Program-made: the position numbers and the translations under genes | Notes under the pieces: generated by a model | Seen by the model: the letters and a program-made list of their open reading frames with translations, nothing else | What the model was told of the DNA's origin: nothing | Database searches by the model: none | Origin: Flavobacterium sp. | GTDB lineage: Bacteria > Bacteroidota > Bacteroidia > Flavobacteriales > Flavobacteriaceae | Length of the DNA stretch: 64,000 nucleotides | Assembly: GCA_052437795.1 (NCBI GenBank) | Contig: JBQVPA010000008.1 | Direction: 5' to 3' (one strand) | Part shown: positions 1-64,000 of the stretch, piece by piece | Position numbering within the stretch: position 1 is the stretch's first letter | How the letters are laid out: each line of letters begins with the position of its first letter

Positions 1-294
1 ATGGAAAGCCTTTTGCAGCAAATAGTAGAAACAGGCAGTACAATTGCAATTCTTGACATTTCGGGAGTGCCTGCTGTTGATACCCTTGTGGCGCAACACC
101 TTATAAAGACCGTTAGCGCGACACGCCTGCTAGGCGCTGAATGTATCATTAGCGGCATACGTCCGGAAATCGCACAGATCGTTGTACACCTGGGCATCGA
201 CCTTTCTAACATCATTACGAAATCGACACTTGCAAGCGCGCTTCAAACCGCATTTGCAATGCTTCAGATACAAGTCAGCAACAAAAGACAATAA
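1..294 (+). CDS. rsbR: RsbR-like STAS-domain stressosome protein, C-terminal part (gene probably starts before the window)
   Basis: STAS signature AILDISGVPAVDTLVAQHLIKTVSATRLLGAECIISGIRPEIAQ; directly upstream of rsbS-rsbT. Confidence 0.85.
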   Translation: MESLLQQIVETGSTIAILDISGVPAVDTLVAQHLIKTVSATRLLGAECIISGIRPEIAQIVVHLGIDLSNIITKSTLASALQTAFAMLQIQVSNKRQ

Positions 295-312
295 TCCACT
301 TACTGATACATT

Positions 313-711
313 ATGGATAGGATACCTATTTTAAAAATGGGCGATTTTCTGCTGGTAACCATACAAGTGGATCTATACGACCAACTGGCTGAAAACCTGG
401 AGACAGACCTGGTCAACTCAGTGAAAAAATTTGATTCGAAAGGCGTACTGATCGATATTTCATCAGTTGCGATAATCGATTCCTTTATGGGAAGGATATT
501 AGGGAATATCGGCGTTATGTCAAAGATAATGGGTGCTGAAGCAGTTATCGTAGGCATGCAGCCAGCAGTGGCGATTACTTTGGTTGAACTGGGACTCACC
601 CTTACCGGCATTACAACAGCATTGAATGTTGAAAAAGGGATGGAACTTTTGCGTTCTAAAATGGGATTAGGTTACGGCCAAAATAATTATCATGACAACA
701 ATACTGAATAG
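313..711 (+). CDS. rsbS: RsbS STAS-domain stressosome antagonist
   Basis: MDRIPILKMGDFLLVTIQVDLYD...GVLIDISSVAIIDSFMGR...VGMQPAVAITLVELG; IIDS carries the conserved phospho-Ser. Confidence 0.9.
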   Translation: MDRIPILKMGDFLLVTIQVDLYDQLAENLETDLVNSVKKFDSKGVLIDISSVAIIDSFMGRILGNIGVMSKIMGAEAVIVGMQPAVAITLVELGLTLTGITTALNVEKGMELLRSKMGLGYGQNNYHDNNTE

Positions 712-1105
712 GGAAGATCTTGTTGTCGCCAGGGAGCAGGATGTTGTGCCTTTGCGCAATAAAGTAAGAGATGCTGCGGTAAAGGTTGGGATGAGCATAT
801 TAAACCAAACCAAACTGATAACTGCGGCAAGCGAATTGGTAAGGAACCTGCTAAAGTATGGAGGGGGTGGCAGTGTTGCCATTGAGACGGTGAACAATGG
901 GCGCGATAACGGTATCCGGTTGGTATTTGCCGACAAGGGCCCGGGCATTGCTGATATAGAGATGGCAATGAAAGACGGTTACAGCACCGGAAAAAGCCTG
1001 GGGCTAGGGCTTCCGGGGACAAAAAGGCTGGTAAATGTTTTTGATATAAGATCGACGGTGGGCGAAGGCACTACCGTTACAATTATAAAATGGAAGAATG
1101 GATAA
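692..1105 (+). CDS. rsbT: RsbT serine/threonine kinase (anti-sigma-factor-type HATPase)
   Basis: QTKLITAASELVRNLLKYGGGG, DKGPGIADIEMAMKDGYSTGKSLGLGLPGTKRLV. Confidence 0.92.
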   Translation: MTTILNREDLVVAREQDVVPLRNKVRDAAVKVGMSILNQTKLITAASELVRNLLKYGGGGSVAIETVNNGRDNGIRLVFADKGPGIADIEMAMKDGYSTGKSLGLGLPGTKRLVNVFDIRSTVGEGTTVTIIKWKNG

Positions 1106-2114
1106 TGCCGCCTTTACAAGCTATAAGATCGAGGACAAAAGTTATGTTTCATTTATAAAGCGGGAGATCCATAACCTTGCGACAGCTAAGGGATATAGTT
1201 CACAAAAAACGGGTGAGATCGATATTATCATATCTGAACTCACCTCGAACCTGACAAAATTCGTTGGGGAGGGGGAACTTTTATACCGCGCTGCAAGCGA
1301 CAGGAATGGTGATTTTTTTGAGATGTACTGCCTTGATGACGGGCAGGGCATTACGAACCTCAACAGGATGCTGCAGGATGGTGAATCCTCAGCAAAAACG
1401 CTGGGGCAGGGACTTGGAGCGGTACATCGGCTAAGTTCGGAATCTTCTGTATATACACTTAAAGGATGGGGGACGGTAGTATATTCAAAAATTTACAAAG
1501 AAGGACCCAAAATCTCAAAAAATAAGTCTCCTGTTGAAGTTACAGGTATAAAGGTCAACATGCCGGGAGAACTGGTTTGTGGGGACGGATTTTTAGTAAA
1601 GGAAATTTACGGGGGCTATATGTTTTTTTTGTGTGACGGATTAGGCCACGGGGAATATGCCAGCGAAGCAGCAAATGAAGCCATTGATGCATTCAGGATA
1701 TGCAGGGAAAAAAGCCCTGCGGAGTTATTGAAGTTCATACACCTACAGGTAAAAAAAACCAGAGGGCTCGTAGGCACGGTCGCGTTTCTTGACCTGAATG
1801 AAAAAAAGTGGAGGATATGCGGGATAGGTAATATCTCGACATCAGTCATTACAGGCCTTGAAGGGAAAAATTACACGCCTTATAACGGTATCATAGGGAT
1901 GAATATCCCACGTACCTTAAATGATTCTGTAGTAGACCTTCAAAAGTACCAAACCCTGATCATGCATAGCGACGGGCTTAAGAACAGGTGGAATATTAAC
2001 AGCCTGCCGGGACTTATGAAGCATCCCCCGGGTATTATCGCTTCATGCCTGTTTAAGGATAACGCCAGGCGCACAGACGATATGTCTGTTCTTGCGGCTA
2101 AAATAAATATATGA
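1098..2114 (+). CDS. HATPase + PP2C/SpoIIE phosphatase fusion (RsbX-like)
   Basis: N-terminal IIISELTSNL...DDGQGI...TLGQGLGAV; C-terminal PP2C motifs CGDG, CDGLGHG, MHSDGL, RTDDMSV. Confidence 0.82.
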   Translation: MDNAAFTSYKIEDKSYVSFIKREIHNLATAKGYSSQKTGEIDIIISELTSNLTKFVGEGELLYRAASDRNGDFFEMYCLDDGQGITNLNRMLQDGESSAKTLGQGLGAVHRLSSESSVYTLKGWGTVVYSKIYKEGPKISKNKSPVEVTGIKVNMPGELVCGDGFLVKEIYGGYMFFLCDGLGHGEYASEAANEAIDAFRICREKSPAELLKFIHLQVKKTRGLVGTVAFLDLNEKKWRICGIGNISTSVITGLEGKNYTPYNGIIGMNIPRTLNDSVVDLQKYQTLIMHSDGLKNRWNINSLPGLMKHPPGIIASCLFKDNARRTDDMSVLAAKINI

Positions 2115-3715
2115 GTATGAAGGAGATCTTACGCATTCGCCTTGACAATGAGATGGACCTCATACTGGCACACAAACGGACAATGAAGTTGGCGGAACTT
2201 TGCGGATTGTTTTCTTCAGCGCAGACGCGATTTGCAACCGCGGTTTCTGAGATCACGCGATGTTCTATTGCTAATGGGCTTGAGTCAAGCCTGACACTGG
2301 GCATACGCACAGTTCCCGGCGGAAAGAAGGAGATCTCTGCAATTATTTATGACAGGATCGATCTGGCAAAGTGCAATCCTGAAGCTATCGCCTACGCCGA
2401 GCGACTTTCAAAAGGCATTTTAATGGACTTTGAGAGTGATGTCTATTCCATCACATTAAACGCAAAAGTACCCTATTCCGGCATCTTATCAGAAGGCAGG
2501 GCAGAATCATTCATCGATTTTTTTAAGAGGGAAGCGCCGCTGTCCCCCTATGATGAGATCCGCAGAAAGAACATACAGCTTATTGAACTTGCAGATAAGT
2601 TAAGTGAGAGTGAAGGCAGCTACAGGCAGCTTACCGATACGCTGCCGCTAATTGTATTCTCTGTCTCTAAATCAGATAAAATTAGTCTGGTCAACAAGAG
2701 CGCAGAAACTATTCTCGGACCAAGTTACAGGGATCTCTCGCCTGCGGTAATTTCACTCATTATATATAAAGATGATATTGAATATGTGGCAAGGGCCTGG
2801 AGTACCGCAAAGAAAAAATATTCGCTGCAATTATTGCAGGCAAGGGTAGTTATGGATGGCAAGGCTATTTGGCATCAAATATCTTTTGTCCCTAATGCGG
2901 ACGACAAAAATGATATAACCGGCTGGATCGTAACGATGGTTAACATTCATGCGCAAAAACTCGTTGAAGAAACCCTTAAAGATAACAAGGAACTCAAAGA
3001 GGCGCAGGATAAGCTAAGATTATACAATGACGAACTTCAAAAAAAGAATAAAGAACTGGAGCAATTCGCTTATGTGGCAAGCCACGATCTGCAGGAACCA
3101 TTAAGAAAGATCAGGAATTTTATTTCACTGGCCCAAAGGAGCAGGTCGGATAACGAGAAGCAAGACCTTTATTACAGCAAGATCAATTCTTCGGCCGAAA
3201 GGATGTCGCATCTTATCACGGATGTATTGGGGTATTCCAAACTTTCTGTCACCTCAGACGAATTTGCTATGGTTGACCTCAATAGTGTGATAGCTGATGT
3301 GATCGGTGATTTTGAGTTTTTGATCAATGAAAAAAATGCAGAGATATCAGTCGGGGAAATGCCTCAATTATCAGGCAGCCCCGTGCAGCTCAGCCAACTA
3401 TTTTACAACCTTTTAGGCAATTCCCTGAAATTTGCAGATGCAGTTCCCAAGATCAGTATATACAATGAAGTCGTTAGTGCTGAAGGCGGCCAATTCAATA
3501 AGATCACGTTATCGGATAACGGTATCGGCATTTCGTCCCAATACATCGAAAAGATCTTTACAATGTTCAAGCGCCTTCATTCCCAAAATGAGTATCCCGG
3601 TACCGGAATAGGTTTGGCCATCTGTAAGAAAATAGCAGAAAACCACTCCGGCAGGATCGAGATGGAAAGTACGCCGGGCGCTGGGACAACAGTTCATGTG
3701 TACCTTCCGGTCTAA
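2111..3715 (+). CDS. Sensor histidine kinase: RsbT-like N-terminal module, PAS, HisKA, HATPase
   Basis: N-terminal QTRFATAVSEITR; H-box YVASHDLQEPLRKI; N-box NLLGNSLKF; DNGIGI; GTGIGLAICKK. Confidence 0.87.
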   Translation: MSMKEILRIRLDNEMDLILAHKRTMKLAELCGLFSSAQTRFATAVSEITRCSIANGLESSLTLGIRTVPGGKKEISAIIYDRIDLAKCNPEAIAYAERLSKGILMDFESDVYSITLNAKVPYSGILSEGRAESFIDFFKREAPLSPYDEIRRKNIQLIELADKLSESEGSYRQLTDTLPLIVFSVSKSDKISLVNKSAETILGPSYRDLSPAVISLIIYKDDIEYVARAWSTAKKKYSLQLLQARVVMDGKAIWHQISFVPNADDKNDITGWIVTMVNIHAQKLVEETLKDNKELKEAQDKLRLYNDELQKKNKELEQFAYVASHDLQEPLRKIRNFISLAQRSRSDNEKQDLYYSKINSSAERMSHLITDVLGYSKLSVTSDEFAMVDLNSVIADVIGDFEFLINEKNAEISVGEMPQLSGSPVQLSQLFYNLLGNSLKFADAVPKISIYNEVVSAEGGQFNKITLSDNGIGISSQYIEKIFTMFKRLHSQNEYPGTGIGLAICKKIAENHSGRIEMESTPGAGTTVHVYLPV

Positions 3716-3720
3716 CAGGT

Positions 3721-6261
3721 TTAAATTTCCCCTTTAAAATGGCGCTTTAAATAAAGTGCTGTCCGGCTTTCCGGACTTTTTGCTATTTGCGCAGGGATTC
3801 CTTGTGCAACGATCTTCCCACCCTTATTGCCAGCGCCGGGCCCAATATCGATAACCCAGTCACTTTGTACGATCACATCCATGTCGTGTTCTACCACGAT
3901 CACAGTATTGCCGGCATCGACCAGTCCCTTTAGCTGTACCATGAGCTTTTCTACGTCAGACGGGTGCAGCCCTGTTGTGGGCTCGTCCATTATGTACAAG
4001 GCATTACCCTGTTGCGCCCGCTGAAGTTCGGTTGCCAGTTTTATGCGCTGCGCTTCGCCACCGGAGAGTTCTGTAGCGGGCTGGCCCAGCCGCAGGTATC
4101 CCAAACCTACCTGCCGAACGACATCGAGGGCATGTGCGACAGGTCTCTCGTTATGAAAGAAGTCATACGCCTCATTTACGGTCATCCCCAATACTTGGGC
4201 TATGTTCCTGCCTTCATATTCCACCTCAAGGGTCTGCGCATTGTATCGTGTACCATGGCAGGTAGGGCAGGGCGAGTAGACACTGGGCAGGAAGAGCAGC
4301 TCGACCATCACGAAGCCTTCTCCCTGGCAATGGGGGCAACGGCCTTTTGCGACATTGAATGAAAATCTCCCGGCATCGTATTTCCTTGATCGTGCCAGTT
4401 TTGTCGCTGCGAATAATTTCCGGATATTGTCAAAAAGGCCAGTATAGGTGGCAAGGTTCGATCTGGGTGTCCTGCCGATCGGTTTTTGGTCGACCACCAC
4501 AAGCCGTTTTATATCTTCAAGGCCTTCTGTAATAGTCCCTCCAAGAGTTTCGATATTTGCCTGCTCTAAAGGGTTTTCATCGGTTTCGGCAGTAGTATCT
4601 ATCGATGCGCCAAGGTGGTTTGCGACCAGTTCGACAAGCACCTGGCTTACCAGTGTGCTTTTCCCGGAACCCGATACCCCTGTAACGCTTGTGAACACGC
4701 CCAAAGGAAGATCTACCGACAAGTCGCTTAGATTATTTTTGGTTACGCCCGTTAATTTAAGCCATCCCTTTGGAACCCTTGTAGCCTTGCCCGCCACTTT
4801 CCTGTCACCGAAAATATAGTGGCGCGTTATCGATCCCTCCACTTTTTTAAGGCCGTCGGGCGGACCGCTATACAGCACCTGCCCTCCCGATTCCCCGGCC
4901 GCAGGGCCAACGTCGACTATCCAGTCGGCATGCCGGATCACATCGATCTCATGCTCAACGACAAACAATGAATTGCCGGATGCCTTAAGCCTGTCCAGCG
5001 ACCGTAATAATGCCTCGGTATCCGCGGGGTGCAGCCCCGCGGATGGCTCGTCCAGGACATACACCACACCGAACAGGTTCGAACGTACCTGGGTAGCAAG
5101 CCGGAGCCGCTGCAATTCGCCCGGCGAAAGGGTAGGGGTGCTGCGTTCGAGGGTAAGATAGCCAAGGCCAAGGTCCAGGATCACGTTCAGCCTGGCCAGC
5201 AGGTCTTCGGCAATGCGATAGGCTACCAGTGTTTTTTCGGGGTGATCCTTATCGGCTTTTGCCAATTGTTCGGACAGGGGTTTTGCGAATGCTGCGAATA
5301 TTCCTGCCATATCCTCTAAAGGCACCCGGCTCATTTCGGCAATATCTAATCCCGCAAAGGTCACCGACAACGATCCTTTACGCAGCCGCTTTCCATTGCA
5401 TAGCGGACATTCGCTGCTTATCATGTATTGGGATACCCGTTTCTTCATAAGCGCGCTCTGCGTATTGGAGAACGTATGCATTACATAGCGCCTTACCCCC
5501 GTGAACGTGCCCATATAATCAGGCGGCATTTTTTTCTTTACTGCCTCCCTTGTCTGTTCCGGGCTGAGTCCCGGGTACACAGGCACTACCGGCTGCTCGT
5601 CGGTAAATAGTATCCAGTCACGGGTCTCTTTGGGCAGATCTTTCCACGGAATATCGACATCGTGGCCCAGGGTTACCAGTATATCCCGCTGGTTTTGCCC
5701 CTGCCAGGCCAGCGGCCATGCAGCAACAGCGCGTTCCCTTATTGTAAGCGAGTCATCGGGTACCATAGATCTCTCGGTCACTTCGTATACTTTGCCCAGG
5801 CCATGGCACTGCGGACAGGCACCTTCGGGCGTGTTGGAAGAGAAGGCTTCAGCATATATTATCGATTGGCCGGGGGGATAATCGCCGGCCCGGGAGTATA
5901 GCATCCTGAGCAGGTTGGACAACGTGGTAACACTGCCTACAGAAGACCGTGTACTCACAGCGCCGCGTTGCTGCTGCAGGGCTACCGCCGGGGGCAGCCC
6001 CTCGATCGAGTCGACCTCAGGTATGGCCATTTGGTTGAACAGCCTCCGGGCGTATGGCGATACCGAATCCAGGTACCTGCGTTGCGCTTCGGCATATAAC
6101 GTACCAAAGGCAAGGGAGGATTTTCCGGAACCGGAAACTCCAGTAAATACCACAAGCGCGTCGCGTGGTATGTCCACATTGATATCCTTGAGGTTATGCT
6201 CGCGTGCGCCATTTACTGTTACAAACCCTGTGAATTCTTTCTTGTTCTTTTCCTTTGTCAT
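3721..6261 (-). CDS. uvrA: UvrA-family ABC ATPase, class II (UvrA2/DrrC-like, appears to lack the UvrB-binding domain)
   Basis: GAREHNLK, two Walker A motifs GVSGSGKS, signatures LSPGELQR and LSGGEAQR, CxxC zinc modules; short segment between SRAG and the first zinc finger; 846 aa. Confidence 0.88.
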
Positions 6262-6420
6262 TGGATAATTTTAGTAATGAGGGGCATTTTTAAACGTACT
6301 GTTCCTCCAATGCTTGCACTGCCACCGGCGGTACTGATATGAATTTGGGCAACCCGGTCACAAAACGATATAAGCGTAGCCGGTAAGCGATCTGGGGCTG
6401 TGGAACCTACTATGCCGGAA

Positions 6421-9400
6421 TCATACTATCGGCAGGAACAGATTAAACGCGGCCCCTTTGCCGGGTACTCCTTCCGCGGTTATAAAGCCATTATGCTTGA
6501 AGGCGATCTTGCTGCAGATAGCCAGTCCGATCCCCGTCCCTTCGAATTTATCCTTACCGTGCAGGCGCTGGAAAGGCTCAAAAATACGTTGTGACTGATC
6601 CTGTGCGAAACCTATACCGTTATCTGTAATACTGATCTTATGATAGCGGGTTTCCGGATCTCCCTCAATATTGCCCTTTTCTGCAATGGCTGCAGTGATC
6701 TTTATAATGGGTGCCTTTTCCGGCGACCGGTATTTTAGTGCATTGCTGACAAGGTTTACAAGCAGCTGTCGCATCAGTAGTGGGTGTGCCGAGATCATGG
6801 GCAGCTTTGCAACTGTAACCGTGGCTTCTGTTGATCGTATCGATTCTGAAAGTTCCTCTGTAACCTCATTAACAAGCGACTCCAGATCAGTATTCTCAAA
6901 ATCTTTTACATCAAGGTTATTCAGGTGCGAATAATTAAGCAGGTCGTCCGTAAGCTGTTGCATCCTGCGTACCGAAACCATGATCCTCTCCAGGTAGGTA
7001 GCAGCTTCTTCAGAGATCGTAGAGCTGCTGTCCTTTAGTATCATCTTCCCGAAGGTATGTATCTTGCGCAGTGGTTCCTGCAGGTCATGGCTGGCGATAT
7101 AATTAAACGTGGTCAATTCCCTGTTGCTCTCGATCAGCTCGCGGTTGTTGTGCTGCAGGGTGATATTTGCAGCCCTTATCTCAGTAATATCCTCTATCGC
7201 CAAAAGCAGCAAAGGTTCGCCAAGTACATCGCTGAGTATCGGCCTTATGTTAAGCAGCATGACCCTTTCCTCTTTGTTGGAAAGGCGCATCTTAAGTTCC
7301 AGCCCCTCTATGGTTACCTTATCCTGCAGTGCCCTCGCAAGCTCTCCTTTTAGATCACCGATATGCCATTGCACATTTTTAAGGTCAAAGATCATCTTGC
7401 CATCGGTGTCCTGCTCATTGGTTTGCAGGTATTTGTAAAAAGCCGCGTTCGCGCTCTTAATGCTGAATTCCTTATTGAGTATCACCAGCGGCTCCCGTAT
7501 GGTCTGTATGATCGCTTCGGCATACAGCCTTGCCGTAGTTAGCTGTTCCTGCCTGTCAATGAGCTCATCATTTATGGTAGTGAGCTCTTCATTGTTGGAG
7601 CGTAATTCTTCTGTTGAAGTCTCAAGTTCCTCATTGAGCGTCTGCAATTCTTCGCTGTTGCTAAGCAGTTCCTCATTGGCGCTTTGCAGTTCTTCGTTGG
7701 CCACTTCCTGCTCCTCGCTCACCTTGCGTATGTCGTGGCGCATCTGCTCGATCTCTGCCTCAAGTTGCTTTATCCTTTCTGACTCCGCGTTTTTGCGTTT
7801 TAAGATAGCCATACCTTCATCTGCTACTAATGGCAGCTTGTGGAATAATATCAGTATATGGCCTTCTTCATTCGCGTTTTCCAACGGAATGACTTCAAGG
7901 CTCACCAGAAAATTCTCTCCTCTTAGAGCCAGTTGCTCCTTCAGTACCGGTTCATTGTCAGTCTTTACCTTTAGCAGGGCAGCACGAAGCTCGAACACGA
8001 GGTCCGGCCGTAGCATTTTGAATATATTAAAATTAGGCTTTCCGGGAGGCTGCGACAGGAACTGGCCCGTCTCTCCATGAAAGTGGATGATCTCTCTTGT
8101 GTTATTTATAATTACGCCTGCGGGAGTATATTTAGTAAATAGCAGCTCATTAGCCTTTCTTTGGAAATCAGGTTCATAAGGTTTCTTCCGGGGCTCGCTT
8201 TGCCTTTCGGTCTGCTCATTTTCAAAACGCTTATAGGGTGCAGGCACAAAGCTTTCCGATGCATTTTTTCGGGCATATATCTTTTGCCCCTTTAATAATG
8301 GCTCGAAAAGGTTAGATGACGTGCCCGCTGTTTCCGACTTTCCTAAGAACAATACGCCATTTGGCCTTAGTGAATAATGGAATGTGCTGAAGGTCTTTTT
8401 TTGCAGGAACGGGTCAAGATAGATCAGCACGTTCCTGCAGCTGATGATATCCATTTTTGCGAATGGAGGGTCTTTGGTAAAGTTATGTACGGCAAAAATG
8501 CACATGTCCCGTATCTCCTTTTTGATATGGTAGGCGCTCTCGATCTTCGTGAAATAGTTAGTAAGCCTTTCTTCTGGGATATTAAGGATCTCCTGCCTGC
8601 TGTAAATGCCTGTCCTTGCTTTAGAAATGACATTTTCAGAAATATCGGTGGCAAATATCTGTACTTTATAATCCTGTATGCGCTCGCCCAGGAATTCATG
8701 AAGGCTTATCGCCATCGAGTAGGCTTCCTCTCCTGTAGAGCATCCTGCGATCCAGACCCTGATGGTCTCGCCGGCCCTCTTATCTTCGATCACCCGGGGA
8801 AAGGCATTTTCGCACAGCATGCTGAATATCTTGCTGTCCCGGAAAAAGTAGCTTACGGGAATAAGGATATCATTAAAAAGCGACAGCTGCTCCTGTTTGT
8901 TCGTGCGCAGGTAGTCGAGGTAGGCTTCGGTATCCTCGCGTTTTGTCATCACCATCCTGCGCGCGATCCTCCGGCGTATCGTGGCCTGCTTATAATGTGT
9001 AAAATCGTTGCCTGTTTTCAGTTTCAGCAGCCTGAGGATGCTTTTGTAAAATTCATCATCTTTAGACGAGAGTATATCATCATCTGCGTAGGCATTACTG
9101 CTTTCATAGGCGGTGTCGAGGTCATGCAGCTTTTGGGGTATCTCTTCAACTTCCAGTATAAAGTCGGCCGCACCTGCCCGTATCGCGCTAAGCGGCATGC
9201 CGTCGTGGGCGGCCGATTCAGGGTTTTGCACAAAAGTAGAGCCCCCCATTTCTTTAATGGTCTTCAGTCCGAGGGTGCCGTCATATCCGGTGCCTGAAAG
9301 TATCACGCCGCGTGCGAATCCCTGGTGTACTTCAGCAAGTGAGTTAAAGAACTGGTCGATCACAAGGTTCAGCTTTTTTCCTGTATCGCGTGGATCAAGC

Positions 9401-9705
9401 TTAAGCTTTCCGTCGTATACGGTAAGCATCTTATTCTCCGGGATAATGTAGATATGGTTGGGCGCGATGTTGATGTCGTCCGTGATCTCATGTACCGGAA
9501 GCTCAGTTTCACCAGCCAGTAATTCTGTCAGGATGCTTTCATGTGCCGGGGCCAGGTGCTGTACCAATACGTAGGCCATGCCGGAATTTGGCGGGATGTT
9601 GCGCAAAAATTTCCGGAAAGCGTCGAGCCCCCCTGCAGATGCACCGATACCCACCACGGGAAAATTTATAGAATGATGTTCGGGTAATGCTTTTGTTGAA
9701 CCCAT
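6421..9705 (-). CDS. CheB methylesterase-CheR methyltransferase-coiled coil-PAS-histidine kinase fusion
   Basis: VGIGASAGGL, VQHL and LSGTGYDG (CheB); FFRD, WIAGCSTGEEAYS and SCRNVLIY (CheR); YIASHDLQEPLRKI and GTGIGLAIC (kinase). Confidence 0.9.
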   Translation of the reverse strand: MGSTKALPEHHSINFPVVGIGASAGGLDAFRKFLRNIPPNSGMAYVLVQHLAPAHESILTELLAGETELPVHEITDDINIAPNHIYIIPENKMLTVYDGKLKLDPRDTGKKLNLVIDQFFNSLAEVHQGFARGVILSGTGYDGTLGLKTIKEMGGSTFVQNPESAAHDGMPLSAIRAGAADFILEVEEIPQKLHDLDTAYESSNAYADDDILSSKDDEFYKSILRLLKLKTGNDFTHYKQATIRRRIARRMVMTKREDTEAYLDYLRTNKQEQLSLFNDILIPVSYFFRDSKIFSMLCENAFPRVIEDKRAGETIRVWIAGCSTGEEAYSMAISLHEFLGERIQDYKVQIFATDISENVISKARTGIYSRQEILNIPEERLTNYFTKIESAYHIKKEIRDMCIFAVHNFTKDPPFAKMDIISCRNVLIYLDPFLQKKTFSTFHYSLRPNGVLFLGKSETAGTSSNLFEPLLKGQKIYARKNASESFVPAPYKRFENEQTERQSEPRKKPYEPDFQRKANELLFTKYTPAGVIINNTREIIHFHGETGQFLSQPPGKPNFNIFKMLRPDLVFELRAALLKVKTDNEPVLKEQLALRGENFLVSLEVIPLENANEEGHILILFHKLPLVADEGMAILKRKNAESERIKQLEAEIEQMRHDIRKVSEEQEVANEELQSANEELLSNSEELQTLNEELETSTEELRSNNEELTTINDELIDRQEQLTTARLYAEAIIQTIREPLVILNKEFSIKSANAAFYKYLQTNEQDTDGKMIFDLKNVQWHIGDLKGELARALQDKVTIEGLELKMRLSNKEERVMLLNIRPILSDVLGEPLLLLAIEDITEIRAANITLQHNNRELIESNRELTTFNYIASHDLQEPLRKIHTFGKMILKDSSSTISEEAATYLERIMVSVRRMQQLTDDLLNYSHLNNLDVKDFENTDLESLVNEVTEELSESIRSTEATVTVAKLPMISAHPLLMRQLLVNLVSNALKYRSPEKAPIIKITAAIAEKGNIEGDPETRYHKISITDNGIGFAQDQSQRIFEPFQRLHGKDKFEGTGIGLAICSKIAFKHNGFITAEGVPGKGAAFNLFLPIV

Positions 9706-9752
9706 AAGGAATTATAGTGATGTGATATTCTGCAGCGTTAGTCAACTGCCTG

Positions 9753-10178
9753 CTACTGCGTATTCGGGTGTTTGGCCATGCTCCAATAGTCAAAAATGAC
9801 CCTGAAGGTATTTTTAACCGTTTCGTAGTCACTGCCTTTCCTGAAAAATCCCTGAACGGTCATTTCGGTAAATGCCTCATTGACATCCTTCTGGTTGGCC
9901 ATGGTGGAGTAAAATACAAAGGGTATGCTTTTTCTACGAAGCTTTGGGTCGCTGTCTATCAGTTTTTTAAATTCCAGCCCGTTGTTACCCGGCAACTTTA
10001 CATCTGAAAATATAATATAAATAGACTTTGCGGTGGTGCTAAGGTATTCAAGGCCCTGTTCGGTCGTTTCAAACCATTGTACCGGATTTTTTATCCCGAG
10101 CTCATCAAAAATGGAAGTGAGCAAATGCCTGTCGTCGGCATCATCCTCAATGATAATTATTTCCCCTGTTTTAGACAT
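9753..10178 (-). CDS. Single-domain response regulator (CheY/Rcp1-like)
   Basis: IIIIEDDADD, FSDVKLPGNNGLE, FYST, FFRKG; start moved to MSKTGE because the longer ORF overlaps a promoter box. Confidence 0.85.
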   Translation of the reverse strand: MSKTGEIIIIEDDADDRHLLTSIFDELGIKNPVQWFETTEQGLEYLSTTAKSIYIIFSDVKLPGNNGLEFKKLIDSDPKLRRKSIPFVFYSTMANQKDVNEAFTEMTVQGFFRKGSDYETVKNTFRVIFDYWSMAKHPNTQ

Positions 10179-10205
10179 AATATAAAGTATAGGATCGATG
10201 AATAA

Positions 10206-10246
10206 CAAATATACCTAATGTATGTCGCATTTCCTTACACAATTTT
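10206..10246 (-). promoter_or_regulatory. Promoter with TGTAA box (AAAATTGTGTAA) and -7 element TATATTTG
   Basis: Box at 10235-10246 (minus), 21 nt gap, then TATATTTG at 10206-10213, which matches the Bacteroidota TAnnTTTG consensus. Confidence 0.6.
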
Positions 10247-10262
10247 GCATAAGTGTACTAAA

Positions 10263-10703
10263 TTAAGGGCTTATCACAAATTCGCTGAGCTGTTTTGGAA
10301 TATGCTGTTCCCAGTCATATGACAATACCTTTGCGATCAGTTTTTCAAGCCCCTCCAGGTCAAAAGGTTTTACCAAGTAGGAACTGGCCCCATATTTAAA
10401 TGCTTTTTTGATATCCGTTGGATCCTGGCTTGTGGAGTAGACAATTACCGGTACGGTATTGAACTTAGGATCTTTTTTAATATTGTCTAATGTTTCCAGC
10501 CCATTCATGACCGGCATGTTAATATCCACAAATATAATATCGGGCTCCGGCTGTCCGTTCTTAAGTTTGGAAACGAGCTCCAGGCCATCATTGGCAACAA
10601 TAAGGTTGCACTTTAATTTGAGCTTGTTCAGCGCGAACTTAAAGAAGTAGACATCGTCCATATCGTCTTCAGCAAGATAGATATTCCGGATAGCAAGTTT
10701 CAT
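10263..10703 (-). CDS. Single-domain response regulator (CheY/Rcp1-like)
   Basis: YLAEDDMDD, IFVDINMPVMNGLE, VYSTS, YLVKP. Confidence 0.9.
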   Translation of the reverse strand: MKLAIRNIYLAEDDMDDVYFFKFALNKLKLKCNLIVANDGLELVSKLKNGQPEPDIIFVDINMPVMNGLETLDNIKKDPKFNTVPVIVYSTSQDPTDIKKAFKYGASSYLVKPFDLEGLEKLIAKVLSYDWEQHIPKQLSEFVISP

Positions 10704-10997
10704 AAGTTAATTATTTAGAAACCTAAAAATAGATCTTAAAAGAATTGACTTACAAATAAGTAGTCCTGATAAAAAATAGATTTGGCATCGGTTGGATCTT
10801 GTAAAGTTAGGTAGATATAAACCCTGCAGCTATTACTTTAACGTAAAATGTTGGTTTACAGTTAAATATTAAAATTTACTTATCGGATGTCGGGCAAAGT
10901 ATAGGCGTTTTGAAAATTCCCATATATTGTTCAAAGCTATATAGTAGACGGTCCTGTTATTTGATATGTTTCGTTCTAAAAAATTAGATCAACGATC

Positions 10998-11037
10998 ATG
11001 CGTGTAAGATTTTTGTATTAAACAATATTTAATTTTT
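10998..11037 (+). promoter_or_regulatory. Candidate TGTAA-box promoter of the araC-response regulator operon
   Basis: CGTGTAA with TGTAA at 11003-11007, 22 nt gap, TAATTTTT at 11030-11037; weaker match than the other copies. Confidence 0.35.
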
Positions 11038-11127
11038 AACACATTGTGTTATTATTATCATAATTGGGAAGCATAGTAGTGAACAACTGTAATGATCTTT
11101 TATATTTACCTGATAAACACACCTATC

Positions 11128-11691
11128 ATGAACCTGCACCTTCGATACAATCTTGACAAGATGTGTCGTGCTGTTTTAACAGAACAGCTTGACAAACTTG
11201 GCTTCCGATACTCGCTTACCGACAGTGCATGCGTATATTTTTACGACCATGTACCTGATGAAGACTATGTCAAACTGCATGAGGCTCTACAGCAATATGG
11301 CATAGAGATACTCGATAACAAAAAGGCTGTAATGGTGCAAAAGGTGAAAGCCATTATTGGAGGAATGCTGGATAATAGCAATGCGCCGCTCATGAAAGTA
11401 TCAGCACACCTGTCAAATGAGCTTGGCGAGAATTACCGTACCATTGCCCAGATATTTAGCGAAACCTGCCACATGACCATTGAGAACTTCATCATCATGT
11501 GCAAGATCGAGCGCGCAAAGCAGCTGCTGATCGCCGAAGCGCTTTCCCTTACCGAGATCTCTTACAAACTCAACTACAGCAGCGTGGCCCATCTTTCCAA
11601 CCAGTTCAAGAAGATCACCGGCCTTACGCCCAGTTCTTTCCAAAAGATAGCCGTAAGCAGGAGGCATTTTAAAACGACCATGTTAAACTAA
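11128..11691 (+). CDS. Short AraC-family transcriptional regulator
   Basis: C-terminal KIERAKQLL...LSLTEISYKLNYSSVAHLSNQFKKITGLTPSSF; start at MNLHLRY preferred. Confidence 0.88.
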   Translation: MNLHLRYNLDKMCRAVLTEQLDKLGFRYSLTDSACVYFYDHVPDEDYVKLHEALQQYGIEILDNKKAVMVQKVKAIIGGMLDNSNAPLMKVSAHLSNELGENYRTIAQIFSETCHMTIENFIIMCKIERAKQLLIAEALSLTEISYKLNYSSVAHLSNQFKKITGLTPSSFQKIAVSRRHFKTTMLN

Positions 11692-11704
11692 ATTACAGGA
11701 ATAT

Positions 11705-12148
11705 ATGTATCTTGATAAACTTCATATTGTACTCGCAGAAGACGATCAGGATGACCGTCTTCTCTTTAATAACGTTTTTAATCATGTAAAGATCAACCAC
11801 ACCCTAAAAATTTGTGAGGATGGTATAGAACTGATGGATCACCTCAGGAATTCCGAAGAGGTTCCTGATATTATTTTCCTGGACCTTACCATGCCGGGCA
11901 AGTCCGGTATCGAATGCCTCAAAGAAATTAAAAAAGATCCAAGGCTTCGCGACATAACCATTGCGATATATTCCACAACTTCTGTAAAGGCAACGATCGA
12001 GCAGGCTTTCATACTCGGGGCCAATGTATTCATCAAAAAGCCTAACGAGTACGATGAGCTTAAAAAAGTATTGACAGAAGTTATCTACATCAACTGGCAG
12101 TACATCACCGAAGGGTTCAATAAAGAACATTTCATGATCAGCTACTAA
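11705..12148 (+). CDS. Single-domain response regulator (CheY/Rcp1-like)
   Basis: VLAEDDQDD, IFLDLTMPGKSGIE, IYSTT, FIKKP; 13 bp after the araC stop. Confidence 0.9.
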   Translation: MYLDKLHIVLAEDDQDDRLLFNNVFNHVKINHTLKICEDGIELMDHLRNSEEVPDIIFLDLTMPGKSGIECLKEIKKDPRLRDITIAIYSTTSVKATIEQAFILGANVFIKKPNEYDELKKVLTEVIYINWQYITEGFNKEHFMISY

Positions 12149-12173
12149 GCAAAATGCAAAATGACCACAACAT

Positions 12174-12206
12174 AAAAGAGAGACCTACATACGGCTCTCT
12201 TTTTTT
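12174..12206 (+). terminator. Intrinsic terminator after the araC-RR operon
   Basis: AAAAGAGAG...CTCTCTTTT stem followed by a T run. Confidence 0.6.
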
Positions 12207-12568
12207 GCTCATACTACTCAGAGGCGGCATTCCCTTGCGACTGCCTTTCCACAGGGTCGTTCGGTATCAGTTTCGCTGTCGGGACCGTATCCAGCCTTCT
12301 CTCTCCATGTCTCCCTGGGCGCCGCCACTGCCCATAGCTATTGTTGAAACAGTCGTCATAGATGGATCATGCAAACAAAAGGTAAAATGATATAAAAGAT
12401 CACGGCTGTGATCTCATAATTTTATAGTAAGTTATCTATGCAAAGGATAGTAGGCTTATATGATTTGTGTTTACTCAGGTTGTTTGGTTATCCCCTGCAC
12501 ACGCGGGGGATATTTTTTTATCCTTCTATGAGATCACGAACTAAAGACCGCCACACTGGCCTAAATGC

Positions 12569-12594
12569 AGAAAGCTTCTGTAAGGAAGCTTTCT
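12569..12594. terminator. Hairpin downstream of the DUF892 gene
   Basis: AGAAAGCTTC-N6-GAAGCTTTCT perfect 10 bp stem. Confidence 0.55.
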
Positions 12595-12620
12595 TTGTTA
12601 TTGGATCTATGTAATTGTAA

Positions 12621-13217
12621 TTATTCCATTTCCTCCTGCATGCCTTCTGCCGTTCCTTCACCTTCGACAGCATCAAGATTGATCGTATTATATGCGGCAT
12701 CGGTAAGTATCACATCCGCTTCTTTTTCCTCGGCCAGGGTTTCCTCCAGCAACGAGGCAACCTCTTCTTCACCAAGGATCTTCGCAAAAGCGACAAGCGT
12801 ACCGTAAGAAGCGATCTCGTAATGCTCGATCTTTTGCGAAGCTGAGATGATGCCTGCATCCCTCACAGGACCCAGCTCGGTATCTTTCATAATGTTTTCG
12901 CCTTCTTTTATCAGGCCTTCCATAGCCTCGCATTTTTTACCGCGGCCGTTTTCGCCAAGCATTTCAAATACCTGCTGCAGGCGCTCCACCTGGCGTTCGG
13001 TCACGGCTAGGTGCTCGTTGATCGCCTCTTTAAGTTTTGGGTCGGAAGCATTGTTCGCCATCTTCGGCAGTGATCTTACCAGTGCCCGCTCAGCATATAC
13101 GATATCTTTAAGCTCATCGATAAAAAGTTCCCTCAGGCCTTCTGCCGCCGAGGATCTTGCAGGAACGGTCCTTTGTCCTTTGCCGTAATTGCTTTTGTTT
13201 TGTGCTGAATTTGCCAT
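12621..13217 (-). CDS. DUF892 / YciE-YciF ferritin-like stress protein (copy 1)
   Basis: LFIDELKDIVYAE, KKCEAMEGLIKEG, RDAGIISASQKIEHYEIASYGTL; start MANSAQ. Confidence 0.9.
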   Translation of the reverse strand: MANSAQNKSNYGKGQRTVPARSSAAEGLRELFIDELKDIVYAERALVRSLPKMANNASDPKLKEAINEHLAVTERQVERLQQVFEMLGENGRGKKCEAMEGLIKEGENIMKDTELGPVRDAGIISASQKIEHYEIASYGTLVAFAKILGEEEVASLLEETLAEEKEADVILTDAAYNTINLDAVEGEGTAEGMQEEME

Positions 13218-13251
13218 AGTTTTTTTATTTTGAATTAGTTGAATACTTGGA

Positions 13252-13731
13252 TCACCTCTTACAATGTTCATACAGAAGGCCCGCTGCCCTGTCTGTTACC
13301 TGAAGGATCATTTCTTCCGGAGCGCCTTTATATACAGTCCTGTCATTTATGGTTCCTGTTGGCGTCACAATAGAAAGGAACATGGTACCCACGGGCTTCT
13401 CGGAAGTTTCACTGCCACCGGCTGTCGTAAGCCCTGTAACGGCAACAGTGACCTTCGAATTAAATAACCGTGCCGCCTGCTTTGCCAACGCTGCCGTTAC
13501 CTCGGCAGACTCGGGTGTATGGTCTTCTATAAGCTTGTGAGGCACATTTAGTATCTGCTCTTTTACAAACACCTCATAGCACGAGATCCCGCCCCGTAAA
13601 ATTTTTCCTGATTCCTCCGTTAGTGCAAATTCCGAACACATCCTGCCGGCCGTAGCGCTCTCAACGAAAGCTATGTTCCAACCCTTTGCCGCGATGGCCG
13701 CGCTGCATCGCTTTATGATCTCTGATGGCAT
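13252..13731 (-). CDS. cinA: CinA C-terminal domain protein (PncC-like NMN deamidase family)
   Basis: IAFVESATAG, ISCYEVFVKEQIL, AVTGLTTAGGSETSEKPVGTMF. Confidence 0.8.
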   Translation of the reverse strand: MPSEIIKRCSAAIAAKGWNIAFVESATAGRMCSEFALTEESGKILRGGISCYEVFVKEQILNVPHKLIEDHTPESAEVTAALAKQAARLFNSKVTVAVTGLTTAGGSETSEKPVGTMFLSIVTPTGTINDRTVYKGAPEEMILQVTDRAAGLLYEHCKR

Positions 13732-13759
13732 ATATACTGCTGTCTTTTTTGGTTCTACT

Positions 13760-13822
13760 CAAAGATACCTGTCCGTTAGGCCGTAGGTTTTACATAACCT
13801 CCCGAACATATTACACGATTTT
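13760..13822 (-). promoter_or_regulatory. cinA-DUF892 promoter with tandem TGTAA boxes
   Basis: TTACA at 13790 and 13811 (21 bp apart; distal box AAAATCGTGTAA on minus), 22 nt gap, TATCTTTG at 13760-13767. Confidence 0.65.
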
Positions 13823-13858
13823 TCTGTGAGGCATCTCTTGAATTGGAACCCCAAAAGG

Positions 13859-14042
13859 GTAGCAGATCTTCTGAAGTATCCAGGACTGTCCGGGATCAGC
13901 ACAAGCGAAAAATATGAAATGGACTACTGGAAAGAGAAGTTCGGCGTTTCGTCCCCACAGCTTTCCGGTCCGGTGCGTGCCGTGGGCAACAATGCAAAAG
14001 ATGTCGAGGTTTTACCTGAAGGAAAAGAAGGGTAAGAAGTGA
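13859..14042 (+). pseudogene. Degenerate DUF3606-family gene
   Basis: EKYEMDYWKEKFGVS..QLSG.VRAVGN motif; no ATG at the expected MAD start (GTA GCA GAT); removing one T in GGTTTTAC restores YLKEKKGKK-stop. Confidence 0.6.
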
Positions 14043-14083
14043 TAATGCAAAAAAGTGCATATGTAACGGGCTTTTTTGCATTA
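14043..14083. terminator. Bidirectional hairpin between the DUF3606 relic and ligD
   Basis: TAATGCAAAAAAG / CTTTTTTGCATTA 13 bp stem. Confidence 0.65.
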
Positions 14084-16111
14084 TTCAGTTAACAGTCCCT
14101 GCGCGAGAGGAAGTGCTTTCTTCATATCAATTCCCTTACCAAGGCTGCCGATAAAAATATCGCCTTCCGACCGGATGCGTGCTACAGCGTTCTGTATCGT
14201 AAAATCCTTCATCTTTAACCCTTTTTTGACTTCTTCCCAATGCAGCGGCATCGATACCGTGGCACCGGGTTTCGGGCGAAGTGAATAGGGGCAGGCGATC
14301 GTTGCACCCGGGCGGTTCTGCAGGAAGTCGAGGTACATTTTTCCTTCCCGGTTCTTTATCTGGCGCTCGGTGCTTGTGAATTCCGGCAATCGTTTATGTA
14401 CGATGGATACAATGAGCTTCCCGAACAATTGCGATTCATCATAAGAGTATTTCGCACCAAGCGGTATGTAGATATGGATGCCTGTCGACCCCGATGTCTT
14501 TACATATCCCGGCACACCAATAGCATCAAGCACCGCCTTAACTTCCTGTGCCGCAATGATGACCTGCTCAAACGTAGTATCCTTGTCAGGATCAAGGTCG
14601 ATAACGCAATAATCAGGGTCATCAGGATGTTTTATGGTGCTAAACCACGGGTTCATCTCTATGCAGCCTAGCGATGCCATGTAAAGCAGTGTTGCCTCAT
14701 CTTTGCCAACGAGGAATTCCTTGTCTTCACCATCGCTCGTAGTATAAGGGTATGTGTTCGCCCACTCCGGTGCTTTGCCTTTTACATCTTTCTGGTAAAA
14801 GCTTTTGCCGTAGATGCCATTGGGGAACCTGTTGAGCGACATGGGCCTGTCCTTAAGGTAAGGCAATATGTAGTCGGCGACCTGGTAGTAATAGTTGAAC
14901 ATATCCCGCTTGGTATATCCTTCTTCCGGCCAGTACACCTTGCTAAGGTTGCTGAATTTCAGGCTGTGCCCATTGATCTTCTTTACCTGCGATGCTTCTG
15001 TGGGGTTCAGCAACGTTTGCCTTCCGGTATCTTTGGGCGCAGTTACCAATGTTGTTTTGTTGCCTTTTTCTTTTCCTTTTGTAAGCTGCTCAGTCGCTGC
15101 CGCGGTTTCCAAAACCACATCGATCGCTTTTTTATCGGCGCGCATCCCTTCAAATGAAGGATGGCGGAAGACCCCGTCTGATGTGATCTCTGTAAAGCTC
15201 ACTTCACATACCAGCTTTGGCTTTAGCCATGTTGCCACGGCTTTTGGTGGGTTAGGACGAAAACGCGAAGGCTTATTGATGTCGGGCTCATATGTAAACG
15301 GCATTGCTGAGGTGATCAGCGGAGCGAACTGCTCCATCATTTCCCTTTGCGCTTTTGCGGTAAAGCCGGTACCTACTTTACCCACATATTCTAATTTTCC
15401 ATTGTTATGGACACCGAGCAGCAAGGAACTGAATAACTTATTTGTACCCTCATTTTTAGTGAATCCCCCAATAACGACTTCCTGCCTTTGGTTCACCTTG
15501 ATCTTCAGCCAATCCCTGGAGCGGCTGTCGGGAGAGTAAACGCTCGTCAGTTTCTTGGCCATGATCCCTTCCAGCCCCATCTTTTGCGCGGCTTCATAAA
15601 AGTCAAGGCCTCCGGCGGTAAATACCTGGCTCATCCGTATGCGGTCATCGGTCGCAGGCAGTATTTCCTTAAGGAGCGCCTGGCGCTCCGACAGTGGCAG
15701 GGCCATAACATCTTTCCCGTCATACCACAACAGGTCGAAGGCGTAGTAAACAAGGTCGCCGTCGGCTTCGCTCCGCCAGTTCTGCAATGCCCCAAAATTG
15801 GCTTTACCATCTTTATTGACTACCAGGATCTCTCCGTCTAGTACAGCGTTGATGCCAAGTTTAGCCATTGCCGAAACTATGGGATAGTATTTTTCGGTAA
15901 AGGGCTTGTTGTTGCGTGATGTAATTTCAACTGCTCCGTCATTGACATACGCCAGCGCCCTGTAACCGTCCCATTTTACTTCATAAGACCAGTTGGAGTC
16001 ATCGAAAGGCTCATTGACCAGCGTAGCAAGCATAGGCTTGACACCGGCAAGCATTTTAGAGGGTTTGTGGGCCGACTTGGGTTTTCCGGGAGATGTTTCT
16101 TTTTTGATCAC
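14081..16111 (-). CDS. ligD: NHEJ DNA ligase D (ligase + polymerase domains, no phosphoesterase domain recognised)
   Basis: YEVKWDGYR adenylation motif, EGIMAK, WLKIK, FRHPSF; polymerase domain with LSKVYWP, IDLDP, KTSGSTGIHI, YLDFLQN, PYSLRP. Confidence 0.92.
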   Translation of the reverse strand: MIKKETSPGKPKSAHKPSKMLAGVKPMLATLVNEPFDDSNWSYEVKWDGYRALAYVNDGAVEITSRNNKPFTEKYYPIVSAMAKLGINAVLDGEILVVNKDGKANFGALQNWRSEADGDLVYYAFDLLWYDGKDVMALPLSERQALLKEILPATDDRIRMSQVFTAGGLDFYEAAQKMGLEGIMAKKLTSVYSPDSRSRDWLKIKVNQRQEVVIGGFTKNEGTNKLFSSLLLGVHNNGKLEYVGKVGTGFTAKAQREMMEQFAPLITSAMPFTYEPDINKPSRFRPNPPKAVATWLKPKLVCEVSFTEITSDGVFRHPSFEGMRADKKAIDVVLETAAATEQLTKGKEKGNKTTLVTAPKDTGRQTLLNPTEASQVKKINGHSLKFSNLSKVYWPEEGYTKRDMFNYYYQVADYILPYLKDRPMSLNRFPNGIYGKSFYQKDVKGKAPEWANTYPYTTSDGEDKEFLVGKDEATLLYMASLGCIEMNPWFSTIKHPDDPDYCVIDLDPDKDTTFEQVIIAAQEVKAVLDAIGVPGYVKTSGSTGIHIYIPLGAKYSYDESQLFGKLIVSIVHKRLPEFTSTERQIKNREGKMYLDFLQNRPGATIACPYSLRPKPGATVSMPLHWEEVKKGLKMKDFTIQNAVARIRSEGDIFIGSLGKGIDMKKALPLAQGLLTE

Positions 16112-16143
16112 GGCTTACTATTTGAATTTGAAATACAGGTACA

Positions 16144-16314
16144 TTATTCTTGTTCATCGAAAAACTCACGGGCACGTTTAAGCCCGGTCGCTATAGCGAT
16201 CCCTTCTTCAACACCTTCTTTCAAAAGGGCATTCGCGATCTCTACTGCCTTTTCCCTTAGGTATTCAGGCTGGTTCTTATAGGCTGGCGGATAGTCGCCG
16301 TTGTACCAGGGCAT
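16144..16314 (-). CDS. 56-aa small protein resembling the N-terminus of Bacillus YdaT general-stress protein (absent from the ORF track)
   Basis: Manual translation MPWYNGDYPPAYKNQPEYLREKAVEIANALLKEGVEEGIAIATGLKRAREFFDEQE; ATG lies 3 nt after the upstream stop. Confidence 0.75.
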   Translation of the reverse strand: MPWYNGDYPPAYKNQPEYLREKAVEIANALLKEGVEEGIAIATGLKRAREFFDEQE

Positions 16315-16317
16315 GGC

Positions 16318-17082
16318 TTAAATATCAGGGTTATTATTGCGTATTTCATCGTGGCTCAGCAGTACGACCTGATAATTGTCCGCCGAACGCAGCAACGTAA
16401 TAGTTGAAGGCTCTTTCAGGTCAGATGCCAGGTTTGCCCAAACAAGTTCCCTATCTTCGTATACACTGCTTCGCTGGGAGCGGAACAATACATAGATGGA
16501 GAACTCATCATCGTTGAAGAACAGGTCCCGGTTTTCGTCCAGTATCAGCCTTGGCCCCTTGTACATGATCTCGGCTTCCTTATCATAAACCAGCTTAGCC
16601 AGCCTGTCATATAGTATGGCATTGCCCTCGGCGCCTGTAGGGTCAAATTCAAGTTCGGCCCTGGTACCGCCTATGCGTACCAAAATATCTTCCCATTCCT
16701 GTTCATTATTGTAAAGCGTATCGGAATTGATAGATGGCAATGAAGACAATTCTATTAATTGGTGATGTCCGTCCGATTCCCTGATCTCAGGAAGATCAAG
16801 CCGTGAAGCCTCTGACTCCAATATCCTCCAAAGTGATCCGTCATCATCTTCATCTGGCGTTATTTCCCTGAACAATACATAGGTTGAAAATCCGTCGTCA
16901 TGCCTTGGCAGCAGGTGGTGATCATAACGGAAATAATCCCCTTTATACACGAGGTCAGCCATACGAAGTGAGATCGCTTCTTTTAGGCTCCTGTAGAAAT
17001 TTGCATAATTCTCAGGTTTTCCGATCTTAAGTTGTGGTATGTCGCGGCTCATTAGCCGCAACACGATATCATTTGTTCTCAT
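16318..17082 (-). CDS. Hypothetical protein made of two tandem ~125-aa repeats
   Basis: 254-aa ORF inside the ankyrin-ligD operon; repeated YKG...DD.FS.YVLFR motif. Confidence 0.75.
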   Translation of the reverse strand: MRTNDIVLRLMSRDIPQLKIGKPENYANFYRSLKEAISLRMADLVYKGDYFRYDHHLLPRHDDGFSTYVLFREITPDEDDDGSLWRILESEASRLDLPEIRESDGHHQLIELSSLPSINSDTLYNNEQEWEDILVRIGGTRAELEFDPTGAEGNAILYDRLAKLVYDKEAEIMYKGPRLILDENRDLFFNDDEFSIYVLFRSQRSSVYEDRELVWANLASDLKEPSTITLLRSADNYQVVLLSHDEIRNNNPDI

Positions 17083-17087
17083 TGTGA

Positions 17088-17591
17088 CTATACATTTTGA
17101 GTTGATATTTTTTCTTCAGTTTCCTGTAGGCGAGCTAAGCCTTCTGTATTACCCTGCTGGGCGGCGAGGTCGGCAGCGGTCATGCCACGTTTGTCCCTGA
17201 TATGCCTGTCGGCGCCCCAGGCAAGCAGGAGCGCCACAATGTCATTACGCCCGAACATTGCCGCGAACATTAGCGCTGTACCGCCATTACCGTTCTGCAG
17301 ATCAATGCCGGCGCCATTTTTCAAAAGCAGTTGTGCCACTTCAGGATAGCCTTTGAACGATGCACCCATGAGCGCAGTATTCCCGCTATTATCGGCAATG
17401 TCAATATTAGCGCCTGCCTCCAAAAGTGCCTCAACGGCCTCGGGATGGTTATTATAGGCAGCAAGGATCAGCGGCGTAAAGCCTTTTTCATCATGTATGT
17501 CTACAGTATCTTTTAGTGCAAAGATCTCCAATAGTACAGGGACATTCCCTTGGCGTGAGGCAGCGAATAACGCCTGTGTGATCTCGTCCAT
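17088..17591 (-). CDS. Ankyrin-repeat protein (AnkB-like)
   Basis: GFTPLILAAYNNH, GNTALMGASFKGY, GGTALMFAAMFGR, GMTAADLAAQQG. Confidence 0.92.
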   Translation of the reverse strand: MDEITQALFAASRQGNVPVLLEIFALKDTVDIHDEKGFTPLILAAYNNHPEAVEALLEAGANIDIADNSGNTALMGASFKGYPEVAQLLLKNGAGIDLQNGNGGTALMFAAMFGRNDIVALLLAWGADRHIRDKRGMTAADLAAQQGNTEGLARLQETEEKISTQNV

Positions 17592-17831
17592 TGTATGTTA
17601 TTTATGTTTATTATTATAAGTGTAACTCATTTCGGTTTAGTGAAATAAAAGCAACATCCAATTTACGATCTCTATTTTTTAAGTATGGTAAATTTTATTT
17701 AAAGTTTTTTACATCCTGCGAACACATTTGATTCTAATAATATAATAAATGTTCGCATATTTTTATGTATACTAATAAAAATCAAATAGTTATGTGTGTT
17801 ATTGACAGGATGTCGAAAATCGTCAGAAGGT

Positions 17832-17843
17832 AAAATCATGTAA
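17832..17843 (+). promoter_or_regulatory. TGTAA box upstream of katE
   Basis: Exact AAAATCATGTAA; no clear TAnnTTTG at the expected spacing. Confidence 0.5.
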
Positions 17844-17924
17844 TTTGTTTTAGCACAAACTTGACAGTACTTAGTGTTGAAAATGAGGAACTTCACATTT
17901 TTAAAACCGTCAAAAAAGCATCCA

Positions 17925-20081
17925 ATGAAACAAAACAACAAATCCTATCGTATCGACCAGGAAGCAAAGCAGCGGGACCTGTCGACCAACAAGTCTGATG
18001 CTACCAACAAGGCCCTTACGACCAACCAGGGCGTAAGGATCAACGACGACAATAATTCACTGAAGGCCGGTGAGCGTGGGCCATCCCTTTTGGAAGATTT
18101 CATATTAAGGGAAAAGATCACCCATTTTGACCATGAGCGCATCCCGGAGCGTATTGTCCATGCAAGGGGTTCCGCGGCACATGGCTATTTTGAAGTGACC
18201 AACCCGATACCGCAATTCACCAAAGCCGGCTTCCTGCAGGAAGTAGGGCAGAGAACTCCTGTGTTCACGCGTTTCTCGACCGTAGCCGGATCGCGCGGCT
18301 CTACCGACCTTGCCCGTGACGTTCGCGGTTTCTCAGTAAAATTCTACACTCAGGAAGGCATATACGACCTTGTAGGCAATAATATACCTGTATTTTTTAT
18401 TCAGGATGCTACCAAGTTCCCTGACCTTGTTCATGCGGTAAAGCCTGAACCGCACAACGAGATACCGCAGGCAGCATCCGCCCACGATACCTTTTGGGAC
18501 TTCATTTCCCTGATGCCGGAGTCTGCCCATATGATCATGTGGCTGATGTCCGACAGGGCCATACCACGCAGCTACCGAATGATGGAAGGCTTTGGGGTAC
18601 ATACATTCCGGCTTATCAACGAACAGGGAGAGTCGCACTTTGTAAAGTTCCACTGGAAGCCAAAGCTCGGCACGCACGCTGTTGTGTGGGACGAGGCACA
18701 GAAAATATCAGGAAAAGACCCTGATTTCCACAGAAGGGACCTTTGGGAAGCCATTGAGACGGGTAATTTTCCCGAATGGGAACTTGGCGTACAGGTAATA
18801 CCGGATGCCGATGAGCACAACTTTGAGTTCGACCTTCTGGACCCTACAAAGATCGTCCCCGAAGAAGTGGTGCCTGTCACCATAATAGGTAAGATGGTGC
18901 TTAACAGGAATCCCGATAACTTTTTTGCTGAGACCGAGCAGGTGGCATTCCATCCGGGGCATGTGGTGCCGGGGATCGATTTTACGAATGACCCGCTGCT
19001 GCAGGGCAGGCTGTTCTCGTATACTGACACGCAGCTGTTGCGGCTTGGCGGGCCCAACTTCCATGAGATACCTATCAACAGGAGCTTAGCGGCAGTGAAC
19101 AACAACCAGCGTGACGGCTTTATGCGCCAGGAGATCAATATTGGCAGGGTGAGCTATTCACCAAATTCACTGGGCGGGGATTGTCCTTACCAGGCCAGGA
19201 TCGACCAGGGAGGTTTTACAAGTTTCAATGAGCGTTTGGAAGCCCATAAGGTACGCCAGAGGAGCGAGAGCTTTTCCGACCATTTCGGGCAGGCAAAGCT
19301 ATTCTTCAATAGCCAGACACAGGTGGAGAAAGACCATATCGTCAGGGCATTCCGTTTTGAGCTTGGCAAGGTAGATACAACGGCTATCCGTGTGCGTATG
19401 GTGGGTATATTGGCCCAGATAGATACTGTACTTGCTGAGAAAGTGGCAGCAGGACTGAGGATCGAAGTTCCTGCTACGCCGGAGCAGCCGATGAACCATG
19501 GCGTGTCTCCCGAACGGAGAGGGCAGGAGCAGGAGCCAAGAACAGTGCCATCTTCAGTATCCGCCTCGCAGGCGTTAAGCATGATCGATGATCCGACCGT
19601 ACAGCCGACGATCGCTTCCCGTAAGGTGGCCATCATTTGCGCCGACGGTGTGGATGAAAAGGCGGTGCTTTCCATGAAGACAGCACTGATAAAACAAAGT
19701 GCCAAAGGCTGTGTCGTAGCGCCCTACCTTGGTAAGGTGCAAACGGGGCAGGGAGGTGAGATCCCCGTGGACTTCAGTTTCCTGACCAGCTCATCGGTAT
19801 TGTTCGATGCGGTGTATATTCCCGGAGGCCTCGACCTGAACGAACTGTCACAGAACCCCGATGTTATGGATTTCCTTAGCGATGCTTACAGGCACTGTAA
19901 GGTCATTGGCGCGCAGGGGGATGGAATAGAATTGCTCTCGGGCACTTCATTTGCCGCGAAGCTCGATAATGCGGATAAGGGCATCATAATGGACGAAGGT
20001 ATGCAGGACAGTGAATTTGCGGCAGCGTTCATTGCCGCCATGGCCAACCACCGCGTTTGGGAACGCGAAGCGCAACTATAA
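17925..20081 (+). CDS. katE: Large-subunit monofunctional catalase (HPII) with C-terminal DJ-1/GATase-like domain
   Basis: FDHERIPERIVHARG, RFSTVAG, VGNNIPVFF, RLFSYTDTQ, SSVLFDAVYIPGG; start MKQNN preferred over 17874. Confidence 0.95.
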   Translation: MKQNNKSYRIDQEAKQRDLSTNKSDATNKALTTNQGVRINDDNNSLKAGERGPSLLEDFILREKITHFDHERIPERIVHARGSAAHGYFEVTNPIPQFTKAGFLQEVGQRTPVFTRFSTVAGSRGSTDLARDVRGFSVKFYTQEGIYDLVGNNIPVFFIQDATKFPDLVHAVKPEPHNEIPQAASAHDTFWDFISLMPESAHMIMWLMSDRAIPRSYRMMEGFGVHTFRLINEQGESHFVKFHWKPKLGTHAVVWDEAQKISGKDPDFHRRDLWEAIETGNFPEWELGVQVIPDADEHNFEFDLLDPTKIVPEEVVPVTIIGKMVLNRNPDNFFAETEQVAFHPGHVVPGIDFTNDPLLQGRLFSYTDTQLLRLGGPNFHEIPINRSLAAVNNNQRDGFMRQEINIGRVSYSPNSLGGDCPYQARIDQGGFTSFNERLEAHKVRQRSESFSDHFGQAKLFFNSQTQVEKDHIVRAFRFELGKVDTTAIRVRMVGILAQIDTVLAEKVAAGLRIEVPATPEQPMNHGVSPERRGQEQEPRTVPSSVSASQALSMIDDPTVQPTIASRKVAIICADGVDEKAVLSMKTALIKQSAKGCVVAPYLGKVQTGQGGEIPVDFSFLTSSSVLFDAVYIPGGLDLNELSQNPDVMDFLSDAYRHCKVIGAQGDGIELLSGTSFAAKLDNADKGIIMDEGMQDSEFAAAFIAAMANHRVWEREAQL

Positions 20082-20099
20082 TATTTAAAAAAATAAAAA

Positions 20100-20684
20100 A
20101 TGAAAGATACAAAACAAAATCCGGGAACATCACCGTCAAAAGCCGGCAATATGGTGGTACAACCTGCAGCCGATGCTGCCAACGATATGAGGGCACTGTT
20201 CATAGACTCCCTTAAGGATATTTACTGGGCAGAGAACGCACTGGTAAGGGCATTGCCAAAGATGATAGCCAACGCTACAGCACCGCTGTTGGCTTCTGCC
20301 ATAACAGAGCACCTTGAGATCACCAAGATCCAGGTGGAACGCCTGGATGCCGTTTTCAGCCTGTTGGGTGAGACTGCTGAAGGCAAAAAGTGCGAGGCTA
20401 TGGCAGGGCTGATCAAAGAAGGTGACAGTATACTGGAGGAGACCATGCCCGGCCCTGTGCGTGACGCGGGCATCATTGCCGCTTCGCAAAAGATAGAGCA
20501 CTATGAGATCGCTACTTACGGAACGCTTTGTGCCTTTGCGAAAGCCCTGGGCGAGAATGATGCGGTACAGCTGCTTACCCAAACCCTGGCTGAAGAAAAA
20601 GAAGCGGATATGATACTCAGCGATGCCGCATGCGGGATGATCAACCTTAAAGCAGCAGACAATACGTTAAGAGAAGCATTATAA
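20100..20684 (+). CDS. DUF892 / YciE-YciF ferritin-like stress protein (copy 2)
   Basis: LFIDSLKDIYWAE, KKCEAMAGLIKEG, RDAGIIAASQKIEHYEIATYGTL. Confidence 0.9.
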   Translation: MKDTKQNPGTSPSKAGNMVVQPAADAANDMRALFIDSLKDIYWAENALVRALPKMIANATAPLLASAITEHLEITKIQVERLDAVFSLLGETAEGKKCEAMAGLIKEGDSILEETMPGPVRDAGIIAASQKIEHYEIATYGTLCAFAKALGENDAVQLLTQTLAEEKEADMILSDAACGMINLKAADNTLREAL

Positions 20685-20697
20685 TAAAAAGAATGCT

Positions 20698-20910
20698 ATG
20701 AAAAAGATACAAAGCCTTGTTTTACGATATTCCTGTTGTGTGCTGCTGCTCGCAACAGTATCGTGCCGTGAGCCCTCAGGGCAAAAGAGCGGCAGTGATG
20801 ACGGAAGGGAAGCCAACGGCGACACCAGGGGAAGCAGTTCACCCGCAGACAATGAGGGCTCGGGCAGCGGACCGGGCGCAACACCATCAAAAGAGAACAA
20901 TGAGCGGTAA
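20698..20910 (+). CDS. Small putative lipoprotein with hydrophilic Gly/Ser-rich tail
   Basis: Signal-like MKKIQSLVLRYSCCVLLLATVS-C then low-complexity tail; 13 bp after the DUF892 stop. Confidence 0.55.
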   Translation: MKKIQSLVLRYSCCVLLLATVSCREPSGQKSGSDDGREANGDTRGSSSPADNEGSGSGPGATPSKENNER

Positions 20911-21331
20911 TATTGCGAAGCACCAGGGGACGATGTCCCTGCTTCAGGAAGAAAAGGTATTTGGTTTAAAACCTTCATACGATACGGATATGGAACCTTT
21001 CAGTACGTGTGTGATCAGGATAGATAGCAAAGGAACTTATGCAGGGAAAGTCAATTATTGTGAGGTACTGTCAGAATTGGACAGGGCTATTGACACGCGA
21101 AGCTATGAGATATTATGCCTTGGCGAAGACAGCTCCTTTATGATAGCGGATCCGGATAATGGTTTTTTCACCTATATCCAGTTCAATTTCCCTTCACCTA
21201 TTTCTGCATTTGAGGATATCGGGGATATGATAAGGTTACTGGCCGGAGGAAATTGCTGCATGGATACCTTGCGTCAAACCGAACACTACAGGCTGCTTTT
21301 GGTCGATGAGTGCCAGATCAGCTTTAAATAG
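20900..21331 (+). CDS. Hypothetical protein (143 aa)
   Basis: ATG at 20900 overlaps the previous stop; ORF ends before a terminator. Confidence 0.55.
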   Translation: MSGNIAKHQGTMSLLQEEKVFGLKPSYDTDMEPFSTCVIRIDSKGTYAGKVNYCEVLSELDRAIDTRSYEILCLGEDSSFMIADPDNGFFTYIQFNFPSPISAFEDIGDMIRLLAGGNCCMDTLRQTEHYRLLLVDECQISFK

Positions 21332-21368
21332 ATCCTGTTCCTGTTTACTTTATTTCGTACTTATATGC

Positions 21369-21398
21369 TAAAAGGCTGCCGATCAAGGCAGCCTTTTA
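21369..21398. terminator. Bidirectional intrinsic terminator
   Basis: TAAAAGGCTGCC-N6-GGCAGCCTTTTA between convergent genes. Confidence 0.75.
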
Positions 21399-21450
21399 GC
21401 TTTTTGCCTTGTGTGGCAAGTAGAATAAGTGCTTTCATAGTATCGGTATT

Positions 21451-21921
21451 TTAACGCTCTAAAGTAGGATCCGCTTTATCTGCCATCTTATAGACAAGAA
21501 TGGCGGTGATCGTAAAAATGATATGTGCTGTAAAAAGCTGCCTGTAGTAGCCATGGCGATAATTATGGGGAGGATTATCGTGTGCTGCAAAAAATATTTT
21601 CCATGCGGCTATTCCAGCCATGCCGCTAAGCGCGCCGATAACGAGCAACCTTGCCACACCCGGATCTTTGAGCGCTTTACGCCACAGCAGCCAGTATGCC
21701 GCAACAAATGCTATCCCCGTGAGGTAATGGAGGCCCCATCCGGCAGGATGCAGCTCTTTGTTACGTATTTCGGGCAGGCTGTCGGAATTGTTGATGAGCT
21801 TATTTATCATTATGGGCTCAACATACTCTTCGCCTTCCTTTTTTGACTTCCAATAGCTGTACAGGGTCATCAGCGTAGTGCCTGCGATGCCTGCTATGAT
21901 GATCTTTTCCAGTGGTTTCAT
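21451..21921 (-). CDS. Hypothetical membrane protein (about 4 TM)
   Basis: IIIAGIAGTTLMTLYSY, GWGLHYLTGIAF, QLFTAHIIF hydrophobic segments. Confidence 0.75.
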   Translation of the reverse strand: MKPLEKIIIAGIAGTTLMTLYSYWKSKKEGEEYVEPIMINKLINNSDSLPEIRNKELHPAGWGLHYLTGIAFVAAYWLLWRKALKDPGVARLLVIGALSGMAGIAAWKIFFAAHDNPPHNYRHGYYRQLFTAHIIFTITAILVYKMADKADPTLER

Positions 21922-21954
21922 ACAATGTATATTTATAGTTACAGTTAACAGGAA

Positions 21955-22015
21955 TTAAATTACGTAAAGTACAGCTCCCATCTTTACACCATTTATCATA
22001 TCCCTTGCAAGATTG
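21955..22015 (-). promoter_or_regulatory. Tandem TGTAA-like boxes upstream of the membrane protein gene
   Basis: On minus AATCTTGCAA and AATGGTGTAA (forward TTGCA 22005, TTACA 21984; 21 bp apart); weak -7 TAATTTAA 21 nt downstream. Confidence 0.45.
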
Positions 22016-22035
22016 TCCCTGTCCGTTGGCGATAC

Positions 22036-22096
22036 AATTATGTAAGGCACACAAAAAATCATGTAACGTTAGCCCTTTATGAGATACATAACTTTA
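22036..22096 (+). promoter_or_regulatory. DUF6766 promoter with tandem TGTAA boxes
   Basis: AATTATGTAA (TGTAA 22041) and AAAATCATGTAA (TGTAA 22062), 21 bp apart; 22 nt gap; TAACTTTA at 22089-22096. Confidence 0.65.
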
Positions 22097-22143
22097 TCCT
22101 GCTTGATAAGTTAGCCGGTCATAAGGCATTAAAGTCAAATAAT

Positions 22144-22797
22144 ATGAAGTTTTTCAGAAACAATTCCTTGTCCATATCCTTCTTTTTGCTTTTCCTCCTA
22201 TCCCTTGGTGGGCAGGTGTTTTTCGGGTTGAAAGAATATAACAAAGAGCTTGTGCAAGAGGGAGGAGAACATGTAGGTCTCACCGGTTATCTAACCTCCG
22301 GCCATTTCCTGCAGTCAACATTTGAGAACTGGGAAAGTGAATTTTTGCAGATGGCGCTTTTGGTGGTATTCACCATTTTCCTGATGCAGAAAGGCTCATC
22401 GGAAAGCAAAGACCCCGACTCGGAGGAAGAAGTGGACCGTGAACCCGATCCTCGCCGAAAGAATGCGCCGTGGCCGGTACGTACCGGCGGATGGGTTTTG
22501 GCAATATACAAGCATTCGCTTACCCTTGTGCTGCTGGTATTATTCGCTATCAGCTTTATACTCCACTTTCATGGCAGCCTAAAAGACGAGAATGTACACC
22601 TGGCCCTGCAAGGACATCCACCCGAAACAGCGTCTGAGTACTTCTTCGATTCGCGGTTCTGGTTCGAATCCCTGCAAAATTGGCAGAGCGAATTCCTCTC
22701 GGTCTTCGCGATAGTCGTCCTGTCTGTTTACCTGAGACAAAAGGGTTCCCCACAATCCAAACCGGTAGATGCCCCTAATGCCGAAACGGGGGAATAA
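22144..22797 (+). CDS. DUF6766-family membrane protein
   Basis: NNSLSI, TFENWESEFLQ, QKGSSESK, FESLQNWQSEFLS, RQKGSPQSKPV internal repeat. Confidence 0.8.
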   Translation: MKFFRNNSLSISFFLLFLLSLGGQVFFGLKEYNKELVQEGGEHVGLTGYLTSGHFLQSTFENWESEFLQMALLVVFTIFLMQKGSSESKDPDSEEEVDREPDPRRKNAPWPVRTGGWVLAIYKHSLTLVLLVLFAISFILHFHGSLKDENVHLALQGHPPETASEYFFDSRFWFESLQNWQSEFLSVFAIVVLSVYLRQKGSPQSKPVDAPNAETGE

Positions 22798-23005
22798 TAC
22801 AGATTTGGAAATTGTGATCATCCGGTATTTTTAAGGGGTTGTGTCAAAATACTTCAGAGTGGGTCATTCAGAGGGAGTTATAATATTGACGAGAACATCG
22901 GTATGCTGATCGATACCGATAAATACATTATCGTATGCTTGAAGGAAAGTGAGAATTGCTCCTTTAAACAATAGTTCCCATACACTAACTGTACAACTTT
23001 TACAC

Positions 23006-23047
23006 AAAATCATGTAAGTAACACCAGCCATTGTATTCGCACATTTG
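23006..23047 (+). promoter_or_regulatory. GT-glf-GH operon promoter with TGTAA box
   Basis: Exact AAAATCATGTAA at 23006-23017, 22 nt gap, CACATTTG at 23040-23047. Confidence 0.6.
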
Positions 23048-23092
23048 TTATTGTCCATAACGGGCATATGATAACGATTAACTAATTAATTT

Positions 23093-24214
23093 ATGCAAAG
23101 CACTTCAACAGAAAAAGAGAAGGTTTACGGTCGGTCGGTGGTGGAACGGAATTCGTACGATATGGTCGTATTTTGTCATTTGAGATGGGATTTTGTATAC
23201 CAACGTCCGCAACATGTCATTAAAAGGATGGCCCAACAATACAGGGTACTATTTGTTGAAGAGCCCTGGTTCCGCCCGGAGGAACAGGGAAGCAGGCTTA
23301 CAGAGGTCTCGGCGACGCTTCACGTACTTCAGCCCAATACGCAGGATATATCCGATATAGGTGCTATACTTAATGACTATATAGATAGCGACGCAGCGTT
23401 GATCGGATGGTTTTATTCACCATCGTTCGTACCATTGATGGAGCAATTTAATTTCCAGACCGTCATTTATGACTGTATGGACGAGCTATCCCTGTTTAAA
23501 GGGGCGCCCGCTAAATTGATAGATCAGGAACGCCAACTTATCGCCAATGCCGACATTGTATTCACAGGCGGTAAATCGCTCTATGAATCCAAAGCCCTGC
23601 TGCATGATAATGTTCATTGCTTTCCCAGCTCGGTCGACCGTGCCCATTTTGCAAAAGCGCTTAATGGTATCGCCATACCGCCGGATATTGCCGCGATACA
23701 GTCTCCGATAGCAGGCTATTTTGGAGTTATTGATGAACGCATAGACCTAACCCTGCTGGATGAGACAGCCGCCCAAATGCCGGATATCTCCTTTGTAATG
23801 ATAGGTCCATTGGCTAAGATAGGGCAGGAGGATCTGCCAAAAAGAGAGAACATCCACTATCTGGGCATGAAAGAATATTCTGAACTTCCGGGTTACATAA
23901 AGGCTTTCGACATTGCAATGATGCCTTTTGCGCTCAACGATGCTACCCGCTACATAAGCCCAACTAAAACACTGGAATACATGGCGGCACAAAAGCCTAT
24001 TGCCTCTACGGCCATTACCGATGTTGTTCGCGACTATGCACATTGTGTAAGTATAATAGAAAATGCCGGAGACCTGAGGGAGGCCATCGTTAAAACGCTT
24101 AACGAAGCCCCAGATCCCCGTTTAACCGTGGACTACGATGCTATTCTGGAAACAACTTCCTGGGATAATACGGTTTCAGCCATGAAGTCCCACATTAAAG
24201 CCATAGCAGAATGA
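23093..24214 (+). CDS. GT-B fold glycosyltransferase (GT4-like)
   Basis: CHLRWDFVYQRPQH, YDCMDEL, YFGVIDERID, PFALNDATRYISPTKTLEYMAA. Confidence 0.88.
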   Translation: MQSTSTEKEKVYGRSVVERNSYDMVVFCHLRWDFVYQRPQHVIKRMAQQYRVLFVEEPWFRPEEQGSRLTEVSATLHVLQPNTQDISDIGAILNDYIDSDAALIGWFYSPSFVPLMEQFNFQTVIYDCMDELSLFKGAPAKLIDQERQLIANADIVFTGGKSLYESKALLHDNVHCFPSSVDRAHFAKALNGIAIPPDIAAIQSPIAGYFGVIDERIDLTLLDETAAQMPDISFVMIGPLAKIGQEDLPKRENIHYLGMKEYSELPGYIKAFDIAMMPFALNDATRYISPTKTLEYMAAQKPIASTAITDVVRDYAHCVSIIENAGDLREAIVKTLNEAPDPRLTVDYDAILETTSWDNTVSAMKSHIKAIAE

Positions 24215-25359
24215 GAAATGCTGACATTGTGATCATCGGGGCCGGAATTTCCGGCGCAGTGCTTGCAGAGCGCTATGCCAATGCAGGAAAGAAAGTGCTC
24301 GTTATCGAAAAACGCAGCCATATAGCAGGCAATTGCTATGACCACATTGACGATAACGGGATATTGGTATCAAAATACGGTGCGCACCTGTTCCATACCA
24401 ACTACGAAGATGTATGGGAATATGTGAACCGGTTTTCGGACTGGTATCCCTGGGAGCATAAGGTGCTTGCAAAAGTAGACGGACAGCTGGTGCCTATACC
24501 TGTAAATATCACAACGGTAAATACCCTTTTCGGTAGCGATATAAATACAGAAGACGAGATGGACGAATGGCTGGCAGAAAATACCCTCCCTATCGAAAAC
24601 CCTTCAAATGGCGAAGAAGCTGCCCTGTCAAAAGTTGGCCCGGTTTTGTATGAGAAGATGTTTAAACACTATACAAAAAAGCAATGGGACAAATACCCGG
24701 AAGAACTGGATGCCTCGGTACTGAACCGGATCCCCGTCCGGACTAACCACGATGACAGGTATTTTTCAGATATTCATCAGGCGTTGCCAAAGAAGGGGTA
24801 TACCGAACTCTTCAGGAATATACTTGATCACCCTAATATCGAGATCGTGCTCAATATCGATTACTTTGATATTTGCGACCAGATAGAAGGTTACGAAAAA
24901 TTATTCTACACCGGCCCGGTCGACAGGTTCTTTGATTTTAAGCACAGCCTTAAGGACAAGCTGGAATACCGATCGATAAATTTTGTCTCCGAGACGATAG
25001 AGCAGCCCTTTTTTCAGGAAAATTCGGTCGTGAATTATCCGGGAGAGGATGTCGCGTTCACCCGCATCATCGAATACAAGCATTTCGGTAACCAGCAGTC
25101 AGAAAATACCACTGTAGTGCGGGAGTATACCACTGATGAGGGGGAGCCTTATTATCCGGTGCCCAATCCAAAGAACCAGCAGATCTACGAACGGTACAAA
25201 ACGGAGGCCGACAAGCTTGTGGATGTCCATTTTGTAGGTCGCCTGGCTAATTATAAATATTTTAATATGGATCAGGCGTTTAAGAACGCCCTGGACCTTT
25301 TTGCTACCCTTGAAGGCCAACAGGCCTCCGTAGATACCGCCGCCTATGAAAATATTTAA
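24211..25359 (+). CDS. glf: UDP-galactopyranose mutase
   Basis: IIGAGISG, GNCYD, YGAHLFHT, YTKKQW, LEYRS, FTRIIEYKHF, GRLANYKYFNMDQ. Confidence 0.95.
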   Translation: MRNADIVIIGAGISGAVLAERYANAGKKVLVIEKRSHIAGNCYDHIDDNGILVSKYGAHLFHTNYEDVWEYVNRFSDWYPWEHKVLAKVDGQLVPIPVNITTVNTLFGSDINTEDEMDEWLAENTLPIENPSNGEEAALSKVGPVLYEKMFKHYTKKQWDKYPEELDASVLNRIPVRTNHDDRYFSDIHQALPKKGYTELFRNILDHPNIEIVLNIDYFDICDQIEGYEKLFYTGPVDRFFDFKHSLKDKLEYRSINFVSETIEQPFFQENSVVNYPGEDVAFTRIIEYKHFGNQQSENTTVVREYTTDEGEPYYPVPNPKNQQIYERYKTEADKLVDVHFVGRLANYKYFNMDQAFKNALDLFATLEGQQASVDTAAYENI

Positions 25360-26545
25360 TTCATTTTTTATGGGTGGTTTTGAATGTGCGGACCACATAA
25401 ACAGGTCAGGGACACGCGTGAACCTGCTCCGTGTGACCGAGCATGATATTCGTGCGCTGGAGGATTACCGCGACCTTGCCAAATTAGGCATTTATACCGT
25501 AAGGGAGGGTATCTGCTGGAGCGCGGTAGAAAAGGCTCCTTATGTTTTTGATTTCTCTGAGGTAGAAAACCGGATCAGGGCGGCGGAGAGAACAGGTATA
25601 CAGGTCCTTTGGGACCTGTGCCATTTTGGTTATCCGGACGGCATTTATCCGACCCATCCCCATTTTTGTGATCGTTTTGAAGCGCTTTGTACCGCCTTTG
25701 CCAAATTTTATAAAAACGTTTCGAAACAGCCTCTTCTAGTGGTGCCAATAAATGAGATCAGCTTTCTGTCCTGGCACTCCGGTGATGTTCGCGGAACAGT
25801 ACCGTTCGCGGTCAACTGCGGTTTTGATATAAAATACCACTTGTGCAAGGCCGCGATCTTAGGTATAAGGCGGCTCCGTGAAGTCGACCCCGGCTGCAGG
25901 ATCATCCTTGTGGAACCCTTGATCAGTATCCATGGTAATGAAGAGTCGGACTGGAACCATATCAACACAATAAACGACCACCAGTTCCAGGCTATGGACA
26001 TCATAGCAGGAAGGATGTGCCCGGAACTTGGGGGTAGTGAGAACAACCTTGACATCCTGGGATTTAATTATTATTGGAACAGCCAGTGGGAGGACGGCGC
26101 GGGGCCTTTGCCATGGCCTGAGACCATACCGAGGCGTACGCGGGTATCTGCCATGCTAAGGGATGCCTACCGGCGTTACGGGCGGCCATTATTCCTCTCA
26201 GAAACAGGCCATTTCGGAGAAGGCCGTGCGGCATGGATAGCAGAGATAGCACTGGAATCCTGTGCCGCGATCGAAGCGGGGGTACCTTTAGAGGGTGTCT
26301 GTATCTATCCCGTTACGGACCGGCCCGACTGGGACGACCTATGGTCCTATAGCGACTGCGGGATCTTCGACCTGGACGAGCATAATGACAGGCTGCCGCA
26401 TTATGAGAGCATTAATGCGATCAGGGCGGCTCAAATGGTTATCAGCCAGAGCATTTCAGAGGCGCTGGCCCGCTTTACAACGGTGATGCCATCGCCGGAA
26501 GCCCACCCATCCGCCCCGCCGGTCAATAACATAGGATCCTTATGA
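25346..26545 (+). CDS. Clan GH-A (GH1-like) glycoside hydrolase of unknown specificity
   Basis: FMGGFECA, WDLCHFGYP, PINEIS (acid/base), FLSETG (nucleophile). Confidence 0.75.
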   Translation: MKIFNSFFMGGFECADHINRSGTRVNLLRVTEHDIRALEDYRDLAKLGIYTVREGICWSAVEKAPYVFDFSEVENRIRAAERTGIQVLWDLCHFGYPDGIYPTHPHFCDRFEALCTAFAKFYKNVSKQPLLVVPINEISFLSWHSGDVRGTVPFAVNCGFDIKYHLCKAAILGIRRLREVDPGCRIILVEPLISIHGNEESDWNHINTINDHQFQAMDIIAGRMCPELGGSENNLDILGFNYYWNSQWEDGAGPLPWPETIPRRTRVSAMLRDAYRRYGRPLFLSETGHFGEGRAAWIAEIALESCAAIEAGVPLEGVCIYPVTDRPDWDDLWSYSDCGIFDLDEHNDRLPHYESINAIRAAQMVISQSISEALARFTTVMPSPEAHPSAPPVNNIGSL

Positions 26546-26590
26546 ACCGGTATACCGCCTAAGTGGAAAACTGGTACCGGCTTACAAAAA

Positions 26591-26619
26591 AAGCAGTGCC
26601 TGACATGCAGGCACTGCTT
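26591..26619. terminator. Hairpin between convergent operons
   Basis: AAGCAGTGCCTG-N5-CAGGCACTGCTT 12 bp stem with upstream A run. Confidence 0.7.
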
Positions 26620-26654
26620 AACAACCAAATAGAATAACCTAACTATTATCTATT

Positions 26655-29600
26655 TCAGTGACCGGGCTTTTTCCTGTAGCTGTAGTAAAATACCTGCGGA
26701 AGTACAGTAAGCGACAGTATCATACAGAATAGCAGTCCGCCAACGATCATGATAGCCAATGGCTTTTGTATCTCTGACCCCATTCCTGTAGATATGGCAG
26801 CCGGCAAAAGTCCTAATGATCCCATGAGCGCTATCATGACGATCGGCCTTATGCGGGTATACACACCCTCGGACACAGCGTCGTTTATGTGCATCTTACT
26901 CTGCAGATTTTCTTTCATCACGGCAATTAATATGATACTATTGATGGTATTGACACCGAACAGGATGATGAAGCCTATCCCTGCTGATATGCCGAACACC
27001 GTACCCGTGAGCCAAAGTGAAAGGAACCCGCCTACAAAGGCATAAGGTATAGTACTTACCGCGATCAGCGTATCTTTCATATTCCCGAAATTAAAGTACA
27101 GCAGGAATAAGATGAAAACCAGTACTACAGGTACTATTATCGCTAATTGCTTCGATGCCCTTTCCTTACTTTCGAACTCACCTGCCCACTTCATGGTATT
27201 TTCCTTTGGCAGCTTTATTTCCGCGGCAACTTTTTTCTGTGCTTCGGCAATGGTGCTGCCAAGGTCCCTGCCTTCAATGCTAAAGCCCACGGCTATGTAC
27301 CTGCTGTTGCCTTCACGGTATATAAATGTGGGGCCTGTCTGGTAGGTTACGGTCGCGATCTCTTTTAGCGGCACTTTCTTTCCGTCCATCGTTGGTATCA
27401 GGATATCTTCGATCTTTTCTTTACTGTCACGGTACTGCTTATCAAAACGTATGCGGATGTCGAACATGCGCTCATCTTCATAAAAGGTCGATGCAGCCTG
27501 CCCGCCAATGGCCATTGCTATTACTGCCTGGGCATCGACGGTGGTAACGGCATAGCGCGCCATTTTAGCATCATGCAGCTGTATGCGCAGTTCGGGCAGC
27601 CCTATGTTCTTATAGATGTTGATGTCTTCAATGCCTTCGACATCTTTGATAGAGCCCGCGACCTGTGCCGCCATGTCTTCGAGCTGGAAAAGGTCATTAC
27701 CGAAGATCTTTATGACCAACGGGCTTTTTACCCCAGCCACATATTCTTCAACATTATCCTGTATGGGCTGGCTAAATCCGAACCCTATACCGGGATATAT
27801 CTCAAGTTCTTTTTTAATGTCGGCTATAAGCCCGTCCTTTCCAATATCGCGCTTCCATTCCGATCCCGGCTTTAGCTCGATATGGAACTCAATGTTGAAG
27901 AAACCTGTGGGATCGGTACCGTCATTTGGCCTGCCGGTCTGGGAAAGCACGAATTTCACTTCGTCAAATTTGCGTATACGGGCTTTCATTTCCTGGGTAA
28001 GCCTTACAGATTCGTCCAGGTTCACACTGTTCGGCAATGTAGCCCTGATGTATATGGCACCCTCATTCAGCTTAGGTATGAACTCAGAGCCGTAGAACAT
28101 AAACCTTACAAAGCATATTGCCATGAGCGCAACAAAACCATATATGGTGATCTTTTTATACTTGCTGCTCCATTTGTAAAGCTTATACAGGTTCTCCCTG
28201 AAAAACCGGGAGATCATGTTCTCTTTTTCAACAATGTCTTTTTTAAGGAGGACCTTACACATTGCGGGTACATAGGTAAGGCTTAATATGAGTGAACCTA
28301 CAAGCGCGTAACCCAGCGTAAAGGCCAGCGGCGAGAACATTTTGCCTTCAACCTTTTGGAAGGAGAATATCGGCAGCAATGCCACAATGAGTATGATCAG
28401 CGCAAAGAATATGTAAGTAGCCACGCTGCCAACGCTCTTTTTGATAATACCCATTTTAGACATGTTGTTGAAGCGTTCCATGCCCACTTTATGCGCCTTT
28501 TTTTCGAGGGAGACGAACACCTGCTCCACAATGACGAGCGTTCCCTCAAGGAGCAGCCCAAAATCCAGCGCTCCCATAGATATAAGGTTCGCGGGCACCC
28601 CCTGTATGCGCAACATTATTATGGCAAATAGGAAGGATAGCGGTATTACTGAGGCAACAATAAACGTTGTACGCCAGTTGTACATAAAAATGAAAACTAT
28701 GAGCGATACCAGGACTACGCCCTCAAGTAGGTTTTTCGTAACCGTCTTTACCGTATTGTCAACAAGTTCGGTGCGGTCTATGAAAGGTACGATCTTTACG
28801 TTCGGGGGCAGTATCCTTTCATTAAGCTCCTCGATGCGTTCGCGCAGGCGGTCGATCACATCGCTTGGGTTCTCACCACGCAGCATGATCACGATACCTT
28901 CAACAAGATCATCATCGCCGTCCAGGCCTACCTGTCCCAACCTTGGCTTGGCCGATATCGATATTTCGGCAACGTGTTTTACCAATATAGGAGTTGAGCC
29001 TTTTGTCTCTATAAGTATGTTGCCAATATCCTCCACTTTATCTATGAGGCCCACACCACGCACAACATACGCCTGGTCGCCACGCTGTATGACGTCGCCG
29101 CCCACATTAATGTTGCTTTTTGATACTGCCTCATACACATCAAGAGGGGAGAGGCCATAGTTTAAAAGCTGTGTAGGGTTTATCTTTATTTCAAATATCT
29201 TTTCCTCCCCGCCAAAGCTGGCTACGTTCGCCACGCCGGGAACCGATACCAGCTCCCGCTCAATGACCCAGTCGTGCAGGGCCGTGATCTCTTTTATAGG
29301 CAGGTCGCTTTTTATCACATACCTGAAAATCTCGCCCGTGGCGCCATAGGGCGGGTCAATGGTCACATCGCTGCCCTCGGGCAGTTCAAGGCCGTTCAGG
29401 CGGTTCGAAGCATACTGCTGCGCGTAAAAGTCATCCACATCCTCGTTGAAAAGCACAGTAACTACCGAGAGCCCGAAGAGCGATATTGAGCGCACTTCGG
29501 ATTTTTTCGGTATGGTGTTCATCTGCTTTGATATGGGCAGGGTTATGAATTTTTCAACTTCTTCGGCACTCCTTCCCGGCCATTGGGTTATTATCCTTGC

Positions 29601-29747
29601 CCGTGTGTTGGTAACGTCAGGAAAAGCTTCAATGGGCGTGTGTATGTAGGCTATTATCCCCCCAATAAGCAGCAGGATGGTCATGAAAAAGACGATCAGC
29701 GAGTTTTTTAGGGAAAAGGCGACAATGTTCTTTACTAATTTTTGCAT
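26655..29747 (-). CDS. CusA/CzcA-family heavy-metal RND efflux permease
   Basis: PIEAFPDVT, MGALDFGLL, KVEGKMFSPLA, RIRPIVMIALMGSLGLLPAAISTGMGSEIQKPLA. Confidence 0.92.
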   Translation of the reverse strand: MQKLVKNIVAFSLKNSLIVFFMTILLLIGGIIAYIHTPIEAFPDVTNTRARIITQWPGRSAEEVEKFITLPISKQMNTIPKKSEVRSISLFGLSVVTVLFNEDVDDFYAQQYASNRLNGLELPEGSDVTIDPPYGATGEIFRYVIKSDLPIKEITALHDWVIERELVSVPGVANVASFGGEEKIFEIKINPTQLLNYGLSPLDVYEAVSKSNINVGGDVIQRGDQAYVVRGVGLIDKVEDIGNILIETKGSTPILVKHVAEISISAKPRLGQVGLDGDDDLVEGIVIMLRGENPSDVIDRLRERIEELNERILPPNVKIVPFIDRTELVDNTVKTVTKNLLEGVVLVSLIVFIFMYNWRTTFIVASVIPLSFLFAIIMLRIQGVPANLISMGALDFGLLLEGTLVIVEQVFVSLEKKAHKVGMERFNNMSKMGIIKKSVGSVATYIFFALIILIVALLPIFSFQKVEGKMFSPLAFTLGYALVGSLILSLTYVPAMCKVLLKKDIVEKENMISRFFRENLYKLYKWSSKYKKITIYGFVALMAICFVRFMFYGSEFIPKLNEGAIYIRATLPNSVNLDESVRLTQEMKARIRKFDEVKFVLSQTGRPNDGTDPTGFFNIEFHIELKPGSEWKRDIGKDGLIADIKKELEIYPGIGFGFSQPIQDNVEEYVAGVKSPLVIKIFGNDLFQLEDMAAQVAGSIKDVEGIEDINIYKNIGLPELRIQLHDAKMARYAVTTVDAQAVIAMAIGGQAASTFYEDERMFDIRIRFDKQYRDSKEKIEDILIPTMDGKKVPLKEIATVTYQTGPTFIYREGNSRYIAVGFSIEGRDLGSTIAEAQKKVAAEIKLPKENTMKWAGEFESKERASKQLAIIVPVVLVFILFLLYFNFGNMKDTLIAVSTIPYAFVGGFLSLWLTGTVFGISAGIGFIILFGVNTINSIILIAVMKENLQSKMHINDAVSEGVYTRIRPIVMIALMGSLGLLPAAISTGMGSEIQKPLAIMIVGGLLFCMILSLTVLPQVFYYSYRKKPGH

Positions 29748-29769
29748 AATGGCAGATTCAAATTTATTC

Positions 29770-30855
29770 TTAGCCTTTCAGCTTTTCAAGTATAAGCAGC
29801 TGGTTTTTGGTGATTATTTTTTCACCTTCTTTCACTTCATTTTCAAAATACGCCCAACGGCTGTTTTTTATGGAGGGATCTATTTCACGCACTTCAATAT
29901 CACAATTGTCCTTATAAACAAGGATGTAATTCTTGTTATCGTCAAATAGTACCGCAGATGCCGGTACAGCAGGCAGTTCCCTGTCGTTCTCGCCTTTGTT
30001 TATAATGATATCCGCAGGCATTCCGGGCTTTAGCTTCAGGTCTTTATTTTCCATTACCACCCTGGCCTTAAGCACGTGCTCATCGGCATCGAACACCTGC
30101 GATAATGTAGTTATCCTGCCCTTAAAAACTTCGTCAGGGTAGGCAGGGAGCACAATGTCGGCAGGCATACCTTCTTTGATATGCGTCATGTTGGTCGTGT
30201 AAATATTCGCCAGGACCCATACCTCTTTAAGGTTGGATATGGTGAAGAGCGGCTCGCTGTTTTGCGATATCTGTGTGCCGGGGCTTATGTTCTTGTCAAC
30301 TACATATCCTTCTGTAGGCGCCTTGATCAGGAAGACTGATCTGTCATTGCTGGCACTGAATAATGAAAGGTTCGCGCTCACATTGGCGATCGAAGCTTTT
30401 AGAACATCTACTTCGCTCTGCGCCTGCAAAAGGTCTTTTTGCGAGGCAATGCCATCGTCAGACAATCCTTTTACCGACTGTAGCTGTCGTTGTGCGACCT
30501 GTAATTGCGACTGTAGTGTTTTGGCCTGCGCTTCAAGGTTGTTCAGCTCGGTACTTCGTATTTCTGCAAGTACCTGCCCTTTTGTTACATGGTCACCCAG
30601 CGAAAAAAAGGTTTTGGTCACAATACCTTCTACCAGGCTGCTGAATTTCACCACATTATCAGCATTGTAGGTAATGTTACCGGTAAGGCTGATATTCTCC
30701 TGTACGCCTTGTTTCTTTACATCTTCGATCTGCATTTTTTGTTTCAGTTTTTCGCTAAGGCAGAAACCTTCCTTTTCCGCAGGGGCAGCCTGCTCTTTTT
30801 TATCACAGCTAATGATCAGTGAGCCTATAATGGCCATACAAATGGTTCTTTTCAT
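29770..30855 (-). CDS. RND periplasmic adaptor (membrane fusion) lipoprotein
   Basis: IIS-C lipobox; GDHVTKGQVLA, IKAPTEGYV, LKPGM. Confidence 0.9.
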   Translation of the reverse strand: MKRTICMAIIGSLIISCDKKEQAAPAEKEGFCLSEKLKQKMQIEDVKKQGVQENISLTGNITYNADNVVKFSSLVEGIVTKTFFSLGDHVTKGQVLAEIRSTELNNLEAQAKTLQSQLQVAQRQLQSVKGLSDDGIASQKDLLQAQSEVDVLKASIANVSANLSLFSASNDRSVFLIKAPTEGYVVDKNISPGTQISQNSEPLFTISNLKEVWVLANIYTTNMTHIKEGMPADIVLPAYPDEVFKGRITTLSQVFDADEHVLKARVVMENKDLKLKPGMPADIIINKGENDRELPAVPASAVLFDDNKNYILVYKDNCDIEVREIDPSIKNSRWAYFENEVKEGEKIITKNQLLILEKLKG

Positions 30856-30883
30856 CTTAATATATTTTACAGATATCTGCAGG

Positions 30884-32203
30884 CTATAGTTCCTGCCCGG
30901 TTATGTATTTCAGCTCTTCATACTGAGCGCTGATGTTTTTTCTTGTATTTAGTATAATGGCCTTGTTCTCAATGTATGCGTTCACATAATCGAGATACAG
31001 TATCAGGCTGGTATCTCTTTGACGGAAGCTTCTGAAATAGCTGTCAAGCAGCTTATCCAGTTCGCCTTCAAGGCCGTTCGAAAATTCACTGTAGAGTTGC
31101 AGTGAAGCCTGCAGGTTGCTGTAAGCCTCGATGACCTCGGCCTGGACCGTTATGGTCTTTTGCTCGACCAGCAGCTCACTTTGTTTTATTGAGGCCCTGG
31201 CTGCTTTGATGTTACCCTGGTTGCGATTAAAGAAGGGCAGATCGATCGCAAAACCAAAGCCCACAAAGTTGTTCATGATATTACCGCCCCGGTCATAGCT
31301 TGCCTGCAGTGTAATATCGGGGGTACGCAAAGCCCTTTCATACTTGTATTTTTCATTGCTGTAAAGGCTGGCAAGCTTTGCGCTTTTCACATCCGGCCTG
31401 TTCTCAAGGGCCTGTTCTATTAGCAGACTAAGCTGTAGGCGCGCGATATCCGCCAGATCAGGTGCAAAGCCGTCATCTGAAAGTTTTATATAGGATGACG
31501 ACGGGAGGCTCATGAGGACCTTAAGCTCTTTTTGCAGCCTGTTGTTCTCTCTGTCAAGCTCACTTAAGTCCCTCAGGAATTGTATCTCTGCCGCTTTTAG
31601 GCGGGTATATTCGGCGCTGGCGGTATTGCCCTGCTGCACCTGTTTCGCATAAGCGGCCGTGAGCACCTGTATTGAAGATACCTGTTTTTTGTAAATTTTT
31701 TGCTGAAGTTGCGTGAGCTGCAGGTCTGTCATTGTATTCCTGAACTCCAGTTTCAGGTTGCGCAGCATTTCAGAAAAATATTCTTTGGCCATATCTGCCG
31801 ATACCTTTTCCATGGAGATCATCTTGCGGCGCTTACCCGCAGTAATAATGATTTGTTCAAGGCTTACTGCTACTTCAGACGTTGTGCCAAAATTGCGCCA
31901 CAGCGGAGGAAGCTTTTCAGCTGTAGCATTAGACCACAGGTTTATTTCACTAACGGTAAGGGTTGGGTTGGGCCACAACTTTGCCTGTACTACCTGTGCC
32001 TCGGCAATGTCCATATCCAGCCGGCCTGCAAGCAGGGCTATATTTTTTTCCAGGAAAAGCGCTTCGGCCTGCTGCCGGTCCAGGGTTATGGTGTCTTTGG
32101 CAACGGTGACCTGTGCTGCACAGGTCCCTGCAGTAAAAAAGAGGATAAAAAGTATATGTTTCAAAGTGACAATATTTAGTGTATGCAAAGCTATTGTGCA
32201 CAC
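30884..32203 (-). CDS. TolC-family outer-membrane efflux protein (exact start uncertain)
   Basis: QAKLWPNP, TAGKRRK, ALENRPDVK, DLPFFNRNQGNIKAA. Confidence 0.88.
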   Translation of the reverse strand: MCTIALHTLNIVTLKHILFILFFTAGTCAAQVTVAKDTITLDRQQAEALFLEKNIALLAGRLDMDIAEAQVVQAKLWPNPTLTVSEINLWSNATAEKLPPLWRNFGTTSEVAVSLEQIIITAGKRRKMISMEKVSADMAKEYFSEMLRNLKLEFRNTMTDLQLTQLQQKIYKKQVSSIQVLTAAYAKQVQQGNTASAEYTRLKAAEIQFLRDLSELDRENNRLQKELKVLMSLPSSSYIKLSDDGFAPDLADIARLQLSLLIEQALENRPDVKSAKLASLYSNEKYKYERALRTPDITLQASYDRGGNIMNNFVGFGFAIDLPFFNRNQGNIKAARASIKQSELLVEQKTITVQAEVIEAYSNLQASLQLYSEFSNGLEGELDKLLDSYFRSFRQRDTSLILYLDYVNAYIENKAIILNTRKNISAQYEELKYITGQEL

Positions 32204-32225
32204 ATTAACTGCCTCTTTAAGCCAT

Positions 32226-32263
32226 GTTAGATAACGCTTAAGGTAAGATTAGAAAACGGTTAG
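32226..32263 (-). promoter_or_regulatory. Four 11-bp-period direct repeats, candidate OmpR-family operator for the RND operon
   Basis: Forward TTAG/TTAA at 32227, 32238, 32249, 32260 (minus CTAACC, CTAATC, TTAAGC, CTAACA). Confidence 0.55.
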
Positions 32264-32266
32264 AGC

Positions 32267-33613
32267 CTAAAATGTAAGCGTAACGGTAGTTCCGACATCC
32301 TGCTTTGATGCGATATCGAACCCAATGTTATTTTGCCGGAAGATGATGATCGCCAATGATAACCCAATACCGCTCCCTTTTACATCGCTTACGTTACTGC
32401 CACGATAAAAGGTTTGTTTAATGAATTTAATATCATCTTCATGAATGCCCCGGCCATTATCTTGTATAGTGATAACCGGCCTGCCTTCCTGCTCTGAAAT
32501 GCGGATATCAACAGGATCGTTGTTTGAATACTTTACCGCATTTTCAATGATGTTGTAAAGAGCTATCTTGATCTCGGCATTATTTCCCTTAAGGATAAAT
32601 ATGCTCTCGTCTTCAACAGTGATGGTAATTTTTATTTTTGGGAGGTCGCCAGTGTGGGTTTCCGCGATCTGGTCGTTAATATCCCATATCAGCTCATCGA
32701 CCCTGTAGTTCTGGAAAGTGTCAGCACTTGTCCTCAGGCCTGAGAGCATCATGAGAGTATTCATTATACCTTCTATCTCGTACACATTTTCCAGCACCTT
32801 TTCGGACATTACTTTGTATTCAGCAGCAGAGCGTTCTCTTTGCGCGAATACTTCAAGATTGCCTGAAATGGCAGCCAATGGTGTTTTGAATTCGTGCGAT
32901 ACGTAGTTTATAAAGTTCTTCTGGATGATAAACGTGTCTGATAGGCGCTTGAGCAGGTTGTTGAAGGTCTCAATCAGTTCGTACAGCTCATCTTTTGCCG
33001 GGGGCAGCGATACAGGTGTGTCAAGCGAATGTGCTTCGATATGACTCACCTGCCTTATAACTTCATTCACCGGCCTGTACGCGAAGTTTGAAAGCAAACG
33101 GCTAAGAATGTAAATTAAGACCAGCCCCGCCAGAAGTACCATTGCCATAATAAGCAATAGCTGGTGTGTCTGCTCTTTAAAATCACGATCGTTAGTTTTT
33201 ACAAAAACTACAAAATCGCCTTGGTTATCGTGGTAAAACAACCCAAAATAAAAATGGTTCTCCGACTTAAAGCTCAATGTGTTTTTCTTCCGGATAATGT
33301 CGAGGCGCTTCGGGTTAATGTTCCTGTCCGCGTCCTTATCACCGAACGCTACAGCATTGTCAGCATCATAGATCCGTATAACTGCTTCCTGGAATTCAGC
33401 AAACTGCTGCTTTACTTCAAAATGCTGCTTTTGGGGCAGTTCATCTTTTTCGAGATAATATATTCCGGCAAGCAGGCAGGTTTTATGCAGCTCCCTGAAT
33501 ATCATCCGTTGTGAATAATTGTAGAATGACAGGTAAATGATAACCGAGGCAATGATGAATACAATGCCGAAAGTAAGGGATGATATTGCGGTAAACCTGT
33601 TGCGTAATTTCAT
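32267..33613 (-). CDS. Membrane sensor histidine kinase (HAMP-HisKA-HATPase)
   Basis: Two TM segments, YVSHEFKTPLAAI, NIIENAVKY, DNGRGI, GSGIGL. Confidence 0.92.
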   Translation of the reverse strand: MKLRNRFTAISSLTFGIVFIIASVIIYLSFYNYSQRMIFRELHKTCLLAGIYYLEKDELPQKQHFEVKQQFAEFQEAVIRIYDADNAVAFGDKDADRNINPKRLDIIRKKNTLSFKSENHFYFGLFYHDNQGDFVVFVKTNDRDFKEQTHQLLLIMAMVLLAGLVLIYILSRLLSNFAYRPVNEVIRQVSHIEAHSLDTPVSLPPAKDELYELIETFNNLLKRLSDTFIIQKNFINYVSHEFKTPLAAISGNLEVFAQRERSAAEYKVMSEKVLENVYEIEGIMNTLMMLSGLRTSADTFQNYRVDELIWDINDQIAETHTGDLPKIKITITVEDESIFILKGNNAEIKIALYNIIENAVKYSNNDPVDIRISEQEGRPVITIQDNGRGIHEDDIKFIKQTFYRGSNVSDVKGSGIGLSLAIIIFRQNNIGFDIASKQDVGTTVTLTF

Positions 33614-33616
33614 GGT

Positions 33617-34291
33617 TTATTCCTTTAGCATGTAACCGGTGCCTTTGACCGTATGGATGTATTTATTAGTATCCGTTTCGAGCTTGTTGCGCAGGTAGGA
33701 GATGTATACATCGACCACATTTGTATTATTATCATAGTTAATGCCCCATACCGCGGCCAGTATCTGCGTCCGGGTAAGGACCGTCCCCTTATTCTCCATT
33801 AAGTACAGAAATAGCTTGTATTCACGGGGAGAGAGGTCTGCAGCTTCGCCGGAACGTGTTACTCTGTGTTCAGCGATATTGATCGCAAGGCTGCCACATG
33901 TATATATTGCCTCTGTTCCAGAAAAATTGAATTTGGTACGCCGCGTAAGGGCATTTATGCGTGATATGAGCTCTTTAAAATGAAATGGCTTCACAAGGTA
34001 ATCATCAGCACCGGAATCGAGCGCGTTTATCTTGTCTTCGGGGTCGCTCAGGGCGCTAAGCATCAGTATGGGCGTATGGTTTTTTTTGTAGCGTATCATT
34101 TGGGTAAGCTGGATGCCATCCAGGCCCGGCAGCATTACATCTATGAGGATCACGTCCCAAGAGTGATCTTTTACAAGCTCCCGGGCGATCTCGCCGGTCT
34201 GGGCAAGGTGTACTGTAAAGTTATTTTCTTCCAGTCCTTTGATCACGAAATCACTTATGCGCTTGTCATCTTCTATAAGGAGAACATTCAT
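33617..34291 (-). CDS. OmpR-family response regulator (CusR-like)
   Basis: LLIEDD, DVMLPGLDG, GADDYLVKPF, LSPREYKL, NVVDVYISYLRNKL. Confidence 0.93.
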   Translation of the reverse strand: MNVLLIEDDKRISDFVIKGLEENNFTVHLAQTGEIARELVKDHSWDVILIDVMLPGLDGIQLTQMIRYKKNHTPILMLSALSDPEDKINALDSGADDYLVKPFHFKELISRINALTRRTKFNFSGTEAIYTCGSLAINIAEHRVTRSGEAADLSPREYKLFLYLMENKGTVLTRTQILAAVWGINYDNNTNVVDVYISYLRNKLETDTNKYIHTVKGTGYMLKE

Positions 34292-34450
34292 AGTAGGTAG
34301 TTGAGATACAAAAATAAGTTTTTCACTCTAACTTGGTCCATGTATTTTTAAAGGACTGATCGTTATTAGAAAAATGCACGTGCAAGTAGCGTTACATTAG
34401 CGCGCATGTCGGCAGCTGCGCGTTCAAATTGCATAGGAAGTACGATTAAT

Positions 34451-34480
34451 AAAAAAACCGGAATCATGAGACTCCGGTTT
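34451..34480 (-). terminator. Intrinsic terminator after the T9SS fragment
   Basis: AAACCGGA...TCCGGTTT stem, followed by T7 on minus. Confidence 0.6.
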
Positions 34481-34507
34481 CTTTCCCGTAATACTAAAAT
34501 GTAAAAA

Positions 34508-35190
34508 CTAAAAAACTATCTTCCTGCTTGCCTTTACTCCACCAACAGTTGTAACCTGCACGATGAGCATCTGCTCCTGTGTATGCAAGGTAGTGACAGA
34601 TGTTTGAGCAGCATTGATGTTGTCTGAAATATACAGCAACCTGCCCCTTGTATCATAAATAGCCACCGACTTCATATCTGTATTTCCGGTGCTGATGTTG
34701 ATGGCAGTATCCTGCTTGTACACAATGATACTGTTGGCATCAAACACCGGGTCATCTGTGCTTAATGGCTCAGCATAGATCACATCGAACCTTCCGGAAA
34801 TGGTGCCTGCATCTGTAATAAATCCATAAGGGCTTTCAAGGTTGTGTACCACATTCAATAGATTATCCCTCAGATAGATCTGCTGGCCCTGTAGGAACAC
34901 ACCATCAAAATGGTCAAGAGAGATGCTGTAGCTGCCTGCTATACTTACCTTGTATTCCATCGGCACCTCATCGACCGGGTCAAATGCCGGCCTGGCCTGG
35001 ATACCGAGCTTCGATCCTCCCCCAAGTGAGTAGATCGCCACGTTGCCATCGGTCAGCGCCTGTCCATCCCACCCGTAATCAAGTCCAAGGTTGGTAGTTG
35101 GGGTATAGGCTATCATCATTTGCCCGAAAGCGCCATCGGCATTGGTAAGGTTCAGCCATAGCCTCGATCTGTCCGGTGTATCCTGTGCCT
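34508..35190 (-). pseudogene. Orphan C-terminal fragment of a T9SS-secreted protein
   Basis: Frame reads DRSRLWLNLTNADGAFGQMMIAY...IYLRDNLL...IYDTRGRLLY...MLIVQVTTVGGVKASRKIVF (T9SS type A CTD-like); no signal peptide or own N-terminus. Confidence 0.7.
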
Positions 35191-36559
35191 GGCATTCCTG
35201 TAAAAGTAAGATAGCGCAAGCAATAAAAGAACGCTACACGGAAGGATAACATACATCCTGTTTGACCTCACCGCAACGTCTGCGTTTTTTTGTAACGCTG
35301 CGTTTACCTTTTTTAGCGAATTACCCTTTTTATCCTGGTACTTTTTTTGGAATCCTCCCTGCATTTCTATGACAGCGGCTTTATCGTCTGCCTTTTCGAG
35401 TGTGTCCATCAATTTTATGGCGGCTTCCATACTCTTGATGGCCAGGGCGCTCTTTCCGGTCATTTTGTAAATAGCTGCTTTGTTCTTTTCATATCGCGTA
35501 AGGTCAATCAGGTTCGCGCTTTTCATAGCAGGATGTTTATCCATCATGGCAATAACTGCCAAAGCTTCGCCTCTTTTTTCAGGACCTTCCAATTCAGATA
35601 TATACCATGCCACTATGGGAAGCAGCCTCGGTGAGTTTATGGAGTAGGCCATTTCAAAAGCCTTTTTATAATATGCTATAGCCTGCGCATCATTAGAAAT
35701 TCCTGATTCGAGCTTGGCTAAGGAAGCATAAGCATTGGCAATTAGTTCAGTATCGTTAGTTGGCTGTAGTCCCGCTATGGCATCAAGAAATGCCTTCCTT
35801 GCCTCTTTATACTTTTTCAGGTTGATGAGGCATTCGCCATAATTAATAAGGGTGAGGTAGTAATTACGCATCCTGCCTATATCTTTAAATCCCTGTAGTA
35901 CCTCTACGTAGAGATCGACAGCAAACGGGTAATTCCCAATATTCATATATGTATTGGCAAGGCTTTGCTTAATGGAGACCAGCGCGCAGGGTTCTTTTGC
36001 TTTTCAAGTATAGCTATCGCTTTTATCAGGTAAGGTATTGCCTCACTGCCTTTCAGCATCATATTGTAATTAGACGCCATCTCACCATATACCGTAGCAA
36101 GCCCTATATTATCGTTGATCGCTATATATTTTTCTTCTGCAACTGAAAGTATGCGCAATGATTCTTCATAATATGCTTTTTTGCGATACGGGGTAGCCAT
36201 ATTACGTAATGCACGTGCCTCATGCGACGGCCAGCCGTTAGCGTATCTGAGAGCCTTTTTATAATAGTAAACGAAGAATCAAGATCGTTTTGTAAGAGGT
36301 GGCAATAGCCATAAAATGTATGTGCCATGGCATATACTGTATCATGGTGGGTGCTCTTGCTGTTTATGATCTGGCGTATAAGTACTTTAGCGCTGTCGGG
36401 CTGTTTGTACAGTACCTTGTCTATAGCCATAATTCGGTCGCGCATATTAGATGGCGGAGTCTGGGCATGCAGCTGCTGAATGAACAGGCATATCAGTATT
36501 GCCCATGCTGCTCTTGATAGGAAAGTTTTTTGGCAAGAGTTGCTCCTAAACATTTTCAA
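35152..36559 (-). pseudogene. Frameshifted, 3'-truncated TPR-repeat membrane sensor
   Basis: Three ORF pieces join into one signal peptide + TPR + TM protein with single-base shifts near 36270 (SF/YYYKKALRY) and near 35985 (GCGCGC run); no output domain after the TM. Confidence 0.75.
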
Positions 36560-36852
36560 TGATTTTGTAGCTTTCTTAATTAAATGTTAAAGATAATAAA
36601 TACCATATATGAATATGTAAAAAATAGAATTCTGATCATTTTATCTGGTTAAGATAAAAAATGCCGCTGGTAAAAACATTTAGTAGATATTTGAATTCTA
36701 TAAAAACAACTAAAATTCTTTTGCTTTCCGACTTCGCACGGGTTTGTTTTTTGCTAATGAGCAATGTTAACAGTGACCGAACACCTGTATTATCAGTATT
36801 GCATCTTTAGTGAACTATAAAATTTAGAATTTTGTATTGTTGGTCATGTAGC

Positions 36853-36887
36853 AAAAAAAAATGCCTTTTGCAACCTGCAAAAGGCAT
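36853..36887 (-). terminator. ssrA intrinsic terminator
   Basis: ATGCCTTTTGCA-N3-TGCAAAAGGCAT 12 bp stem followed by a T run on minus, 3 nt after the tmRNA end. Confidence 0.85.
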
Positions 36888-36890
36888 TCG

Positions 36891-37283
36891 TGGAATCGCC
36901 GGGAATCGAACCCGGGTCCAAACAGGGAAGCAAAGAGCTTTCTACACGCTTAGTTTCCGCTTGGGTTTTCGTTAGTGTGCAAGGCCGGAAACTGCCACAC
37001 GCTACTTAGCTTCTTTAGTCTCGATGTCCACACGAAGCGGAAAGGCATCCAGGTATACATTTACGGTCCTCCTAATCGAAACGCCGCATACCGGGGCTTT
37101 TCAGGAGAATCCCGCCTCCCTGCCTTGCAGGGATGTGGCTTTATCTTACTTTATTCAGATTAAGCAGCAAGAGCGTAGTTATTTTCGCCGTTTAAATGTT
37201 TAAGGCAATGATATACGGGAACAGCCTCATTTCCCGACGTGCTTACTGTCTGTTTCGGCCTGCTGTCAAAACCAGTCGACCCC
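36891..37283 (-). ncRNA. ssrA: tmRNA
   Basis: 5' GGGGTCGACTGGTTTTGACAG, 3' T-arm GGGTTCGATTCCCGG and CGATTCC-A acceptor with G3-U pair, internal tag ORF. Confidence 0.95.
37160..37189 (-). other. tmRNA proteolysis tag reading frame (A)GENNYALAA-stop
   Basis: GGC GAA AAT AAC TAC GCT CTT GCT GCT TAA. Confidence 0.92.
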
Positions 37284-37479
37284 AGTAATCTATAGACTTG
37301 GTATACAAAAGCCGCACCAAGTAATCTAGGGCAAAGATAGGGATTTATTTTTTAATTATTAGTTGCCCACAAGTTCAATTTCTGTTATATTTGGACAAAA
37401 TTTTACCATGTAAGTTATATTTTTATGCTATGCAGGCATAAAATTTGATAACCTAACATAAAATTGCTTAAAATACATA

Positions 37480-38700
37480 ATGATGAAATTCGGAATAATA
37501 AAGGAAGGGAAAGTGCCGCCGGATAAGCGGGCTGTGTTTTCGCCGAAAATGCTGAGGGCCTTCGCGGACATGTATCCGCAGGCAGAAATTAAAGTTCAAC
37601 CTTCAGATATCCGCATCTTTAAAGATGAAGAATACAGGGAAATGGGGTTTGAATTAAGCAATGATATGAGCGATCGCGATGTGCTCATCGGGGTAAAAGA
37701 GGTGCCGATCGATGCATTGATACCTGAAAAAAAATATTTCTTTTTTTCGCATACCATCAAGCAGCAGCCACATAATAAAAAACTCCTTCAGGCTATCATT
37801 GACCTCGATATAGAATTGTACGACCATGAAACTATCGTAGATGAGAACAATAAAAGGCTTATCGGCTTTGGTAGGTATGCCGGGAATGTTGGTGCTTACA
37901 ACGGATTTAGGGCATTTGGCGATAAATTTGAACTTTTCACCCTGCCAAAGGCTGAATCGCTGGCAGATAAAGATGCTCTGGTGGCCAGGCTTAAAAGGCT
38001 TACCCTGCCACCTGTAAAGATAGTGCTTACCGGAAAGGGTAAGGTAGGAATGGGGGCAAAGGAGATACTTGATGATATAAAGATCAAGCAGGTAGGTGTA
38101 GACGATTTCCTTACTAAGACTTATGATGTGCCGGTGTATGTACAAATAGATGTATTGGACTACAACAAGCGCAAGGACGGTAAAAAGCTGGATAACAGCG
38201 ATTTTTACAGTAACCCGGCGGAGTATGTGTCAGATTTTGAAAGGTTTGCAAATGTTTCCGATATTTTCATGGCCGGGCATTTTTACGGTAATAACGCTCC
38301 TGTGATACTTACACAGGAAATGCTGAGATCCAAAAATAATAAGATAAAAGTTGTTGCCGATATATCCTGCGATGTTGACGGACCTATAGCCTGCACAGTG
38401 AGGTCTTCTACTATAGCGGAGCCTTTTTACGGCTATAATCCTGCAGAAGGAAAAGAGGTTGACATGCACCACCCTGCCGCCATTGTAATAATGGCTGTAG
38501 ATAACCTGCCGTGTGAACTGCCTAAAGATGCTACCGAAGGATTTGGCGAAATGTTCCTGAAGCACGTGATACCGGCTTTCTATAACAATGATAAAGATGG
38601 TATACTGAAGAGGGCAAAGATAACCGAAAAGGGCCATCTTGCCGACAGGTTCAGCTATCTCGAAGGATATATAGAACAAAAAGAATCAGTGCCCCATTAA
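37480..38700 (+). CDS. AlaDh/PNT-family NAD(P)-dependent oxidoreductase (saccharopine dehydrogenase-like)
   Basis: GIIKEGKVPPDKR, GVKEVP, FFSHTIKQQPHN, IGFGRYAG, VADISCD, MAVDNLPCELP. Confidence 0.8.
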   Translation: MMKFGIIKEGKVPPDKRAVFSPKMLRAFADMYPQAEIKVQPSDIRIFKDEEYREMGFELSNDMSDRDVLIGVKEVPIDALIPEKKYFFFSHTIKQQPHNKKLLQAIIDLDIELYDHETIVDENNKRLIGFGRYAGNVGAYNGFRAFGDKFELFTLPKAESLADKDALVARLKRLTLPPVKIVLTGKGKVGMGAKEILDDIKIKQVGVDDFLTKTYDVPVYVQIDVLDYNKRKDGKKLDNSDFYSNPAEYVSDFERFANVSDIFMAGHFYGNNAPVILTQEMLRSKNNKIKVVADISCDVDGPIACTVRSSTIAEPFYGYNPAEGKEVDMHHPAAIVIMAVDNLPCELPKDATEGFGEMFLKHVIPAFYNNDKDGILKRAKITEKGHLADRFSYLEGYIEQKESVPH

Positions 38701-38713
38701 TGGGGCATTTTTT
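38690..38713 (+). terminator. Intrinsic terminator
   Basis: TGCCCCAT-TA-ATGGGGCA followed by a T run. Confidence 0.6.
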
Positions 38714-38766
38714 ATTTTAGGCATTTGTAGAATTGTTTGCTACTTTTGAGAAGTAAATATTATGGA

Positions 38767-41511
38767 ATGCCTCATAAAAAGCTGTTTTATCTCATTCTGC
38801 TATTGTTTCCGGCACTGCTTAGTGCTCAGGGACTGCTGCCTTTTGTAGAAAATTTCACAAAATCGGAATACGCCGGCGACAATCAGGTCTGGAACGTAGC
38901 ACAGGGTAATGACAATGCCATGTATTTTGCCAATAACCACTTCTTTCTTCGGTACAATGGCGTAAAATGGGAAAAGTATTCATTGCCTAACAAGACCATT
39001 ATCCGCTCGGTATTTGTGGACGGCGACAGGATATACTGTGGCTCCTACAAAGAATTTGGTTATTGGGAACGCGTAAAGGGTAAAATGGTATATGTATCGC
39101 TATCTAAAGAAAAAGACCTCTTTTTGGGCAATGCAGACAATGAAGAGATCTGGAAGGTATTTAAGCACAATGGCAAAATATATTTCCAGTCGTTCAATGA
39201 GATCTACATCCATGATGGAAGATCTGTCGACAAGGTAAAATTCCCCTACCAGATATCATATTGTTATATTATCGACGACACCATTTACGTAGCCTCTGTA
39301 CGCAATGGTATGTATATCATGGAAGGAAAAAAGTTCCGCACCGTTGATGAGTGGCAGCAACTTAGGGGCAATGTTATTCATGGCATGGAAAAAAACCGTG
39401 GCGATATCTATATCTTCTCAAAAAGCAATGGGGTTTACATTGCATCAAGGGACAAGCTGATCCCCTGGAAAAGCAATGTCAATGATGTGCTTAAGGGCGA
39501 TGTAATACTTTCTGCTAAATTTATTGACGAGAATACCCTCGCTATAGGTACCGGGCTTAGGGGATTGTACATTATTAATATGAATACCGGCGAATACCGG
39601 AACATCAACAGGAAGAATGCCCTGAAGAACAATGCCGTGCTATCGATAGCCCTGGACAGGGAAAAGGATATATGGCTCGGACTCGACAATGGCATATCCC
39701 ATGTTGAGGTAAACTCGCCTGTATCGGTATTTTCAGACGGGGCAGGGATATTAGGGTCGGTTTATTCACTTGCCACCACAGATAAAGGTTACCTTTTTGT
39801 GACCAATCACGGGATTTTTACTTATGATAACGTCAATCTTGATGCAGTGCCAAATTCACAAGGGCAGGTGTGGGATATTTATAAAAATGGCAGTGAATTC
39901 GTGATCGGGCATAATGACGGGACTTTTGTGTATAATGGCTCCGCACTTAAATGGGCGAATCCGGTAAATGGTGGGTGGAAATTCTTAAAAAGCGATTATG
40001 ATAATGTCTGGTTCCAGGCGAATTACTCAGGAATAGCTATTTACGATGATATTAATGACCTGACCAAATGGAAGATACTCGACAGTATCACCAAACCCAT
40101 CAGGAACATTGCGCAAAACAAACCCGGTGAGTTGTGGGCTGCAGATAATTACCGTAGTCTTTACCGCATAACATACGGTCCCGACTTCAAGGTAAAGAAG
40201 GTGGAAAATATATCTGCGAAAAATAATATCAAGAGTGATTTTGGTGTAAGGATATTTAATTTCAGGAATGAAATATTGTTCCTGATCAACAATACCTGGT
40301 ATACCTATAATGCCATTGATGCAAAACTGGTAAAGCATGATGCCTTCAACAGGACTTTCAGGAATATAACAGATATTATCCCTATCGACGACGATAATTT
40401 TATGGTTATAAAGGATGGACGGCTTTACACGATATCCAGTTCCGGTAATGAATTTGTGTGGAAGCTTTTACCCGAAAAATATTATGAGGGACGGCTTATC
40501 CTGGAAAATACTTTAGCGAACAGGGACGGCAACAGATTACTGGTCAACCTTGATGATGGTTTTTTATCGTTTGAACCCAATAGGGAGAAGCCCAAGAAGC
40601 ACAATATTACAATTGAAGCTTTTTATCACGGTTTGCCTATAGATGAGGATACAAGGATAAAGTACAACCAACCCGTACAGGTAAATGTTATTTCGGGTTA
40701 TTTTGGCTTTAATCATCCTGATCTTTTTTACAGACTGAACGGTGAGGACTTCATTCCTGTAGAGAACGGCAATATCACACTAAATAACCTTAGCAGTGGG
40801 ATCCAGGAATTGGAGGTGTTTTATAACAATGGCGTAAATTATGTAAAGCTGGCCGATTATGACTTCAGGGTAAACCGGCCATGGTATTTTTCAATTTTCA
40901 TGATCTTAGTGTATGTACTGGCGATATCGTGTATATTCTTCCTTTACTACAGGTGGAACAAGGTAAGATATAATCAAAAGATAAGGCTTAATGAAGAAGA
41001 GCTCAAGCACAGCCGTGAAATACTTGAGCTGGAAATGCAGGCAGAGAATAATTTAAGGATTCAGGAATATGAAAAGCACATCCTGGAAATGGAGGTTCAA
41101 ACCAAAGCATCTGAAGTGGCAGGGAAATCATTATCTATAGCCAAGCATAGCGAAATGATAGACAGCATCCAGGAGGTGTTAGATTCAGAATCTGACGGTG
41201 CCCAGATTAAGTCAAAGGTCAAAAAGATCCTAAAGACAAATGCCATCAATAAAAATGAATGGCTCAATTTTGAAAAGAACCTGCTTAAAAGTAATGAGGA
41301 ATTCGTAGAAAAGCTATCGAGAAAATATCCTGATCTGACGCCTAAAGATATTAAGCTGTCGATATACCTTAAGATGAATTTATCATCAAAAGAGATAGCC
41401 CCACTTATGAATATTTCATTCCGTGGAGTGGAACTACACCGATACCGACTCCGAAAAAAGCTGGGCATTAGTACAGAAGAGAGTCTTTACAAGTTTATGA
41501 TTACAATATAA
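38767..41511 (+). CDS. PUL regulator: beta-propeller sensor, Y_Y_Y-like domain, TM, C-terminal LuxR-like HTH
   Basis: Repeated propeller motifs (DNQVW, LGLDNGIS), RPWYFS TM, LTPKDIKLSIYLKMNLSSKEIAPLMNISFRGVELHRYRLRKKL. Confidence 0.85.
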   Translation: MPHKKLFYLILLLFPALLSAQGLLPFVENFTKSEYAGDNQVWNVAQGNDNAMYFANNHFFLRYNGVKWEKYSLPNKTIIRSVFVDGDRIYCGSYKEFGYWERVKGKMVYVSLSKEKDLFLGNADNEEIWKVFKHNGKIYFQSFNEIYIHDGRSVDKVKFPYQISYCYIIDDTIYVASVRNGMYIMEGKKFRTVDEWQQLRGNVIHGMEKNRGDIYIFSKSNGVYIASRDKLIPWKSNVNDVLKGDVILSAKFIDENTLAIGTGLRGLYIINMNTGEYRNINRKNALKNNAVLSIALDREKDIWLGLDNGISHVEVNSPVSVFSDGAGILGSVYSLATTDKGYLFVTNHGIFTYDNVNLDAVPNSQGQVWDIYKNGSEFVIGHNDGTFVYNGSALKWANPVNGGWKFLKSDYDNVWFQANYSGIAIYDDINDLTKWKILDSITKPIRNIAQNKPGELWAADNYRSLYRITYGPDFKVKKVENISAKNNIKSDFGVRIFNFRNEILFLINNTWYTYNAIDAKLVKHDAFNRTFRNITDIIPIDDDNFMVIKDGRLYTISSSGNEFVWKLLPEKYYEGRLILENTLANRDGNRLLVNLDDGFLSFEPNREKPKKHNITIEAFYHGLPIDEDTRIKYNQPVQVNVISGYFGFNHPDLFYRLNGEDFIPVENGNITLNNLSSGIQELEVFYNNGVNYVKLADYDFRVNRPWYFSIFMILVYVLAISCIFFLYYRWNKVRYNQKIRLNEEELKHSREILELEMQAENNLRIQEYEKHILEMEVQTKASEVAGKSLSIAKHSEMIDSIQEVLDSESDGAQIKSKVKKILKTNAINKNEWLNFEKNLLKSNEEFVEKLSRKYPDLTPKDIKLSIYLKMNLSSKEIAPLMNISFRGVELHRYRLRKKLGISTEESLYKFMITI

Positions 41512-41570
41512 AAACGTATACATAATTACCATTTTATCATCATTTTAAGTATATGATCGCATCTCATTAG

Positions 41571-41681
41571 TACATCATCACTACATCATATGTGTTAATT
41601 TTGATGTGTGTTTTTTTAACATAATATATTTAAAATCATTGGTTTGCATTTTAATATTTGTTATTTGATGTAGTATATTTG
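41571..41681 (+). promoter_or_regulatory. susC promoter with TACATCA/TGATGT repeats and -7 element TATATTTG
   Basis: TACATCA at 41571 and 41582, TGATGTG at 41602, TGATGTAG at 41666 abutting TATATTTG at 41674-41681. Confidence 0.55.
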
Positions 41682-41749
41682 AAATACAAAATGTACAGCT
41701 ATAACGTTTTAGTGCTAAATTTGGGTTAAATAAAAATTTTTAATTACCC

Positions 41750-44566
41750 ATGAGGAAAGCATTACTCAATATTAGTTTATTATTGACGGGTGTTGCAGCA
41801 TTTTCGCAAGTACCTCCTACTACTGTGAACGATTCCGTATTCAATGATTCCATCTTTTTTGATGACCAGATGGAAGAAGTTGTACTTATCGGTTATGGTA
41901 CAAGAAAGGCGGGCGCGATCACTGGGTCTGTTACTCAGATCAAGGCCGCGGATATAGTGCGGACACCTGCACAATCGGCCATACAATCTATCCAGGGAAA
42001 GGCGGCAGGTGTGAACATTGTGACAAATGATGAACCAGGAGGCACACCATCGATAAGGATCAGGGGACTTGGTACTGTTACAGGTGCCCGCGACCCATTA
42101 TATGTTATTGATGGTATCGAGACATCTAACCTAAATGGGATTAACCCGAATGATATTGCTACTATTGACATACTTAAAGATGCATCTTCACTTGCAATAT
42201 ACGGACAGAAAGGTTCGAACGGTGTGATCCTTATCACGACTAAAAAAGGTAAAGTGGGTGACATTAAGGTTTCTTATGATGCCTATTATGGGCAAAAATT
42301 CATACAGCGTGAGGTTGACATGGCCAACTCGTACCGTTTTGCCTACTTTAATAACGCTGCATTGGGCGATCCTGCATACTTTAATTCGGCTCAGCCTTAC
42401 AATACCAACTGGCTTGATGAGATAACAGATACAGGCCAGGTAATGAGCAATTCGATATCCCTCTCCGGTGCGTCTGAGCAGGCTACTTACTATTTTGGTG
42501 CTTCAAACTATAAAGAGGAAGGTATACTTAGCGGCACAAAATTCGAAAGGACAAATGTTATCAGCAACAACACTTACAAATTATTTGATGACAAACTAAA
42601 GGTTACATCATTCATCAACCTCTCTACAAATAAGGGAACGCCAAAACCTGTCAGCGCATTTACCAATGCTTATAGGCAATCGCCTGCTGTTCCTGTGCGT
42701 TTTGAGAACGGCCGTTGGGGGGTACCATTGAGGGATCCGGCGACAGGACTTGTGAGCATTAATGGTAGCGACAGGTTCAATAACGTGGCCAATCCGGTAG
42801 CACAGCTTGCGAATTTTCATGAAGAGAACAGGAATACCACCCTTATAGGGTCTGTAAATGCAGAGCTGAAATTGTTGGAATATGTGAAATTTAATTCAAA
42901 TTTTGGTGCAACTGCCAACTGGAGCAAAGGATACACGTATACTCCTACAAGGGAAATTTTCCTTACAGGCAATCCCACCCTCACGGTTGACGATTACATA
43001 GCCCAAAATCCAAACAATCCTATTATCAATACCCTGCAGCAGCGCAGGAGCACAAGCTATAGGTGGAACTGGGATAACTACGCTACCTTCAGCAAGACAT
43101 TTAACGATGACCACAACGTTACGGTTGTAGCAGGCTTGTCGAGGACTACGACAAATATATCTGAATTCCTTAATGCTACGAGGCAGGATGTTCCTACGCA
43201 GTCAAACTATTGGAACCTTGATCTTGCATCTTACAATGGCGAAGTTGCCCCAGGCTCTGTGGCACAAAATAACAGTACTACACCGATCGTTTCTGTTGCT
43301 TACTTTGGCAGGGCAGAGTATGATTATAAGGGCAAATACCTGTTTTCTGCATCTGTAAGAAGAGAGGGTATCAGTGCTTTTACTGAGGATAAGCGTTTTG
43401 AGATATTCCCATCGGTATCTGCCGGATGGGTGCTTACCAGCGAAGATTTCATCAAGGATGTGAAATTCCTTGACAGCTTTAAGATACGCGGCGGCTATGG
43501 CGAGGTAGGCAATGCCAATGCCAGTACCATAAACACGATCCTTTTCAACACCGGTGCTAACTATGCTTTTGGCCCGGGCCAGGAGATCCAGCCGGGTAAT
43601 AATGTTCCGTTCCAGGTAGACCCGAACCTTACTTGGGAAACCATGAAGGAGATCGACTTAGGTTTTGATTTTTCGGCACTTGATTCAAGGTTGACCGGTA
43701 CTTTTGATTACTATGACCGCAAGACAGATAATGTAATACTTCCGGTAGCGGTACCTACGGTGCTTTCGCCTGAGCCGGTATTGCTTAACAGCGGACTTGT
43801 GAGCAATAAGGGTGTAGAGCTATCTTTAAAATGGCAGGATAATATTGGCGACAACTTCAACTATTGGGTAGGAGGTAACGTTTCGCACAATAAAAATAAG
43901 CTCGAAGAAGTATACAGCCCATTCTTTGGTGACTACATTGGCGGAAGCCTTGGCAATGGCCAGTACACTAAGCAGGTACTTGAGGGACAGCCACTGGGTA
44001 CATTCTATGTATATGAAACCACAGGATATGATTCAGATGGTGCCTTTACCTACAGCGATCAGAGGGTTGCGGCAGGATCATACATCCCTACAGTTACATA
44101 TGGCTTCAATTTCGGAGCCAGCTACAAAGGTGTAGACCTTTCGGTAGATGCGTACGGTGTGGGCGGCAACAAGCTTTACAACGGTAAGAAAGCACAGCGC
44201 TTTGGCGGGGAAAATGTTGAGAATGCCGTGCTTGAGAACTTCTGGCTGCCGGGTAACCCGAACGCTGCCAATCCGCGCCCGTCGAACAACGTTCCGCGTG
44301 CTTCTACCTACTACATAGAGAATGGCGATTTCTTAAGGATAAATAACATAACCCTTGGCTATACGCTGCCGCAGTTGTATGAAGGCATTGATAAAGTAAG
44401 ATTGTACGTAACGGCATTAAACCCTTTTCTGTTTACAAATTACAGCGGATTCTCTCCTGAGATCGTAGGTAATGAAAATGCCAGCCCTTTGGGCAACGCA
44501 GGCATTGAGCTCGATGCCTACCCAACGAACAAGACATTCTTATTCGGCATCAACGTTAATTTCTAA
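41750..44566 (+). CDS. susC: SusC/RagA TonB-dependent transporter
   Basis: EEVVLIGYG, PLYVIDG, LKDASSLAIYG, NGVILITTK, NLTWET, terminal Phe. Confidence 0.93.
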   Translation: MRKALLNISLLLTGVAAFSQVPPTTVNDSVFNDSIFFDDQMEEVVLIGYGTRKAGAITGSVTQIKAADIVRTPAQSAIQSIQGKAAGVNIVTNDEPGGTPSIRIRGLGTVTGARDPLYVIDGIETSNLNGINPNDIATIDILKDASSLAIYGQKGSNGVILITTKKGKVGDIKVSYDAYYGQKFIQREVDMANSYRFAYFNNAALGDPAYFNSAQPYNTNWLDEITDTGQVMSNSISLSGASEQATYYFGASNYKEEGILSGTKFERTNVISNNTYKLFDDKLKVTSFINLSTNKGTPKPVSAFTNAYRQSPAVPVRFENGRWGVPLRDPATGLVSINGSDRFNNVANPVAQLANFHEENRNTTLIGSVNAELKLLEYVKFNSNFGATANWSKGYTYTPTREIFLTGNPTLTVDDYIAQNPNNPIINTLQQRRSTSYRWNWDNYATFSKTFNDDHNVTVVAGLSRTTTNISEFLNATRQDVPTQSNYWNLDLASYNGEVAPGSVAQNNSTTPIVSVAYFGRAEYDYKGKYLFSASVRREGISAFTEDKRFEIFPSVSAGWVLTSEDFIKDVKFLDSFKIRGGYGEVGNANASTINTILFNTGANYAFGPGQEIQPGNNVPFQVDPNLTWETMKEIDLGFDFSALDSRLTGTFDYYDRKTDNVILPVAVPTVLSPEPVLLNSGLVSNKGVELSLKWQDNIGDNFNYWVGGNVSHNKNKLEEVYSPFFGDYIGGSLGNGQYTKQVLEGQPLGTFYVYETTGYDSDGAFTYSDQRVAAGSYIPTVTYGFNFGASYKGVDLSVDAYGVGGNKLYNGKKAQRFGGENVENAVLENFWLPGNPNAANPRPSNNVPRASTYYIENGDFLRINNITLGYTLPQLYEGIDKVRLYVTALNPFLFTNYSGFSPEIVGNENASPLGNAGIELDAYPTNKTFLFGINVNF

Positions 44567-44596
44567 ACAGCATCAACAAATATAAACAGAATTGAA

Positions 44597-46054
44597 ATGA
44601 ACAAGAATTTTCCATATAGGGCCATAGCCGGGATAATGATCGTTACAGCAGCGTTCACTTCCTGTGACGACGACCTAAACGTAGACCCACAGAATGCCCT
44701 TACAGAACAGGATTTTCTAAATAATCCTGATAATGCTGTACAGTTGGTGAATGGCGTATATAATAAGATGCTGGACTTTAACATGTATTCCTTTCCATGG
44801 ATAGGCATGACCAGCATTACATCAGACGATGCCGATAAAGGATCCACACCAAGCGATACAGGCTCCGATAAGCATAAACTCGACGCGTTGACCTTTGACC
44901 CTTCAGATATTTCGTTCAACGATGTATGGCAGGGCAGGTATGCAGGGATCTACAGGGCCAATAACGCTCTATTTTATCTTGAACAGCTAACGATCAACCA
45001 GTCCTTAAAAGACAGGCTGATAGGCGAAGTAAAATTCCTGAGGGCATTTTGGTATTTTGACCTGGTGCGCTGCTACGGCGATGTCCCGCTTGTTGTACAG
45101 AAGATCGACCTGAACGATACCGAAACGATAAACCAAACCGTATTCGTAAGAAGGCCAAAAGCAGATGTTTATGCCCAGATCGAAGCCGACCTTACTGATG
45201 CGATAGGTAAACTGCCGCTGAAAAGCCAATATCCTTCTGCCGACCTGGGCAGAGCTACCAAGGGCGCTGCACAGGCTTTGCTTGCAAAAGCCCACCTGTA
45301 CCAGCAGGAATGGGAAGCTGCATTTACCATGGCAGGAGAGGTGATCGGTTCGGGACAATATGATCTGATGGATGACTATGCACAGGTATGGCGTGAAACA
45401 GGTGAGAATGGTAGCGAATCGATATTCGAAGTGCAGGCAACGCTTACCAAAGGCATGATACAATATACCGATGTTCAGGGCCCTCGCGGAACACCGGATC
45501 TTGGCTGGGGCTTTAATACGCCTTCGGTGAACCTTTCTAACTCTTATGCGGCTAACGATCCACGCAGGCAGGCTACCATTATGTATGTTCCCGGCACATT
45601 GTGGGATGGTTTCATTGCTCCAACGACCTGGAACAACCCAAGGTATAATTATAAGTCGTACCAAAGCAGCATAGCCGAGTCGTGGAACGGCAACAAAGGT
45701 GAAACAGCAAAGAACCTCAGGCTGCTTAAATATAGCGATATCCTGCTGATAAGGGCGGAAGCAGCTTTCCATATGGGCAATACTACCGAGGCGAGCGACA
45801 GGGTAAATGAAATACGCGGCAGGGTAGGGCTTGGCGAACTTTCAGGCATCACACTACAGCAGATATACAACGAAAGGCGCTGGGAAATGGCCATGGAACA
45901 CGACAGGTGGTTCGACCTGGTGCGCACCGGACAGGCGCAGGCAGCCATGGCGGCTGATGGCAAAACCTTTATTGTGGGCAAGCACGAGGTATTCCCTATA
46001 CCTGAAGCTCAGATCGCAGTGAGTGGCGGACTTTTGACACAGAACAATTATTAA
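44597..46054 (+). CDS. susD: SusD/RagB glycan-binding lipoprotein
   Basis: FTS-C lipobox, GEVKFLRAFWYF, GRATKGAA, YSDILLIRAEA, ERRWEMAME. Confidence 0.93.
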   Translation: MNKNFPYRAIAGIMIVTAAFTSCDDDLNVDPQNALTEQDFLNNPDNAVQLVNGVYNKMLDFNMYSFPWIGMTSITSDDADKGSTPSDTGSDKHKLDALTFDPSDISFNDVWQGRYAGIYRANNALFYLEQLTINQSLKDRLIGEVKFLRAFWYFDLVRCYGDVPLVVQKIDLNDTETINQTVFVRRPKADVYAQIEADLTDAIGKLPLKSQYPSADLGRATKGAAQALLAKAHLYQQEWEAAFTMAGEVIGSGQYDLMDDYAQVWRETGENGSESIFEVQATLTKGMIQYTDVQGPRGTPDLGWGFNTPSVNLSNSYAANDPRRQATIMYVPGTLWDGFIAPTTWNNPRYNYKSYQSSIAESWNGNKGETAKNLRLLKYSDILLIRAEAAFHMGNTTEASDRVNEIRGRVGLGELSGITLQQIYNERRWEMAMEHDRWFDLVRTGQAQAAMAADGKTFIVGKHEVFPIPEAQIAVSGGLLTQNNY

Positions 46055-46093
46055 CAATGCTAATACTAACTTAATTTTTTTAATTTTTTTACT

Positions 46094-47026
46094 ATGAAAA
46101 CAATCAAAATTTTTGCTTACGCCCTGGCAATTACTTCAGGGTTCGTATTTACATCTTGCGGCAGCGATGATTCGGATAACAGCCTTCCTCCGATCGGTGG
46201 GTACGATAGCGCGGATGAGGTTGCTATGGCAGACCTTTTGGCTTACTGGCCGCTTGATGGTGACGGAAAAGAAGAGAAATCAGGATCTACTCCTACAAAT
46301 ACTGTGGGCGCTTCATGGGTTGCCGGAAAAAAGGGGCAGGCAGTTAGCCTTTCTTCAGGTTTCCTAAAGTATGGTTCGATACCAGCACTTAACATACAAA
46401 ATGGAAGTATTACTGTGAGCTGTTGGGCAAAGATCTCTAACACAAAAACTGCACCAAATGCTGAAAGTCACATTTCACCGCTAATTTCTTTCGCGGGTGG
46501 GCCTAATGCAAACGTTGGTAACCTTGCTATCTTCGGAAATACTCACGGACTTGTGACTAGCGACTCTATCCAGATGAAGGCAGAATTCCACTTCTCTAAG
46601 CCTGATGGTACTGAGTTTGGCGGCGATGCGATAAATCTTACAAAAATGGAGCAATGGATGATAGATGGCAATGCAGCCGGACAAAATCCTGCACATGCTG
46701 CTTTTGCTAATAAAATTGGCGGACAGTGGGCACATGTATTGTTTACTTATGACAGCGCTACAGCAATGGTAGGCCTTTATGTGAATGGTGTCAAGATATC
46801 TAACCCGGCTTGGGAAAGCAGGAACAATGGCAACCCAATGCCAATGTCATTCTTTACTCCAAACCACCCGATCATCGGTGCTCTTAATAGCGTAGCTGAA
46901 GGCACGAATGTTGATGCATGGAATAAAGCACTTACAGGCCAGGTGGATGAGATCCGCGTATACAAAAAAGCGCTTATCCAGGCTGATATTACAGCTCTTT
47001 ACCAGCTTGAGGCTGCAGGAAGGTAG
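46094..47026 (+). CDS. LamG/concanavalin-like surface lipoprotein (likely glycan-binding)
   Basis: FTS-C lipobox, AYWPLDG, ITVSCW, WAHV, LYVNG, GQVDEIRVYKKAL. Confidence 0.82.
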   Translation: MKTIKIFAYALAITSGFVFTSCGSDDSDNSLPPIGGYDSADEVAMADLLAYWPLDGDGKEEKSGSTPTNTVGASWVAGKKGQAVSLSSGFLKYGSIPALNIQNGSITVSCWAKISNTKTAPNAESHISPLISFAGGPNANVGNLAIFGNTHGLVTSDSIQMKAEFHFSKPDGTEFGGDAINLTKMEQWMIDGNAAGQNPAHAAFANKIGGQWAHVLFTYDSATAMVGLYVNGVKISNPAWESRNNGNPMPMSFFTPNHPIIGALNSVAEGTNVDAWNKALTGQVDEIRVYKKALIQADITALYQLEAAGR

Positions 47027-47050
47027 TTCTTAATTCCTATTATAAGTTAG

Positions 47051-47082
47051 CCCGGCGGGTGCGCCTGCCGGGTATTTTTTTT
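47051..47082 (+). terminator. Intra-PUL hairpin terminator
   Basis: CCCGGC...GCCGGG stem followed by T8. Confidence 0.65.
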
Positions 47083-47163
47083 CCGCTTTATGCGAGAACA
47101 GTATTGCCCCCAATAATACTGTAATTCCAAAAATATTTCCAAAATCATCATCAAAATTCAACA

Positions 47164-48543
47164 ATGAAAATTATCCAGTTATTCATCATCCTTACTTTAT
47201 GCATCTCCTGCTCATCCTGCGATTCCAAAAATGATGAGAATGATGAAGACAACCCTCCGGTAACGGAGCCAATGACTGACGAGCAGATACTTGATCTTGC
47301 TCAAAAAGATGCCCTAAAATACTTTTGGGAATACGCACACCCCAATTCAAAACTGGCACGTGAGCGATACCATACCGATGATCCCGGGAATGATGCCAAT
47401 ATAGTTACCACAGGTGGGTCGGGCTTTGGGCTCATGACCATAATAGTGGGTATTGAGCGCGGCTTCATTCCGCGCGAAGAAGCAGTTACGAGATTGCAGA
47501 CGGCACTTAACTTTTTAGAGAATGCCGACAGGTTCCATGGTGCATGGCCGCATTGGATGAATGGTACCAATGGCGATGTGATCCCGTTTGGCACAGTAGA
47601 CAATGGCGGTGACCTGGTGGAAACCTCATTTTTATGCCAGGGGCTGATATGCCTTCGCGAATATTTTAAAGATGGTAACGATGCCGAGCAGGCGATCGCC
47701 CAGCAAGCCGACGAACTTTGGAAAGGCGTGGACTGGAACTGGTACACAAGGGGCGGCCAGAACGCGCTATACTGGCACTGGTCTCCGGAATATGAATGGC
47801 AGCTCAACTTTAAGCTGGAAGGCTATAACGAATGCCTTATAACATACATCATGGCAGCAGCATCGCCTACACACCCCGTAGGAGCAGCGGCTTATCACGA
47901 AGCATGGGCCAGGAACGGGAACATCGTTCACGGCGGGCAGCGTTACAATATACCTGTGGTCTTTAACTACAATGGGGCCACGGGCAATGTAGGGCCTTTG
48001 TTCTGGGCGCATTACTCTTACTTGGGAATGGATCCCCGCGGCCTTACCGACCAGTATGCAAATTACTGGACACTGGTGCAAAACCATGCAAAGATACATC
48101 ATGCTTACAGTGTGGCTAACCCTTACGGTTTCCAGGGTTACAGCGATAAGGTTTGGGGATTGACAGCAAGCTATACGCGCAACCAGGATGGCTCAACAGG
48201 CTACAGCGCACACTCACCTGTAAATGACAGGGGCGTGATATCACCAACTGCCGCCTTATCATCATTCCCCTATACTCCGGCAGAATCGATGAAGCTGCTA
48301 AGGTTCGTATATGAAGATGCCGACTGGAAAGGCAGGCTTGTAGGGGTTGCAGGGCCGTATGATGCCTTTAGCATACACCATAACTGGGTTACGCCAAGAT
48401 ACCTGGCGATCGATCAGGGCACGATTGCCCCGATGATCGAGAACCATCGTACCGGTTTATTGTGGAACCTTTTCATGCAGGCGCCTGAGGTACAGCAGGG
48501 GATGACTACCCTTGGCTTCCACTCTACGCAGCATGGATTTTAA
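47164..48543 (+). CDS. GH144-like (glucoamylase-fold) lipoprotein, probable endo-beta-1,2-glucanase
   Basis: TGGSGFG, RFHGAWPHW, GGDLVET, WHWSP, YNECLITY, GPLFWAHYSY, WGLTAS, YLAIDQG..MIENHR. Confidence 0.8.
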   Translation: MKIIQLFIILTLCISCSSCDSKNDENDEDNPPVTEPMTDEQILDLAQKDALKYFWEYAHPNSKLARERYHTDDPGNDANIVTTGGSGFGLMTIIVGIERGFIPREEAVTRLQTALNFLENADRFHGAWPHWMNGTNGDVIPFGTVDNGGDLVETSFLCQGLICLREYFKDGNDAEQAIAQQADELWKGVDWNWYTRGGQNALYWHWSPEYEWQLNFKLEGYNECLITYIMAAASPTHPVGAAAYHEAWARNGNIVHGGQRYNIPVVFNYNGATGNVGPLFWAHYSYLGMDPRGLTDQYANYWTLVQNHAKIHHAYSVANPYGFQGYSDKVWGLTASYTRNQDGSTGYSAHSPVNDRGVISPTAALSSFPYTPAESMKLLRFVYEDADWKGRLVGVAGPYDAFSIHHNWVTPRYLAIDQGTIAPMIENHRTGLLWNLFMQAPEVQQGMTTLGFHSTQHGF

Positions 48544-48648
48544 AGAATAGAATGATCAGGATTTTTTCATAGCAATTCTTTTTCAGTACCGTCTTTTGCT
48601 TTGGCGGAAGACGGTATTTTTTACAATTCAAATTCGAAATATATAATA

Positions 48649-50892
48649 ATGAGATATACCATTACCTTACTCCTTCTTGTGGCTTGTTCTTTATCACTGC
48701 ATGCGCAGAAAAAGAAAGCTGATAAAAAAATAAAGCCCCGCGATGAGTTTATTGCCGACCTGATGGCGCAAATGACCATTGACGAAAAAATTGCGCAAAC
48801 CGTGCAATTTACTGCCGATGGTACCATAACCGGGCCCAAGGGAGGAGATAACTTTATTGAAGAGATCAAGAAAGGTAATGTAGGTTCGATACTGAATGCG
48901 ACGGGCGTAAAATATACCCGCGAACTGCAGGAGCTCAACCTCAGGCATTCAAGGCTTAAGATCCCATTGCTTTTTGGCTACGACGTTATCCATGGTTACA
49001 GGACGATATTCCCAATAACACTGGGCGAAACCGCAAGTTGGGACCTTGAGGCTGCTGAGCTTTCATCGAAAATAGCTGCTGACGAAGCCACGGCATCGGG
49101 CGTGCACTGGACTTTTGCCCCGATGGTCGACATTGCCCGCGATCCGCGTTGGGGCCGTGTATCCGAGGGTTCGGGAGAAGATACATACCTTGGTTCTAAG
49201 ATGGCCTATGCCCGTGTGAAGGGGTTTCAGGGTAATGACCTTAAAGCATTGAATACCATATTGGCCTGTGCCAAGCACTTTGCTGCTTATGGCGCTGCCG
49301 AGGCGGGGCGTGACTATAATACGGTTGACATGAGCGAGCGTACACTGCGCGAAATTTACCTTCCGCCATTTAAGGCTACGGTAGATGCGGGTGTGGGGAC
49401 GTTCATGGCTTCATTCAACGAAATATCGGGTGTACCTGCTACAGGCAGCAAATTTTTGATGAGGGACATCCTGAAAGGCGAATGGAACTTTAAAGGCTTT
49501 GTAGTGACCGACTATACAGGCATGAACGAGATGATACCCCACGGTTATGCTAAAGATTCACTACAGGCAGGCGAACTTTCTATGAACGCCGGCATTGACA
49601 TGGACATGGTGGGCGGCATTTATATGAAAAACCTGAAGAAGCTGCTTAGTGAAAGGCGTGTGACCGAAGCGCAAATAAACGATGCGTGTAAAAGGATATT
49701 AGAAGCCAAGTATGACCTTGGCCTTTTCGAAGATCCTTACCGTTACAACAATGCAAAAAGGGAAGCCGCAACGCTTACCAAAAAGGAATACCTTGATGCC
49801 GCAACACGCATTGCTAATAAATCAATGGTATTGCTGAAGAACAACAATAATGTATTGCCGCTACGCAAGGAGCAAAAAGTAGCATTTGTTGGCCCTTTGG
49901 TTAGCGACTACTGGAACATCATAGGGTCATGGGCCGCTACAGGTGACCGCCAGGGTTTTGCAGTAAGCGTGCAGGAGGGTGTCAATAAAATAATTACCGA
50001 TAAGAGTAAGATAACATTCGACAAAGGTGTTGAGATCGTAGACCAGCGTCGCGACATGATACAGAAAGCCCTTGATAATGCGCGTAAAGCGGATGTGATC
50101 GTGGCTGTGATGGGTGAGTTTGAGAACATGACCGGAGAGGCAGCTTCACGCACCAACATCGACCTGCCCGGCATTCAGAAAGAATTCCTTTCCGAGGTCA
50201 AAAAACTGGGTAAGCCGGTTGTTTTAGTACTTATGAACGGAAGGCCGCTAACCCTTAGCTGGGAAAATGACAACATGGATGCCATTCTTGAAGCCTGGTA
50301 TCCGGGAACTATGGGTGGTGATGCCATTGCGCAGACACTTTACGGTCAAAACAACCCAGGCGGCAAGCTGCCGATAACATTCCCAAGAACACTGGGGCAG
50401 GTGCCGATCTATTACAACCACAAAAATACCGGAAGGCCATATCTTGGTGTTTCAGATAAAGAACAGAAATACAAGTCCCGTTATATCGATTCGGATAACA
50501 GTCCCCTTTATCCGTTTGGTTACGGGCTTAGTTATACTAAGTTTGAGTATTCCAACCTGAAGCTGTCTTCAAAAAGCATCAGCATGGGCGGAAAGGTTAA
50601 AGTTAGCATAGATGTTGCCAACACAGGTAATTATGACGGGGAAGAAGTGGTGCAGCTGTACGTGAAAGATGAGTTCGGGTCGGTAACACGCCCTGTAAAA
50701 GAGCTGAAAGGCTTCAGGAAATTGCTTTTGAAGAAAGGCGAAAGGAAAACGGTGGAGTTCGAGATCTCTACGGATGATCTGAGATTTTACAACATAGATA
50801 TGAAATTCGTTGCAGAGCCGGGCGATTTTGAGGTGTCGGTAGGCGGCAGCTCTGATGCGGACCTTAAAGATAAGTTTGTGTTAGTTAAGTGA
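48649..50892 (+). CDS. bglX: GH3 periplasmic beta-glucosidase
   Basis: SRLKIP, DVIHG, RDPRWGR, KHFAAYG, VVTDY nucleophile region, WYPG, PFGYGLSYT, Fn3-like tail. Confidence 0.93.
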   Translation: MRYTITLLLLVACSLSLHAQKKKADKKIKPRDEFIADLMAQMTIDEKIAQTVQFTADGTITGPKGGDNFIEEIKKGNVGSILNATGVKYTRELQELNLRHSRLKIPLLFGYDVIHGYRTIFPITLGETASWDLEAAELSSKIAADEATASGVHWTFAPMVDIARDPRWGRVSEGSGEDTYLGSKMAYARVKGFQGNDLKALNTILACAKHFAAYGAAEAGRDYNTVDMSERTLREIYLPPFKATVDAGVGTFMASFNEISGVPATGSKFLMRDILKGEWNFKGFVVTDYTGMNEMIPHGYAKDSLQAGELSMNAGIDMDMVGGIYMKNLKKLLSERRVTEAQINDACKRILEAKYDLGLFEDPYRYNNAKREAATLTKKEYLDAATRIANKSMVLLKNNNNVLPLRKEQKVAFVGPLVSDYWNIIGSWAATGDRQGFAVSVQEGVNKIITDKSKITFDKGVEIVDQRRDMIQKALDNARKADVIVAVMGEFENMTGEAASRTNIDLPGIQKEFLSEVKKLGKPVVLVLMNGRPLTLSWENDNMDAILEAWYPGTMGGDAIAQTLYGQNNPGGKLPITFPRTLGQVPIYYNHKNTGRPYLGVSDKEQKYKSRYIDSDNSPLYPFGYGLSYTKFEYSNLKLSSKSISMGGKVKVSIDVANTGNYDGEEVVQLYVKDEFGSVTRPVKELKGFRKLLLKKGERKTVEFEISTDDLRFYNIDMKFVAEPGDFEVSVGGSSDADLKDKFVLVK

Positions 50893-50918
50893 GTTTAATT
50901 TTGTTGATCTTTGTGTGT

Positions 50919-50949
50919 AAAGGCTGTCTGAAGGGGACAGCCTTTTTTT
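50919..50949. terminator. Bidirectional terminator
   Basis: AAAGGCTGTC-N7-GACAGCCTTT with T run. Confidence 0.75.
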
Positions 50950-51568
50950 ATCTCCAGTCCGCATCGGATTTGTTGTGCCCAAAATAATAGGTAAGGCCTA
51001 CAGATGCATTAAACATTTTTCCTGTAAAAGATTTAAGCGGGCCATCGCCTTTTGGAGGATGGATCCCATCAAACCTGAAGTGTTGGGTCATATTCAGGAT
51101 AAACGATGTATCCAGAGTGAGTGCCAGCGATCTGTTGAGGTAAAGTTGCGGTGTAAGTCCAATGATGACATTCCCTATTTTATCGGTACCGGATTCAGTT
51201 TGGGAAGTTAACGAAGAATAGCCTAATCCGCCATGAGCCAAAAGATTAATATTTTTTCCACCACCATTCGTAAGGCTGATGGAGCGCCCAAGATTGTATA
51301 CAGCCTGTACCGAGTAACGTTTGTAGTTGGATCCGAGCTCCGGGTTATCTCCTGTTCGGAACTTGTCTGATCCGTGATCGAATTTGATGCCCCAATATTC
51401 ATCGACCATATACCTGAAGCCAATTTCGTAATGTGAAAAACCGGTAATGCCTGGGTCTCCGGAAATACCCATTCCGTAAGCAGCCTCAATGGAATATTGG
51501 TCATTTGGCTTTTGACACCAACATAGCACGGGTATAAGTAACATAAATAAATAGAACGATCTTCTCAT
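50948..51568 (-). CDS. Small outer-membrane beta-barrel protein
   Basis: Signal peptide, amphipathic strands, FNASVGLTYYFG terminus. Confidence 0.7.
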   Translation of the reverse strand: MRRSFYLFMLLIPVLCWCQKPNDQYSIEAAYGMGISGDPGITGFSHYEIGFRYMVDEYWGIKFDHGSDKFRTGDNPELGSNYKRYSVQAVYNLGRSISLTNGGGKNINLLAHGGLGYSSLTSQTESGTDKIGNVIIGLTPQLYLNRSLALTLDTSFILNMTQHFRFDGIHPPKGDGPLKSFTGKMFNASVGLTYYFGHNKSDADWR

Positions 51569-51820
51569 AGTGTCGGCATTGCATTATTGTTTTGCAAATA
51601 TAGGCTTAAACATTTGTAAACAATAAAAACCTACCTGAAGGGATCTGCGTATATATGCATGATGATCGATGGCGTAGGAATGGTTGCTATGAAAACTCCA
51701 TGACAGTGTTGTTTATTTTTATTGGTTAGAATGGTAAGGGCGCCAATATGTGCGCCCTTATTTTTCTAAATATCTGCATTTAAAATAAACCAGATCTACA
51801 TCCATTACTCTTTTGAATTC

Positions 51821-52675
51821 CTATTTTTTAGAGAGGCATTTTAAATATTCCTTTACCATTTTTGATGATTCTGTTTCAATTGGATCCGTATAAATGTAGA
51901 GTTTAATATCTGTAATGGTCTTTTTAGTGAACATAAGTATTTCTGCCTGAGTAAGCCATATGAATGCACTATATCTATAGCCCGATGAATTCGCATCAAC
52001 ATCAATTTTTGCTTCGGGTTTTGAAAACTTAGTCCCGTCACTGAATAATATATAAAGCCCCTTTTTATTTACGTTAAGCGTGCTTCCCGGTACACTTACA
52101 CTTAAATATGTCGAAGACTTGCCTCCTTTTTTTACTTTCATGAAGCTTATCCCTTCTTCTGTTGGCGTATAATACGTCTCTGATTTTTCAAATTTATCAA
52201 CTTCTGTTGTTATTTCATGGCAGAAAAAACCTTCAGGATAGTTGATACCTCCCACAACTTCAAGTTCATAGCTGCTTTCATATTCTGAATTGTAGGAATA
52301 ATAAATAGTGCCGAATTCATCACTTTGTAATTCAATGGCGTATTGCTTTTTTTGCCAATCGTATTTGGGTACCATTTCATAAATAGCTAATACTTTAAAT
52401 TCTTTTCCTACAAGCTTTTGATAATCAGAACGTGGAGCGTATGATGGGCCAGTAGGCAAGGGTTTATTATCTTTCTCCGGCTTTGTAAATTGTTTCTTTT
52501 CTTTATCGAATTCAATAAAAAAGTCCTCATAAGCATACTGTTGGAACATCTCTTGAATTTGTTTCGGTTTAACAATTTTATTCAAAAGCAATTCCGGACT
52601 AGTTCCCGGAAAATTTTGCGCAAATAATGTCAGGTTACACAATATCGTTATAAAAGTTAAAAGTGTTTTTTTCAT
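51821..52675 (-). CDS. Hypothetical secreted protein, visibly AT-rich
   Basis: MKKTLLTFITILCNLTLFA signal peptide; 284-aa ORF. Confidence 0.75.
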   Translation of the reverse strand: MKKTLLTFITILCNLTLFAQNFPGTSPELLLNKIVKPKQIQEMFQQYAYEDFFIEFDKEKKQFTKPEKDNKPLPTGPSYAPRSDYQKLVGKEFKVLAIYEMVPKYDWQKKQYAIELQSDEFGTIYYSYNSEYESSYELEVVGGINYPEGFFCHEITTEVDKFEKSETYYTPTEEGISFMKVKKGGKSSTYLSVSVPGSTLNVNKKGLYILFSDGTKFSKPEAKIDVDANSSGYRYSAFIWLTQAEILMFTKKTITDIKLYIYTDPIETESSKMVKEYLKCLSKK

Positions 52676-52883
52676 TTGGTTATATTGTTTAAGTGCACAA
52701 ATAAAATCATTTTTTATGATAAAATGCTATTATTATCTTTCGCCATTTTCACATTATTGCCCGTGAAATACCTTCAGCTTTTTGATTTTATATTATATCA
52801 TGTAACACCTTATTTTTTGTTAACCTTTCCTACTAATGCTTTGAATTGAATACTTTTGCAAAAACAAATACGTTTCGCGCAAA

Positions 52884-53843
52884 ATGCTCGCAGTTAAGAA
52901 TATTTCATTCGGGTATACCGATACTACCATACTACATAACATTAGTTTTAATGCAAAGACCGGGCAGAACATTGCCGTCATTGGCGAAAGTGGCTGCGGA
53001 AAGAGTACGCTCCTCAAAACAATCTATGGGCTATATGACCTGAATGAAGGTGAGATAACCTATAAGGGCGAACCGGTTACCGGCCCTAAGCATAACCTGA
53101 TCCCCGGGATGCCTTACATGAAATACCTCGCACAGGACTTTGACCTGATGCCTTTTGTGACTGCTGCCGAGAATGTGGGCAGTTTCCTTTCCAATTTTTA
53201 TCCTGAAGAAAAGCAGCAGCGCATACGCGAACTGCTAGATATTGTAGAAATGGGCGCTTTTGCCGATGTAAAGGCTAAATTTCTTAGTGGTGGCCAGCAG
53301 CAACGCATAGCCCTGGCAAAAGTCCTCGCACTGGAACCCGAGATCCTTTTGCTAGATGAACCTTTTAGCCACATTGATAATTTCCGGAAGAATGCCTTGC
53401 GCCGCAACCTGTTCGCTTACCTTAAGCAAAAAGGCATTACCGTTATCGTCGCCACGCATGACAGCACCGATGCGCTTTCGTTTGCCGATGAGACCATAGT
53501 GCTAAAAAGCGGGAGGATACTTGACAAGGCACCATCAAAAGAAATCTACTACCATCCAAAAGATAAATATACCGCCTCACTTTTTGGGGAAGTGAACGAG
53601 ATAAAGCTGGAGTTGCTTACCCTAACGCAAAATCCTGAAGAGACAGTGCTAATTTACCCGCACCAGTTAAAGATAACCGAAGGCGGCCCACTGCATGTAG
53701 TGGTTAAGCAATGCTACTTTAAAGGCAATCGCTATCTTATAAAGGCTGCGCTCAACAGGCAGGTGATCTTCTTTGAGCACTACAAGGAACTGGAAGTAAA
53801 TTCAGAGGTGACACTGGCGGTGGACAGGAATGCTTTTGGGTAA
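52884..53843 (+). CDS. ABC transporter ATP-binding protein (PotA/FbpC-like, no adjacent permease)
   Basis: GESGCGKST, LSGGQQQR, LLLDEPF; TACTTTTG promoter at 52850. Confidence 0.88.
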   Translation: MLAVKNISFGYTDTTILHNISFNAKTGQNIAVIGESGCGKSTLLKTIYGLYDLNEGEITYKGEPVTGPKHNLIPGMPYMKYLAQDFDLMPFVTAAENVGSFLSNFYPEEKQQRIRELLDIVEMGAFADVKAKFLSGGQQQRIALAKVLALEPEILLLDEPFSHIDNFRKNALRRNLFAYLKQKGITVIVATHDSTDALSFADETIVLKSGRILDKAPSKEIYYHPKDKYTASLFGEVNEIKLELLTLTQNPEETVLIYPHQLKITEGGPLHVVVKQCYFKGNRYLIKAALNRQVIFFEHYKELEVNSEVTLAVDRNAFG

Positions 53844-53909
53844 AAAACAAAACCCGCACTATGTACGGGCCTGTCTATTATCTCTCATCTGGTATCTTTT
53901 CGTCAAAGA

Positions 53910-56333
53910 CTACTTCCCTTTATTCTTTACATATTTCTCCAGCCACTGGTCTTGTTCCCAGAGTAGGTGCAGTATGCTTTCGATGGCGGAGTAGCCATGG
54001 CTTTCTTTCGGGAGCAATACAAGTCGTGCCGGCGCGCCAAAACCTTTCAGTGCATTAAAGTAGCGCTCGCTCTGCATCGGGAAGGTACCGCTGTTGTTAT
54101 CAGCTTCACCATGTATCAGTAGCAAAGGTGTCTTCATTTTGTCGGCATGCGAAAAAGGCGACATGGCGTTATAAACCTCGGGCGCTTCCCAGTAATTACG
54201 CTCTTCGCTTTGAAAGCCAAATGGGGTAAGCGTCCTATTATATGCCCCGCTGCGGGCAATACCCGCCGCGAAAAGGTCGGAATGCGTGAGCAGGTTGGCC
54301 GTCATGAACGCGCCGTATGAGTGTCCGCCCACAGCTACACGCGTGCGGTCGATATAGCCTAATGCATCAACCGCGTCAATAGCAGCTTTGGCATCGGCAA
54401 CCAGCTGTGTAATGAAGGTATCATTCGGTTCTTCCTTGCCTTCGCCAATTATAGGGAATGACGCATCATCGAGTACCGCATAGCCGCGTGTTACCCAATA
54501 TACAGGCGAACCATAGTTGGGATAGGTGAAGTCATTAGCGTTTGAAGTGGTTTGCGAGGCGCTGTTCTTATCCTTGAATTCTGCCGGGTAAGCCCAAATG
54601 ATGAGCGGCAGCTTCTCCTTTTTCTTTTTGTCGTAACCCGCCGGTAAGTATAGTGTTCCCGAAAGGTCCAGGCCATCAGCCCGTTTGTACTTAATCACTT
54701 CCTTGCTGACATTTTCGATCTTTTTAAACGGATTTTGGAAGAAGCTCACTGCAACCGGTGCGCTTTTCTTTTTAATGTTGATAAGGTAATAGTTCGGGTA
54801 TTGGTTTTTCGATTCCAATTGCACCAGTACTTCCCCTTTTTTAGCATCTATCAACGATACTAATGATTCCTTCTTATCTGTGTATTTTGATTGGTACAGC
54901 CTTGTTTTCTTTTTAGAAACTAAATTAAACCGGTCAATGAACGGGAACTGTCCTTTCTCGGTAAAGCCATCGCCGATCAGGTAGGCGTTGCCGTCCTCAA
55001 GGTTCAGCACATAGCGACCCCACTCGTTGCGGCGGGTATCGAACGATCCCGGGTCGCTGTAGGTATCCTGGTAGTTCCTGTCGAATATCACTTCCGGGTT
55101 CTGCGCTGCATCTGAAGGGTTGAAGATATATGTCTTCGTATTGCGGGTATTCCACCAGCGGTCATTGATCAATGCAAGGTTGTCTGTACCCCATGTAATG
55201 CCTGCATAGCGGTTGGCCGTTTTTACAACACTTCTCGGTTTTTGCGTAAATGGCGCGGGTAATTCGAATACTTCATCACGGAAGGGAACTTCCACGACCG
55301 GGTCACCACCGTCGAGCGCTTCGACCCAAACTAATGTGGCGGGTTTATCGGCTCTCCAGCTGATGCCGCGTTTTCCTTTTTCTGTAGCCATAAAGCCTTT
55401 CGGCATGTCCTCTATCAGTGGCTTTTCGTTAAAGGTCTGTACCATTTTACCGTTCGCATCATACAAAATGCTCTTAGTAGGGAAACGGTCGAGCGTAACA
55501 ATATACGAGAATGGCTTATGAAGCGTAGTTACCATTACATAATTGCCATCGGGCGAAAAACTGATGCCGCTGTACATGGCAGCCTCTTTCCATTTGGTGC
55601 TTTTTCCGTCGAGAGTAACTTTATAAAGTTCTGATGTGGTAAGGTTTTCAAAGTTGGTTTCATCGTTCTTGTTCTTCAGGAGGTCCTGATAAGTACGGTT
55701 CTGTGCTTTTGTACCATCGCTCACGGTTACTGTTGGCCCTGATGGGATCGCGCTTGCGGTATTGACGAGCGCAGCCTTATTTGCAGGCAGTATTTTAACG
55801 AGCAGGGCGTTACTATCGCGGAACCAGCTTACAGGGTTGCCCATGTTGGCATTGGCAGCAGCTTCAGTCAGTTTTTTTGCTTCAAGTGTTTTGATGTCTA
55901 AAAGCCAAACCTCTACACCTGTAGCGGTAGTATTGGTAAACGCCATTTTAGACTCGTCCGGCGACCAGGCGAAGTTGGCCATCTTTGGGTTTTGAGGCAG
56001 CCCTTTTACCTGAACGGGTTCTTTATCCTTCAATTTTTTGAACTTCAGGTTGTTTACATAAGTAACAGTACTGGAAATGTTGGTCTTTGGGTTGATGCGC
56101 AGCCCGCCCAGCTTCAATTCGTCTTCCGAAAGGTCTTCGAGGGTTTTATAAGCATTGCGGTACATCAGCAGCATGAACGTATTTTTGCTGTCCATCGAAA
56201 CCGAAGGAGCACGTTCTACATCCACCAATTCAAGTATCTCTTTTGGCGGTTTTTGGTAGGTCAGGTTCTCCTGAGCCATTGCGGTGATCCCCGTAAGGAT
56301 GAATGCCGCAATTGTAAAAATTGATCTTATCAT
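53910..56333 (-). CDS. S9-family (prolyl oligopeptidase/glutamyl endopeptidase-like) peptidase
   Basis: GGHSYGA nucleophile, LLIHGEADNNSG, LPKESHGY. Confidence 0.9.
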   Translation of the reverse strand: MIRSIFTIAAFILTGITAMAQENLTYQKPPKEILELVDVERAPSVSMDSKNTFMLLMYRNAYKTLEDLSEDELKLGGLRINPKTNISSTVTYVNNLKFKKLKDKEPVQVKGLPQNPKMANFAWSPDESKMAFTNTTATGVEVWLLDIKTLEAKKLTEAAANANMGNPVSWFRDSNALLVKILPANKAALVNTASAIPSGPTVTVSDGTKAQNRTYQDLLKNKNDETNFENLTTSELYKVTLDGKSTKWKEAAMYSGISFSPDGNYVMVTTLHKPFSYIVTLDRFPTKSILYDANGKMVQTFNEKPLIEDMPKGFMATEKGKRGISWRADKPATLVWVEALDGGDPVVEVPFRDEVFELPAPFTQKPRSVVKTANRYAGITWGTDNLALINDRWWNTRNTKTYIFNPSDAAQNPEVIFDRNYQDTYSDPGSFDTRRNEWGRYVLNLEDGNAYLIGDGFTEKGQFPFIDRFNLVSKKKTRLYQSKYTDKKESLVSLIDAKKGEVLVQLESKNQYPNYYLINIKKKSAPVAVSFFQNPFKKIENVSKEVIKYKRADGLDLSGTLYLPAGYDKKKKEKLPLIIWAYPAEFKDKNSASQTTSNANDFTYPNYGSPVYWVTRGYAVLDDASFPIIGEGKEEPNDTFITQLVADAKAAIDAVDALGYIDRTRVAVGGHSYGAFMTANLLTHSDLFAAGIARSGAYNRTLTPFGFQSEERNYWEAPEVYNAMSPFSHADKMKTPLLLIHGEADNNSGTFPMQSERYFNALKGFGAPARLVLLPKESHGYSAIESILHLLWEQDQWLEKYVKNKGK

Positions 56334-56499
56334 TGGGTTCGTTTTTCAAAATATGTCGAAGGTAGGGATATGTTGTTACAGTTGCGAATGCTTTTAGCGA
56401 TAAAATGCCGATAACTTAAATATTCCCAAACTATAGGTTTTCTTTTTTACGGAATGTTTATTTTTACAGCTTCGTTCCTACTAAATAATTAATATCCAA

Positions 56500-57513
56500 A
56501 TGTATCACTCAAAAATAACCGGCCTCGGGCATTACGTTCCTGATAATGTTGTAACCAATGAAGACCTCTCCAAAATAATGGAGACCAATGACGAATGGAT
56601 ACAGGAACGTACCGGGATCAAAGAAAGGCGCCATGTGGTTCCCGGCGGAGAGGACACCACCACTACGATGGGCGTTAAGGCTGCCAAAATTGCCATTGAG
56701 CGCGCCGGCATCGACAAGGAAGATATCGATTTCATTGTGTTTGCAACCCTTAGCCCGGATTATTACTTTCCTGGCCCCGGCGTATTGGTGCAAAGGGATC
56801 TGGGCATGAAACGCACTGTGGGCGCGCTTGATGTGCGCAACCAATGCTCCGGCTTTATTTATGCGCTTTCAGTAGCCGACCAGTTCATTAAGACGGGAAT
56901 GTATAAAAATATCCTCATCATCGGTTCTGAGCTTCATTCTAAAGGCTTGGACATGACTACACGTGGCCGCGGAGTATCGGTAATATTTGGCGATGGGGCG
57001 GGGGCAGCGGTCCTGTCACGTGAAGAGGATGCTACTAAAGGCATACTTTCGACACACCTGCATTCCGAAGGTCAGCACGCAGAAGAGCTTTCACTTATCG
57101 CGCCGGGCATGGGCAAGCGCTGGGTAAGCGATATCATTGCCGACAATGACCCTAATGATGAAAGTTACTACCCGTACATGAACGGCCAGTTCGTGTTCAA
57201 GAATGCGGTGGTTCGCTTCAGCGAAGTGATCATGGAGGGGCTTAAAGCCAATGATCTACAGGTAAGCGACATTGACATGCTTATACCGCACCAGGCCAAC
57301 CTGAGGATATCGCAATTCATACAGCAAAAGTTCGGCCTGCGCGACGAGCAGGTGTATAATAACATCATGAAATATGGCAACACCACAGCGGCATCGGTGC
57401 CTATCGCACTGACCGAAGCGTGGGAGCAGGGTAAAATAAAAGAAGGCGATACGGTGGTACTGGCTGCTTTCGGTAGCGGGTTCACATGGGGAAGCGCGAT
57501 CATTAAGTGGTAG
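56500..57513 (+). CDS. fabH: 3-oxoacyl-ACP synthase III
   Basis: ERTGI, NQCSGF, FGDGAGA, PHQANLRI, GNTTAAS, FGSGFTWG. Confidence 0.93.
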   Translation: MYHSKITGLGHYVPDNVVTNEDLSKIMETNDEWIQERTGIKERRHVVPGGEDTTTTMGVKAAKIAIERAGIDKEDIDFIVFATLSPDYYFPGPGVLVQRDLGMKRTVGALDVRNQCSGFIYALSVADQFIKTGMYKNILIIGSELHSKGLDMTTRGRGVSVIFGDGAGAAVLSREEDATKGILSTHLHSEGQHAEELSLIAPGMGKRWVSDIIADNDPNDESYYPYMNGQFVFKNAVVRFSEVIMEGLKANDLQVSDIDMLIPHQANLRISQFIQQKFGLRDEQVYNNIMKYGNTTAASVPIALTEAWEQGKIKEGDTVVLAAFGSGFTWGSAIIKW

Positions 57514-57518
57514 ACCTA

Positions 57519-57542
57519 TTTCAGATTGTAGATTTTAGATTG
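57519..57542. repeat. Short heptamer tandem repeat
   Basis: TTTCAGA TTGTAGA TTTTAGA TTG. Confidence 0.5.
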
Positions 57543-57623
57543 AGCTTCACTCGGTTGTATCAATCTTTACCAAATTCATTCTGATACGCTTTGTTATTTA
57601 TCTTCGCTGAACCACTACGTTAG

Positions 57624-57671
57624 GTTTCGACCGTAGCGCAGCGGAGTGGAGAGATCTCAAAATACTCCACT
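57624..57671. repeat. REP-like intergenic element
   Basis: GTTTCGACCGTAGCGCAGCGGAGTGGAGAGATCT with inverted AGTGGAG/CTCCACT; resembles Bacteroidota REP-like repeats. Confidence 0.55.
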
Positions 57672-57741
57672 ATATTAATGCCTCCGCAAACAAAAGTTTT
57701 GGGGGCTTTTTTTATTTACTTTTGGGAAAAACTATTGCAGT

Positions 57742-58533
57742 ATGGCATTCAGGCATTCCTTCTTTATATTTTTATGTTTATCAATATTTAATTCCTGTCG
57801 GAAAGAACCTGAAAGTATTCCTGAACCTGTCGAAGAGCAAGCGATCGAAACTTCCGTGCCAAGCCTGTCGAAATACAGCGGGTTTTGGCTTTCGGAAAGT
57901 TATGTCAATGCGATTAAGAACCTAAAATCCGTTGACAGCGCGACTTTTGTGCAAAAGAGCATGGCGATCGGGTTTAGGATTATCCCTGATACCATTTCGA
58001 ACAAGTCGGCCCTTCTTAACGTGCTGTGGCATTCAGAAGGCAGCACTGAAAGAGTTTATGCCGATGATAACCAAATGTTGTACTTTAATCCTCCCCGCCC
58101 TGACTATCCGCTGAAACATTTTATCATTGGTTTAAAAAATAATAAAATGGAGCTGGAATTTCCAGATACGGGTAAAAAAGAATATTACCTGCGTTACGAA
58201 AATCAGTATCAGGCCCTAAACCAATTGCTTTTTGCCGGAAAGTACAGGGATGCAATTACAAATGTTGCAATAGAACTTACAGAAGGCGGTAAAGTAAGCG
58301 GAATTCCCGATGTGATAACCTATAATCCTGTTTTCCAATTTGACGAATCCAATATTGAAGGCGTCGATGTTCTTTTCTTTTATAATGGGGAAAAGCGCAG
58401 TGAGAAAATGGGTTATGATTATCAATTAGCCTACCAGTACAAATTTGAAGGTGATACCCTTAAATTGTATGAAGTTCCAGAAGATTACGGCATAGAACCG
58501 GGTCCCTTAAAGTATAAGCTGGTAAAGCGCTAA
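57742..58533 (+). CDS. Hypothetical lipoprotein
   Basis: FNS-C lipobox; YSGFWLSESY; 263 aa. Confidence 0.7.
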   Translation: MAFRHSFFIFLCLSIFNSCRKEPESIPEPVEEQAIETSVPSLSKYSGFWLSESYVNAIKNLKSVDSATFVQKSMAIGFRIIPDTISNKSALLNVLWHSEGSTERVYADDNQMLYFNPPRPDYPLKHFIIGLKNNKMELEFPDTGKKEYYLRYENQYQALNQLLFAGKYRDAITNVAIELTEGGKVSGIPDVITYNPVFQFDESNIEGVDVLFFYNGEKRSEKMGYDYQLAYQYKFEGDTLKLYEVPEDYGIEPGPLKYKLVKR

Positions 58534-59039
58534 TGATGATCTGGATTTTCTTTGCCTTATTTACAGGTATGGCTACTTACTACATCCTCCCCGGAAAAAA
58601 ACTTCCGCCCTGGAAAATAATCAACCGCCTTGTAGTCTACAAATCCAAACGCAAAATGGAAGCATGGTGCGGTGACGAACTACTGAAAACCTACACCATT
58701 TCGTTAGGAAAAGATCCCATTGGCCATAAGCAATTCAAAGGCGACTGCAAAACTCCGGAAGGTATTTACTATATTGACGGACGTAACCCGAATAGCGCCT
58801 TTTACAAAAACCTGGGCGTTTCGTACCCTAATGCTGCCGATAGTGCTCATGCCGAAAAGCTGGGCAAATCACCCGGCGGCGACATCAAGATACACGGGCT
58901 GCGTAACGGCAGGGGATACAGGGGTAAACTCCACCGCTTTAAAGACTGGACCGCAGGTTGCATTGCTGTTACCAATTCTGAAATGGAGGAATTGTACGGG
59001 GCGGTTGAGGATGGGGCGGTGATTGAGATTTTTGGGTAG
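58533..59039 (+). CDS. L,D-transpeptidase (YkuD) family protein
   Basis: GDCKTPEG, SYPN, IKIHG, WTAGCIAVTN. Confidence 0.88.
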   Translation: MMIWIFFALFTGMATYYILPGKKLPPWKIINRLVVYKSKRKMEAWCGDELLKTYTISLGKDPIGHKQFKGDCKTPEGIYYIDGRNPNSAFYKNLGVSYPNAADSAHAEKLGKSPGGDIKIHGLRNGRGYRGKLHRFKDWTAGCIAVTNSEMEELYGAVEDGAVIEIFG

Positions 59040-59083
59040 TTTGTAGTGGCAGTTTGATTTTATAATTTACTATCTAACAAGTA

Positions 59084-59171
59084 GTCGTTGCGAAGAACGA
59101 AGCGATCTTCTATATAAAACCTGAAATACCATGGAAAGATCGCCGCGCTCCGTTCCTCCGCTCGCGATGAC
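59084..59171. repeat. Long imperfect REP-like hairpin
   Basis: GTCGTTGCGAAGAACGAAGCGATCT ... AGATCGCCGCGCTCCGTTCCTCCGCTCGCGATGAC. Confidence 0.6.
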
Positions 59172-59246
59172 GTCCCTACGAACCTCAAACTTTAAATTTG
59201 AAACAAAAAAACTCAAAAATTCATTGCCATTCCAAATTTTATAATT

Positions 59247-59265
59247 TACTTTGCAATTCAAAGTA
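59247..59265. promoter_or_regulatory. Palindromic operator copy 1
   Basis: TACTTTG-CAATT-CAAAGTA, 7 nt before ATG 59273. Confidence 0.75.
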
Positions 59266-59272
59266 CTTTTAT

Positions 59273-59878
59273 ATGGAAAACTACTTACAGGATATACAAG
59301 ACATTCGGAAGATGATGGACCGCTCCACACAGTTCCTCTCCCTTAGCGGGCTTGCGGGTATCCTTGCAGGCGTCTATGCACTGCTGGGCGCGTATGCCGC
59401 AAAGCAGGTGTACGACATGAACTACGGAAATTACATTACACTTGAGAGCAACTCATTCAAAGCCATTGTGGGGATCGCGCTTGCGGTACTGTTAATGTCG
59501 GTAGTGACGGCTTTCCTGCTTACCGCACGCAAAGCTAAAAGGAGTGGCGAATCTATGTGGAACTCGACTTCAAAGAGGCTGGCCGTTAACTTTTTGATAC
59601 CTTTGGCTACAGGAGGTATATTTTGCCTGCTCCTGCTGCGTAATGGTTACTATGGCCTTATTGCGCCGGTAACGCTCATTTTCTACGGGCTTGCCTGTGT
59701 GAATGCCAGTAAGTACACCATGCGCGATGTACGCTACCTTGGCCTTACTGTTATCCTCATTGGATTGGTTGCCGCCGAATTCACAGGCTATGGGCTGGAG
59801 TTCTGGGCGCTGGGATTTGGCGTATGCCATATACTGTACGGATCTGTAATGTACTATAAATACGACCGCAAGCAATAG
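59273..59878 (+). CDS. Conserved membrane protein (about 6 TM)
   Basis: DIQDIRKMMDRSTQFLSLSGLAG, LIFYGLACVNASKYT, GFGVCHILYG. Confidence 0.8.
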   Translation: MENYLQDIQDIRKMMDRSTQFLSLSGLAGILAGVYALLGAYAAKQVYDMNYGNYITLESNSFKAIVGIALAVLLMSVVTAFLLTARKAKRSGESMWNSTSKRLAVNFLIPLATGGIFCLLLLRNGYYGLIAPVTLIFYGLACVNASKYTMRDVRYLGLTVILIGLVAAEFTGYGLEFWALGFGVCHILYGSVMYYKYDRKQ

Positions 59879-59879
59879 T

Positions 59880-60176
59880 TTGAAAAATATACTGCAACAT
59901 ATCAATAAGGCCTTTGACCATCGCATACGCCTCGGGATCATGAGCATCCTGATGGTTAATGAGCATGCCGACTTCAATACCCTCAAGGAATTGCTGGGGG
60001 TGACCGACGGTAACCTCGCCAGCCATGCCAAAGCCCTGGAAGCAGAGAAATATATCATGATCGAAAAGCAGTTCATTGGCAAGAAGCCGAATACCCGGTA
60101 CGTTGCCACAAAAGAGGGAGGAAAGGCATTCCGCGACCACCTTGATGCCCTTGAAAAACTGATCCAGAAGCGTTAA
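59880..60176 (+). CDS. Winged-helix (ArsR/MarR-like) transcriptional regulator
   Basis: FDHRIRLGIMSIL, TDGNLASH...LE, KQFIGKKPNT; TTG start. Confidence 0.88.
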   Translation: MKNILQHINKAFDHRIRLGIMSILMVNEHADFNTLKELLGVTDGNLASHAKALEAEKYIMIEKQFIGKKPNTRYVATKEGGKAFRDHLDALEKLIQKR

Positions 60177-60196
60177 AGCTATTTTTTTATCCATAA

Positions 60197-60213
60197 ACTT
60201 TGAAATGCAAAGT
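60197..60213. promoter_or_regulatory. Palindromic operator copy 2
   Basis: ACTTTG-AAATG-CAAAGT upstream of DUF1361. Confidence 0.75.
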
Positions 60214-60232
60214 ACTTTTAAAATAAATAATT

Positions 60233-60904
60233 ATGAAAACTATCCGATCACCGCTCACAAGATCCTTCAGGCAGTGCGTTATGCTGCTGTTTATCACAAC
60301 TTTTTGCTTCGGGATGCTCATGATCAGGGCTACGATTACCCATAGCCTTTTTTACTTTTTCCTTGTATGGAACCTGTTCCTTGCCGCGGTGCCATTTGTA
60401 ATTACCACATTTATGCTCAACAGGGCAGGGGTTCAGCAAAGCAGGCCTTTATTTTACATAGCATTTATCAGCTGGCTGCTTTTCCTGCCCAATGCACCGT
60501 ACCTCATTCCTGACTTTGTCCACCTGGGTAAAGCTCCGGGAGTGCCGTTATGGTTCGATGTACTGCTGCTGATCTCTTTTGCGATAACGGGACTGCTGCT
60601 GGCTGTCGCCTCAATGCGGCCTATGCACACGATGCTCATTGCCCGGTTCAGTTCTGGTTTTGCTGCAAAGGCAATGGTCGCGGCCTGTTTCCTTAGCGGC
60701 TTTGGGGTATACCTGGGCAGGGTATTGCGCTACAACAGTTGGGATGTACTGCACAGGCCGTTCGAGCTTACAGGCGATATTCTTATAAGCCTTATCGCTG
60801 CCGAAAGCTACCGCATCGCCTGGGGGATAACACTAGGTTTTGGCACGTTGATGTACCTGCTTTACCTGGTAAGCCGTACTATTTCTTTTCAAAAAAATTT
60901 ATAG
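60233..60904 (+). CDS. DUF1361-family membrane protein
   Basis: WNLFLA, WLLFLPNAPYL, GVYLGR.LRYNSWD. Confidence 0.85.
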   Translation: MKTIRSPLTRSFRQCVMLLFITTFCFGMLMIRATITHSLFYFFLVWNLFLAAVPFVITTFMLNRAGVQQSRPLFYIAFISWLLFLPNAPYLIPDFVHLGKAPGVPLWFDVLLLISFAITGLLLAVASMRPMHTMLIARFSSGFAAKAMVAACFLSGFGVYLGRVLRYNSWDVLHRPFELTGDILISLIAAESYRIAWGITLGFGTLMYLLYLVSRTISFQKNL

Positions 60905-60908
60905 ATAT

Positions 60909-60925
60909 ACTTTGAATTTCAAAGT
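60909..60925. promoter_or_regulatory. Palindromic operator copy 3
   Basis: ACTTTG-AATTT-CAAAGT upstream of ATG 60948. Confidence 0.75.
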
Positions 60926-60947
60926 AAAACAACCAAAAAATAAAAAT

Positions 60948-61349
60948 ATGAAACGACTTTTTAAAGCCGGCACAGCCCCGGTAACACCAACTGAACTTAT
61001 CCATTATCCTGAGGGCAGCCTTGGCCTGCACCTTGGGACGTTCCTGCGCAGTAATTACAAAACAGGACCGGCACCGGATGCAGAGGATGTTTTTCGATTA
61101 CTGCTTACAAGCAATGCCTCTAATAAGGAAGAGATAGGAATGCACTATTACCTGTCAGGTAACGGCGACAACGGCCTGCGCAGGCTGATGATCATGGGGG
61201 TAGGGGCGGTATGCTTTCCGCATATGATCATCTATTTCTGTAGAAGGTACCGTGACGGGAGGAAGGCCCTGCGCTTTTTCGACCTTGACCATTACAGGAT
61301 GCTGCACCTGCCGATCGATAGGATAAAAGATGCTTTTTTAATACGATAA
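60948..61349 (+). CDS. Hypothetical protein (possibly degenerate Coq4-like)
   Basis: YPEGSLG..LG.FL, EDVFRLLL, NKEEIGMHYYLSGNG. Confidence 0.65.
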   Translation: MKRLFKAGTAPVTPTELIHYPEGSLGLHLGTFLRSNYKTGPAPDAEDVFRLLLTSNASNKEEIGMHYYLSGNGDNGLRRLMIMGVGAVCFPHMIIYFCRRYRDGRKALRFFDLDHYRMLHLPIDRIKDAFLIR

Positions 61350-61359
61350 AAGTGAGATT

Positions 61360-61689
61360 ATGGAAGATATTAAACCTTACGACATCCCGCTCGACGTACT
61401 GCGGACACTGCGCATACCCGGGATAGTTTTCTTAACATCATTGATCATAGGTACCCTTCTCCTGCTTGCTTTCCTTTTTACAGGCGAAACGGGATGGGTG
61501 GGCATCGGGTATTTTTATGTAATGTTCGCTGTTGCTGCCAATCTGCTGGTTTTGATCAGCATGATAATTTATGCTTTCAGGAAGCGTGACTACAGGTCTC
61601 TTATCCTTCGAAATGCGGCCATCCTGCTGGTAAACATCCCGATCGCTCTTGCCTACTTTTGGATCGCTATGGGCTATTTAAGAGGATGA
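61360..61689 (+). CDS. Small 3-TM membrane protein (paralog 1)
   Basis: IGTLLLLAFLFTG ... NLLVLI ... LLVNIPIALAYF. Confidence 0.75.
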   Translation: MEDIKPYDIPLDVLRTLRIPGIVFLTSLIIGTLLLLAFLFTGETGWVGIGYFYVMFAVAANLLVLISMIIYAFRKRDYRSLILRNAAILLVNIPIALAYFWIAMGYLRG

Positions 61690-62003
61690 GCGTGAAAACA
61701 TCTACCGAAATAACTGCCCTCGACAATATCTATATGGCACAAAGGGCATTTTGGTGGTCGCTGGGAATAGGTACCATATTTGAACTTGCATTTATCGTTA
61801 CCGGATGGCCGGGAATAGCATTGGCTGCACTTTTCTACATAATTGCTGCGGTGCTGTTTAACCTCGTCGTGTTCCTGAACAATGTCATCTTCCTATTCCT
61901 TAACAAGGAATACCGCCTGCCGCTGCTGGCGTATACACTGCTGATGTTACTTAACATCCCAATAGCTTTTACCTACTTTCTTATTCTAACCTGGAAAATA
62001 TGA
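61686..62003 (+). CDS. Small 3-TM membrane protein (paralog 2)
   Basis: IGTIFELAFIVTG ... NLVVFL ... MLLNIPIAFTYF; ATGA overlap with paralog 1. Confidence 0.75.
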   Translation: MSVKTSTEITALDNIYMAQRAFWWSLGIGTIFELAFIVTGWPGIALAALFYIIAAVLFNLVVFLNNVIFLFLNKEYRLPLLAYTLLMLLNIPIAFTYFLILTWKI

Positions 62004-62005
62004 CT

Positions 62006-62292
62006 ATGAAAACAGGAGTGCACAACACTACATAAACATTGCCAGGATCACATTTTCGATTGGCTTATGCATCGAAATTGCCTTCCGGATTGCCTATGTC
62101 CTGACTAAAAAGGAAATATGGATACTTTATCTAATGATGTTTACCGTTTTTTTCGCCTTCTTCAACTTTGTTTTGCTTGTCTGGATGAATTTGGCCAATA
62201 CTGATAAAGAAAAGGATAAAGCAGTGTTCCTCAATTCCTTGCTGCTTATGCTTTCCCCTCTATTACCATTCCTGTTTACACTAATATTCTAA
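62006..62292 (+). pseudogene. Third small 3-TM paralog with a one-base frameshift just after the ATG (absent from the ORF track)
   Basis: The ATG 62006 frame stops after 9 codons; frame 62008-62292 reads ENRSAQHYINIARITFSIGLCIEIAF...FNFVLLV...LLLMLSPLLPFLFTLIF-stop. Confidence 0.55.
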
Positions 62293-62311
62293 TAATCAAA
62301 AATCAATAACT

Positions 62312-63625
62312 ATGGAGATCTCCAACCACGATCACAACGAAAAACCCAACACGGAACCAAACATTAATTTCATGCGATCTACCACCGCAAAGATCATCAT
62401 GGTAGGCGTGCTAACCCTTGTGCTGCTTATTCCGCTGCAGTATGTGAAAAATCTTATCGAGGAACGTTCTCAAAGCCAAAAGAAGACAGAAGAGGGCATT
62501 ACCCGCCAGTGGGGCGATAACGTATTCATTTACGGACCTGTAATCAAAGTACCTTACCAAACATCATCCTCAATAGAATATGCGTACCTGTTCCCTGAAA
62601 AGCTGGCTGCTGATGCCGATGTACAGTCGGAATCCCGCAGGCAAAGCATGTATGAGGCCTCTATATTCAATGCCAAAGTAAAGTTCGCAGGTAATTTTGG
62701 TACCCCCGACCTGAGTAAGGCTGCGATACTCCCTGAGAATTTGCAGTGGGAGAGGGCCACGATACTTATGAATACTAATGGGCTCAAGAGCATCAGGGGG
62801 GCTGTAGCCGTCAATTTTAACGGTACTAAGTATACTATGGAGCCCGTTGCAAATGAGTATACGGCTGATTCACTGATATCCCTTGAAACAAAGCCGATCA
62901 ACCTGAGCGCTGCCCGAAGCGGCAAAATGCCTTTTAGCATGGATGTTACATATAGCGGCACCAAACGGTTGGGTATAGCCCCGATCGGTAAGATAACCGA
63001 AACGAAAATGACCTCCAACTGGCATTCGCCAAAATTCAGCGGCTACATACTACCAGAAAAGCAGTCAGTTTCCGATAATGGATTTAGCGCGACCTGGAAA
63101 ATATCGCAACTCAACAGGCCGTTTGCTCAGCAGCATTTAGGGAAATTACCTAACTTAAAAGGCTATAGCTTTTATGTGGACCTCCTCATCCCTGTGGACG
63201 AATACCAGCAAAATATGCGGGCCTCAAAATATGGATTCCTTGTGATAGGACTTACCTTCCTCATATTTTTCCTGATCCAAAGCATCAGCAAGATCAGTAT
63301 ACACATCTTCCAGTATACCATGATCGGGCTTGCATTGGTGATGTTCTACACTCTGCTCATTTCAATAACCGAGCACAGCAGCTTCATGGCAGCTTATCTT
63401 ATTGCGGGAATATCAGTCGTAGCCATGATAACGCTCTATTCCATTTCGATATTGAAAGATCGCAAATTCCCTATGTTCATCGGGGCATCGCTCAGTGCGC
63501 TGTATACATTTATTTACGTGATCATCCAGCTTGAAAATTATGCACTATTGGCAGGCAGCATTGGGCTGTTCCTTATACTGGGTGCAGTAATGTACTTTTC
63601 ACGCAAGATCGACTGGAGTAAATAA
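62312..63625 (+). CDS. creD: Inner-membrane envelope integrity protein CreD
   Basis: LVLLIPL, LIEER, SNWHSPKFSG, RASKYG, HIFQYTMIGLA, LLISITEH, MYFSRKIDW. Confidence 0.92.
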   Translation: MEISNHDHNEKPNTEPNINFMRSTTAKIIMVGVLTLVLLIPLQYVKNLIEERSQSQKKTEEGITRQWGDNVFIYGPVIKVPYQTSSSIEYAYLFPEKLAADADVQSESRRQSMYEASIFNAKVKFAGNFGTPDLSKAAILPENLQWERATILMNTNGLKSIRGAVAVNFNGTKYTMEPVANEYTADSLISLETKPINLSAARSGKMPFSMDVTYSGTKRLGIAPIGKITETKMTSNWHSPKFSGYILPEKQSVSDNGFSATWKISQLNRPFAQQHLGKLPNLKGYSFYVDLLIPVDEYQQNMRASKYGFLVIGLTFLIFFLIQSISKISIHIFQYTMIGLALVMFYTLLISITEHSSFMAAYLIAGISVVAMITLYSISILKDRKFPMFIGASLSALYTFIYVIIQLENYALLAGSIGLFLILGAVMYFSRKIDWSK

Positions 63626-63663
63626 TAAGAATGAATTAAGATCCCATTTTTAGTTTTTTGGTT

Positions 63664-63698
63664 ACCCGCGGTATGTTTCAGTACACCCGCGGGTTTTT
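63664..63698. terminator. Terminator after creD
   Basis: ACCCGCGG...CCGCGGGT stem with T run. Confidence 0.55.
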
Positions 63699-63778
63699 AT
63701 TTTCTATATAGGATAAGATCTCTATATTGCCGAAATGTAACGAAGTGGTTGAGTGAAGCTAAATGACGACCAAATATT

Positions 63779-64000
63779 TTATAACAATTCCTCTACCTTT
63801 ATCATCGTATCTTCCTCTATTTTAAACGTTTTCCCTTTTACCTTGATGACATCCCCTACATTAAACTTTTTATACTGCTTGGGATCTTTCAGGTTCGGGA
63901 TGCTTATGGTTGCAAAATACACTTCACCACTGGCCATATAAATTTTCGCGGTATAGCCATCTTTACCATTATTGATCTCGGTTATTTTTCCTTCAACAGT
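63779..64000 (-). CDS. 3' end of a hypothetical protein continuing beyond the window
   Basis: Open frame TVEGKITEINNGKDGYTAKIYMASGEVYFATISIPNLKDPKQYKKFNVGDVIKVKGKTFKIEEDTMIKVEELL-stop. Confidence 0.65.
   Translation of the reverse strand, partial: TVEGKITEINNGKDGYTAKIYMASGEVYFATISIPNLKDPKQYKKFNVGDVIKVKGKTFKIEEDTMIKVEELL

Follow-up and report, generated by a model that had tools for sequence, protein, structure and literature searches.

The 64,000-nt stretch of Flavobacterium sp. DNA analysed here (the window; GCA_052437795.1, contig JBQVPA010000008.1) opens with a five-gene stressosome operon at positions 1-3715, which comprises the end of rsbR, rsbS, rsbT, a gene for a GHKL domain joined to an RsbX-like PP2C domain and a gene for a PAS-HisKA histidine kinase (HK), all on the plus strand and all found where the original prediction had placed them. 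The genes overlap or stand a few bases apart, the overlaps between successive genes being 20, 8 and 4 nt. The 3′ end of rsbR (1-294) encodes a STAS domain; the full gene begins outside the window, 543 nt upstream (G000:C8:7879), and encodes a 278-aa protein composed of an RsbRD_N sensor domain and the STAS domain, with the D-T/S phospho-acceptor (D208-T209) conserved in 71 loci. The rsbS gene (313-711) encodes a 132-aa single STAS-domain scaffold protein with a conserved D56-S57 acceptor motif, and across 72 loci the block DSFMGRI of RsbS shows at least 95% conservation. The genome encodes no STAS proteins other than RsbR and RsbS. The product of rsbT (692-1105) is a GHKL Ser/Thr switch kinase of 137 aa, which matches HATPase_c (7e-12) and HATPase_c_2 (1e-7) and has its N-box SELVRN, G1 DKGPGI and G2 GLGLPG intact.

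The phosphatase gene (1098-2114) encodes a 338-aa protein with HATPase_c_2 and SpoIIE/PP2C domains; the genome has no other PP2C/SpoIIE gene. Its N-terminal domain, XN (1098-1502, plus strand), is RsbT-like, as had been predicted (BLASTP E 4e-12; hhalign probability 99.7%). The same prediction had labelled the domain a pseudo-RsbT, which does not hold, because the ATP boxes are kept (E..SN, DDGQG, GQGLG) and the N, G1 and G2 boxes are all conserved across 69 loci. The RsbX-type PP2C domain (1536-2114; Pfam SpoIIE 2e-8) has its best PDB sequence matches in MtX (3zt9, 1.4e-16) and RsbX (3w40, 3e-9).

The last gene (2111-3715) encodes a 534-aa PAS-HisKA-HATPase_c kinase preceded by an additional N-terminal domain, HKN (residues 1-140; 2111-2530). 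A conserved 32-residue helix (residues 146-177; 2546-2641) connects HKN with the PAS-DHp-CA core and starts at an invariant S145-P-Y147-(D/E)-E-I-K/R-x-K-N motif. The PAS domain (residues 180-278; 2648-2944) gives weak matches to Pfam PAS_9/PAS and has a PAS fold in the AlphaFold2 (AF2) model. It is followed by a signalling helix and the DHp (HisKA) domain (2945-3250), in which the phospho-acceptor His325 (3083-3085) of the H-box ASHDLQEPLRKI is invariant among the aligned kinases, and by the catalytic HATPase_c domain (3266-3715; Pfam 2.2e-24), which has intact N, G1 and G2 boxes with N433, N437, D469, G471, G473, G497, G499 and G501 invariant. In the AF2 model of the full-length kinase, residues 146-177 and 279-325 form continuous helices.

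HKN itself, the first approximately 140 residues, matches no Pfam family. Both peptides on which the predicted RsbT resemblance had been based are present, and pairwise BLASTP gives a weak match (29% identity over 59 aa, E 0.002), thus the resemblance is marginal by itself. Family-level evidence, however, makes the homology solid: an hhalign comparison of 76 kinase N-domains with 75 RsbT sequences gives a probability of 97.1% and an E-value of 4.9e-11 over 107 columns. The AF2 model of HKN (pLDDT 91.8) has a Bergerat-type beta-alpha-alpha-beta-beta-alpha-beta-beta topology, and its top Foldseek matches in the PDB are UsfX, RsbW and SpoIIAB (target-normalised TM 0.63-0.79), with several of the matches being complexes solved with a STAS partner. 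The predicted lack of ATP boxes is likewise borne out by the alignment and per-family consensus, where HKN has no N-box Asn (RC for RN), no G1 DxGxG and no G2 GxGxG, and the ATP lid is deleted, shortening this region by approximately 14 residues. The loss of the boxes defines a single HKN clade (support 100/99, 49 representatives at 50% identity). Basal relatives have an HKN with intact motifs inside the same type of operon, therefore the ancestral domain was a complete RsbT-like kinase, the substrate of which would be STAS. When searched against the whole genome, the HKN HMM finds the kinase itself and RsbT only, and HKN is nearer to RsbT than to XN, with an HKN-XN profile similarity of 37% probability.

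Despite the lost catalysis, HKN retains 12 invariant and 20 nearly invariant columns among 81 sequences that span four orders. What has been conserved are the residues in common with RsbT, and helices 1-2 are both the most conserved and the most RsbT-like stretch. HKN is thus the third RsbT paralogue of the operon, in which the fold has been kept and the catalytic boxes are gone, yet which is under selection. This conservation, together with a near-obligate synteny with rsbRST-X, speaks against HKN being a decayed dimerisation or stability domain in a kinase that is regulated by its own PAS domain and linked to the stressosome genes through co-expression alone. While such a reading could account for the family's outermost HKN-like kinases, which occur without stressosome genes (loci L087 and L091), and for locus L026, where the upstream genes are missing, we consider it the least probable of all.

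The surroundings of the gene point to its function as well. A search of the whole genome, which is 99.98% complete, found no RsbV, RsbW, SigB-type sigma factor or RsbU_N (PF08673). The 15 sigma-70-family genes of the genome all lie outside the 78.9-kb contig, in line with the predicted absence of a nearby sigma factor, and no SigB/F/G-type sigma factor passes its cut-off anywhere in the genome. With no such route found, the stressosome has its obvious output in the kinase, which is encoded next to it and translationally coupled. The rsbR-rsbS-rsbT-X-HK order is kept in 72 of 80 Bacteroidota loci, with six more cut by contig ends and two exceptions; this synteny and the overlaps of 4-20 nt argue for coupling of the kinase to the stressosome. 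The phosphatase and HK genes are always neighbours, and no complete operon lacks a separate rsbT, even where HKN is motif-intact. Nibrella has one rsbR-rsbS-HK unit with neither rsbT nor X alongside, and its genome holds a complete module at another place, therefore RsbT could act there in trans. The best explanation of the operon is an RsbRSTX-type stressosome with a cytoplasmic histidine kinase as the output.

The closest published counterparts are the RsbRSTX modules of Vibrio vulnificus and V. brasiliensis with the VvD1/VvD2 two-component proteins (Heinz et al. 2022, PMC9237108; Jia et al. 2016, PMC4976288), where rsbR-rsbS-rsbT-rsbX are likewise directly followed by a PAS-containing sensor kinase, and RsbU, RsbV, RsbW and SigB are likewise missing. 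In contrast, the RsbR sensor is a haem globin in Vibrio and RsbRD_N in Flavobacterium, and the published phosphatase is described as a single-domain PP2C, to which the Flavobacterium protein adds a motif-intact RsbT-like domain. The RsbT-derived pseudokinase that opens the Flavobacterium kinase is absent from the description in that paper, and VvD1 may or may not have one. RsbRSTX modules with a two-component output also occur in Bacteroidetes (PMC9237108), so that the original claim of a system uncharacterised in Bacteroidota can stand as regards the mechanism, but not for the module. The same authors state that it is unknown how RsbT is linked to kinases that have no RsbU_N (PMC9237108), and no description of a pseudo-RsbT connector was found in the literature. 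Such a domain on the output kinase offers a testable hypothesis of how a stressosome that has no sigma-B cascade may relay its signal.

In comparison with the RsbR-RsbS-RsbT-RsbU-RsbV-RsbW-SigB-RsbX cascade of Bacillus subtilis and Listeria, the Flavobacterium operon has the same RsbR, RsbS and RsbT with conserved acceptors and kinase boxes and an RsbX-type reset phosphatase, whereas the genome lacks RsbU_N, a second STAS/kinase pair and a SigB-type sigma factor, the output is a histidine kinase, and the phosphatase, encoded directly after rsbT, carries a fused GHKL domain. MtG of Moorella thermoacetica, reportedly described by Quin et al. in 2012, is said to be an RsbU_N-GAF-GGDEF protein. 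Both MtG and the proteobacterial RsbU_N-histidine kinases (Ho & Bradshaw 2025, PMC12143880) resemble the Flavobacterium kinase in having an N-terminal stressosome-addressing domain, a helical linker and a dimeric enzyme encoded after RST(X), but theirs is a four-helix RsbU_N that binds RsbT instead of a GHKL-fold RsbT paralogue. The best structural matches of HKN, SpoIIAB, RsbW and UsfX (PDB 1th8/1til, 6m36/6m37, 8ih8/8jzt), share its topology; however, their ligands are ATP, a STAS antagonist and a sigma factor. In HKN, which forms part of a histidine kinase, the lid and all three boxes (N, G1 and G2) are missing, and the genome encodes no cognate sigma factor. Finally, Mycobacterium tuberculosis Rv1364c (PAS-PP2C-RsbW-RsbV, PDB 3ke6), a weak profile and fold match of HKN, likewise unites a PP2C phosphatase with an RsbW-type GHKL domain in a single chain, but with the PP2C ahead of the kinase domain, and serves the SigF partner switch rather than a stressosome.

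Three further readings concern how HKN might tie the kinase to the other proteins of the operon without docking on STAS. First, RsbT, and perhaps XN, might phosphorylate a Ser/Thr of the kinase such as S145, with HKN as a recognition or substrate-presenting scaffold. The S145-P-Y147 motif is invariant in HKN-bearing kinases and located at the hinge ahead of the 32-residue helix, and two motif-intact Ser/Thr kinase domains are encoded immediately upstream. We know of no precedent, however, for RsbT-family kinases acting on non-STAS substrates; S145 is conserved equally where HKN is motif-intact, and the need for an RsbT-fold domain in the kinase is left unexplained. Although transient phosphorylation of the kinase has been put forward for Vibrio (PMC9237108), this mechanism appears very unlikely here.

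Next, HKN could pair with XN, placing kinase and phosphatase in one complex where the pseudokinase regulates the phosphatase or is regulated by it. The always adjacent genes share 4 nt (ATGA), an overlap that points to translational coupling and matched dosage of the two proteins. Between proteins, HKN correlates most strongly in distance with XN (raw 0.65, partial 0.38) and PP2C (raw 0.68, partial 0.29), but XN, PP2C, HKN and the kinase core all evolve fast and R, S and T slowly, so that these values may reflect rate class only. Given also the low HKN-XN profile similarity and the Nibrella kinase without an adjacent phosphatase, we regard the pairing as improbable, if less so than phosphorylation at S145.

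The third reading, that of the original prediction, is that stress-released RsbT binds HKN as a GHKL paralogue heterodimer and switches the kinase through the helical linker, which would parallel the ordering of the RsbU linker by RsbT binding to RsbU_N. SpoIIAB and RsbW-type kinases are homodimers, which makes an RsbT-HKN pair plausible. In Bacillus, free RsbT serves as the messenger. The Moorella cyclase is controlled by RsbT together with RsbU_N (PMC12143880), and docking has led to the proposal that RsbT molecules contact one another on the surface of the stressosome (PMC9237128). The closeness of HKN to RsbT rather than XN, its RsbT-like helices 1-2 and the separate rsbT of every complete operon are in agreement with this. 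On the other hand, a mere RsbT-binding domain has no reason for a motif-intact kinase ancestry, the Nibrella unit has no rsbT, and the HKN-RsbT partial distance correlation is -0.21, in a weak and confounded test that gives +0.55, +0.45 and +0.30 for the known partners R-S, R-T and S-T, respectively. In Vibrio, RsbT binding to the downstream kinase could not be detected (PMC9237108), although that kinase may or may not carry HKN. Capture of free RsbT is therefore the strongest of the three but on balance unlikely.

We tentatively favour docking of HKN on the RsbR/RsbS STAS lattice. STAS domains are the established partners of the RsbT fold in the RsbT-RsbS, RsbW-RsbV and SpoIIAB-SpoIIAA pairs, and the best fold matches of HKN are STAS-binding anti-sigma kinases. 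Moreover, STAS proteins in the genome are limited to RsbR and RsbS, the alternative receivers RsbU_N, RsbV, RsbW and SigB are all absent, and the phosphatase, with its phospho-STAS substrates, bears the same kind of domain. The motif-intact HKN of basal relatives and the Nibrella unit with rsbR, rsbS and HK also fit, although for the latter RsbT may be supplied in trans. The ATP lid adds to the STAS interface in the SpoIIAB-SpoIIAA and RsbW-RsbV complexes, therefore its deletion in HKN may make canonical docking impossible. HKN also evolves at roughly threefold the rate of RsbT and RsbS (mean distances 1.01 versus 0.37 and 0.24), and its partial distance correlations of approximately 0.06 with RsbS and -0.20 with RsbR, in a test confounded by rate class and saturation, lend the docking no support.

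In the STAS-docking model, RsbT, XN and HKN would all address one RsbR/RsbS lattice. RsbT would write its phosphorylation state in answer to the RsbR sensor, XN would bring the phosphatase to the phospho-STAS substrates to erase that state, and HKN would act as a non-catalytic reader, holding the kinase dimer on unphosphorylated STAS sites. STAS phosphorylation or occupancy by RsbT would make HKN release or shift its geometry, and the change might pass via the helical linker, PAS and signalling helix, the helical segments being continuous in the AF2 model, to switch His325 autophosphorylation. The phosphoryl group would then be passed to a stand-alone receiver protein controlling stress genes. 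In 43 of 76 loci the gene for a stand-alone receiver lies directly beside the operon, which is consistent with such an output, but several receivers of this genome score alike. The candidate cognate response regulators in the window, both of them stand-alone receivers, are RR2 (10263-10703, minus strand; Pfam Response_reg 1e-21), which resembles the flanking receivers of those loci and is one among several equally good candidates, and RR3 (11705-12148, plus strand), which begins 13 nt past an AraC-type regulator gene.

The stressosome operon lies at the beginning of the window, which corresponds to 8422-72421 of contig C8 in a genome of 4.06 Mb with a completeness of 99.98%, and comprises five genes on the plus strand. 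The 3′ end of rsbR (1-294; the whole gene encodes 278 aa and starts 543 nt upstream) is followed after a gap of 18 nt by rsbS (313-711), and rsbT (692-1105), the gene for a 338-aa fusion phosphatase (1098-2114) and the gene for a 534-aa histidine kinase (2111-3715) then succeed one another with overlaps of 20, 8 and 4 nt, respectively. Other Flavobacterium proteins are close homologues of those in the window. RsbR has an RsbRD_N domain (Pfam, 1e-16) and a STAS domain (1.4e-14), with the acceptor position D208-T209 kept as D-S/T across 71 loci, and RsbS is a single STAS domain (Pfam, 4e-8), in which D56-S57 falls within a block that is at least 95% conserved among 72 loci. RsbT matches both HATPase_c and HATPase_c_2 in Pfam and retains the SELVRN, DKGPGI and GLGLPG boxes across 75 loci. 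In the fusion phosphatase, a weak HATPase_c_2 match of 24.6 bits, which is under the cut-off, precedes a SpoIIE/PP2C half. In a search against PDB sequences the latter is nearest to the Moorella RsbX homologue MtX (3zt9, E = 1.4e-16) and is also similar to B. subtilis RsbX (3w40, E = 3e-9); its conserved metal-site motifs are CGDG, DGLGHG, SDG and TDDMSV. The four proteins thus have the sequence features that define the RsbR, RsbS, RsbT and RsbX-type PP2C of a stressosome RsbRST(X) module, in which RsbR and RsbS assemble as a pseudo-icosahedral complex and sequester RsbT. A gene for a 743-aa protein (5439-7670 of L002, the locus of the window itself) is found upstream of the window on the same strand, 209 nt before rsbR; its product has no significant Pfam match, and the gene is not kept beside the operon in other loci.

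No components of a sigma-B-type route were found in the genome. The RsbU_N domain (PF08673) has no genome match at E ≤ 0.1, with a control recovering the RsbU_N of B. subtilis, and genome-wide there are only two STAS genes, rsbR and rsbS, leaving no further STAS protein that could serve as RsbV. The STAS domain of SulP-type transporters was likewise not detected in the whole genome. Profiles of RsbT and of the RsbT-like N-terminal domains of the phosphatase (XN) and of the kinase (HKN, residues 1-140) recover no other small GHKL protein genome-wide that would be a stand-alone RsbW, and the whole genome has a single PP2C/SpoIIE gene. The best match to SigB/F/G-type sigma factors (TIGR02980) is the primary sigma factor, which reaches 109 bits where the cut-off is 234. 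The original prediction had noted that no sigma factor is encoded nearby, which agrees with none of the 15 sigma-70-family genes of the genome being located on the contig of the operon. A canonical RsbV-RsbW-SigB switch operating as the output from elsewhere in the genome, the objection that the prediction had itself raised, therefore falls away, since no RsbU_N, RsbV, RsbW or SigB-type sigma factor was found genome-wide.

The N-terminal domain of the kinase is not evident in direct searches. Residues 1-160 of the kinase have no match in Pfam or in a PDB sequence search, HKN alone yields only chance matches among PDB sequences, and a profile search gives marginal matches to the RsbW domain of Rv1364c (E = 0.04) and to RsbW (E = 0.4). 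The pairwise BLASTP alignment with RsbT (29% over 59 aa, E = 0.002) is merely suggestive, and the homology of HKN to RsbT is instead established by profile-profile comparison, intermediate sequences and the fold. Comparison of HKN and RsbT alignments (76 and 75 sequences, respectively) with hhalign gives a probability of 97.1% and an E-value of 4.9e-11 over 107 columns, with a gap that coincides with the ATP lid. When 1.84 billion cluster representatives were scanned in full with phmmer, 157 relatives were retrieved, in which the domain is always N-terminal; the nearer ones resemble the protein of the window, and the remoter ones bear the SE..RN, DxGxG and GxGxG boxes, PF13581 being matched by 31 of the 75 full-length relatives. 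The AlphaFold2 model of HKN, computed from an 81-row alignment with a pLDDT of 91.8, has a beta-alpha-alpha-beta-beta-alpha-beta-beta topology, and in the PDB Foldseek matches it best to three anti-sigma serine kinases, UsfX, RsbW and SpoIIAB (E-values from 7e-5 to 1e-3, target-normalised TM-scores of 0.63-0.79). In the whole genome the HKN profile matches the kinase itself and RsbT, and nothing else.

In the alignment of HKN relatives, the Flavobacterium-type domains have RC for RN (SEITRC versus SE..RN) and YDRID in place of DxGxG, while G2 is absent and approximately 14 lid residues are missing between G1 and G2. HKN therefore combines the GHKL/HATPase_c_2 fold and homology with the loss of the N-box, G1, G2 and lid, and being homologous but non-catalytic it is, by these features, a pseudokinase of the RsbT family. 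This bears out the earlier description of the kinase N-terminus as an RsbT-like domain without recognisable G1/G2 boxes. The term pseudo-RsbT had been applied to the phosphatase as well, for which it does not hold, as all three ATP boxes are present in RsbT and XN at every locus examined, but not in HKN. XN is clearly related to RsbT (hhalign 99.7%), and the comparison of HKN with XN reaches only 37%. In the locus L051, XN is split over two frames, with matches at 5997-6185 and 6219-6386 of the region 5997-6386, possibly because of a frameshift or an assembly error in that MAG.

In a maximum-likelihood tree of 75 HKN representatives with samples of RsbT and XN, the box-less domains, apart from a few peripheral ones, form a single 49-row clade (support 100/99) that is nested among the box-bearing HKNs, and RsbT is nearer to HKN than XN is. 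The domain remained constrained after the boxes were lost, with 12 HKN columns invariant and another 20 nearly so across 81 sequences. The conserved columns include D16 and the stretch Q38-T39-x-x-A42-T43-A44-x-S46-E47-x-x-R50, which is common to RsbT, as well as the S145-P-Y147 motif with which the helix after HKN begins. Set beside this conservation, the possibility that HKN is a signalling-inert relic is a lesser alternative.

The association of the kinase with the stressosome genes is also conserved. The locus scan, with one genome per species, gave more than 415 loci with HKN relatives, and among the 80 that were kept, rsbR, rsbS, rsbT and the phosphatase gene are found directly upstream of the kinase in the same order and on the same strand in 72; six more are broken by contig ends and agree with this order as far as they are present, and L026 has none of the upstream stressosome genes. 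The remaining locus, L046 from Nibrella saemangeumensis, consists of rsbR (5693-6559), rsbS (6572-6958) and a kinase gene (7004-8698) with a box-less HKN, has no rsbT or phosphatase gene adjoining and is the only rsbT-less stressosome unit found; a complete five-gene module is present on another contig of the same genome (L083). No operon with a motif-intact HKN in place of rsbT was found among the eight box-bearing relatives looked up, of which six are encoded in the same five-gene operon with a separate rsbT and two are peripheral orphans without stressosome genes. The overall distribution is patchy, with HKN in 5 of 301 sampled Bacteroidota genomes and 3 of 143 genera, and in 3 of the 12 genomes sampled from the genus of the window. 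In Sediminibacterium roseum (L057, 2634-4273 and 4347-7002) an extra rsbR-rsbS-rsbT set stands in tandem directly upstream of a full module.

In the remainder of the kinase a weak PAS match is followed by HisKA (6e-12) and HATPase_c (2e-24) domains in Pfam. A set of 54 kinase sequences shows no variation at H325, N433/N437, D469-G471-G473 and G497-G499-G501, and the protein accordingly has what defines a HisKA-type kinase, an H-box histidine in the DHp domain and a CA domain whose N, G1 and G2 boxes are present. In the full-length AlphaFold2 model (mean pLDDT 84.7), HKN (1-140) is followed by a helix (146-177), the PAS domain (180-278), a continuous helix (279-325) terminating at the invariant His325, the second DHp helix and the CA domain. 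As modelled, the layout is the usual one, in which a dimeric N-terminal module would steer the kinase via helical linkers. A candidate output is suggested by stand-alone receivers, one of which is encoded immediately beside the operon in 43 out of the 76 related loci, after the kinase in 34 and before rsbR in 10. No receiver adjoins the operon in the genome of the window, where the nearest stand-alone receivers noted are three at a distance of 6-8 kb downstream (9753-10208, 10263-10703 and 11705-12148); a profile of the flanking receivers scores four receivers of the genome alike, two in the window (10263-10703 and 11705-12148) and one on each of two other contigs (C1, 727976-728419, and C6, 15311-15742). 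A 1094-aa CheB-CheR-PAS-HisKA-HATPase_c fusion kinase is encoded at 6421-9705 (-), next to receivers at 9753-10208 (-) and 10263-10703 (-); its H-box region is similar to that of the stressosome-linked kinase, and a similar CheB-CheR kinase is found near the operon in L061.

The anatomy and homology of HKN, the loss of its catalytic motifs, its selection and its coupling to the operon are shown by the results above; its partner is what we infer, and the best explanation, to which we would give somewhat less than an even chance, is docking on the STAS domains of RsbR and RsbS. In the model that we favour, RsbT would be the writer that phosphorylates RsbS and RsbR, XN would serve the eraser side by carrying PP2C to the phospho-STAS sites, and HKN would be the reader, attaching the kinase to the STAS lattice in a manner that depends on phosphorylation or occupancy. 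Such docking is favoured because STAS domains are the established partner of this fold and none other than those of RsbR and RsbS are available, because the ancestral HKN was a complete kinase and the phosphatase bears a domain of the same kind, and because a natural rsbR-rsbS-kinase unit exists. However, the ATP lid, which contributes to STAS contacts in solved anti-sigma complexes, is deleted in HKN, and the evolutionary rate of HKN is much higher than that of RsbS or RsbT. A mirror-tree style test of 67 operons, based on partial correlation of pairwise distances, recovered the known couplings of RsbR with RsbS, RsbR with RsbT and RsbS with RsbT, but this crude and rate-confounded test gave no signal of HKN with RsbS or RsbR.

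The HKN signals in the test were limited to the kinase core, XN and PP2C and are confounded by slow versus fast rate classes; a pairing of HKN with XN is accordingly only a lesser alternative. The same test, crude and confounded as it is by rate class, gave no HKN-RsbT signal in the 67 operons, which bears on the serious rival put forward in the original prediction, namely that HKN captures free RsbT. RsbT has a precedent as a messenger, the kinase family to which these domains belong is homodimeric and rsbT is universally retained, and we nevertheless regard capture of free RsbT as rather unlikely. Ser/Thr phosphorylation of the histidine kinase by RsbT would be another lesser alternative. 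Returning to STAS docking, it is conceivable, if on the whole doubtful, that HKN, as an RsbT-derived pseudokinase setting the effector enzyme directly onto the STAS lattice, represents another general type of receiver for stressosome output, distinct from RsbU_N, with RsbT, XN-PP2C and the HKN-kinase as paralogous domains competing for the same STAS sites and together forming a phosphorylation-state computer that feeds a two-component pathway without a diffusible RsbT messenger.

Stressosomes occur in many phyla, and only the RsbT to RsbU to sigma B route of Bacillus and Listeria and the RsbU_N-fused outputs are understood, the latter including fused kinases and cyclases (PMC12143880). RsbRSTX genes followed by two-component proteins have been described in Vibrio, with mention of their occurrence in Bacteroidetes, Cyanobacteria and others; most proteins downstream of RSTX modules have no RsbU_N, their coupling was stated to be unknown, and binding between VvRsbT and VvD1 was sought by the Vibrio authors and not detected (PMC9237108). 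Our full-text literature search found nothing specific on stressosomes in Bacteroidetes, and no description of an RsbT-fold pseudokinase on an output kinase or of an RsbT-like domain on an RsbX-type phosphatase. The 2005 review by Pane-Farre et al. (PMID 16319496), which first catalogued the modules and is the likeliest to treat this operon type, lies outside that search, so a prior description is possible. The presence of HKN on the output kinase makes the coupling of RSTX modules to kinases testable, as it can be asked whether its partner is RsbS, RsbR, RsbT or the phosphatase, and whether binding depends on STAS phosphorylation. HKN would also exemplify how selection can maintain a GHKL pseudokinase in bacteria in the role of a signalling adaptor.

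Directly after the operon, at 3721-20081, lies a cluster of general-stress-type genes encoding an 846-aa UvrA paralogue, a DUF892 protein, CinA, LigD (ligase and primase-polymerase), an ankyrin-repeat protein and a large KatE-type catalase; the UvrA paralogue gene is convergent with the kinase gene, 5 nt past the kinase stop. DUF892 and KatE genes likewise adjoin the operon in L051. Given the proximity of typical general-stress genes (KatE, DUF892, LigD and the UvrA paralogue), the operon may offer access to a general stress response in Bacteroidota that is independent of sigma B. Five copies of the 12-mer AAAATCRTGTAA are present in the whole 4.06-Mb genome, at 13811, 17832, 22055 and 23006 of the window and at position 577651 of contig C1, so that four of the five copies fall inside 9.2 kb of the window, where they precede stress-type genes, including the katE region, which points to a local co-regulated set beside the stressosome operon.

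Follow-up and report, generated by a model that had tools for sequence, protein, structure and literature searches.

The window considered here, i.e., 64,000 nucleotides of Flavobacterium sp. (GenBank assembly GCA_052437795.1, contig JBQVPA010000008.1), raises the question of whether signalling genes that lie side by side also signal to one another. A preliminary description had proposed that they do, that is, that two kinases of one class (HK1 and HK2), by way of three output-less receivers (RR1, RR2 and RR3), converge upon a single AraC-type regulator. The four sequence features on which that proposal drew, namely a common H-box, the three receivers, the AraC and its close spacing from a receiver, are all present. 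As judged directly from gene content, domain make-up, synteny, co-occurrence and site enrichment, however, the convergent relay is supported in part: the kinase class, the araC–receiver link, the link of AraC with TGTAA sites and the co-occurrence of components stand, while the equivalence of the receivers and the membership of HK1 do not. The stretch may be viewed instead as three separate signalling modules within a Flavobacterium stress-gene neighbourhood, these being a seemingly closed stressosome operon, rsbR-rsbS-rsbT-PP2C-HK1 (module A), a putative RR2-RR1-HK2 operon in which HK2 is a CheB/CheR-fused kinase (module B), and a putative araC-RR3 operon (module C). The two kinases along with RR1 and RR2 are assigned, that is, to modules other than that of araC-RR3, and a single relay joining them to araC-RR3 is not proven. 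Our favored explanation, at slightly better than an even chance, is of three modules with AraC and RR3 together making up a split response regulator, and with HK2 as the best candidate for its phosphate donor.

Module A starts upstream of the window, with only the 3' end of rsbR found within it (1..294, + strand; C-terminal STAS, Pfam STAS 1e-10). In orthologous loci an RsbRD_N+STAS protein of 277-299 aa occupies this position. There then follow rsbS (313..711, +), a single Pfam STAS domain whose position is conserved in L084-L087; rsbT (692..1105, +), a serine kinase of the HATPase type (HATPase_c, HATPase_c_2); a PP2C phosphatase (1098..2114, +; SpoIIE and HATPase_c_2) with an RsbT-like, kinase-type domain at its N-terminus (hhalign probability of 99.1% versus RsbT); and, last in the operon, HK1 (2111..3715, +), which consists of a conserved 165-aa N-terminal domain, PAS, HisKA (H-box ASHDLQEPLRKI) and HATPase. 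The PP2C gene is found at the position expected of RsbX. Frames overlap or abut throughout, and the five-gene unit is conserved in loci L084-L087, L123 and L125. The described linkage of HK1 to a stressosome is thus borne out, with STAS, STAS, HATPase and HATPase_c_2+SpoIIE genes lying directly upstream of it. The N-terminal 300 aa of HK1 have 1044 homologues, and its N-domain shows a weak likeness to RsbT. Directly after HK1, and within the 3' end of a convergent uvrA paralogue, is a terminator-like hairpin plus T-run (3761..3783, +), this being a consensus match from a scan that overall was not above shuffled background. Module A, to go by its genes, would be a stressosome whose output is a kinase of the phytochrome class. 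HK1 closes this operon, no receiver gene adjoins the operon in any orthologous locus seen, and the genes downstream vary, all of which speaks against its inclusion in the proposed relay, even if a kinase that is without a receiver of its own is also what such a relay could make use of.

As previously noted, HK1 and HK2 possess an identical H-box 12-mer, ASHDLQEPLRKI, within H-box regions reading FAYVASHDLQEPLRKIRNF and FNYIASHDLQEPLRKIHTF, respectively. This is a trait of a class, not one specific to the two, with the pattern SHD[LI][QRKS][ESAQN]P[LIV] found in seven kinases of the 4.06-Mb genome, including a true bacteriophytochrome (H-box STHDLQEPLRKI) whose neighbours are a heme-oxygenase-like gene and a single-domain receiver. 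Assignment of that class to the bacteriophytochrome/Cph1 type also holds, as the best named PDB relatives of the HK1 core are Deinococcus bacteriophytochromes (2e-30, versus 2e-19 for generic kinases). In a kinase-core tree HK2, the bacteriophytochrome and kinases from araC operons make up one subclade (98/98), with HK1 outside of it. Altogether the genome encodes about 10 kinases of this catalytic-core class and some 12 Rcp1-like receivers, of which several are orphans; adjacency therefore is weak evidence of a phosphorylation partner.

In module B, HK2 (6421..9705, −) combines, by Pfam, CheB methylesterase, CheR methyltransferase (CheR_N/CheR), a coiled coil, PAS, HisKA (ASHDLQEPLRKI) and HATPase, and of 201 genomes from the genus 55 encode a homologue of it. 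RR1 (9753..10178, −) likely starts at ATG 10178, for 141 aa as in its orthologues, within an ORF (9753-10208) that opens at TTG 10208. RR2 (10263..10703, −) is first in the RR2-RR1-HK2 run, and a stress-box variant, AAAATTGTGTAA (10235..10246, −; an 11/12 match), can be read from the sequence between RR2 and RR1, ahead of RR1-HK2. The receivers (9753-10208 −, 10263-10703 − and 11705-12148 +) each match Pfam Response_reg only, and each carries, as had been claimed, YST in beta4 (FVFYSTM, VIVYSTS and IAIYSTT). Just 4 of the 47 receiver-containing ORFs of the genome possess this motif, fewer than we had anticipated, these being RR1, RR2, RR3 and a paralogue of RR3 on contig C1.

The rarity of YST, together with the belonging of all components to one kinase/receiver class, is consistent with a strict convergent relay, in which HK1 and HK2 would phosphorylate all three receivers and these jointly would control AraC. 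Consistent with it as well is what is seen across the genus, where genomes with the stressosome kinase tend also to have CheB/CheR kinases and RR3-type receivers, the three often near each other. Among the 201 genomes, the RR3 type is present in 17/17 with the HK1 module versus 79/184 without (p = 1.6e-6), and a CheB/CheR kinase in 15/17 versus 40/184 (p = 6.5e-8), p values which ignore phylogeny and genome size, most HK1 genomes being large (~5 Mb). The co-occurrence anticipated by the preliminary description is, that is, what was found. HK1 module and CheB/CheR kinase furthermore are no more than 25 kb apart in 6 genomes. The receivers themselves, however, are not the equivalents they were taken to be: they belong to separate clades, and their conserved partners differ. 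RR1 belongs to a clade (support 100/99) that consists mostly of receivers adjoining CheB/CheR kinases, and in L001, L003 and L113 its orthologues (62-65% identity) immediately precede those of HK2; RR3 tracks with small AraC proteins; and RR2, a long and unplaced branch of the receiver tree, is absent from those same three syntenic loci. HK2 thus would appear to have a receiver type of its own, RR1. Against the strict relay, too, are the position of the HK1 core, which does not fall within the subclade that HK2 shares with the kinases of araC operons, the residues following the H-box, which differ between the two kinases (RNFISLAQ vs HTFGKMIL), and the dispensability of the block: a relative at 91-93% identity has lost all 22.6 kb of it, including HK2, the three receivers and araC, but has kept the rsb-HK1 operon. 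We consider the strict relay to be quite unlikely.

Module C is separated from the divergent RR2 by an AT-rich control region (10704..11127; GC 0.36). Its first gene (11128..11691, +) encodes a small AraC of 187 aa, consisting of a ~63-aa N-domain, a linker helix and the AraC DNA-binding domain. The start is placed at ATG 11128 rather than at 11092 because homologues are 182-190 aa in length. As had been stated, no other protein of the stretch gives a match to a DNA-binding domain (here Pfam HTH_18). In sequence that domain is nearest to 12aw, a hybrid two-component protein of Bacteroides (4e-07), and in fold to the domains at the C-termini of AraT and YesN, both of them response regulators. 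The AraC domains of 12aw, AraT and YesN normally are found in the same chain as a receiver. RR3 (11705..12148, +), an Rcp1-type single-domain receiver from a clade of AraC-linked receivers whose acceptor Asp is that of IIFLDLTMPG, adjoins araC, with 13 nt between the end of the araC stop (11691) and the RR3 ATG, as first reported. Its membership in the Rcp1-like class likewise is supported, RcpA, Rcp1, RcpB and bacteriophytochrome receivers being among its best PDB relatives. An imperfect hairpin, AGAGAGACC...GGCTCTCT, plus seven T's (12177..12206, +), read from the sequence and not listed by the scan tool, probably marks where the araC-RR3 transcript ends. The spacer is likewise 13 nt in a second, paralogous araC-RR pair of the genome (C1:727973-728990).

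The araC–receiver link extends well beyond this locus, with adjacency conserved both in related genomes and in loci from across the Bacteroidota. In 40 related genomes (cut-off E <= 1e-31), 13 of 14 RR3-type receivers are directly downstream of a small AraC, and the fourteenth is at a contig start. Across 80 loci from many Bacteroidota lineages, a set which also takes in MAGs with the labels Ignavibacteriaceae, Melioribacteraceae and Calditrichota, there are 85 small AraC genes, and behind 27 of them, at a median gap of 18 nt, comes a single-domain receiver; in 19 of these 27 pairs the next gene is a kinase of the same H-box class. Four such kinases were compared with Pfam, three being CHASE3-PAS-HisKA-HATPase and one PAS-only. 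A further 9 of the 85 are directly followed by a PAS hybrid kinase with a receiver domain. All AraC-linked receivers are found in one clade of the receiver tree. The araC-RR3 pair, conserved across the Bacteroidota, is the best-supported element of the proposal, and it probably switches on stress-protection genes.

An AraC may also be its own sensor, for example by oxidation of Cys13 within the N-domain, with RR3 not a direct partner but instead a co-expressed phosphate sink or a receiver with some other target. Cys13 is near-invariant, in at least 90% of 105 homologues, and the N-domain has an HMA-like layout (beta-alpha-beta-beta-alpha-beta) with a weak match to CopA. Catalases, in addition, are among the candidate regulon. 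The remaining 49 of the 85 AraC genes are without an adjoining receiver but still have repeat sites in their loci, and AraC therefore can work receiver-free, perhaps via this same cysteine. Self-sensing accounts poorly, however, for RR3-type receivers that almost never occur away from a small AraC, for the short spacers between the two, for a DNA-binding domain resembling receiver-fused ones, or for a 620-aa protein that fuses a small AraC to PAS-HisKA-HATPase. When the araC and RR genes of L009 were joined artificially by read-through, the modelled protein furthermore scored high (pTM 0.79, mean pLDDT 89.6; only these scores, and without a negative control), versus a pTM of 0.64 for AraC modelled alone. 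Self-sensing with no role for RR3 seems to us improbable.

The genes that AraC might control had been suggested to comprise a TGTAA regulon. The bare word is uninformative, as it was seen 203 times versus 141 expected and is too short to be meaningful, but a longer TGTAA box and its 21-bp-spaced direct repeat are real, and it is these repeats which are enriched around small AraC genes. In this genome the repeat is found as ATCGTGTAA-N12-GTTATGTAA (13790..13819, −; PWM 17.2), upstream of cinA-DUF892, and as ATTATGTAA-N12-ATCATGTAA (22037..22066, +; PWM 19.3), upstream of a DUF6766 gene. The box AAAATCATGTAA occurs singly upstream of the large catalase gene katE (17832..17843, +) and upstream of an operon of a glycosyltransferase, UDP-galactopyranose mutase (glf) and a gene without known function (23006..23017, +). 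AraC-centred loci totalling 1.38 Mb contain the strict form of the repeat 22 times, versus 0 at other spacings from 15 to 28 and 2 in 0.57 Mb of control loci; the 4.06-Mb genome itself has 2, both of them within this block. TGTAA repeats, that is, cluster around small AraC genes across the phylum. When the whole genomes of 41 relatives were scanned, 6 of 16 sites proved to be no more than 10 kb from a small AraC, including one that precedes araC by 78 nt. No strong site is present in the control region upstream of araC and RR2 (10704..11127; best PWM score 1.9). Behind the sites of AraC-centred loci are CsbD-, Mn catalase- and BON-like genes (by eye), an ECF-sigma-like protein and araC. The repeat is absent from katE promoters of more distant Flavobacterium genomes, in which the CheB/CheR kinase is present and araC is not adjacent.

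The mechanism that we favor treats module C as one response regulator whose two parts are made as separate proteins. RR3, once phosphorylated, would bind to AraC and thereby activate it, and active AraC would then act at the 21-bp-spaced repeats before stress genes, i.e., cinA-DUF892 and DUF6766, as well as, by way of single boxes, katE and the glycosyltransferase-glf operon. From operon structure through RR3–AraC binding, AraC binding to repeats and every phosphotransfer step, these are inferences. What phosphorylates RR3 is a separate issue. HK1 and HK2 had been put forward as the kinases of the pair, but elsewhere the usual partner is the CHASE3-PAS kinase of the araC-RR operon itself. No kinase gene follows araC-RR3 at this locus, nor does this genome have any CHASE3-PAS kinase of the H-box class, so RR3 must take its phosphate from another kinase of the class. 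HK2 is the best candidate, since it is near araC-RR3 in several loci (HK2-RR1 is beside or within ~5 kb of the pair in L001, L003 and L113, and here), since RR3-like receivers lie 1-3 kb from CheB/CheR kinases in four further genomes (G284, G216, G207 and G332) and since its core falls within the clade of araC-operon kinases; HK1 might supply a second input.

Alternatively, the modules could share a stress-gene neighbourhood and nothing else: RR3-AraC would receive its input from a kinase not linked to it, RR1 and RR2 would serve HK2 non-transcriptionally (as phosphate sink or in CheB/CheR feedback), and HK1 would signal to a distant receiver. The many same-class kinases and receivers of the genome, some of them orphans, would allow for this. 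The araC-RR pair of most genomes, moreover, has a kinase of its own and lies far from both CheB/CheR kinase and HK1 module. The second araC-RR pair on C1 has no adjoining kinase gene; its counterpart in F. beibuense adjoins a bacteriophytochrome operon. Such independence nevertheless strikes us as unlikely given the missing CHASE3-PAS kinase, the adjoining of HK2-RR1 with araC-RR3 in four related genomes, the box variant upstream of RR1-HK2 and the strong phyletic co-occurrence.

The split regulator, as proposed, resembles YesN, AraT and the Bacteroides hybrid two-component systems in placing an AraC-type, two-helix-turn-helix output under a phospho-receiver. It differs in that receiver and DNA-binding domain are separate proteins, in its gene order of araC, receiver, kinase, in the 63-aa HMA-like N-domain of the AraC and in the Rcp1 type of its receiver. 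With Cph1-Rcp1 and bacteriophytochrome pairs there is a common H-box and core class along with single-domain receivers, but HK1 and HK2 lack a phytochrome photosensory module, their inputs being instead a stressosome and a CheB/CheR-PAS unit. We know of no DNA-binding partner that has been established for Rcp1-type receivers, whereas here a conserved AraC partner is proposed. In the general stress networks of Alphaproteobacteria several kinases feed single-domain receivers plus PhyR, with a sigma factor mimic and an anti-sigma factor as output. Both would combine several same-class sensor kinases with single-domain receivers and a single general-stress transcriptional output, though here that output would be an AraC activator, and no component is homologous. 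No paper was found that describes a split AraC-receiver system or its arrangement beside two kinases.

Receiver-only proteins that control transcription by binding a separate transcription factor are described for FlmD-SoxR (PMC8880074) and VemR-HrpG (PMC9923393). These likewise act through a separate DNA-binding protein as proposed here, but are not known as phylum-wide conserved operon partners, and their transcription factors are of other families. The four-gene stressosome module has been reported in Bacteroidetes among other phyla (PMC9237108), and in the RsbRST(X) stressosome of Vibrio vulnificus, as in module A, rsbR, rsbS, rsbT and PP2C are followed by a two-component kinase and not by a sigma-B cascade (PMC9237108). 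In module A, unlike in V. vulnificus, the PP2C has an RsbT-like N-terminal domain, the kinase N-domain is weakly RsbT-like, and the operon is without a second signalling protein and without a receiver. Between modules A and B, lastly, the UvrA paralogue (3721..6261, −; 846 aa; Pfam UvrA_DNA-bind and ABC_tran; GC 0.53-0.56) is the first gene of the variable block and is outside the signalling system.

The best-supported picture of this region is one of three modules within a conserved stress neighbourhood. Along the plus strand, the 3' end of rsbR (1-294), rsbS (313-711), rsbT (692-1105), a gene for a PP2C phosphatase whose N-domain is of kinase type (1098-2114) and the gene for the stressosome-linked kinase HK1 (2111-3715) succeed one another, every frame abutting or overlapping the next. 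Convergent to HK1 is a UvrA paralogue of 846 aa (3721-6261), the GC of which, at 0.53-0.56, is clearly above the 0.44-0.48 of its neighbours. The minus strand then carries a second kinase, HK2 (6421-9705; CheB, CheR, PAS, HisKA and HATPase domains), followed by two single-domain receivers, RR1 (9753-10208) and RR2 (10263-10703). Across an AT-rich, divergent intergenic region of 424 nt lie, on the plus strand, araC (11128-11691; 187 aa) and a third receiver, RR3 (11705-12148). Downstream of RR3 there can be read an imperfect hairpin and seven T's, with no kinase gene thereafter. A scan of the window for sigma-70 promoters and terminators did not exceed shuffled background, and the promoter model is ill-suited to Bacteroidota. 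Further along is a stress- or dormancy-like gene set, i.e., two DUF892 (YciE/YciF-like) genes, cinA, ligD (ligase plus primase-polymerase) and a large catalase gene, at 12621-13271, 13252-13731, 14081-16111, 17874-20081 and 20100-20684. The whole window is C8:8422-72421 of its own genome (4.06 Mb, 36 contigs), and the named relatives nearest to it are Flavobacterium species.

The 13-nt spacer between araC and RR3, as had been described from the sequence, is confirmed. It separates two genes in different frames, and is identical in a second, paralogous pair of the same genome (C1:727973-728990; AraC E 1.5e-55, receiver 4e-53), near which no kinase was found. An orthologue of that second pair is seen in F. 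beibuense (L002:10001-14487) directly upstream of receiver, heme oxygenase and bacteriophytochrome genes, so that light may feed this AraC in some species. Among 40 related genomes, 13 of 14 RR3-type receivers are directly downstream of a small AraC gene, the fourteenth being located at a contig start. From a broader perspective, i.e., over 80 loci drawn from a wide range of lineages in Bacteroidota and neighbouring groups, there are 85 small AraC genes. Of these, 27 have a single-domain receiver next downstream (median gap 18 nt), nine are succeeded immediately by a PAS hybrid kinase that includes a receiver domain, and 49 have neither. F. johnsoniae is among the species with an operon of araC, receiver and kinase. 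A kinase of the same H-box class as HK1 and HK2 comes next after 19 of those 27 pairs, and three of four such kinases scanned with Pfam are CHASE3-PAS-HisKA-HATPase proteins of about 595 aa. The pairs that are nearest to that of the window (L001-L005) are without this kinase. Nor was an orthologue found in the window's own genome, where the sole CHASE3 protein is a hybrid kinase from a different class. In this lineage the araC-RR3 pair has lost its dedicated kinase.

Homologues of this AraC of 182-190 aa number more than 7,900. As modelled (pLDDT 88.5), the protein would consist of an N-domain of about 63 aa (beta-alpha-beta-beta-alpha-beta), a linker helix, and then an AraC DNA-binding domain. 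The C-terminus is of the two-helix-turn-helix family (Pfam HTH_18, 3e-17), with fold matches to the DNA-binding domains of AraC, MarA, GadX and AdpA. Nearest to it by sequence is the Bacteroides hybrid two-component protein 12aw, and in fold it most resembles the C-terminal domains of AraT and YesN, both of them response regulators. In 12aw, AraT and YesN the AraC domain normally is found within one chain with a receiver, whereas here there are two proteins. Membership in the family of response regulators that combine receiver and AraC domain, such as YesN, AraT and the Bacteroides hybrid two-component systems, was considered and rejected, as the two are not one polypeptide here. The pair nevertheless may work as that family does.

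The N-domain of this AraC is not the classic cupin-type ligand-binding and dimerisation domain. It displays a heavy-metal-associated (HMA-like) pattern with just one near-invariant Cys, and the sole match in a fold search, a weak one (E 0.8), was to the CopA metal-binding domain. A profile search of 1.84 billion representatives with this domain returned 1,801 proteins. The best 150 of these 1,801 have the domain at the N-terminus or close to it, and are of 250 aa or less with a single exception, a 620-aa protein in which a small AraC is fused to PAS-HisKA-HATPase. As the window's own spacer puts araC and RR3 out of frame, an in-frame pair from another genome (L009) was modelled instead, with its TAA stop read as Gln to give a single chain, strictly as a modelling device. 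The resulting artificial fusion (pTM 0.79 and a mean pLDDT of 89.6, the linker being unstructured at a pLDDT of about 50; pTM of AraC alone, 0.64) suggests that AraC and receiver may take up a defined arrangement.

All three receivers match solely Response_reg in Pfam (RR1, 141-151 aa; RR2, 146 aa; RR3, 147 aa), and in all three an acidic pocket, an acceptor Asp, a beta4 Ser/Thr and a beta5 Lys can be read: EDDADD, FSDVKLPG, YST and RKG in RR1; EDDMDD, FVDINMPV, YST and VKP in RR2; and EDDQDD, FLDLTMPG, YST and KKP in RR3. The YST motif that had first drawn the three together is indeed present in each, and it is rarer than expected, occurring in four of the genome's 47 receiver ORFs (RR1 to RR3 plus the RR3 paralogue). 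With RR3 as query, the best-matching solved structures include RcpA (5e-13), the bacteriophytochrome-receiver fusion 8avv (3e-12), Rcp1 (1.2e-11) and RcpB (1.1e-09), as well as receivers of bacteriophytochromes. The three receivers are not interchangeable in this tree-based view, as they fall into different clades. RR1 belongs to a clade (support 100/99) made up mostly of receivers adjoining CheB/CheR kinases, and its orthologues (62-65% identity) are directly upstream of HK2 orthologues in three syntenic loci (L001, L003, L113). RR3 forms one clade (97/75) with every receiver that was found behind a small AraC. RR2 sits unplaced on a long branch, is absent from the same three syntenic loci, and is without a conserved partner.

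The 12-mer H-box ASHDLQEPLRKI is identical in HK1 and HK2, as originally noted, and is a class trait, matched by seven kinases in the genome, with the core class common to about ten. The assignment of this class to the Cph1/bacteriophytochrome type likewise holds, both from the RR3 matches to Rcp receivers and from those of the HK1 core, for which Deinococcus bacteriophytochromes are the best named structures (2e-30, versus 2e-19 for HK853). A PAS-GAF-PHY module with bilin-binding Cys is absent from both kinases, Pfam giving PAS only for HK1 and CheB, CheR and PAS for HK2. Judged by sequence, then, the two are kinases of the phytochrome class and are not phytochromes. The genome does have a true bacteriophytochrome of its own (C1:1052218-1054485; N-terminal motif CEQEPIHIPGSIQPHG, H-box STHDLQEPLRKI). 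It is found in a complete operon (C1:1051134-1054485) of an Rcp1-like receiver, a heme-oxygenase-like gene, and the 755-aa bacteriophytochrome, which is of the same H-box class. In a kinase-core tree HK2 groups with the bacteriophytochrome and with araC-operon kinases, and HK1 is outside of that subclade. HK2 is placed by this tree nearer than HK1 to the usual kinases of RR3, which is weak evidence for donor specificity. With receivers of differing clades, and with the HK1 core outside of the HK2 subclade, a strict convergent relay, in which both kinases would serve three equal receivers, is not supported.

The HK1 operon has, by Pfam, the gene content of a predicted stressosome, i.e., genes for two STAS proteins, one RsbR-type and one RsbS, and for an RsbT kinase, and then one for a PP2C, with orthologous loci encoding RsbRD_N plus STAS, STAS, HATPase and SpoIIE. 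The five-gene operon is found in other Flavobacterium genomes, with variable genes downstream and no receiver. The PP2C (1098-2114) is in the position of RsbX, and its N-domain is of a kinase type that resembles RsbT (hhalign 99%). The conserved HK1 N-domain (2111-2605), considered as a possible RsbT-like pseudokinase, has a co-linear, weak likeness to RsbT (BLASTP E 0.002, hhalign probability 31%). Three consecutive proteins, RsbT, PP2C and HK1, may share an RsbT-like docking domain.

As for HK2, neither chemoreceptor domain (PF00015) nor CheW (PF01584) was found in the 99.98%-complete genome, whereas control searches gave matches for 8 of 14 reference genomes. A classical substrate for the CheB and CheR domains of HK2 is therefore lacking, and they are not part of a classical chemotaxis adaptation system.

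Association between these modules was assessed over 201 genomes of the genus, using raw Fisher p values that ignore phylogeny and genome size. RR3-type receivers are present in 17/17 genomes with the HK1 module and in 79/184 without it (p 1.6e-6), CheB/CheR kinases in 15/17 versus 40/184 (p 6.5e-8), and RR3-type receivers in 40/55 genomes with a CheB/CheR kinase versus 56/146 lacking one (p 1.1e-5). In six genomes no more than 25 kb separates the HK1 module from a CheB/CheR kinase. In one genome, G299, a CheB/CheR kinase is flanked by two rsb-HK1 modules, and katE-DUF892 and GT-glf lie in the interval (L123, i.e., G299:C6:42000-61200; G299:C6:36478). CheB/CheR kinases repeatedly adjoin katE-DUF892, GT-glf, DUF6766, cinA and ligD. 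HK2-RR1 is beside araC-RR3, or no more than about 5 kb away, in L001, L003 and L113 as well as in the window, and in four further genomes RR3-like receivers are within 1-3 kb of CheB/CheR kinases. A metagenome contig (L084; DNA 91-93% identical) joins window 1-3945 straight to 26563-34380. As a 3' remnant of the uvrA paralogue is retained there, this represents a 22.6-kb deletion in the relative and not an insertion in the window's genome. The missing block (3946-26562) held the uvrA paralogue, HK2, RR1, RR2, araC, RR3, two DUF892 genes, cinA, ligD, an ankyrin gene, katE, DUF6766 and GT-glf, and the rsb-HK1 operon was kept despite the loss. This loss, the variable surroundings of the five-gene operon and the placement of the HK1 core speak against one fixed unit, and the co-occurrence in the genus speaks for a looser network.

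Our proposal is that araC-RR3 would be a response regulator split over two proteins, and would supply the transcriptional output. With the pair's own kinase lost here, HK2 would be the most likely phosphate donor for RR3, with HK1 a possible second input. A multi-kinase network feeding RR3-AraC fits the co-occurrence data. More tentatively, and to our minds rather doubtfully, araC-RR3 could be the DNA-binding end of a general stress response of Bacteroidota that works without alternative sigma factor, and in which several phytochrome-class kinases signal to one Rcp1-type receiver, which once phosphorylated would activate a small, HMA-like AraC by direct binding. The feeding kinases would then include a stressosome-gated one, a CheB/CheR-adapted one, one of CHASE3 type and, in some species, a bacteriophytochrome. 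If true, this would reveal both what Rcp1-type receivers act on, long missing, and a target downstream of a Gram-negative stressosome.

Rcp1-type receivers without output domain are known from phytochrome systems, and no established DNA-binding partner is known for them. Bacteroidota are not known to have RpoS, sigma-B or EcfG. The proposed AraC would be a specific partner for these output-less receivers, one conserved across a phylum, and the pair, should it work as proposed, would be a natural case of a two-protein split response regulator. All genomes of the genus with the stressosome-kinase operon also carry an RR3-type receiver, an association that bears on the signal output of non-Firmicutes stressosomes. 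The gene set bears as well on control of Bacteroidota general stress genes (catalases, DUF892, CsbD- and BON-like proteins). Phytochrome-class kinases with Rcp1-type receivers, and receiver-AraC response regulators, are systems of known kinds. Single-domain receivers which bind a transcription factor are also a known kind. Gram-negative stressosomes are little studied, and stressosome operons followed by two-component proteins are of a known kind (PMC9237108). Our literature search returned no description of an AraC-receiver(-kinase) operon, of its repeat sites, of any Flavobacterium stressosome, or of a regulator for Bacteroidota general stress genes. What this window adds is the RR3/CHASE3 operon subtype, loss of the dedicated kinase in this lineage, and association with stressosome and CheB/CheR kinases.

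Sites at which this AraC might act were looked for starting with TGTAA. Bare TGTAA, although enriched (203 versus 141 expected), was rejected as too short a definition, and was replaced by a 12-mer and a 21-bp repeat. There are five copies of the 12-mer, AAAATCRTGTAA, in the genome, and four of them are in the block, each upstream of a gene (katE, DUF6766, GT-glf and cinA-DUF892). The fuller pattern is a direct repeat of 21-bp period, [A/G/T]TYRTGTAR-N12-[A/G/T]TYRTGTAR, and sites of AraC-family proteins typically are direct repeats 21 bp apart. AraC-centred loci (1.38 Mb) yielded 22 matches, with zero at other spacings from 15 to 28; the window's own genome (4.06 Mb) yielded two, both within the block, and control loci (0.57 Mb) two. 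A genome-wide histogram of RTGTAA-pair spacings lacks a peak at 21, and the signal is visible only in the fuller half-site and in site location. A PWM scan of the genome was set aside as sole definition of a regulon, as AT-rich background scores 10-16 at many places. In the genomes of 41 relatives, strict repeats numbered 16 versus 13 in a reversed control; only site position beside araC is informative in that scan, with six of the 16 no more than 10 kb from a small AraC gene, one of these sites being 78 nt upstream of araC. Genes behind repeat sites, as judged by eye, are CsbD-, Mn catalase- and BON-like, and there are also an ECF-sigma-like protein, a KaiC-like ATPase and araC itself; in L001 and L113 repeats sit between RR3 and katE. 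As the 21-bp repeats cluster around AraC genes, the earlier suggested link from AraC to TGTAA genes, i.e., that this AraC would act on the genes with such repeats, has good support by association.

A third 21-bp-spaced repeat, GATGTAA-N14-GATGTAA, is at C8:304-333, 8.1 kb upstream of the window, and all three RTGTAA pairs genome-wide at spacing 21 fall on this one 79-kb contig. In more distant Flavobacterium (L121, L123-L126), katE is behind a CheB/CheR kinase with araC not nearby, and its promoter, from which the TGTAA repeat is absent, has another conserved element, GGTAATTGTGAAAC.

What the first reader, a model, noticed from the sequence alone, without database searches (positions are those of the whole stretch)
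7555..7760. MCP-like glutamate-rich heptad repeat inside a CheB-CheR-kinase: possible self-methylation
Seen: EQEVANEELQSANEELLSNSEELQTLNEELETSTEELRSNNEELTTINDEL gives about seven heptads and a visible 21-bp DNA periodicity. No chemoreceptor, CheA or CheW gene is in the window. Known: CheR/CheB modify EE/QE pairs in heptad helices of MCPs, and Flavobacteria are non-flagellated. Inference: the protein methylates and demethylates its own coiled coil to tune its kinase, a one-protein adaptation circuit.
Basis: partly seen in the sequence, partly recalled or inferred. Interest (0 to 1): 0.55.

Follow-up and report, generated by a model that had tools for sequence, protein, structure and literature searches.

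The report
Methyl-accepting coiled coil of CheB-CheR kinase

Summary
Observation confirmed. The quoted peptide is verbatim in a 1094-aa ORF (window 6421-9705, minus strand) built as CheB - CheR - PAS-like - long helix - PAS - HisKA - HATPase. Seven to eight in-register N-E-E-L-x-[ST]-x heptads lie on one predicted 95-residue helix, with a 21-bp DNA period.

This is the MAC1 class (methyl-accepting coiled-coil proteins; Wuichet and Zhulin 2010, MiST 3.0), which a 2022 preprint describes as never characterised experimentally.

Evidence supporting a methyl-accepting role:
- The genome (99.98% complete) has no MCP, CheW, CheA or FlhA.
- The CheB triad and the CheR SAM motifs are intact.
- The Glu-Glu pairs are 91-100% conserved across 150 clusters that are at most 50% identical, more than the core Leu.
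- Genome-wide, this heptad ladder occurs in three ORFs. Two are the kinases linked to CheB/CheR; the third is an unrelated Glu/Lys-rich stretch.

Caveats:
- A second, RsbK/RsbM-like (MAC2) operon on another contig has its own CheR and CheB and a similar coil, so "one protein" is too simple.
- CheB has no receiver domain, so feedback is not shown.
- The strict MCP site consensus and the MCP fold are not met.

This scan has reached the same verdict on other genomes. Ordinary member of a known, untested class.

The parts
6421..9705 (-). Whole gene, 1094 aa (P0001): CheB - CheR - PAS-like - long helix - PAS - HisKA - HATPase. This is a MAC1-type CheB/CheR fusion sensor histidine kinase.
   Evidence: ORF list; translation; Pfam. 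Homologs up to 95% identical are named 'two-component system CheB/CheR fusion protein'.
9127..9654 (-). CheB methylesterase catalytic domain (aa 18-193), with no N-terminal receiver domain. Catalytic triad S23 / H50 / D142.
   Evidence: PF01339, E 4e-53. In the alignment to Salmonella CheB 1A2O, S23, H50 and D142 fall on S164, H190 and D286.
8302..9048 (-). CheR methyltransferase (all-alpha N domain aa 220-270, SAM-binding domain aa 285-468).
   Evidence: PF03705 and PF01739, E 9e-55. The alignment to CheR structures 5FTW and 1AF7 keeps FFRD, CSTGEE, ATDIS and CRNVLIY. W-I-A-G-C-S-T-G-E-E is one of the three most conserved peptides of the family.
8173..8259 (-). About 30 residues of low-confidence linker (aa 483-511) between CheR and the PAS-like domain. 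It is a possible flexible tether.
   Evidence: AlphaFold2 pLDDT is below 50 for 483-511. The tether role is inference.
7831..8169 (-). PAS-like alpha/beta domain (aa 513-625) with no Pfam match here. Together with the helix it forms the module specific to this family.
   Evidence: AF2 secondary structure is H-E-E-H-H-E-E-E, pLDDT about 70-85. No Pfam hit at E up to 1. The module aa 520-735 hits 12,420 representative clusters.
7501..7785 (-). Single continuous helix aa 641-735 (95 residues), the predicted coiled coil.
   Evidence: AF2 DSSP helix 641-735, pLDDT 54-79. Only generic coiled-coil Pfam noise.
7543..7716 (-). Glu-Glu heptad ladder (aa 664-721). Pairs are at 671/672, 678/679, 685/686, 692/693, 699/700, 706/707, 713/714 (D-E) and 720/721 (E-Q). 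These are the candidate methyl-accepting sites. This is the finding.
   Evidence: register; 21-bp period; genome-wide rarity; 91-100% conservation of the six Glu-Glu pairs; at least 6 heptads in 69 of 80 loci from many phyla.
7174..7497 (-). PAS domain (aa 737-844) between the coil and the kinase core.
   Evidence: PF08448, E 7e-8; AF2 fold.
6430..7113 (-). Kinase core: HisKA (aa 865-929, H-box A-S-H-D-L-Q-E-P-L, His873) and HATPase_c (aa 975-1092).
   Evidence: PF00512 and PF02518. H873, N984/N988, D1028, G1030/G1032 and G1056/G1058/G1060 are invariant or nearly invariant in alignment A1.
9753..10208 (-). Single-domain response-regulator receiver gene, 47 bp upstream on the same strand. Candidate phosphorylation partner.
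   Evidence: PF00072, E 9e-12. The partnership is inference from adjacency.
10263..10703 (-). Second single-domain receiver gene upstream on the same strand.
   Evidence: PF00072, E 1e-21. The sequence shows D-D, D, T/S and K signature residues (printout).

Best explanation
The repeat is the 'methyl-accepting coiled coil' of a MAC1-class sensor histidine kinase. The protein most likely dimerises through a 95-residue helix that carries a ladder of seven solvent-exposed acidic pairs per chain (six E-E and one D-E). The CheR domain, joined to the helix by a roughly 30-residue flexible linker and a PAS-like domain, methylates these glutamates with SAM. The receiver-less CheB domain removes the methyl groups. 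Methylation neutralises up to about 14 charges per chain. By analogy with chemoreceptors and with Bacillus cereus RsbK, this changes the packing or rotation of the helix and so sets the gain of the signal passed through the next PAS domain to the HisKA/HATPase core. The core then phosphorylates single-domain receivers such as the two encoded just upstream. Shown here: the architecture, intact catalytic residues, extreme conservation of the Glu-Glu pairs, their link to CheR/CheB, and the absence of any classical substrate. Inferred: that the glutamates are methylated, whether this happens in cis or across the dimer, the effect on kinase activity, and what regulates CheB.
For: Domain order CheB-CheR-[PAS-like]-helix-PAS-HisKA-HATPase. 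The CheB triad S23/H50/D142 aligns to S164/H190/D286 of 1A2O, and the CheR SAM-site motifs are conserved against 1AF7 and 5FTW. The genome is 99.98% complete and has 0 MCPsignal, 0 CheW, 0 CheA dimerisation domain and 0 FlhA. In 151 genera of the same family, 0 have an MCP above cut-off, while about 22 have a strong CheR, nearly always inside ORFs of 700-1535 aa. In 150 cluster representatives (at most 50% identity) the six Glu-Glu pairs are 91-100% conserved, more than the core Leu at 55-98%. An automatic picker chose the EELQ..NEE peptides, with the CheR SAM motif, as the most conserved stretches of the 1094-aa alignment. The PAS-like + coil module sits behind CheR and/or CheB in 128 of the 150 representatives, and most of the rest are N-terminally cut fragments. 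In this genome the heptad ladder occurs in three ORFs: the two kinases linked to CheB/CheR plus one unrelated Glu/Lys-rich stretch. Published: the class is defined as MAC1 (Wuichet and Zhulin 2010, as cited in bioRxiv 10.1101/2022.05.07.491037 and PMC6943060). There is an experimental precedent in trans: the CheR-like RsbM methylates the signalling helix of the hybrid kinase RsbK, shown by 14C-SAM labelling (PMC4574943).
Against: No methylation data exist for any MAC1 protein. [quoted passage not shown] The full MCP site consensus [ASTG][ASTG]xx[EQ][EQ]xx[ASTG][ASTG] is matched nowhere in the protein. The half consensus EExx[ASTG][ASTG] is matched in only 2 of 7 heptads. There is no homology to MCPsignal, and the model shows a straight helix, not a hairpin bundle. 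CheB lacks a receiver domain, so the feedback needed for adaptation is not visible. A second CheR/CheB pair and a second Glu-Glu helix exist in the genome. The monomer AF2 model (pTM 0.44) says nothing about docking of the enzymes on the coil.
Confidence: 0.7

Rival explanations
1. The acidic heptad helix is only a dimerisation and signalling helix (an S-helix-type linker). The CheR/CheB domains modify a different substrate in trans: the Glu-Glu helix of the second kinase (P0002), a response regulator, or another protein with Glu-Glu pairs.
For: A second kinase with a related Glu-Glu helix exists; it aligns in register with the first at 42% identity over 65 residues. CheR can methylate proteins other than receptors: Salmonella PhoP is reported as methylated on E/D pairs (PMC8546571, abstract seen). 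The coil does not fit the full MCP consensus.
Against: P0002 has its own adjacent CheR and CheB. In a purely structural coiled coil the surface positions drift, whereas here the Glu-Glu pairs are better conserved than the core. The coil module travels with CheR/CheB across phyla, including genomes that need not carry a MAC2 system.
Confidence: 0.15
2. Methylation of the coil occurs, but only between molecules (across the dimer or between dimers in clusters), possibly with cross-talk between the MAC1 and MAC2 systems. It would then be a small network and not a self-contained one-protein circuit.
For: Histidine kinases of this type are dimers (established knowledge). The 2022 preprint raises the possibility that the CheB/CheR domains of MAC1 proteins modify adjacent receptors in arrays. 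The two coils in this genome are similar.
Against: No CheW or other array scaffold is present in the genome. A roughly 30-residue low-confidence linker could let CheR reach its own or its partner's helix (inference). Nothing here separates cis from trans.
Confidence: 0.1
3. The repeat is a chance low-complexity stretch or a recent DNA tandem duplication with no specific function.
For: TRF detects a 21-bp period.
Against: The DNA copies match at only 64%, while the protein heptads are conserved position by position. Each heptad has its own identity, for example N-E-E-L-E-T-S-K is nearly invariant, and this holds across Bacteroidota, Cyanobacteria, Proteobacteria, Acidobacteriota, Verrucomicrobiota and others. 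The pattern occurs in only 3 ORFs in the genome.
Confidence: 0.01

Closest known systems
MAC1 (methyl-accepting coiled-coil) proteins of Wuichet and Zhulin 2010 (Sci Signal 3:ra50), with profiles in MiST 3.0; KEGG/IMG name 'two-component system, chemotaxis family, CheB/CheR fusion protein'
   Same: CheB and CheR domains in the same polypeptide as a Glu-rich coiled coil and a histidine-kinase output. Found in genomes with or without classical chemotaxis genes. The hypothesis that the coil is the methyl acceptor is the published one.
   Different: Nothing of substance: it is a typical member. I could not read the 2010 paper or run the MiST MAC1 profile, so membership rests on architecture and on descriptions in later papers.
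Bacillus cereus RsbK / RsbM (MAC2-like): hybrid kinase CHASE3-HAMP-GAF-S-helix-HK-REC, methylated on its signalling helix by a CheR-type methyltransferase
   Same: A CheR-family enzyme methylates a helix of a histidine kinase in place of a chemoreceptor, and this changes kinase output (PMC4574943). The second system of this genome (P0002, CHASE3-GAF-Glu-Glu helix-HisKA-HATPase-REC x3, followed by REC, CheR and CheB genes) has that architecture.
   Different: In RsbK/RsbM the enzyme is a separate protein, there is no paired esterase, and the helix lies directly before the H-box. In the finding, the enzymes are fused, an esterase is present, the ladder is longer (7-8 heptads), and a PAS domain separates it from the kinase core.
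Methyl-accepting chemotaxis proteins (MCP, Pfam MCPsignal) with CheR/CheB adaptation
   Same: Glu-Glu pairs spaced exactly seven residues apart on a long helix. Small residues (S/T/A) follow two positions after the pair. CheR and CheB homologs have intact active sites.
   Different: No MCPsignal homology and no match to the full 10-residue site consensus. The prediction is one straight helix, not an antiparallel hairpin. Output is a covalently attached HisKA kinase, not CheA via CheW. CheB lacks the receiver domain that closes the feedback loop. Almost no Gln is encoded at the pair positions.

Membership tests
MAC1 (methyl-accepting coiled-coil protein, fused type) | CheB and CheR domains in the same polypeptide as the receptor/kinase | tested here: met
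   PF01339 at 18-193, PF03705 at 220-270, PF01739 at 285-468, followed by PAS, HisKA and HATPase_c in one 1094-aa ORF.
MAC1 (methyl-accepting coiled-coil protein, fused type) | Conserved Glu-rich coiled coil proposed as the methyl acceptor | tested here: met
   Helix 641-735 carries 7-8 acidic-pair heptads. The Glu-Glu pairs are 91-100% conserved in 150 representatives.
MAC1 (methyl-accepting coiled-coil protein, fused type) | Kinase output with a phospho-acceptor His and an ATP-binding domain | tested here: met
   HisKA 865-929 with H873, and HATPase_c 975-1092. The N and G box residues are invariant in A1.
MAC1 (methyl-accepting coiled-coil protein, fused type) | Match to the MiST 3.0 MAC1 profile HMM | not testable with these tools
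   The profile is not in Pfam, NCBIfam or the other libraries offered. MiST 3.0 states that it is not in Pfam.
MAC1 (methyl-accepting coiled-coil protein, fused type) | Actual methylation and demethylation of the coil | not testable with these tools
   This needs biochemistry. The literature says it is untested.
Methyl-accepting chemotaxis protein (MCP) | MCPsignal domain (PF00015) | tested here: not met
   No hit in the whole protein or in aa 470-735 at E up to 1. None in the genome.
Methyl-accepting chemotaxis protein (MCP) | Methylation-site consensus [ASTG][ASTG]-x-x-[EQ][EQ]-x-x-[ASTG][ASTG] (consensus recalled from Alexander and Zhulin 2007, not re-read here) | tested here: not met
   0 full matches. 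The half motif EExx[ASTG][ASTG] is matched at 671 and 692 only among the ladder heptads.
Methyl-accepting chemotaxis protein (MCP) | Antiparallel helical hairpin forming a four-helix bundle in the dimer | tested here: not met
   AF2 predicts one uninterrupted helix 641-735 flanked by PAS folds. This is a monomer model of moderate confidence.
CheB methylesterase | Ser-His-Asp catalytic triad | tested here: met
   S23, H50 and D142 align with S164, H190 and D286 of 1A2O. All three are invariant or at least 90% conserved in A1.
CheB methylesterase | N-terminal receiver domain that gates the esterase | tested here: not met
   The CheB domain starts at residue 18, and there is no Response_reg match in the protein.
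CheR methyltransferase | Two-domain CheR fold with SAM-binding motifs | tested here: met
   E 1e-30 to 4e-28 against 5FTW and 1AF7, aligned over 216/227-460 with conserved FFRD, CSTGEE, ATDIS and CRNVLIY.
RsbK/RsbM-type (MAC2) system | Separate CheR-type gene next to a hybrid kinase with a Glu-rich S-helix directly before the H-box | tested here: not met
   Not met for the finding, where the enzymes are fused and a PAS domain lies between coil and H-box. It is met by the other locus of the genome, L005 9333-14661.

The most novel reading that the evidence does not exclude
In a non-flagellated, gliding Flavobacterium with no MCP, CheA or CheW, the self-methylating MAC1 kinase and the two CheY-like single-domain receivers encoded just upstream might form a complete minimal sensory pathway with a methylation memory. 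This would be chemotaxis-style temporal adaptation built on an ordinary two-component kinase, possibly steering gliding or stress behaviour.
Probability: 0.1. Interest if true: 0.7.

Novelty: already known. Interest (0 to 1): 0.25.

Why it matters
If the coil is methylated, reversible glutamate methylation is not confined to chemoreceptors. It would be a general gain control for two-component kinases in thousands of bacteria from many phyla, including non-motile and gliding ones. That idea has been in print since 2010 and, in the library searched here, is backed by experiment only for the separate-enzyme RsbK/RsbM case. This locus therefore adds another clean example: both MAC types in a genome with no chemotaxis machinery. 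It does not add a new concept. Its practical value is as a possible model, since the organism appears to be a Flavobacterium and has no competing MCP substrates.

Tried and rejected
- Pfam and NCBIfam on the 470-735 segment gave only generic coiled-coil noise, with no PAS_10 or MCP hit.
- Wuichet and Zhulin 2010 could not be read by PMC id or PubMed id. The MAC definition is therefore taken from later papers that cite it.
- Searches for experimental work on CheB-CheR fusions or self-methylation found nothing relevant.
- A phmmer scan for receiver genes beside the 80 related loci showed only sporadic adjacency. That scan is insensitive, so REC linkage is left as inference.
- The listing of cluster members gave almost no taxon names. 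Taxonomic spread was taken from the search for related loci.
- The chance or DNA-repeat explanation was rejected.
- The third genome-wide regex hit, on C2, is a Glu/Lys-rich stretch in a membrane protein without the N-E-E-L-x-[ST] pattern. It was judged unrelated by eye and no family scan was run on it.
- Fold search was not run, because the domains were already identified by sequence and the model is above the recommended size.
Full report
**Observation.** The finding lies inside one long ORF on the minus strand, window 6421-9705, 1094 aa.
- In heptads it reads NEELQSA / NEELLSN / SEELQTL / NEELETS / TEELRSN / NEELTTI / NDELIDR / QEQ. The 51 residues hold 17 acidic and 1 basic residue.
- Tandem Repeats Finder sees a 21-bp period at 7625-7701 (3.7 copies, 64% matches).
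- A regular-expression scan of all 8,871 six-frame ORFs of at least 100 aa in the 4.06-Mb genome finds three or more consecutive [EQD][EQ][LIMV]x4 heptads in only three ORFs. This ORF has the longest run, eight.

**Anatomy.**
- Pfam gives CheB_methylest 18-193, CheR_N 220-270, CheR 285-468, PAS_4 737-844, HisKA 865-929 and HATPase_c 975-1092. Residues 470-735 have no family match, even at E up to 1.
- An AlphaFold2 model built on 65 homologs (mean pLDDT 77.9) fills this gap:
  - a low-confidence linker at 483-511;
  - a PAS-like alpha/beta domain at 513-625;
  - a second short low-confidence stretch at 628-642;
  - one uninterrupted helix at 641-735 that carries the ladder.
- After the helix come the PAS domain, a long helix into the DHp bundle, and the ATP-binding domain.
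- The CheB domain has no receiver domain in front of it. Its catalytic triad is intact: S23, H50 and D142 align with S164, H190 and D286 of Salmonella CheB 1A2O.
- The CheR part aligns over its whole length with the CheR structures 5FTW and 1AF7 and keeps the FFRD, CSTGEE, ATDIS and CRNVLIY motifs.
- The kinase core keeps the H-box His873 and the N and G boxes.
- Two single-domain receiver genes lie just upstream on the same strand, at 9753-10208 and 10263-10703.

**Is there another substrate?** The genome is 99.98% complete. It has no MCPsignal domain, no CheW, no CheA dimerisation domain and no FlhA. The same holds across the taxonomic family:
- none of the 151 genera sampled has an MCP above the Pfam cut-off;
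- about 22 have a strong CheR match, almost always inside ORFs of 700-1535 aa, which means fused proteins.

A classical chemoreceptor substrate therefore does not exist here.

The genome does hold a second CheR and a second receiver-less CheB on contig C1. They close an operon made of:
- a REC-kinase;
- a 1192-aa CHASE3-GAF-helix-HisKA-HATPase-REC x3 hybrid kinase (P0002);
- a receiver, then CheR, then CheB.

P0002 carries its own ladder (SEELRM ... SEEELRV QQEELQQ TNEELAE) directly before its H-box. This ladder aligns in register with the coil of the finding, at 42% identity over 65 residues. Two of the three ORFs in the genome with this kind of ladder are thus the two kinases linked to CheR/CheB. 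The third is a Glu/Lys-rich stretch in a membrane protein without the N-E-E-L-x-[ST] pattern, judged unrelated by eye.

**Conservation.**
- The PAS-like + helix module (aa 520-735) hits 12,420 cluster representatives at E up to 1e-3 in a library clustered at 50% identity.
- Of the best 150, 128 have CheR and/or CheB in front of the module. Most of the rest start inside CheR or just before the module, so they look like cut gene calls.
- In an alignment of the coil from these 150, the Glu-Glu pairs at 671/672, 678/679, 685/686, 692/693, 699/700 and 706/707 are 91-100% conserved. The core Leu positions are 55-98% conserved. Each heptad keeps its own identity; for example N-E-E-L-E-T-S-K is nearly invariant.
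- Gln is almost never encoded at the pair positions.
- When asked for the most conserved peptides of the 1094-aa alignment, the locus finder chose two EELQ..NEE peptides together with the CheR SAM-binding motif.
- It then found 594 relatives in Bacteroidota, Cyanobacteria, Alpha-, Beta-, Gamma- and Deltaproteobacteria/Myxococcota, Acidobacteriota, Verrucomicrobiota and others.
- 69 of the 80 loci kept have at least six consecutive heptads.
- Surface positions that are better conserved than the hydrophobic core are what one expects of enzyme recognition sites, not of a purely structural coiled coil. That last step is inference.

**What is known.**
- This architecture and this very hypothesis are published. 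[quoted passage not shown] - MiST 3.0 carries MAC1 and MAC2 profiles (PMC6943060).
- Close homologs in public databases are already named 'two-component system CheB/CheR fusion protein', and the best hits are Flavobacterium.
- For the separate-enzyme type there is experimental precedent. In Bacillus cereus the CheR-like RsbM methylates the signalling helix of the hybrid kinase RsbK (CHASE3-HAMP-GAF-S-helix-HK-REC), shown with 14C-SAM, and this represses sigma-B signalling (PMC4574943). P0002 of this genome has that architecture.
- I found no paper testing methylation in a fused (MAC1) protein. I could not read the 2010 paper itself.
- Earlier follow-ups of this scan reached the same verdict on other genomes.

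**Mechanism, with its status.**
- Shown: active-looking CheR and CheB domains, a very acidic conserved ladder on a long helix, a kinase output, and no alternative classical substrate.
- Inferred:
  - the protein is a parallel dimer through the helix;
  - CheR, held by the roughly 30-residue flexible linker, methylates the pairs and CheB removes the methyl groups. The covalent link would play the tethering role that the C-terminal pentapeptide plays in E. coli receptors (my knowledge);
  - neutralising the ladder changes helix packing and so the signal passed through the PAS domain to the kinase.
- Not visible: what regulates CheB without a receiver domain, and hence whether the loop gives true adaptation.
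- Not settled: the heptad register. N at a and L at d would put the pairs at b and c. L at a and a small residue at d would put them at f and g. This needs a dimer structure.

- 'MCP-like' is true only for the Glu-Glu heptad idea. There is no MCPsignal homology. The full 10-residue site consensus is matched nowhere, and the half consensus is matched in 2 of 7 heptads. The helix is straight and not a hairpin.
- 'One-protein circuit' ignores the second CheR/CheB set, the similar helix of P0002 and the missing feedback element.

**Verdict.** This is a real, strongly selected feature and an ordinary member of a known but biochemically untested class. It is therefore filed as already known, with low to moderate interest. 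Its value is as a clean test case: both MAC types in a genome without chemotaxis genes.

Noticed in passing
L005 9333-15895 (G000 contig C1, about 1240333-1246895); not in the window: A second, RsbK/RsbM-like (MAC2) operon on the minus strand: REC-HisKA-HATPase (404 aa); CHASE3-GAF-Glu-Glu helix-HisKA-HATPase-REC x3 (1192 aa, P0002); a single receiver; CheR (269 aa); and a receiver-less CheB (194 aa). Unlike B. cereus RsbK/RsbM, it includes an esterase.
   Followed up: partly
window 3721-6261 (-): An 846-aa UvrA-like ABC ATPase (UvrA_DNA-bind, two ABC_tran halves, zinc-finger-like CXXC motif) lies directly downstream of the kinase on the same strand. It looks like a UvrA paralog, not the main UvrA.
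   Followed up: no
window 9753-10208 (-), 10263-10703 (-), 11705-12148 (+), 11092-11691 (+): Three single-domain receivers, all with a Y-S-T motif, and an AraC-type regulator cluster around the kinase. A second PAS-HisKA-HATPase kinase lies at 2111-3715 (+). This could be a small phosphorelay neighbourhood.
   Followed up: partly
window 12621-13271 (-): A DUF892 protein (ferritin-like, YciE/YciF type) lies near the signalling cluster.
   Followed up: no
P0001 residues 483-511 and 628-642 (window 8173-8259 and 7780-7821): Two low-confidence (pLDDT below 50) linkers flank the PAS-like domain. The first could act as a flexible tether that lets CheR/CheB reach along the 95-residue helix.
   Followed up: no
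representatives P0130, P0164, P0173, P0189, P0217: Some relatives have a complete CheR but no CheB in front of the same PAS-like + coil module, and two have CheB only (P0184, P0199). The enzyme complement of the fused type therefore varies.
   Followed up: no
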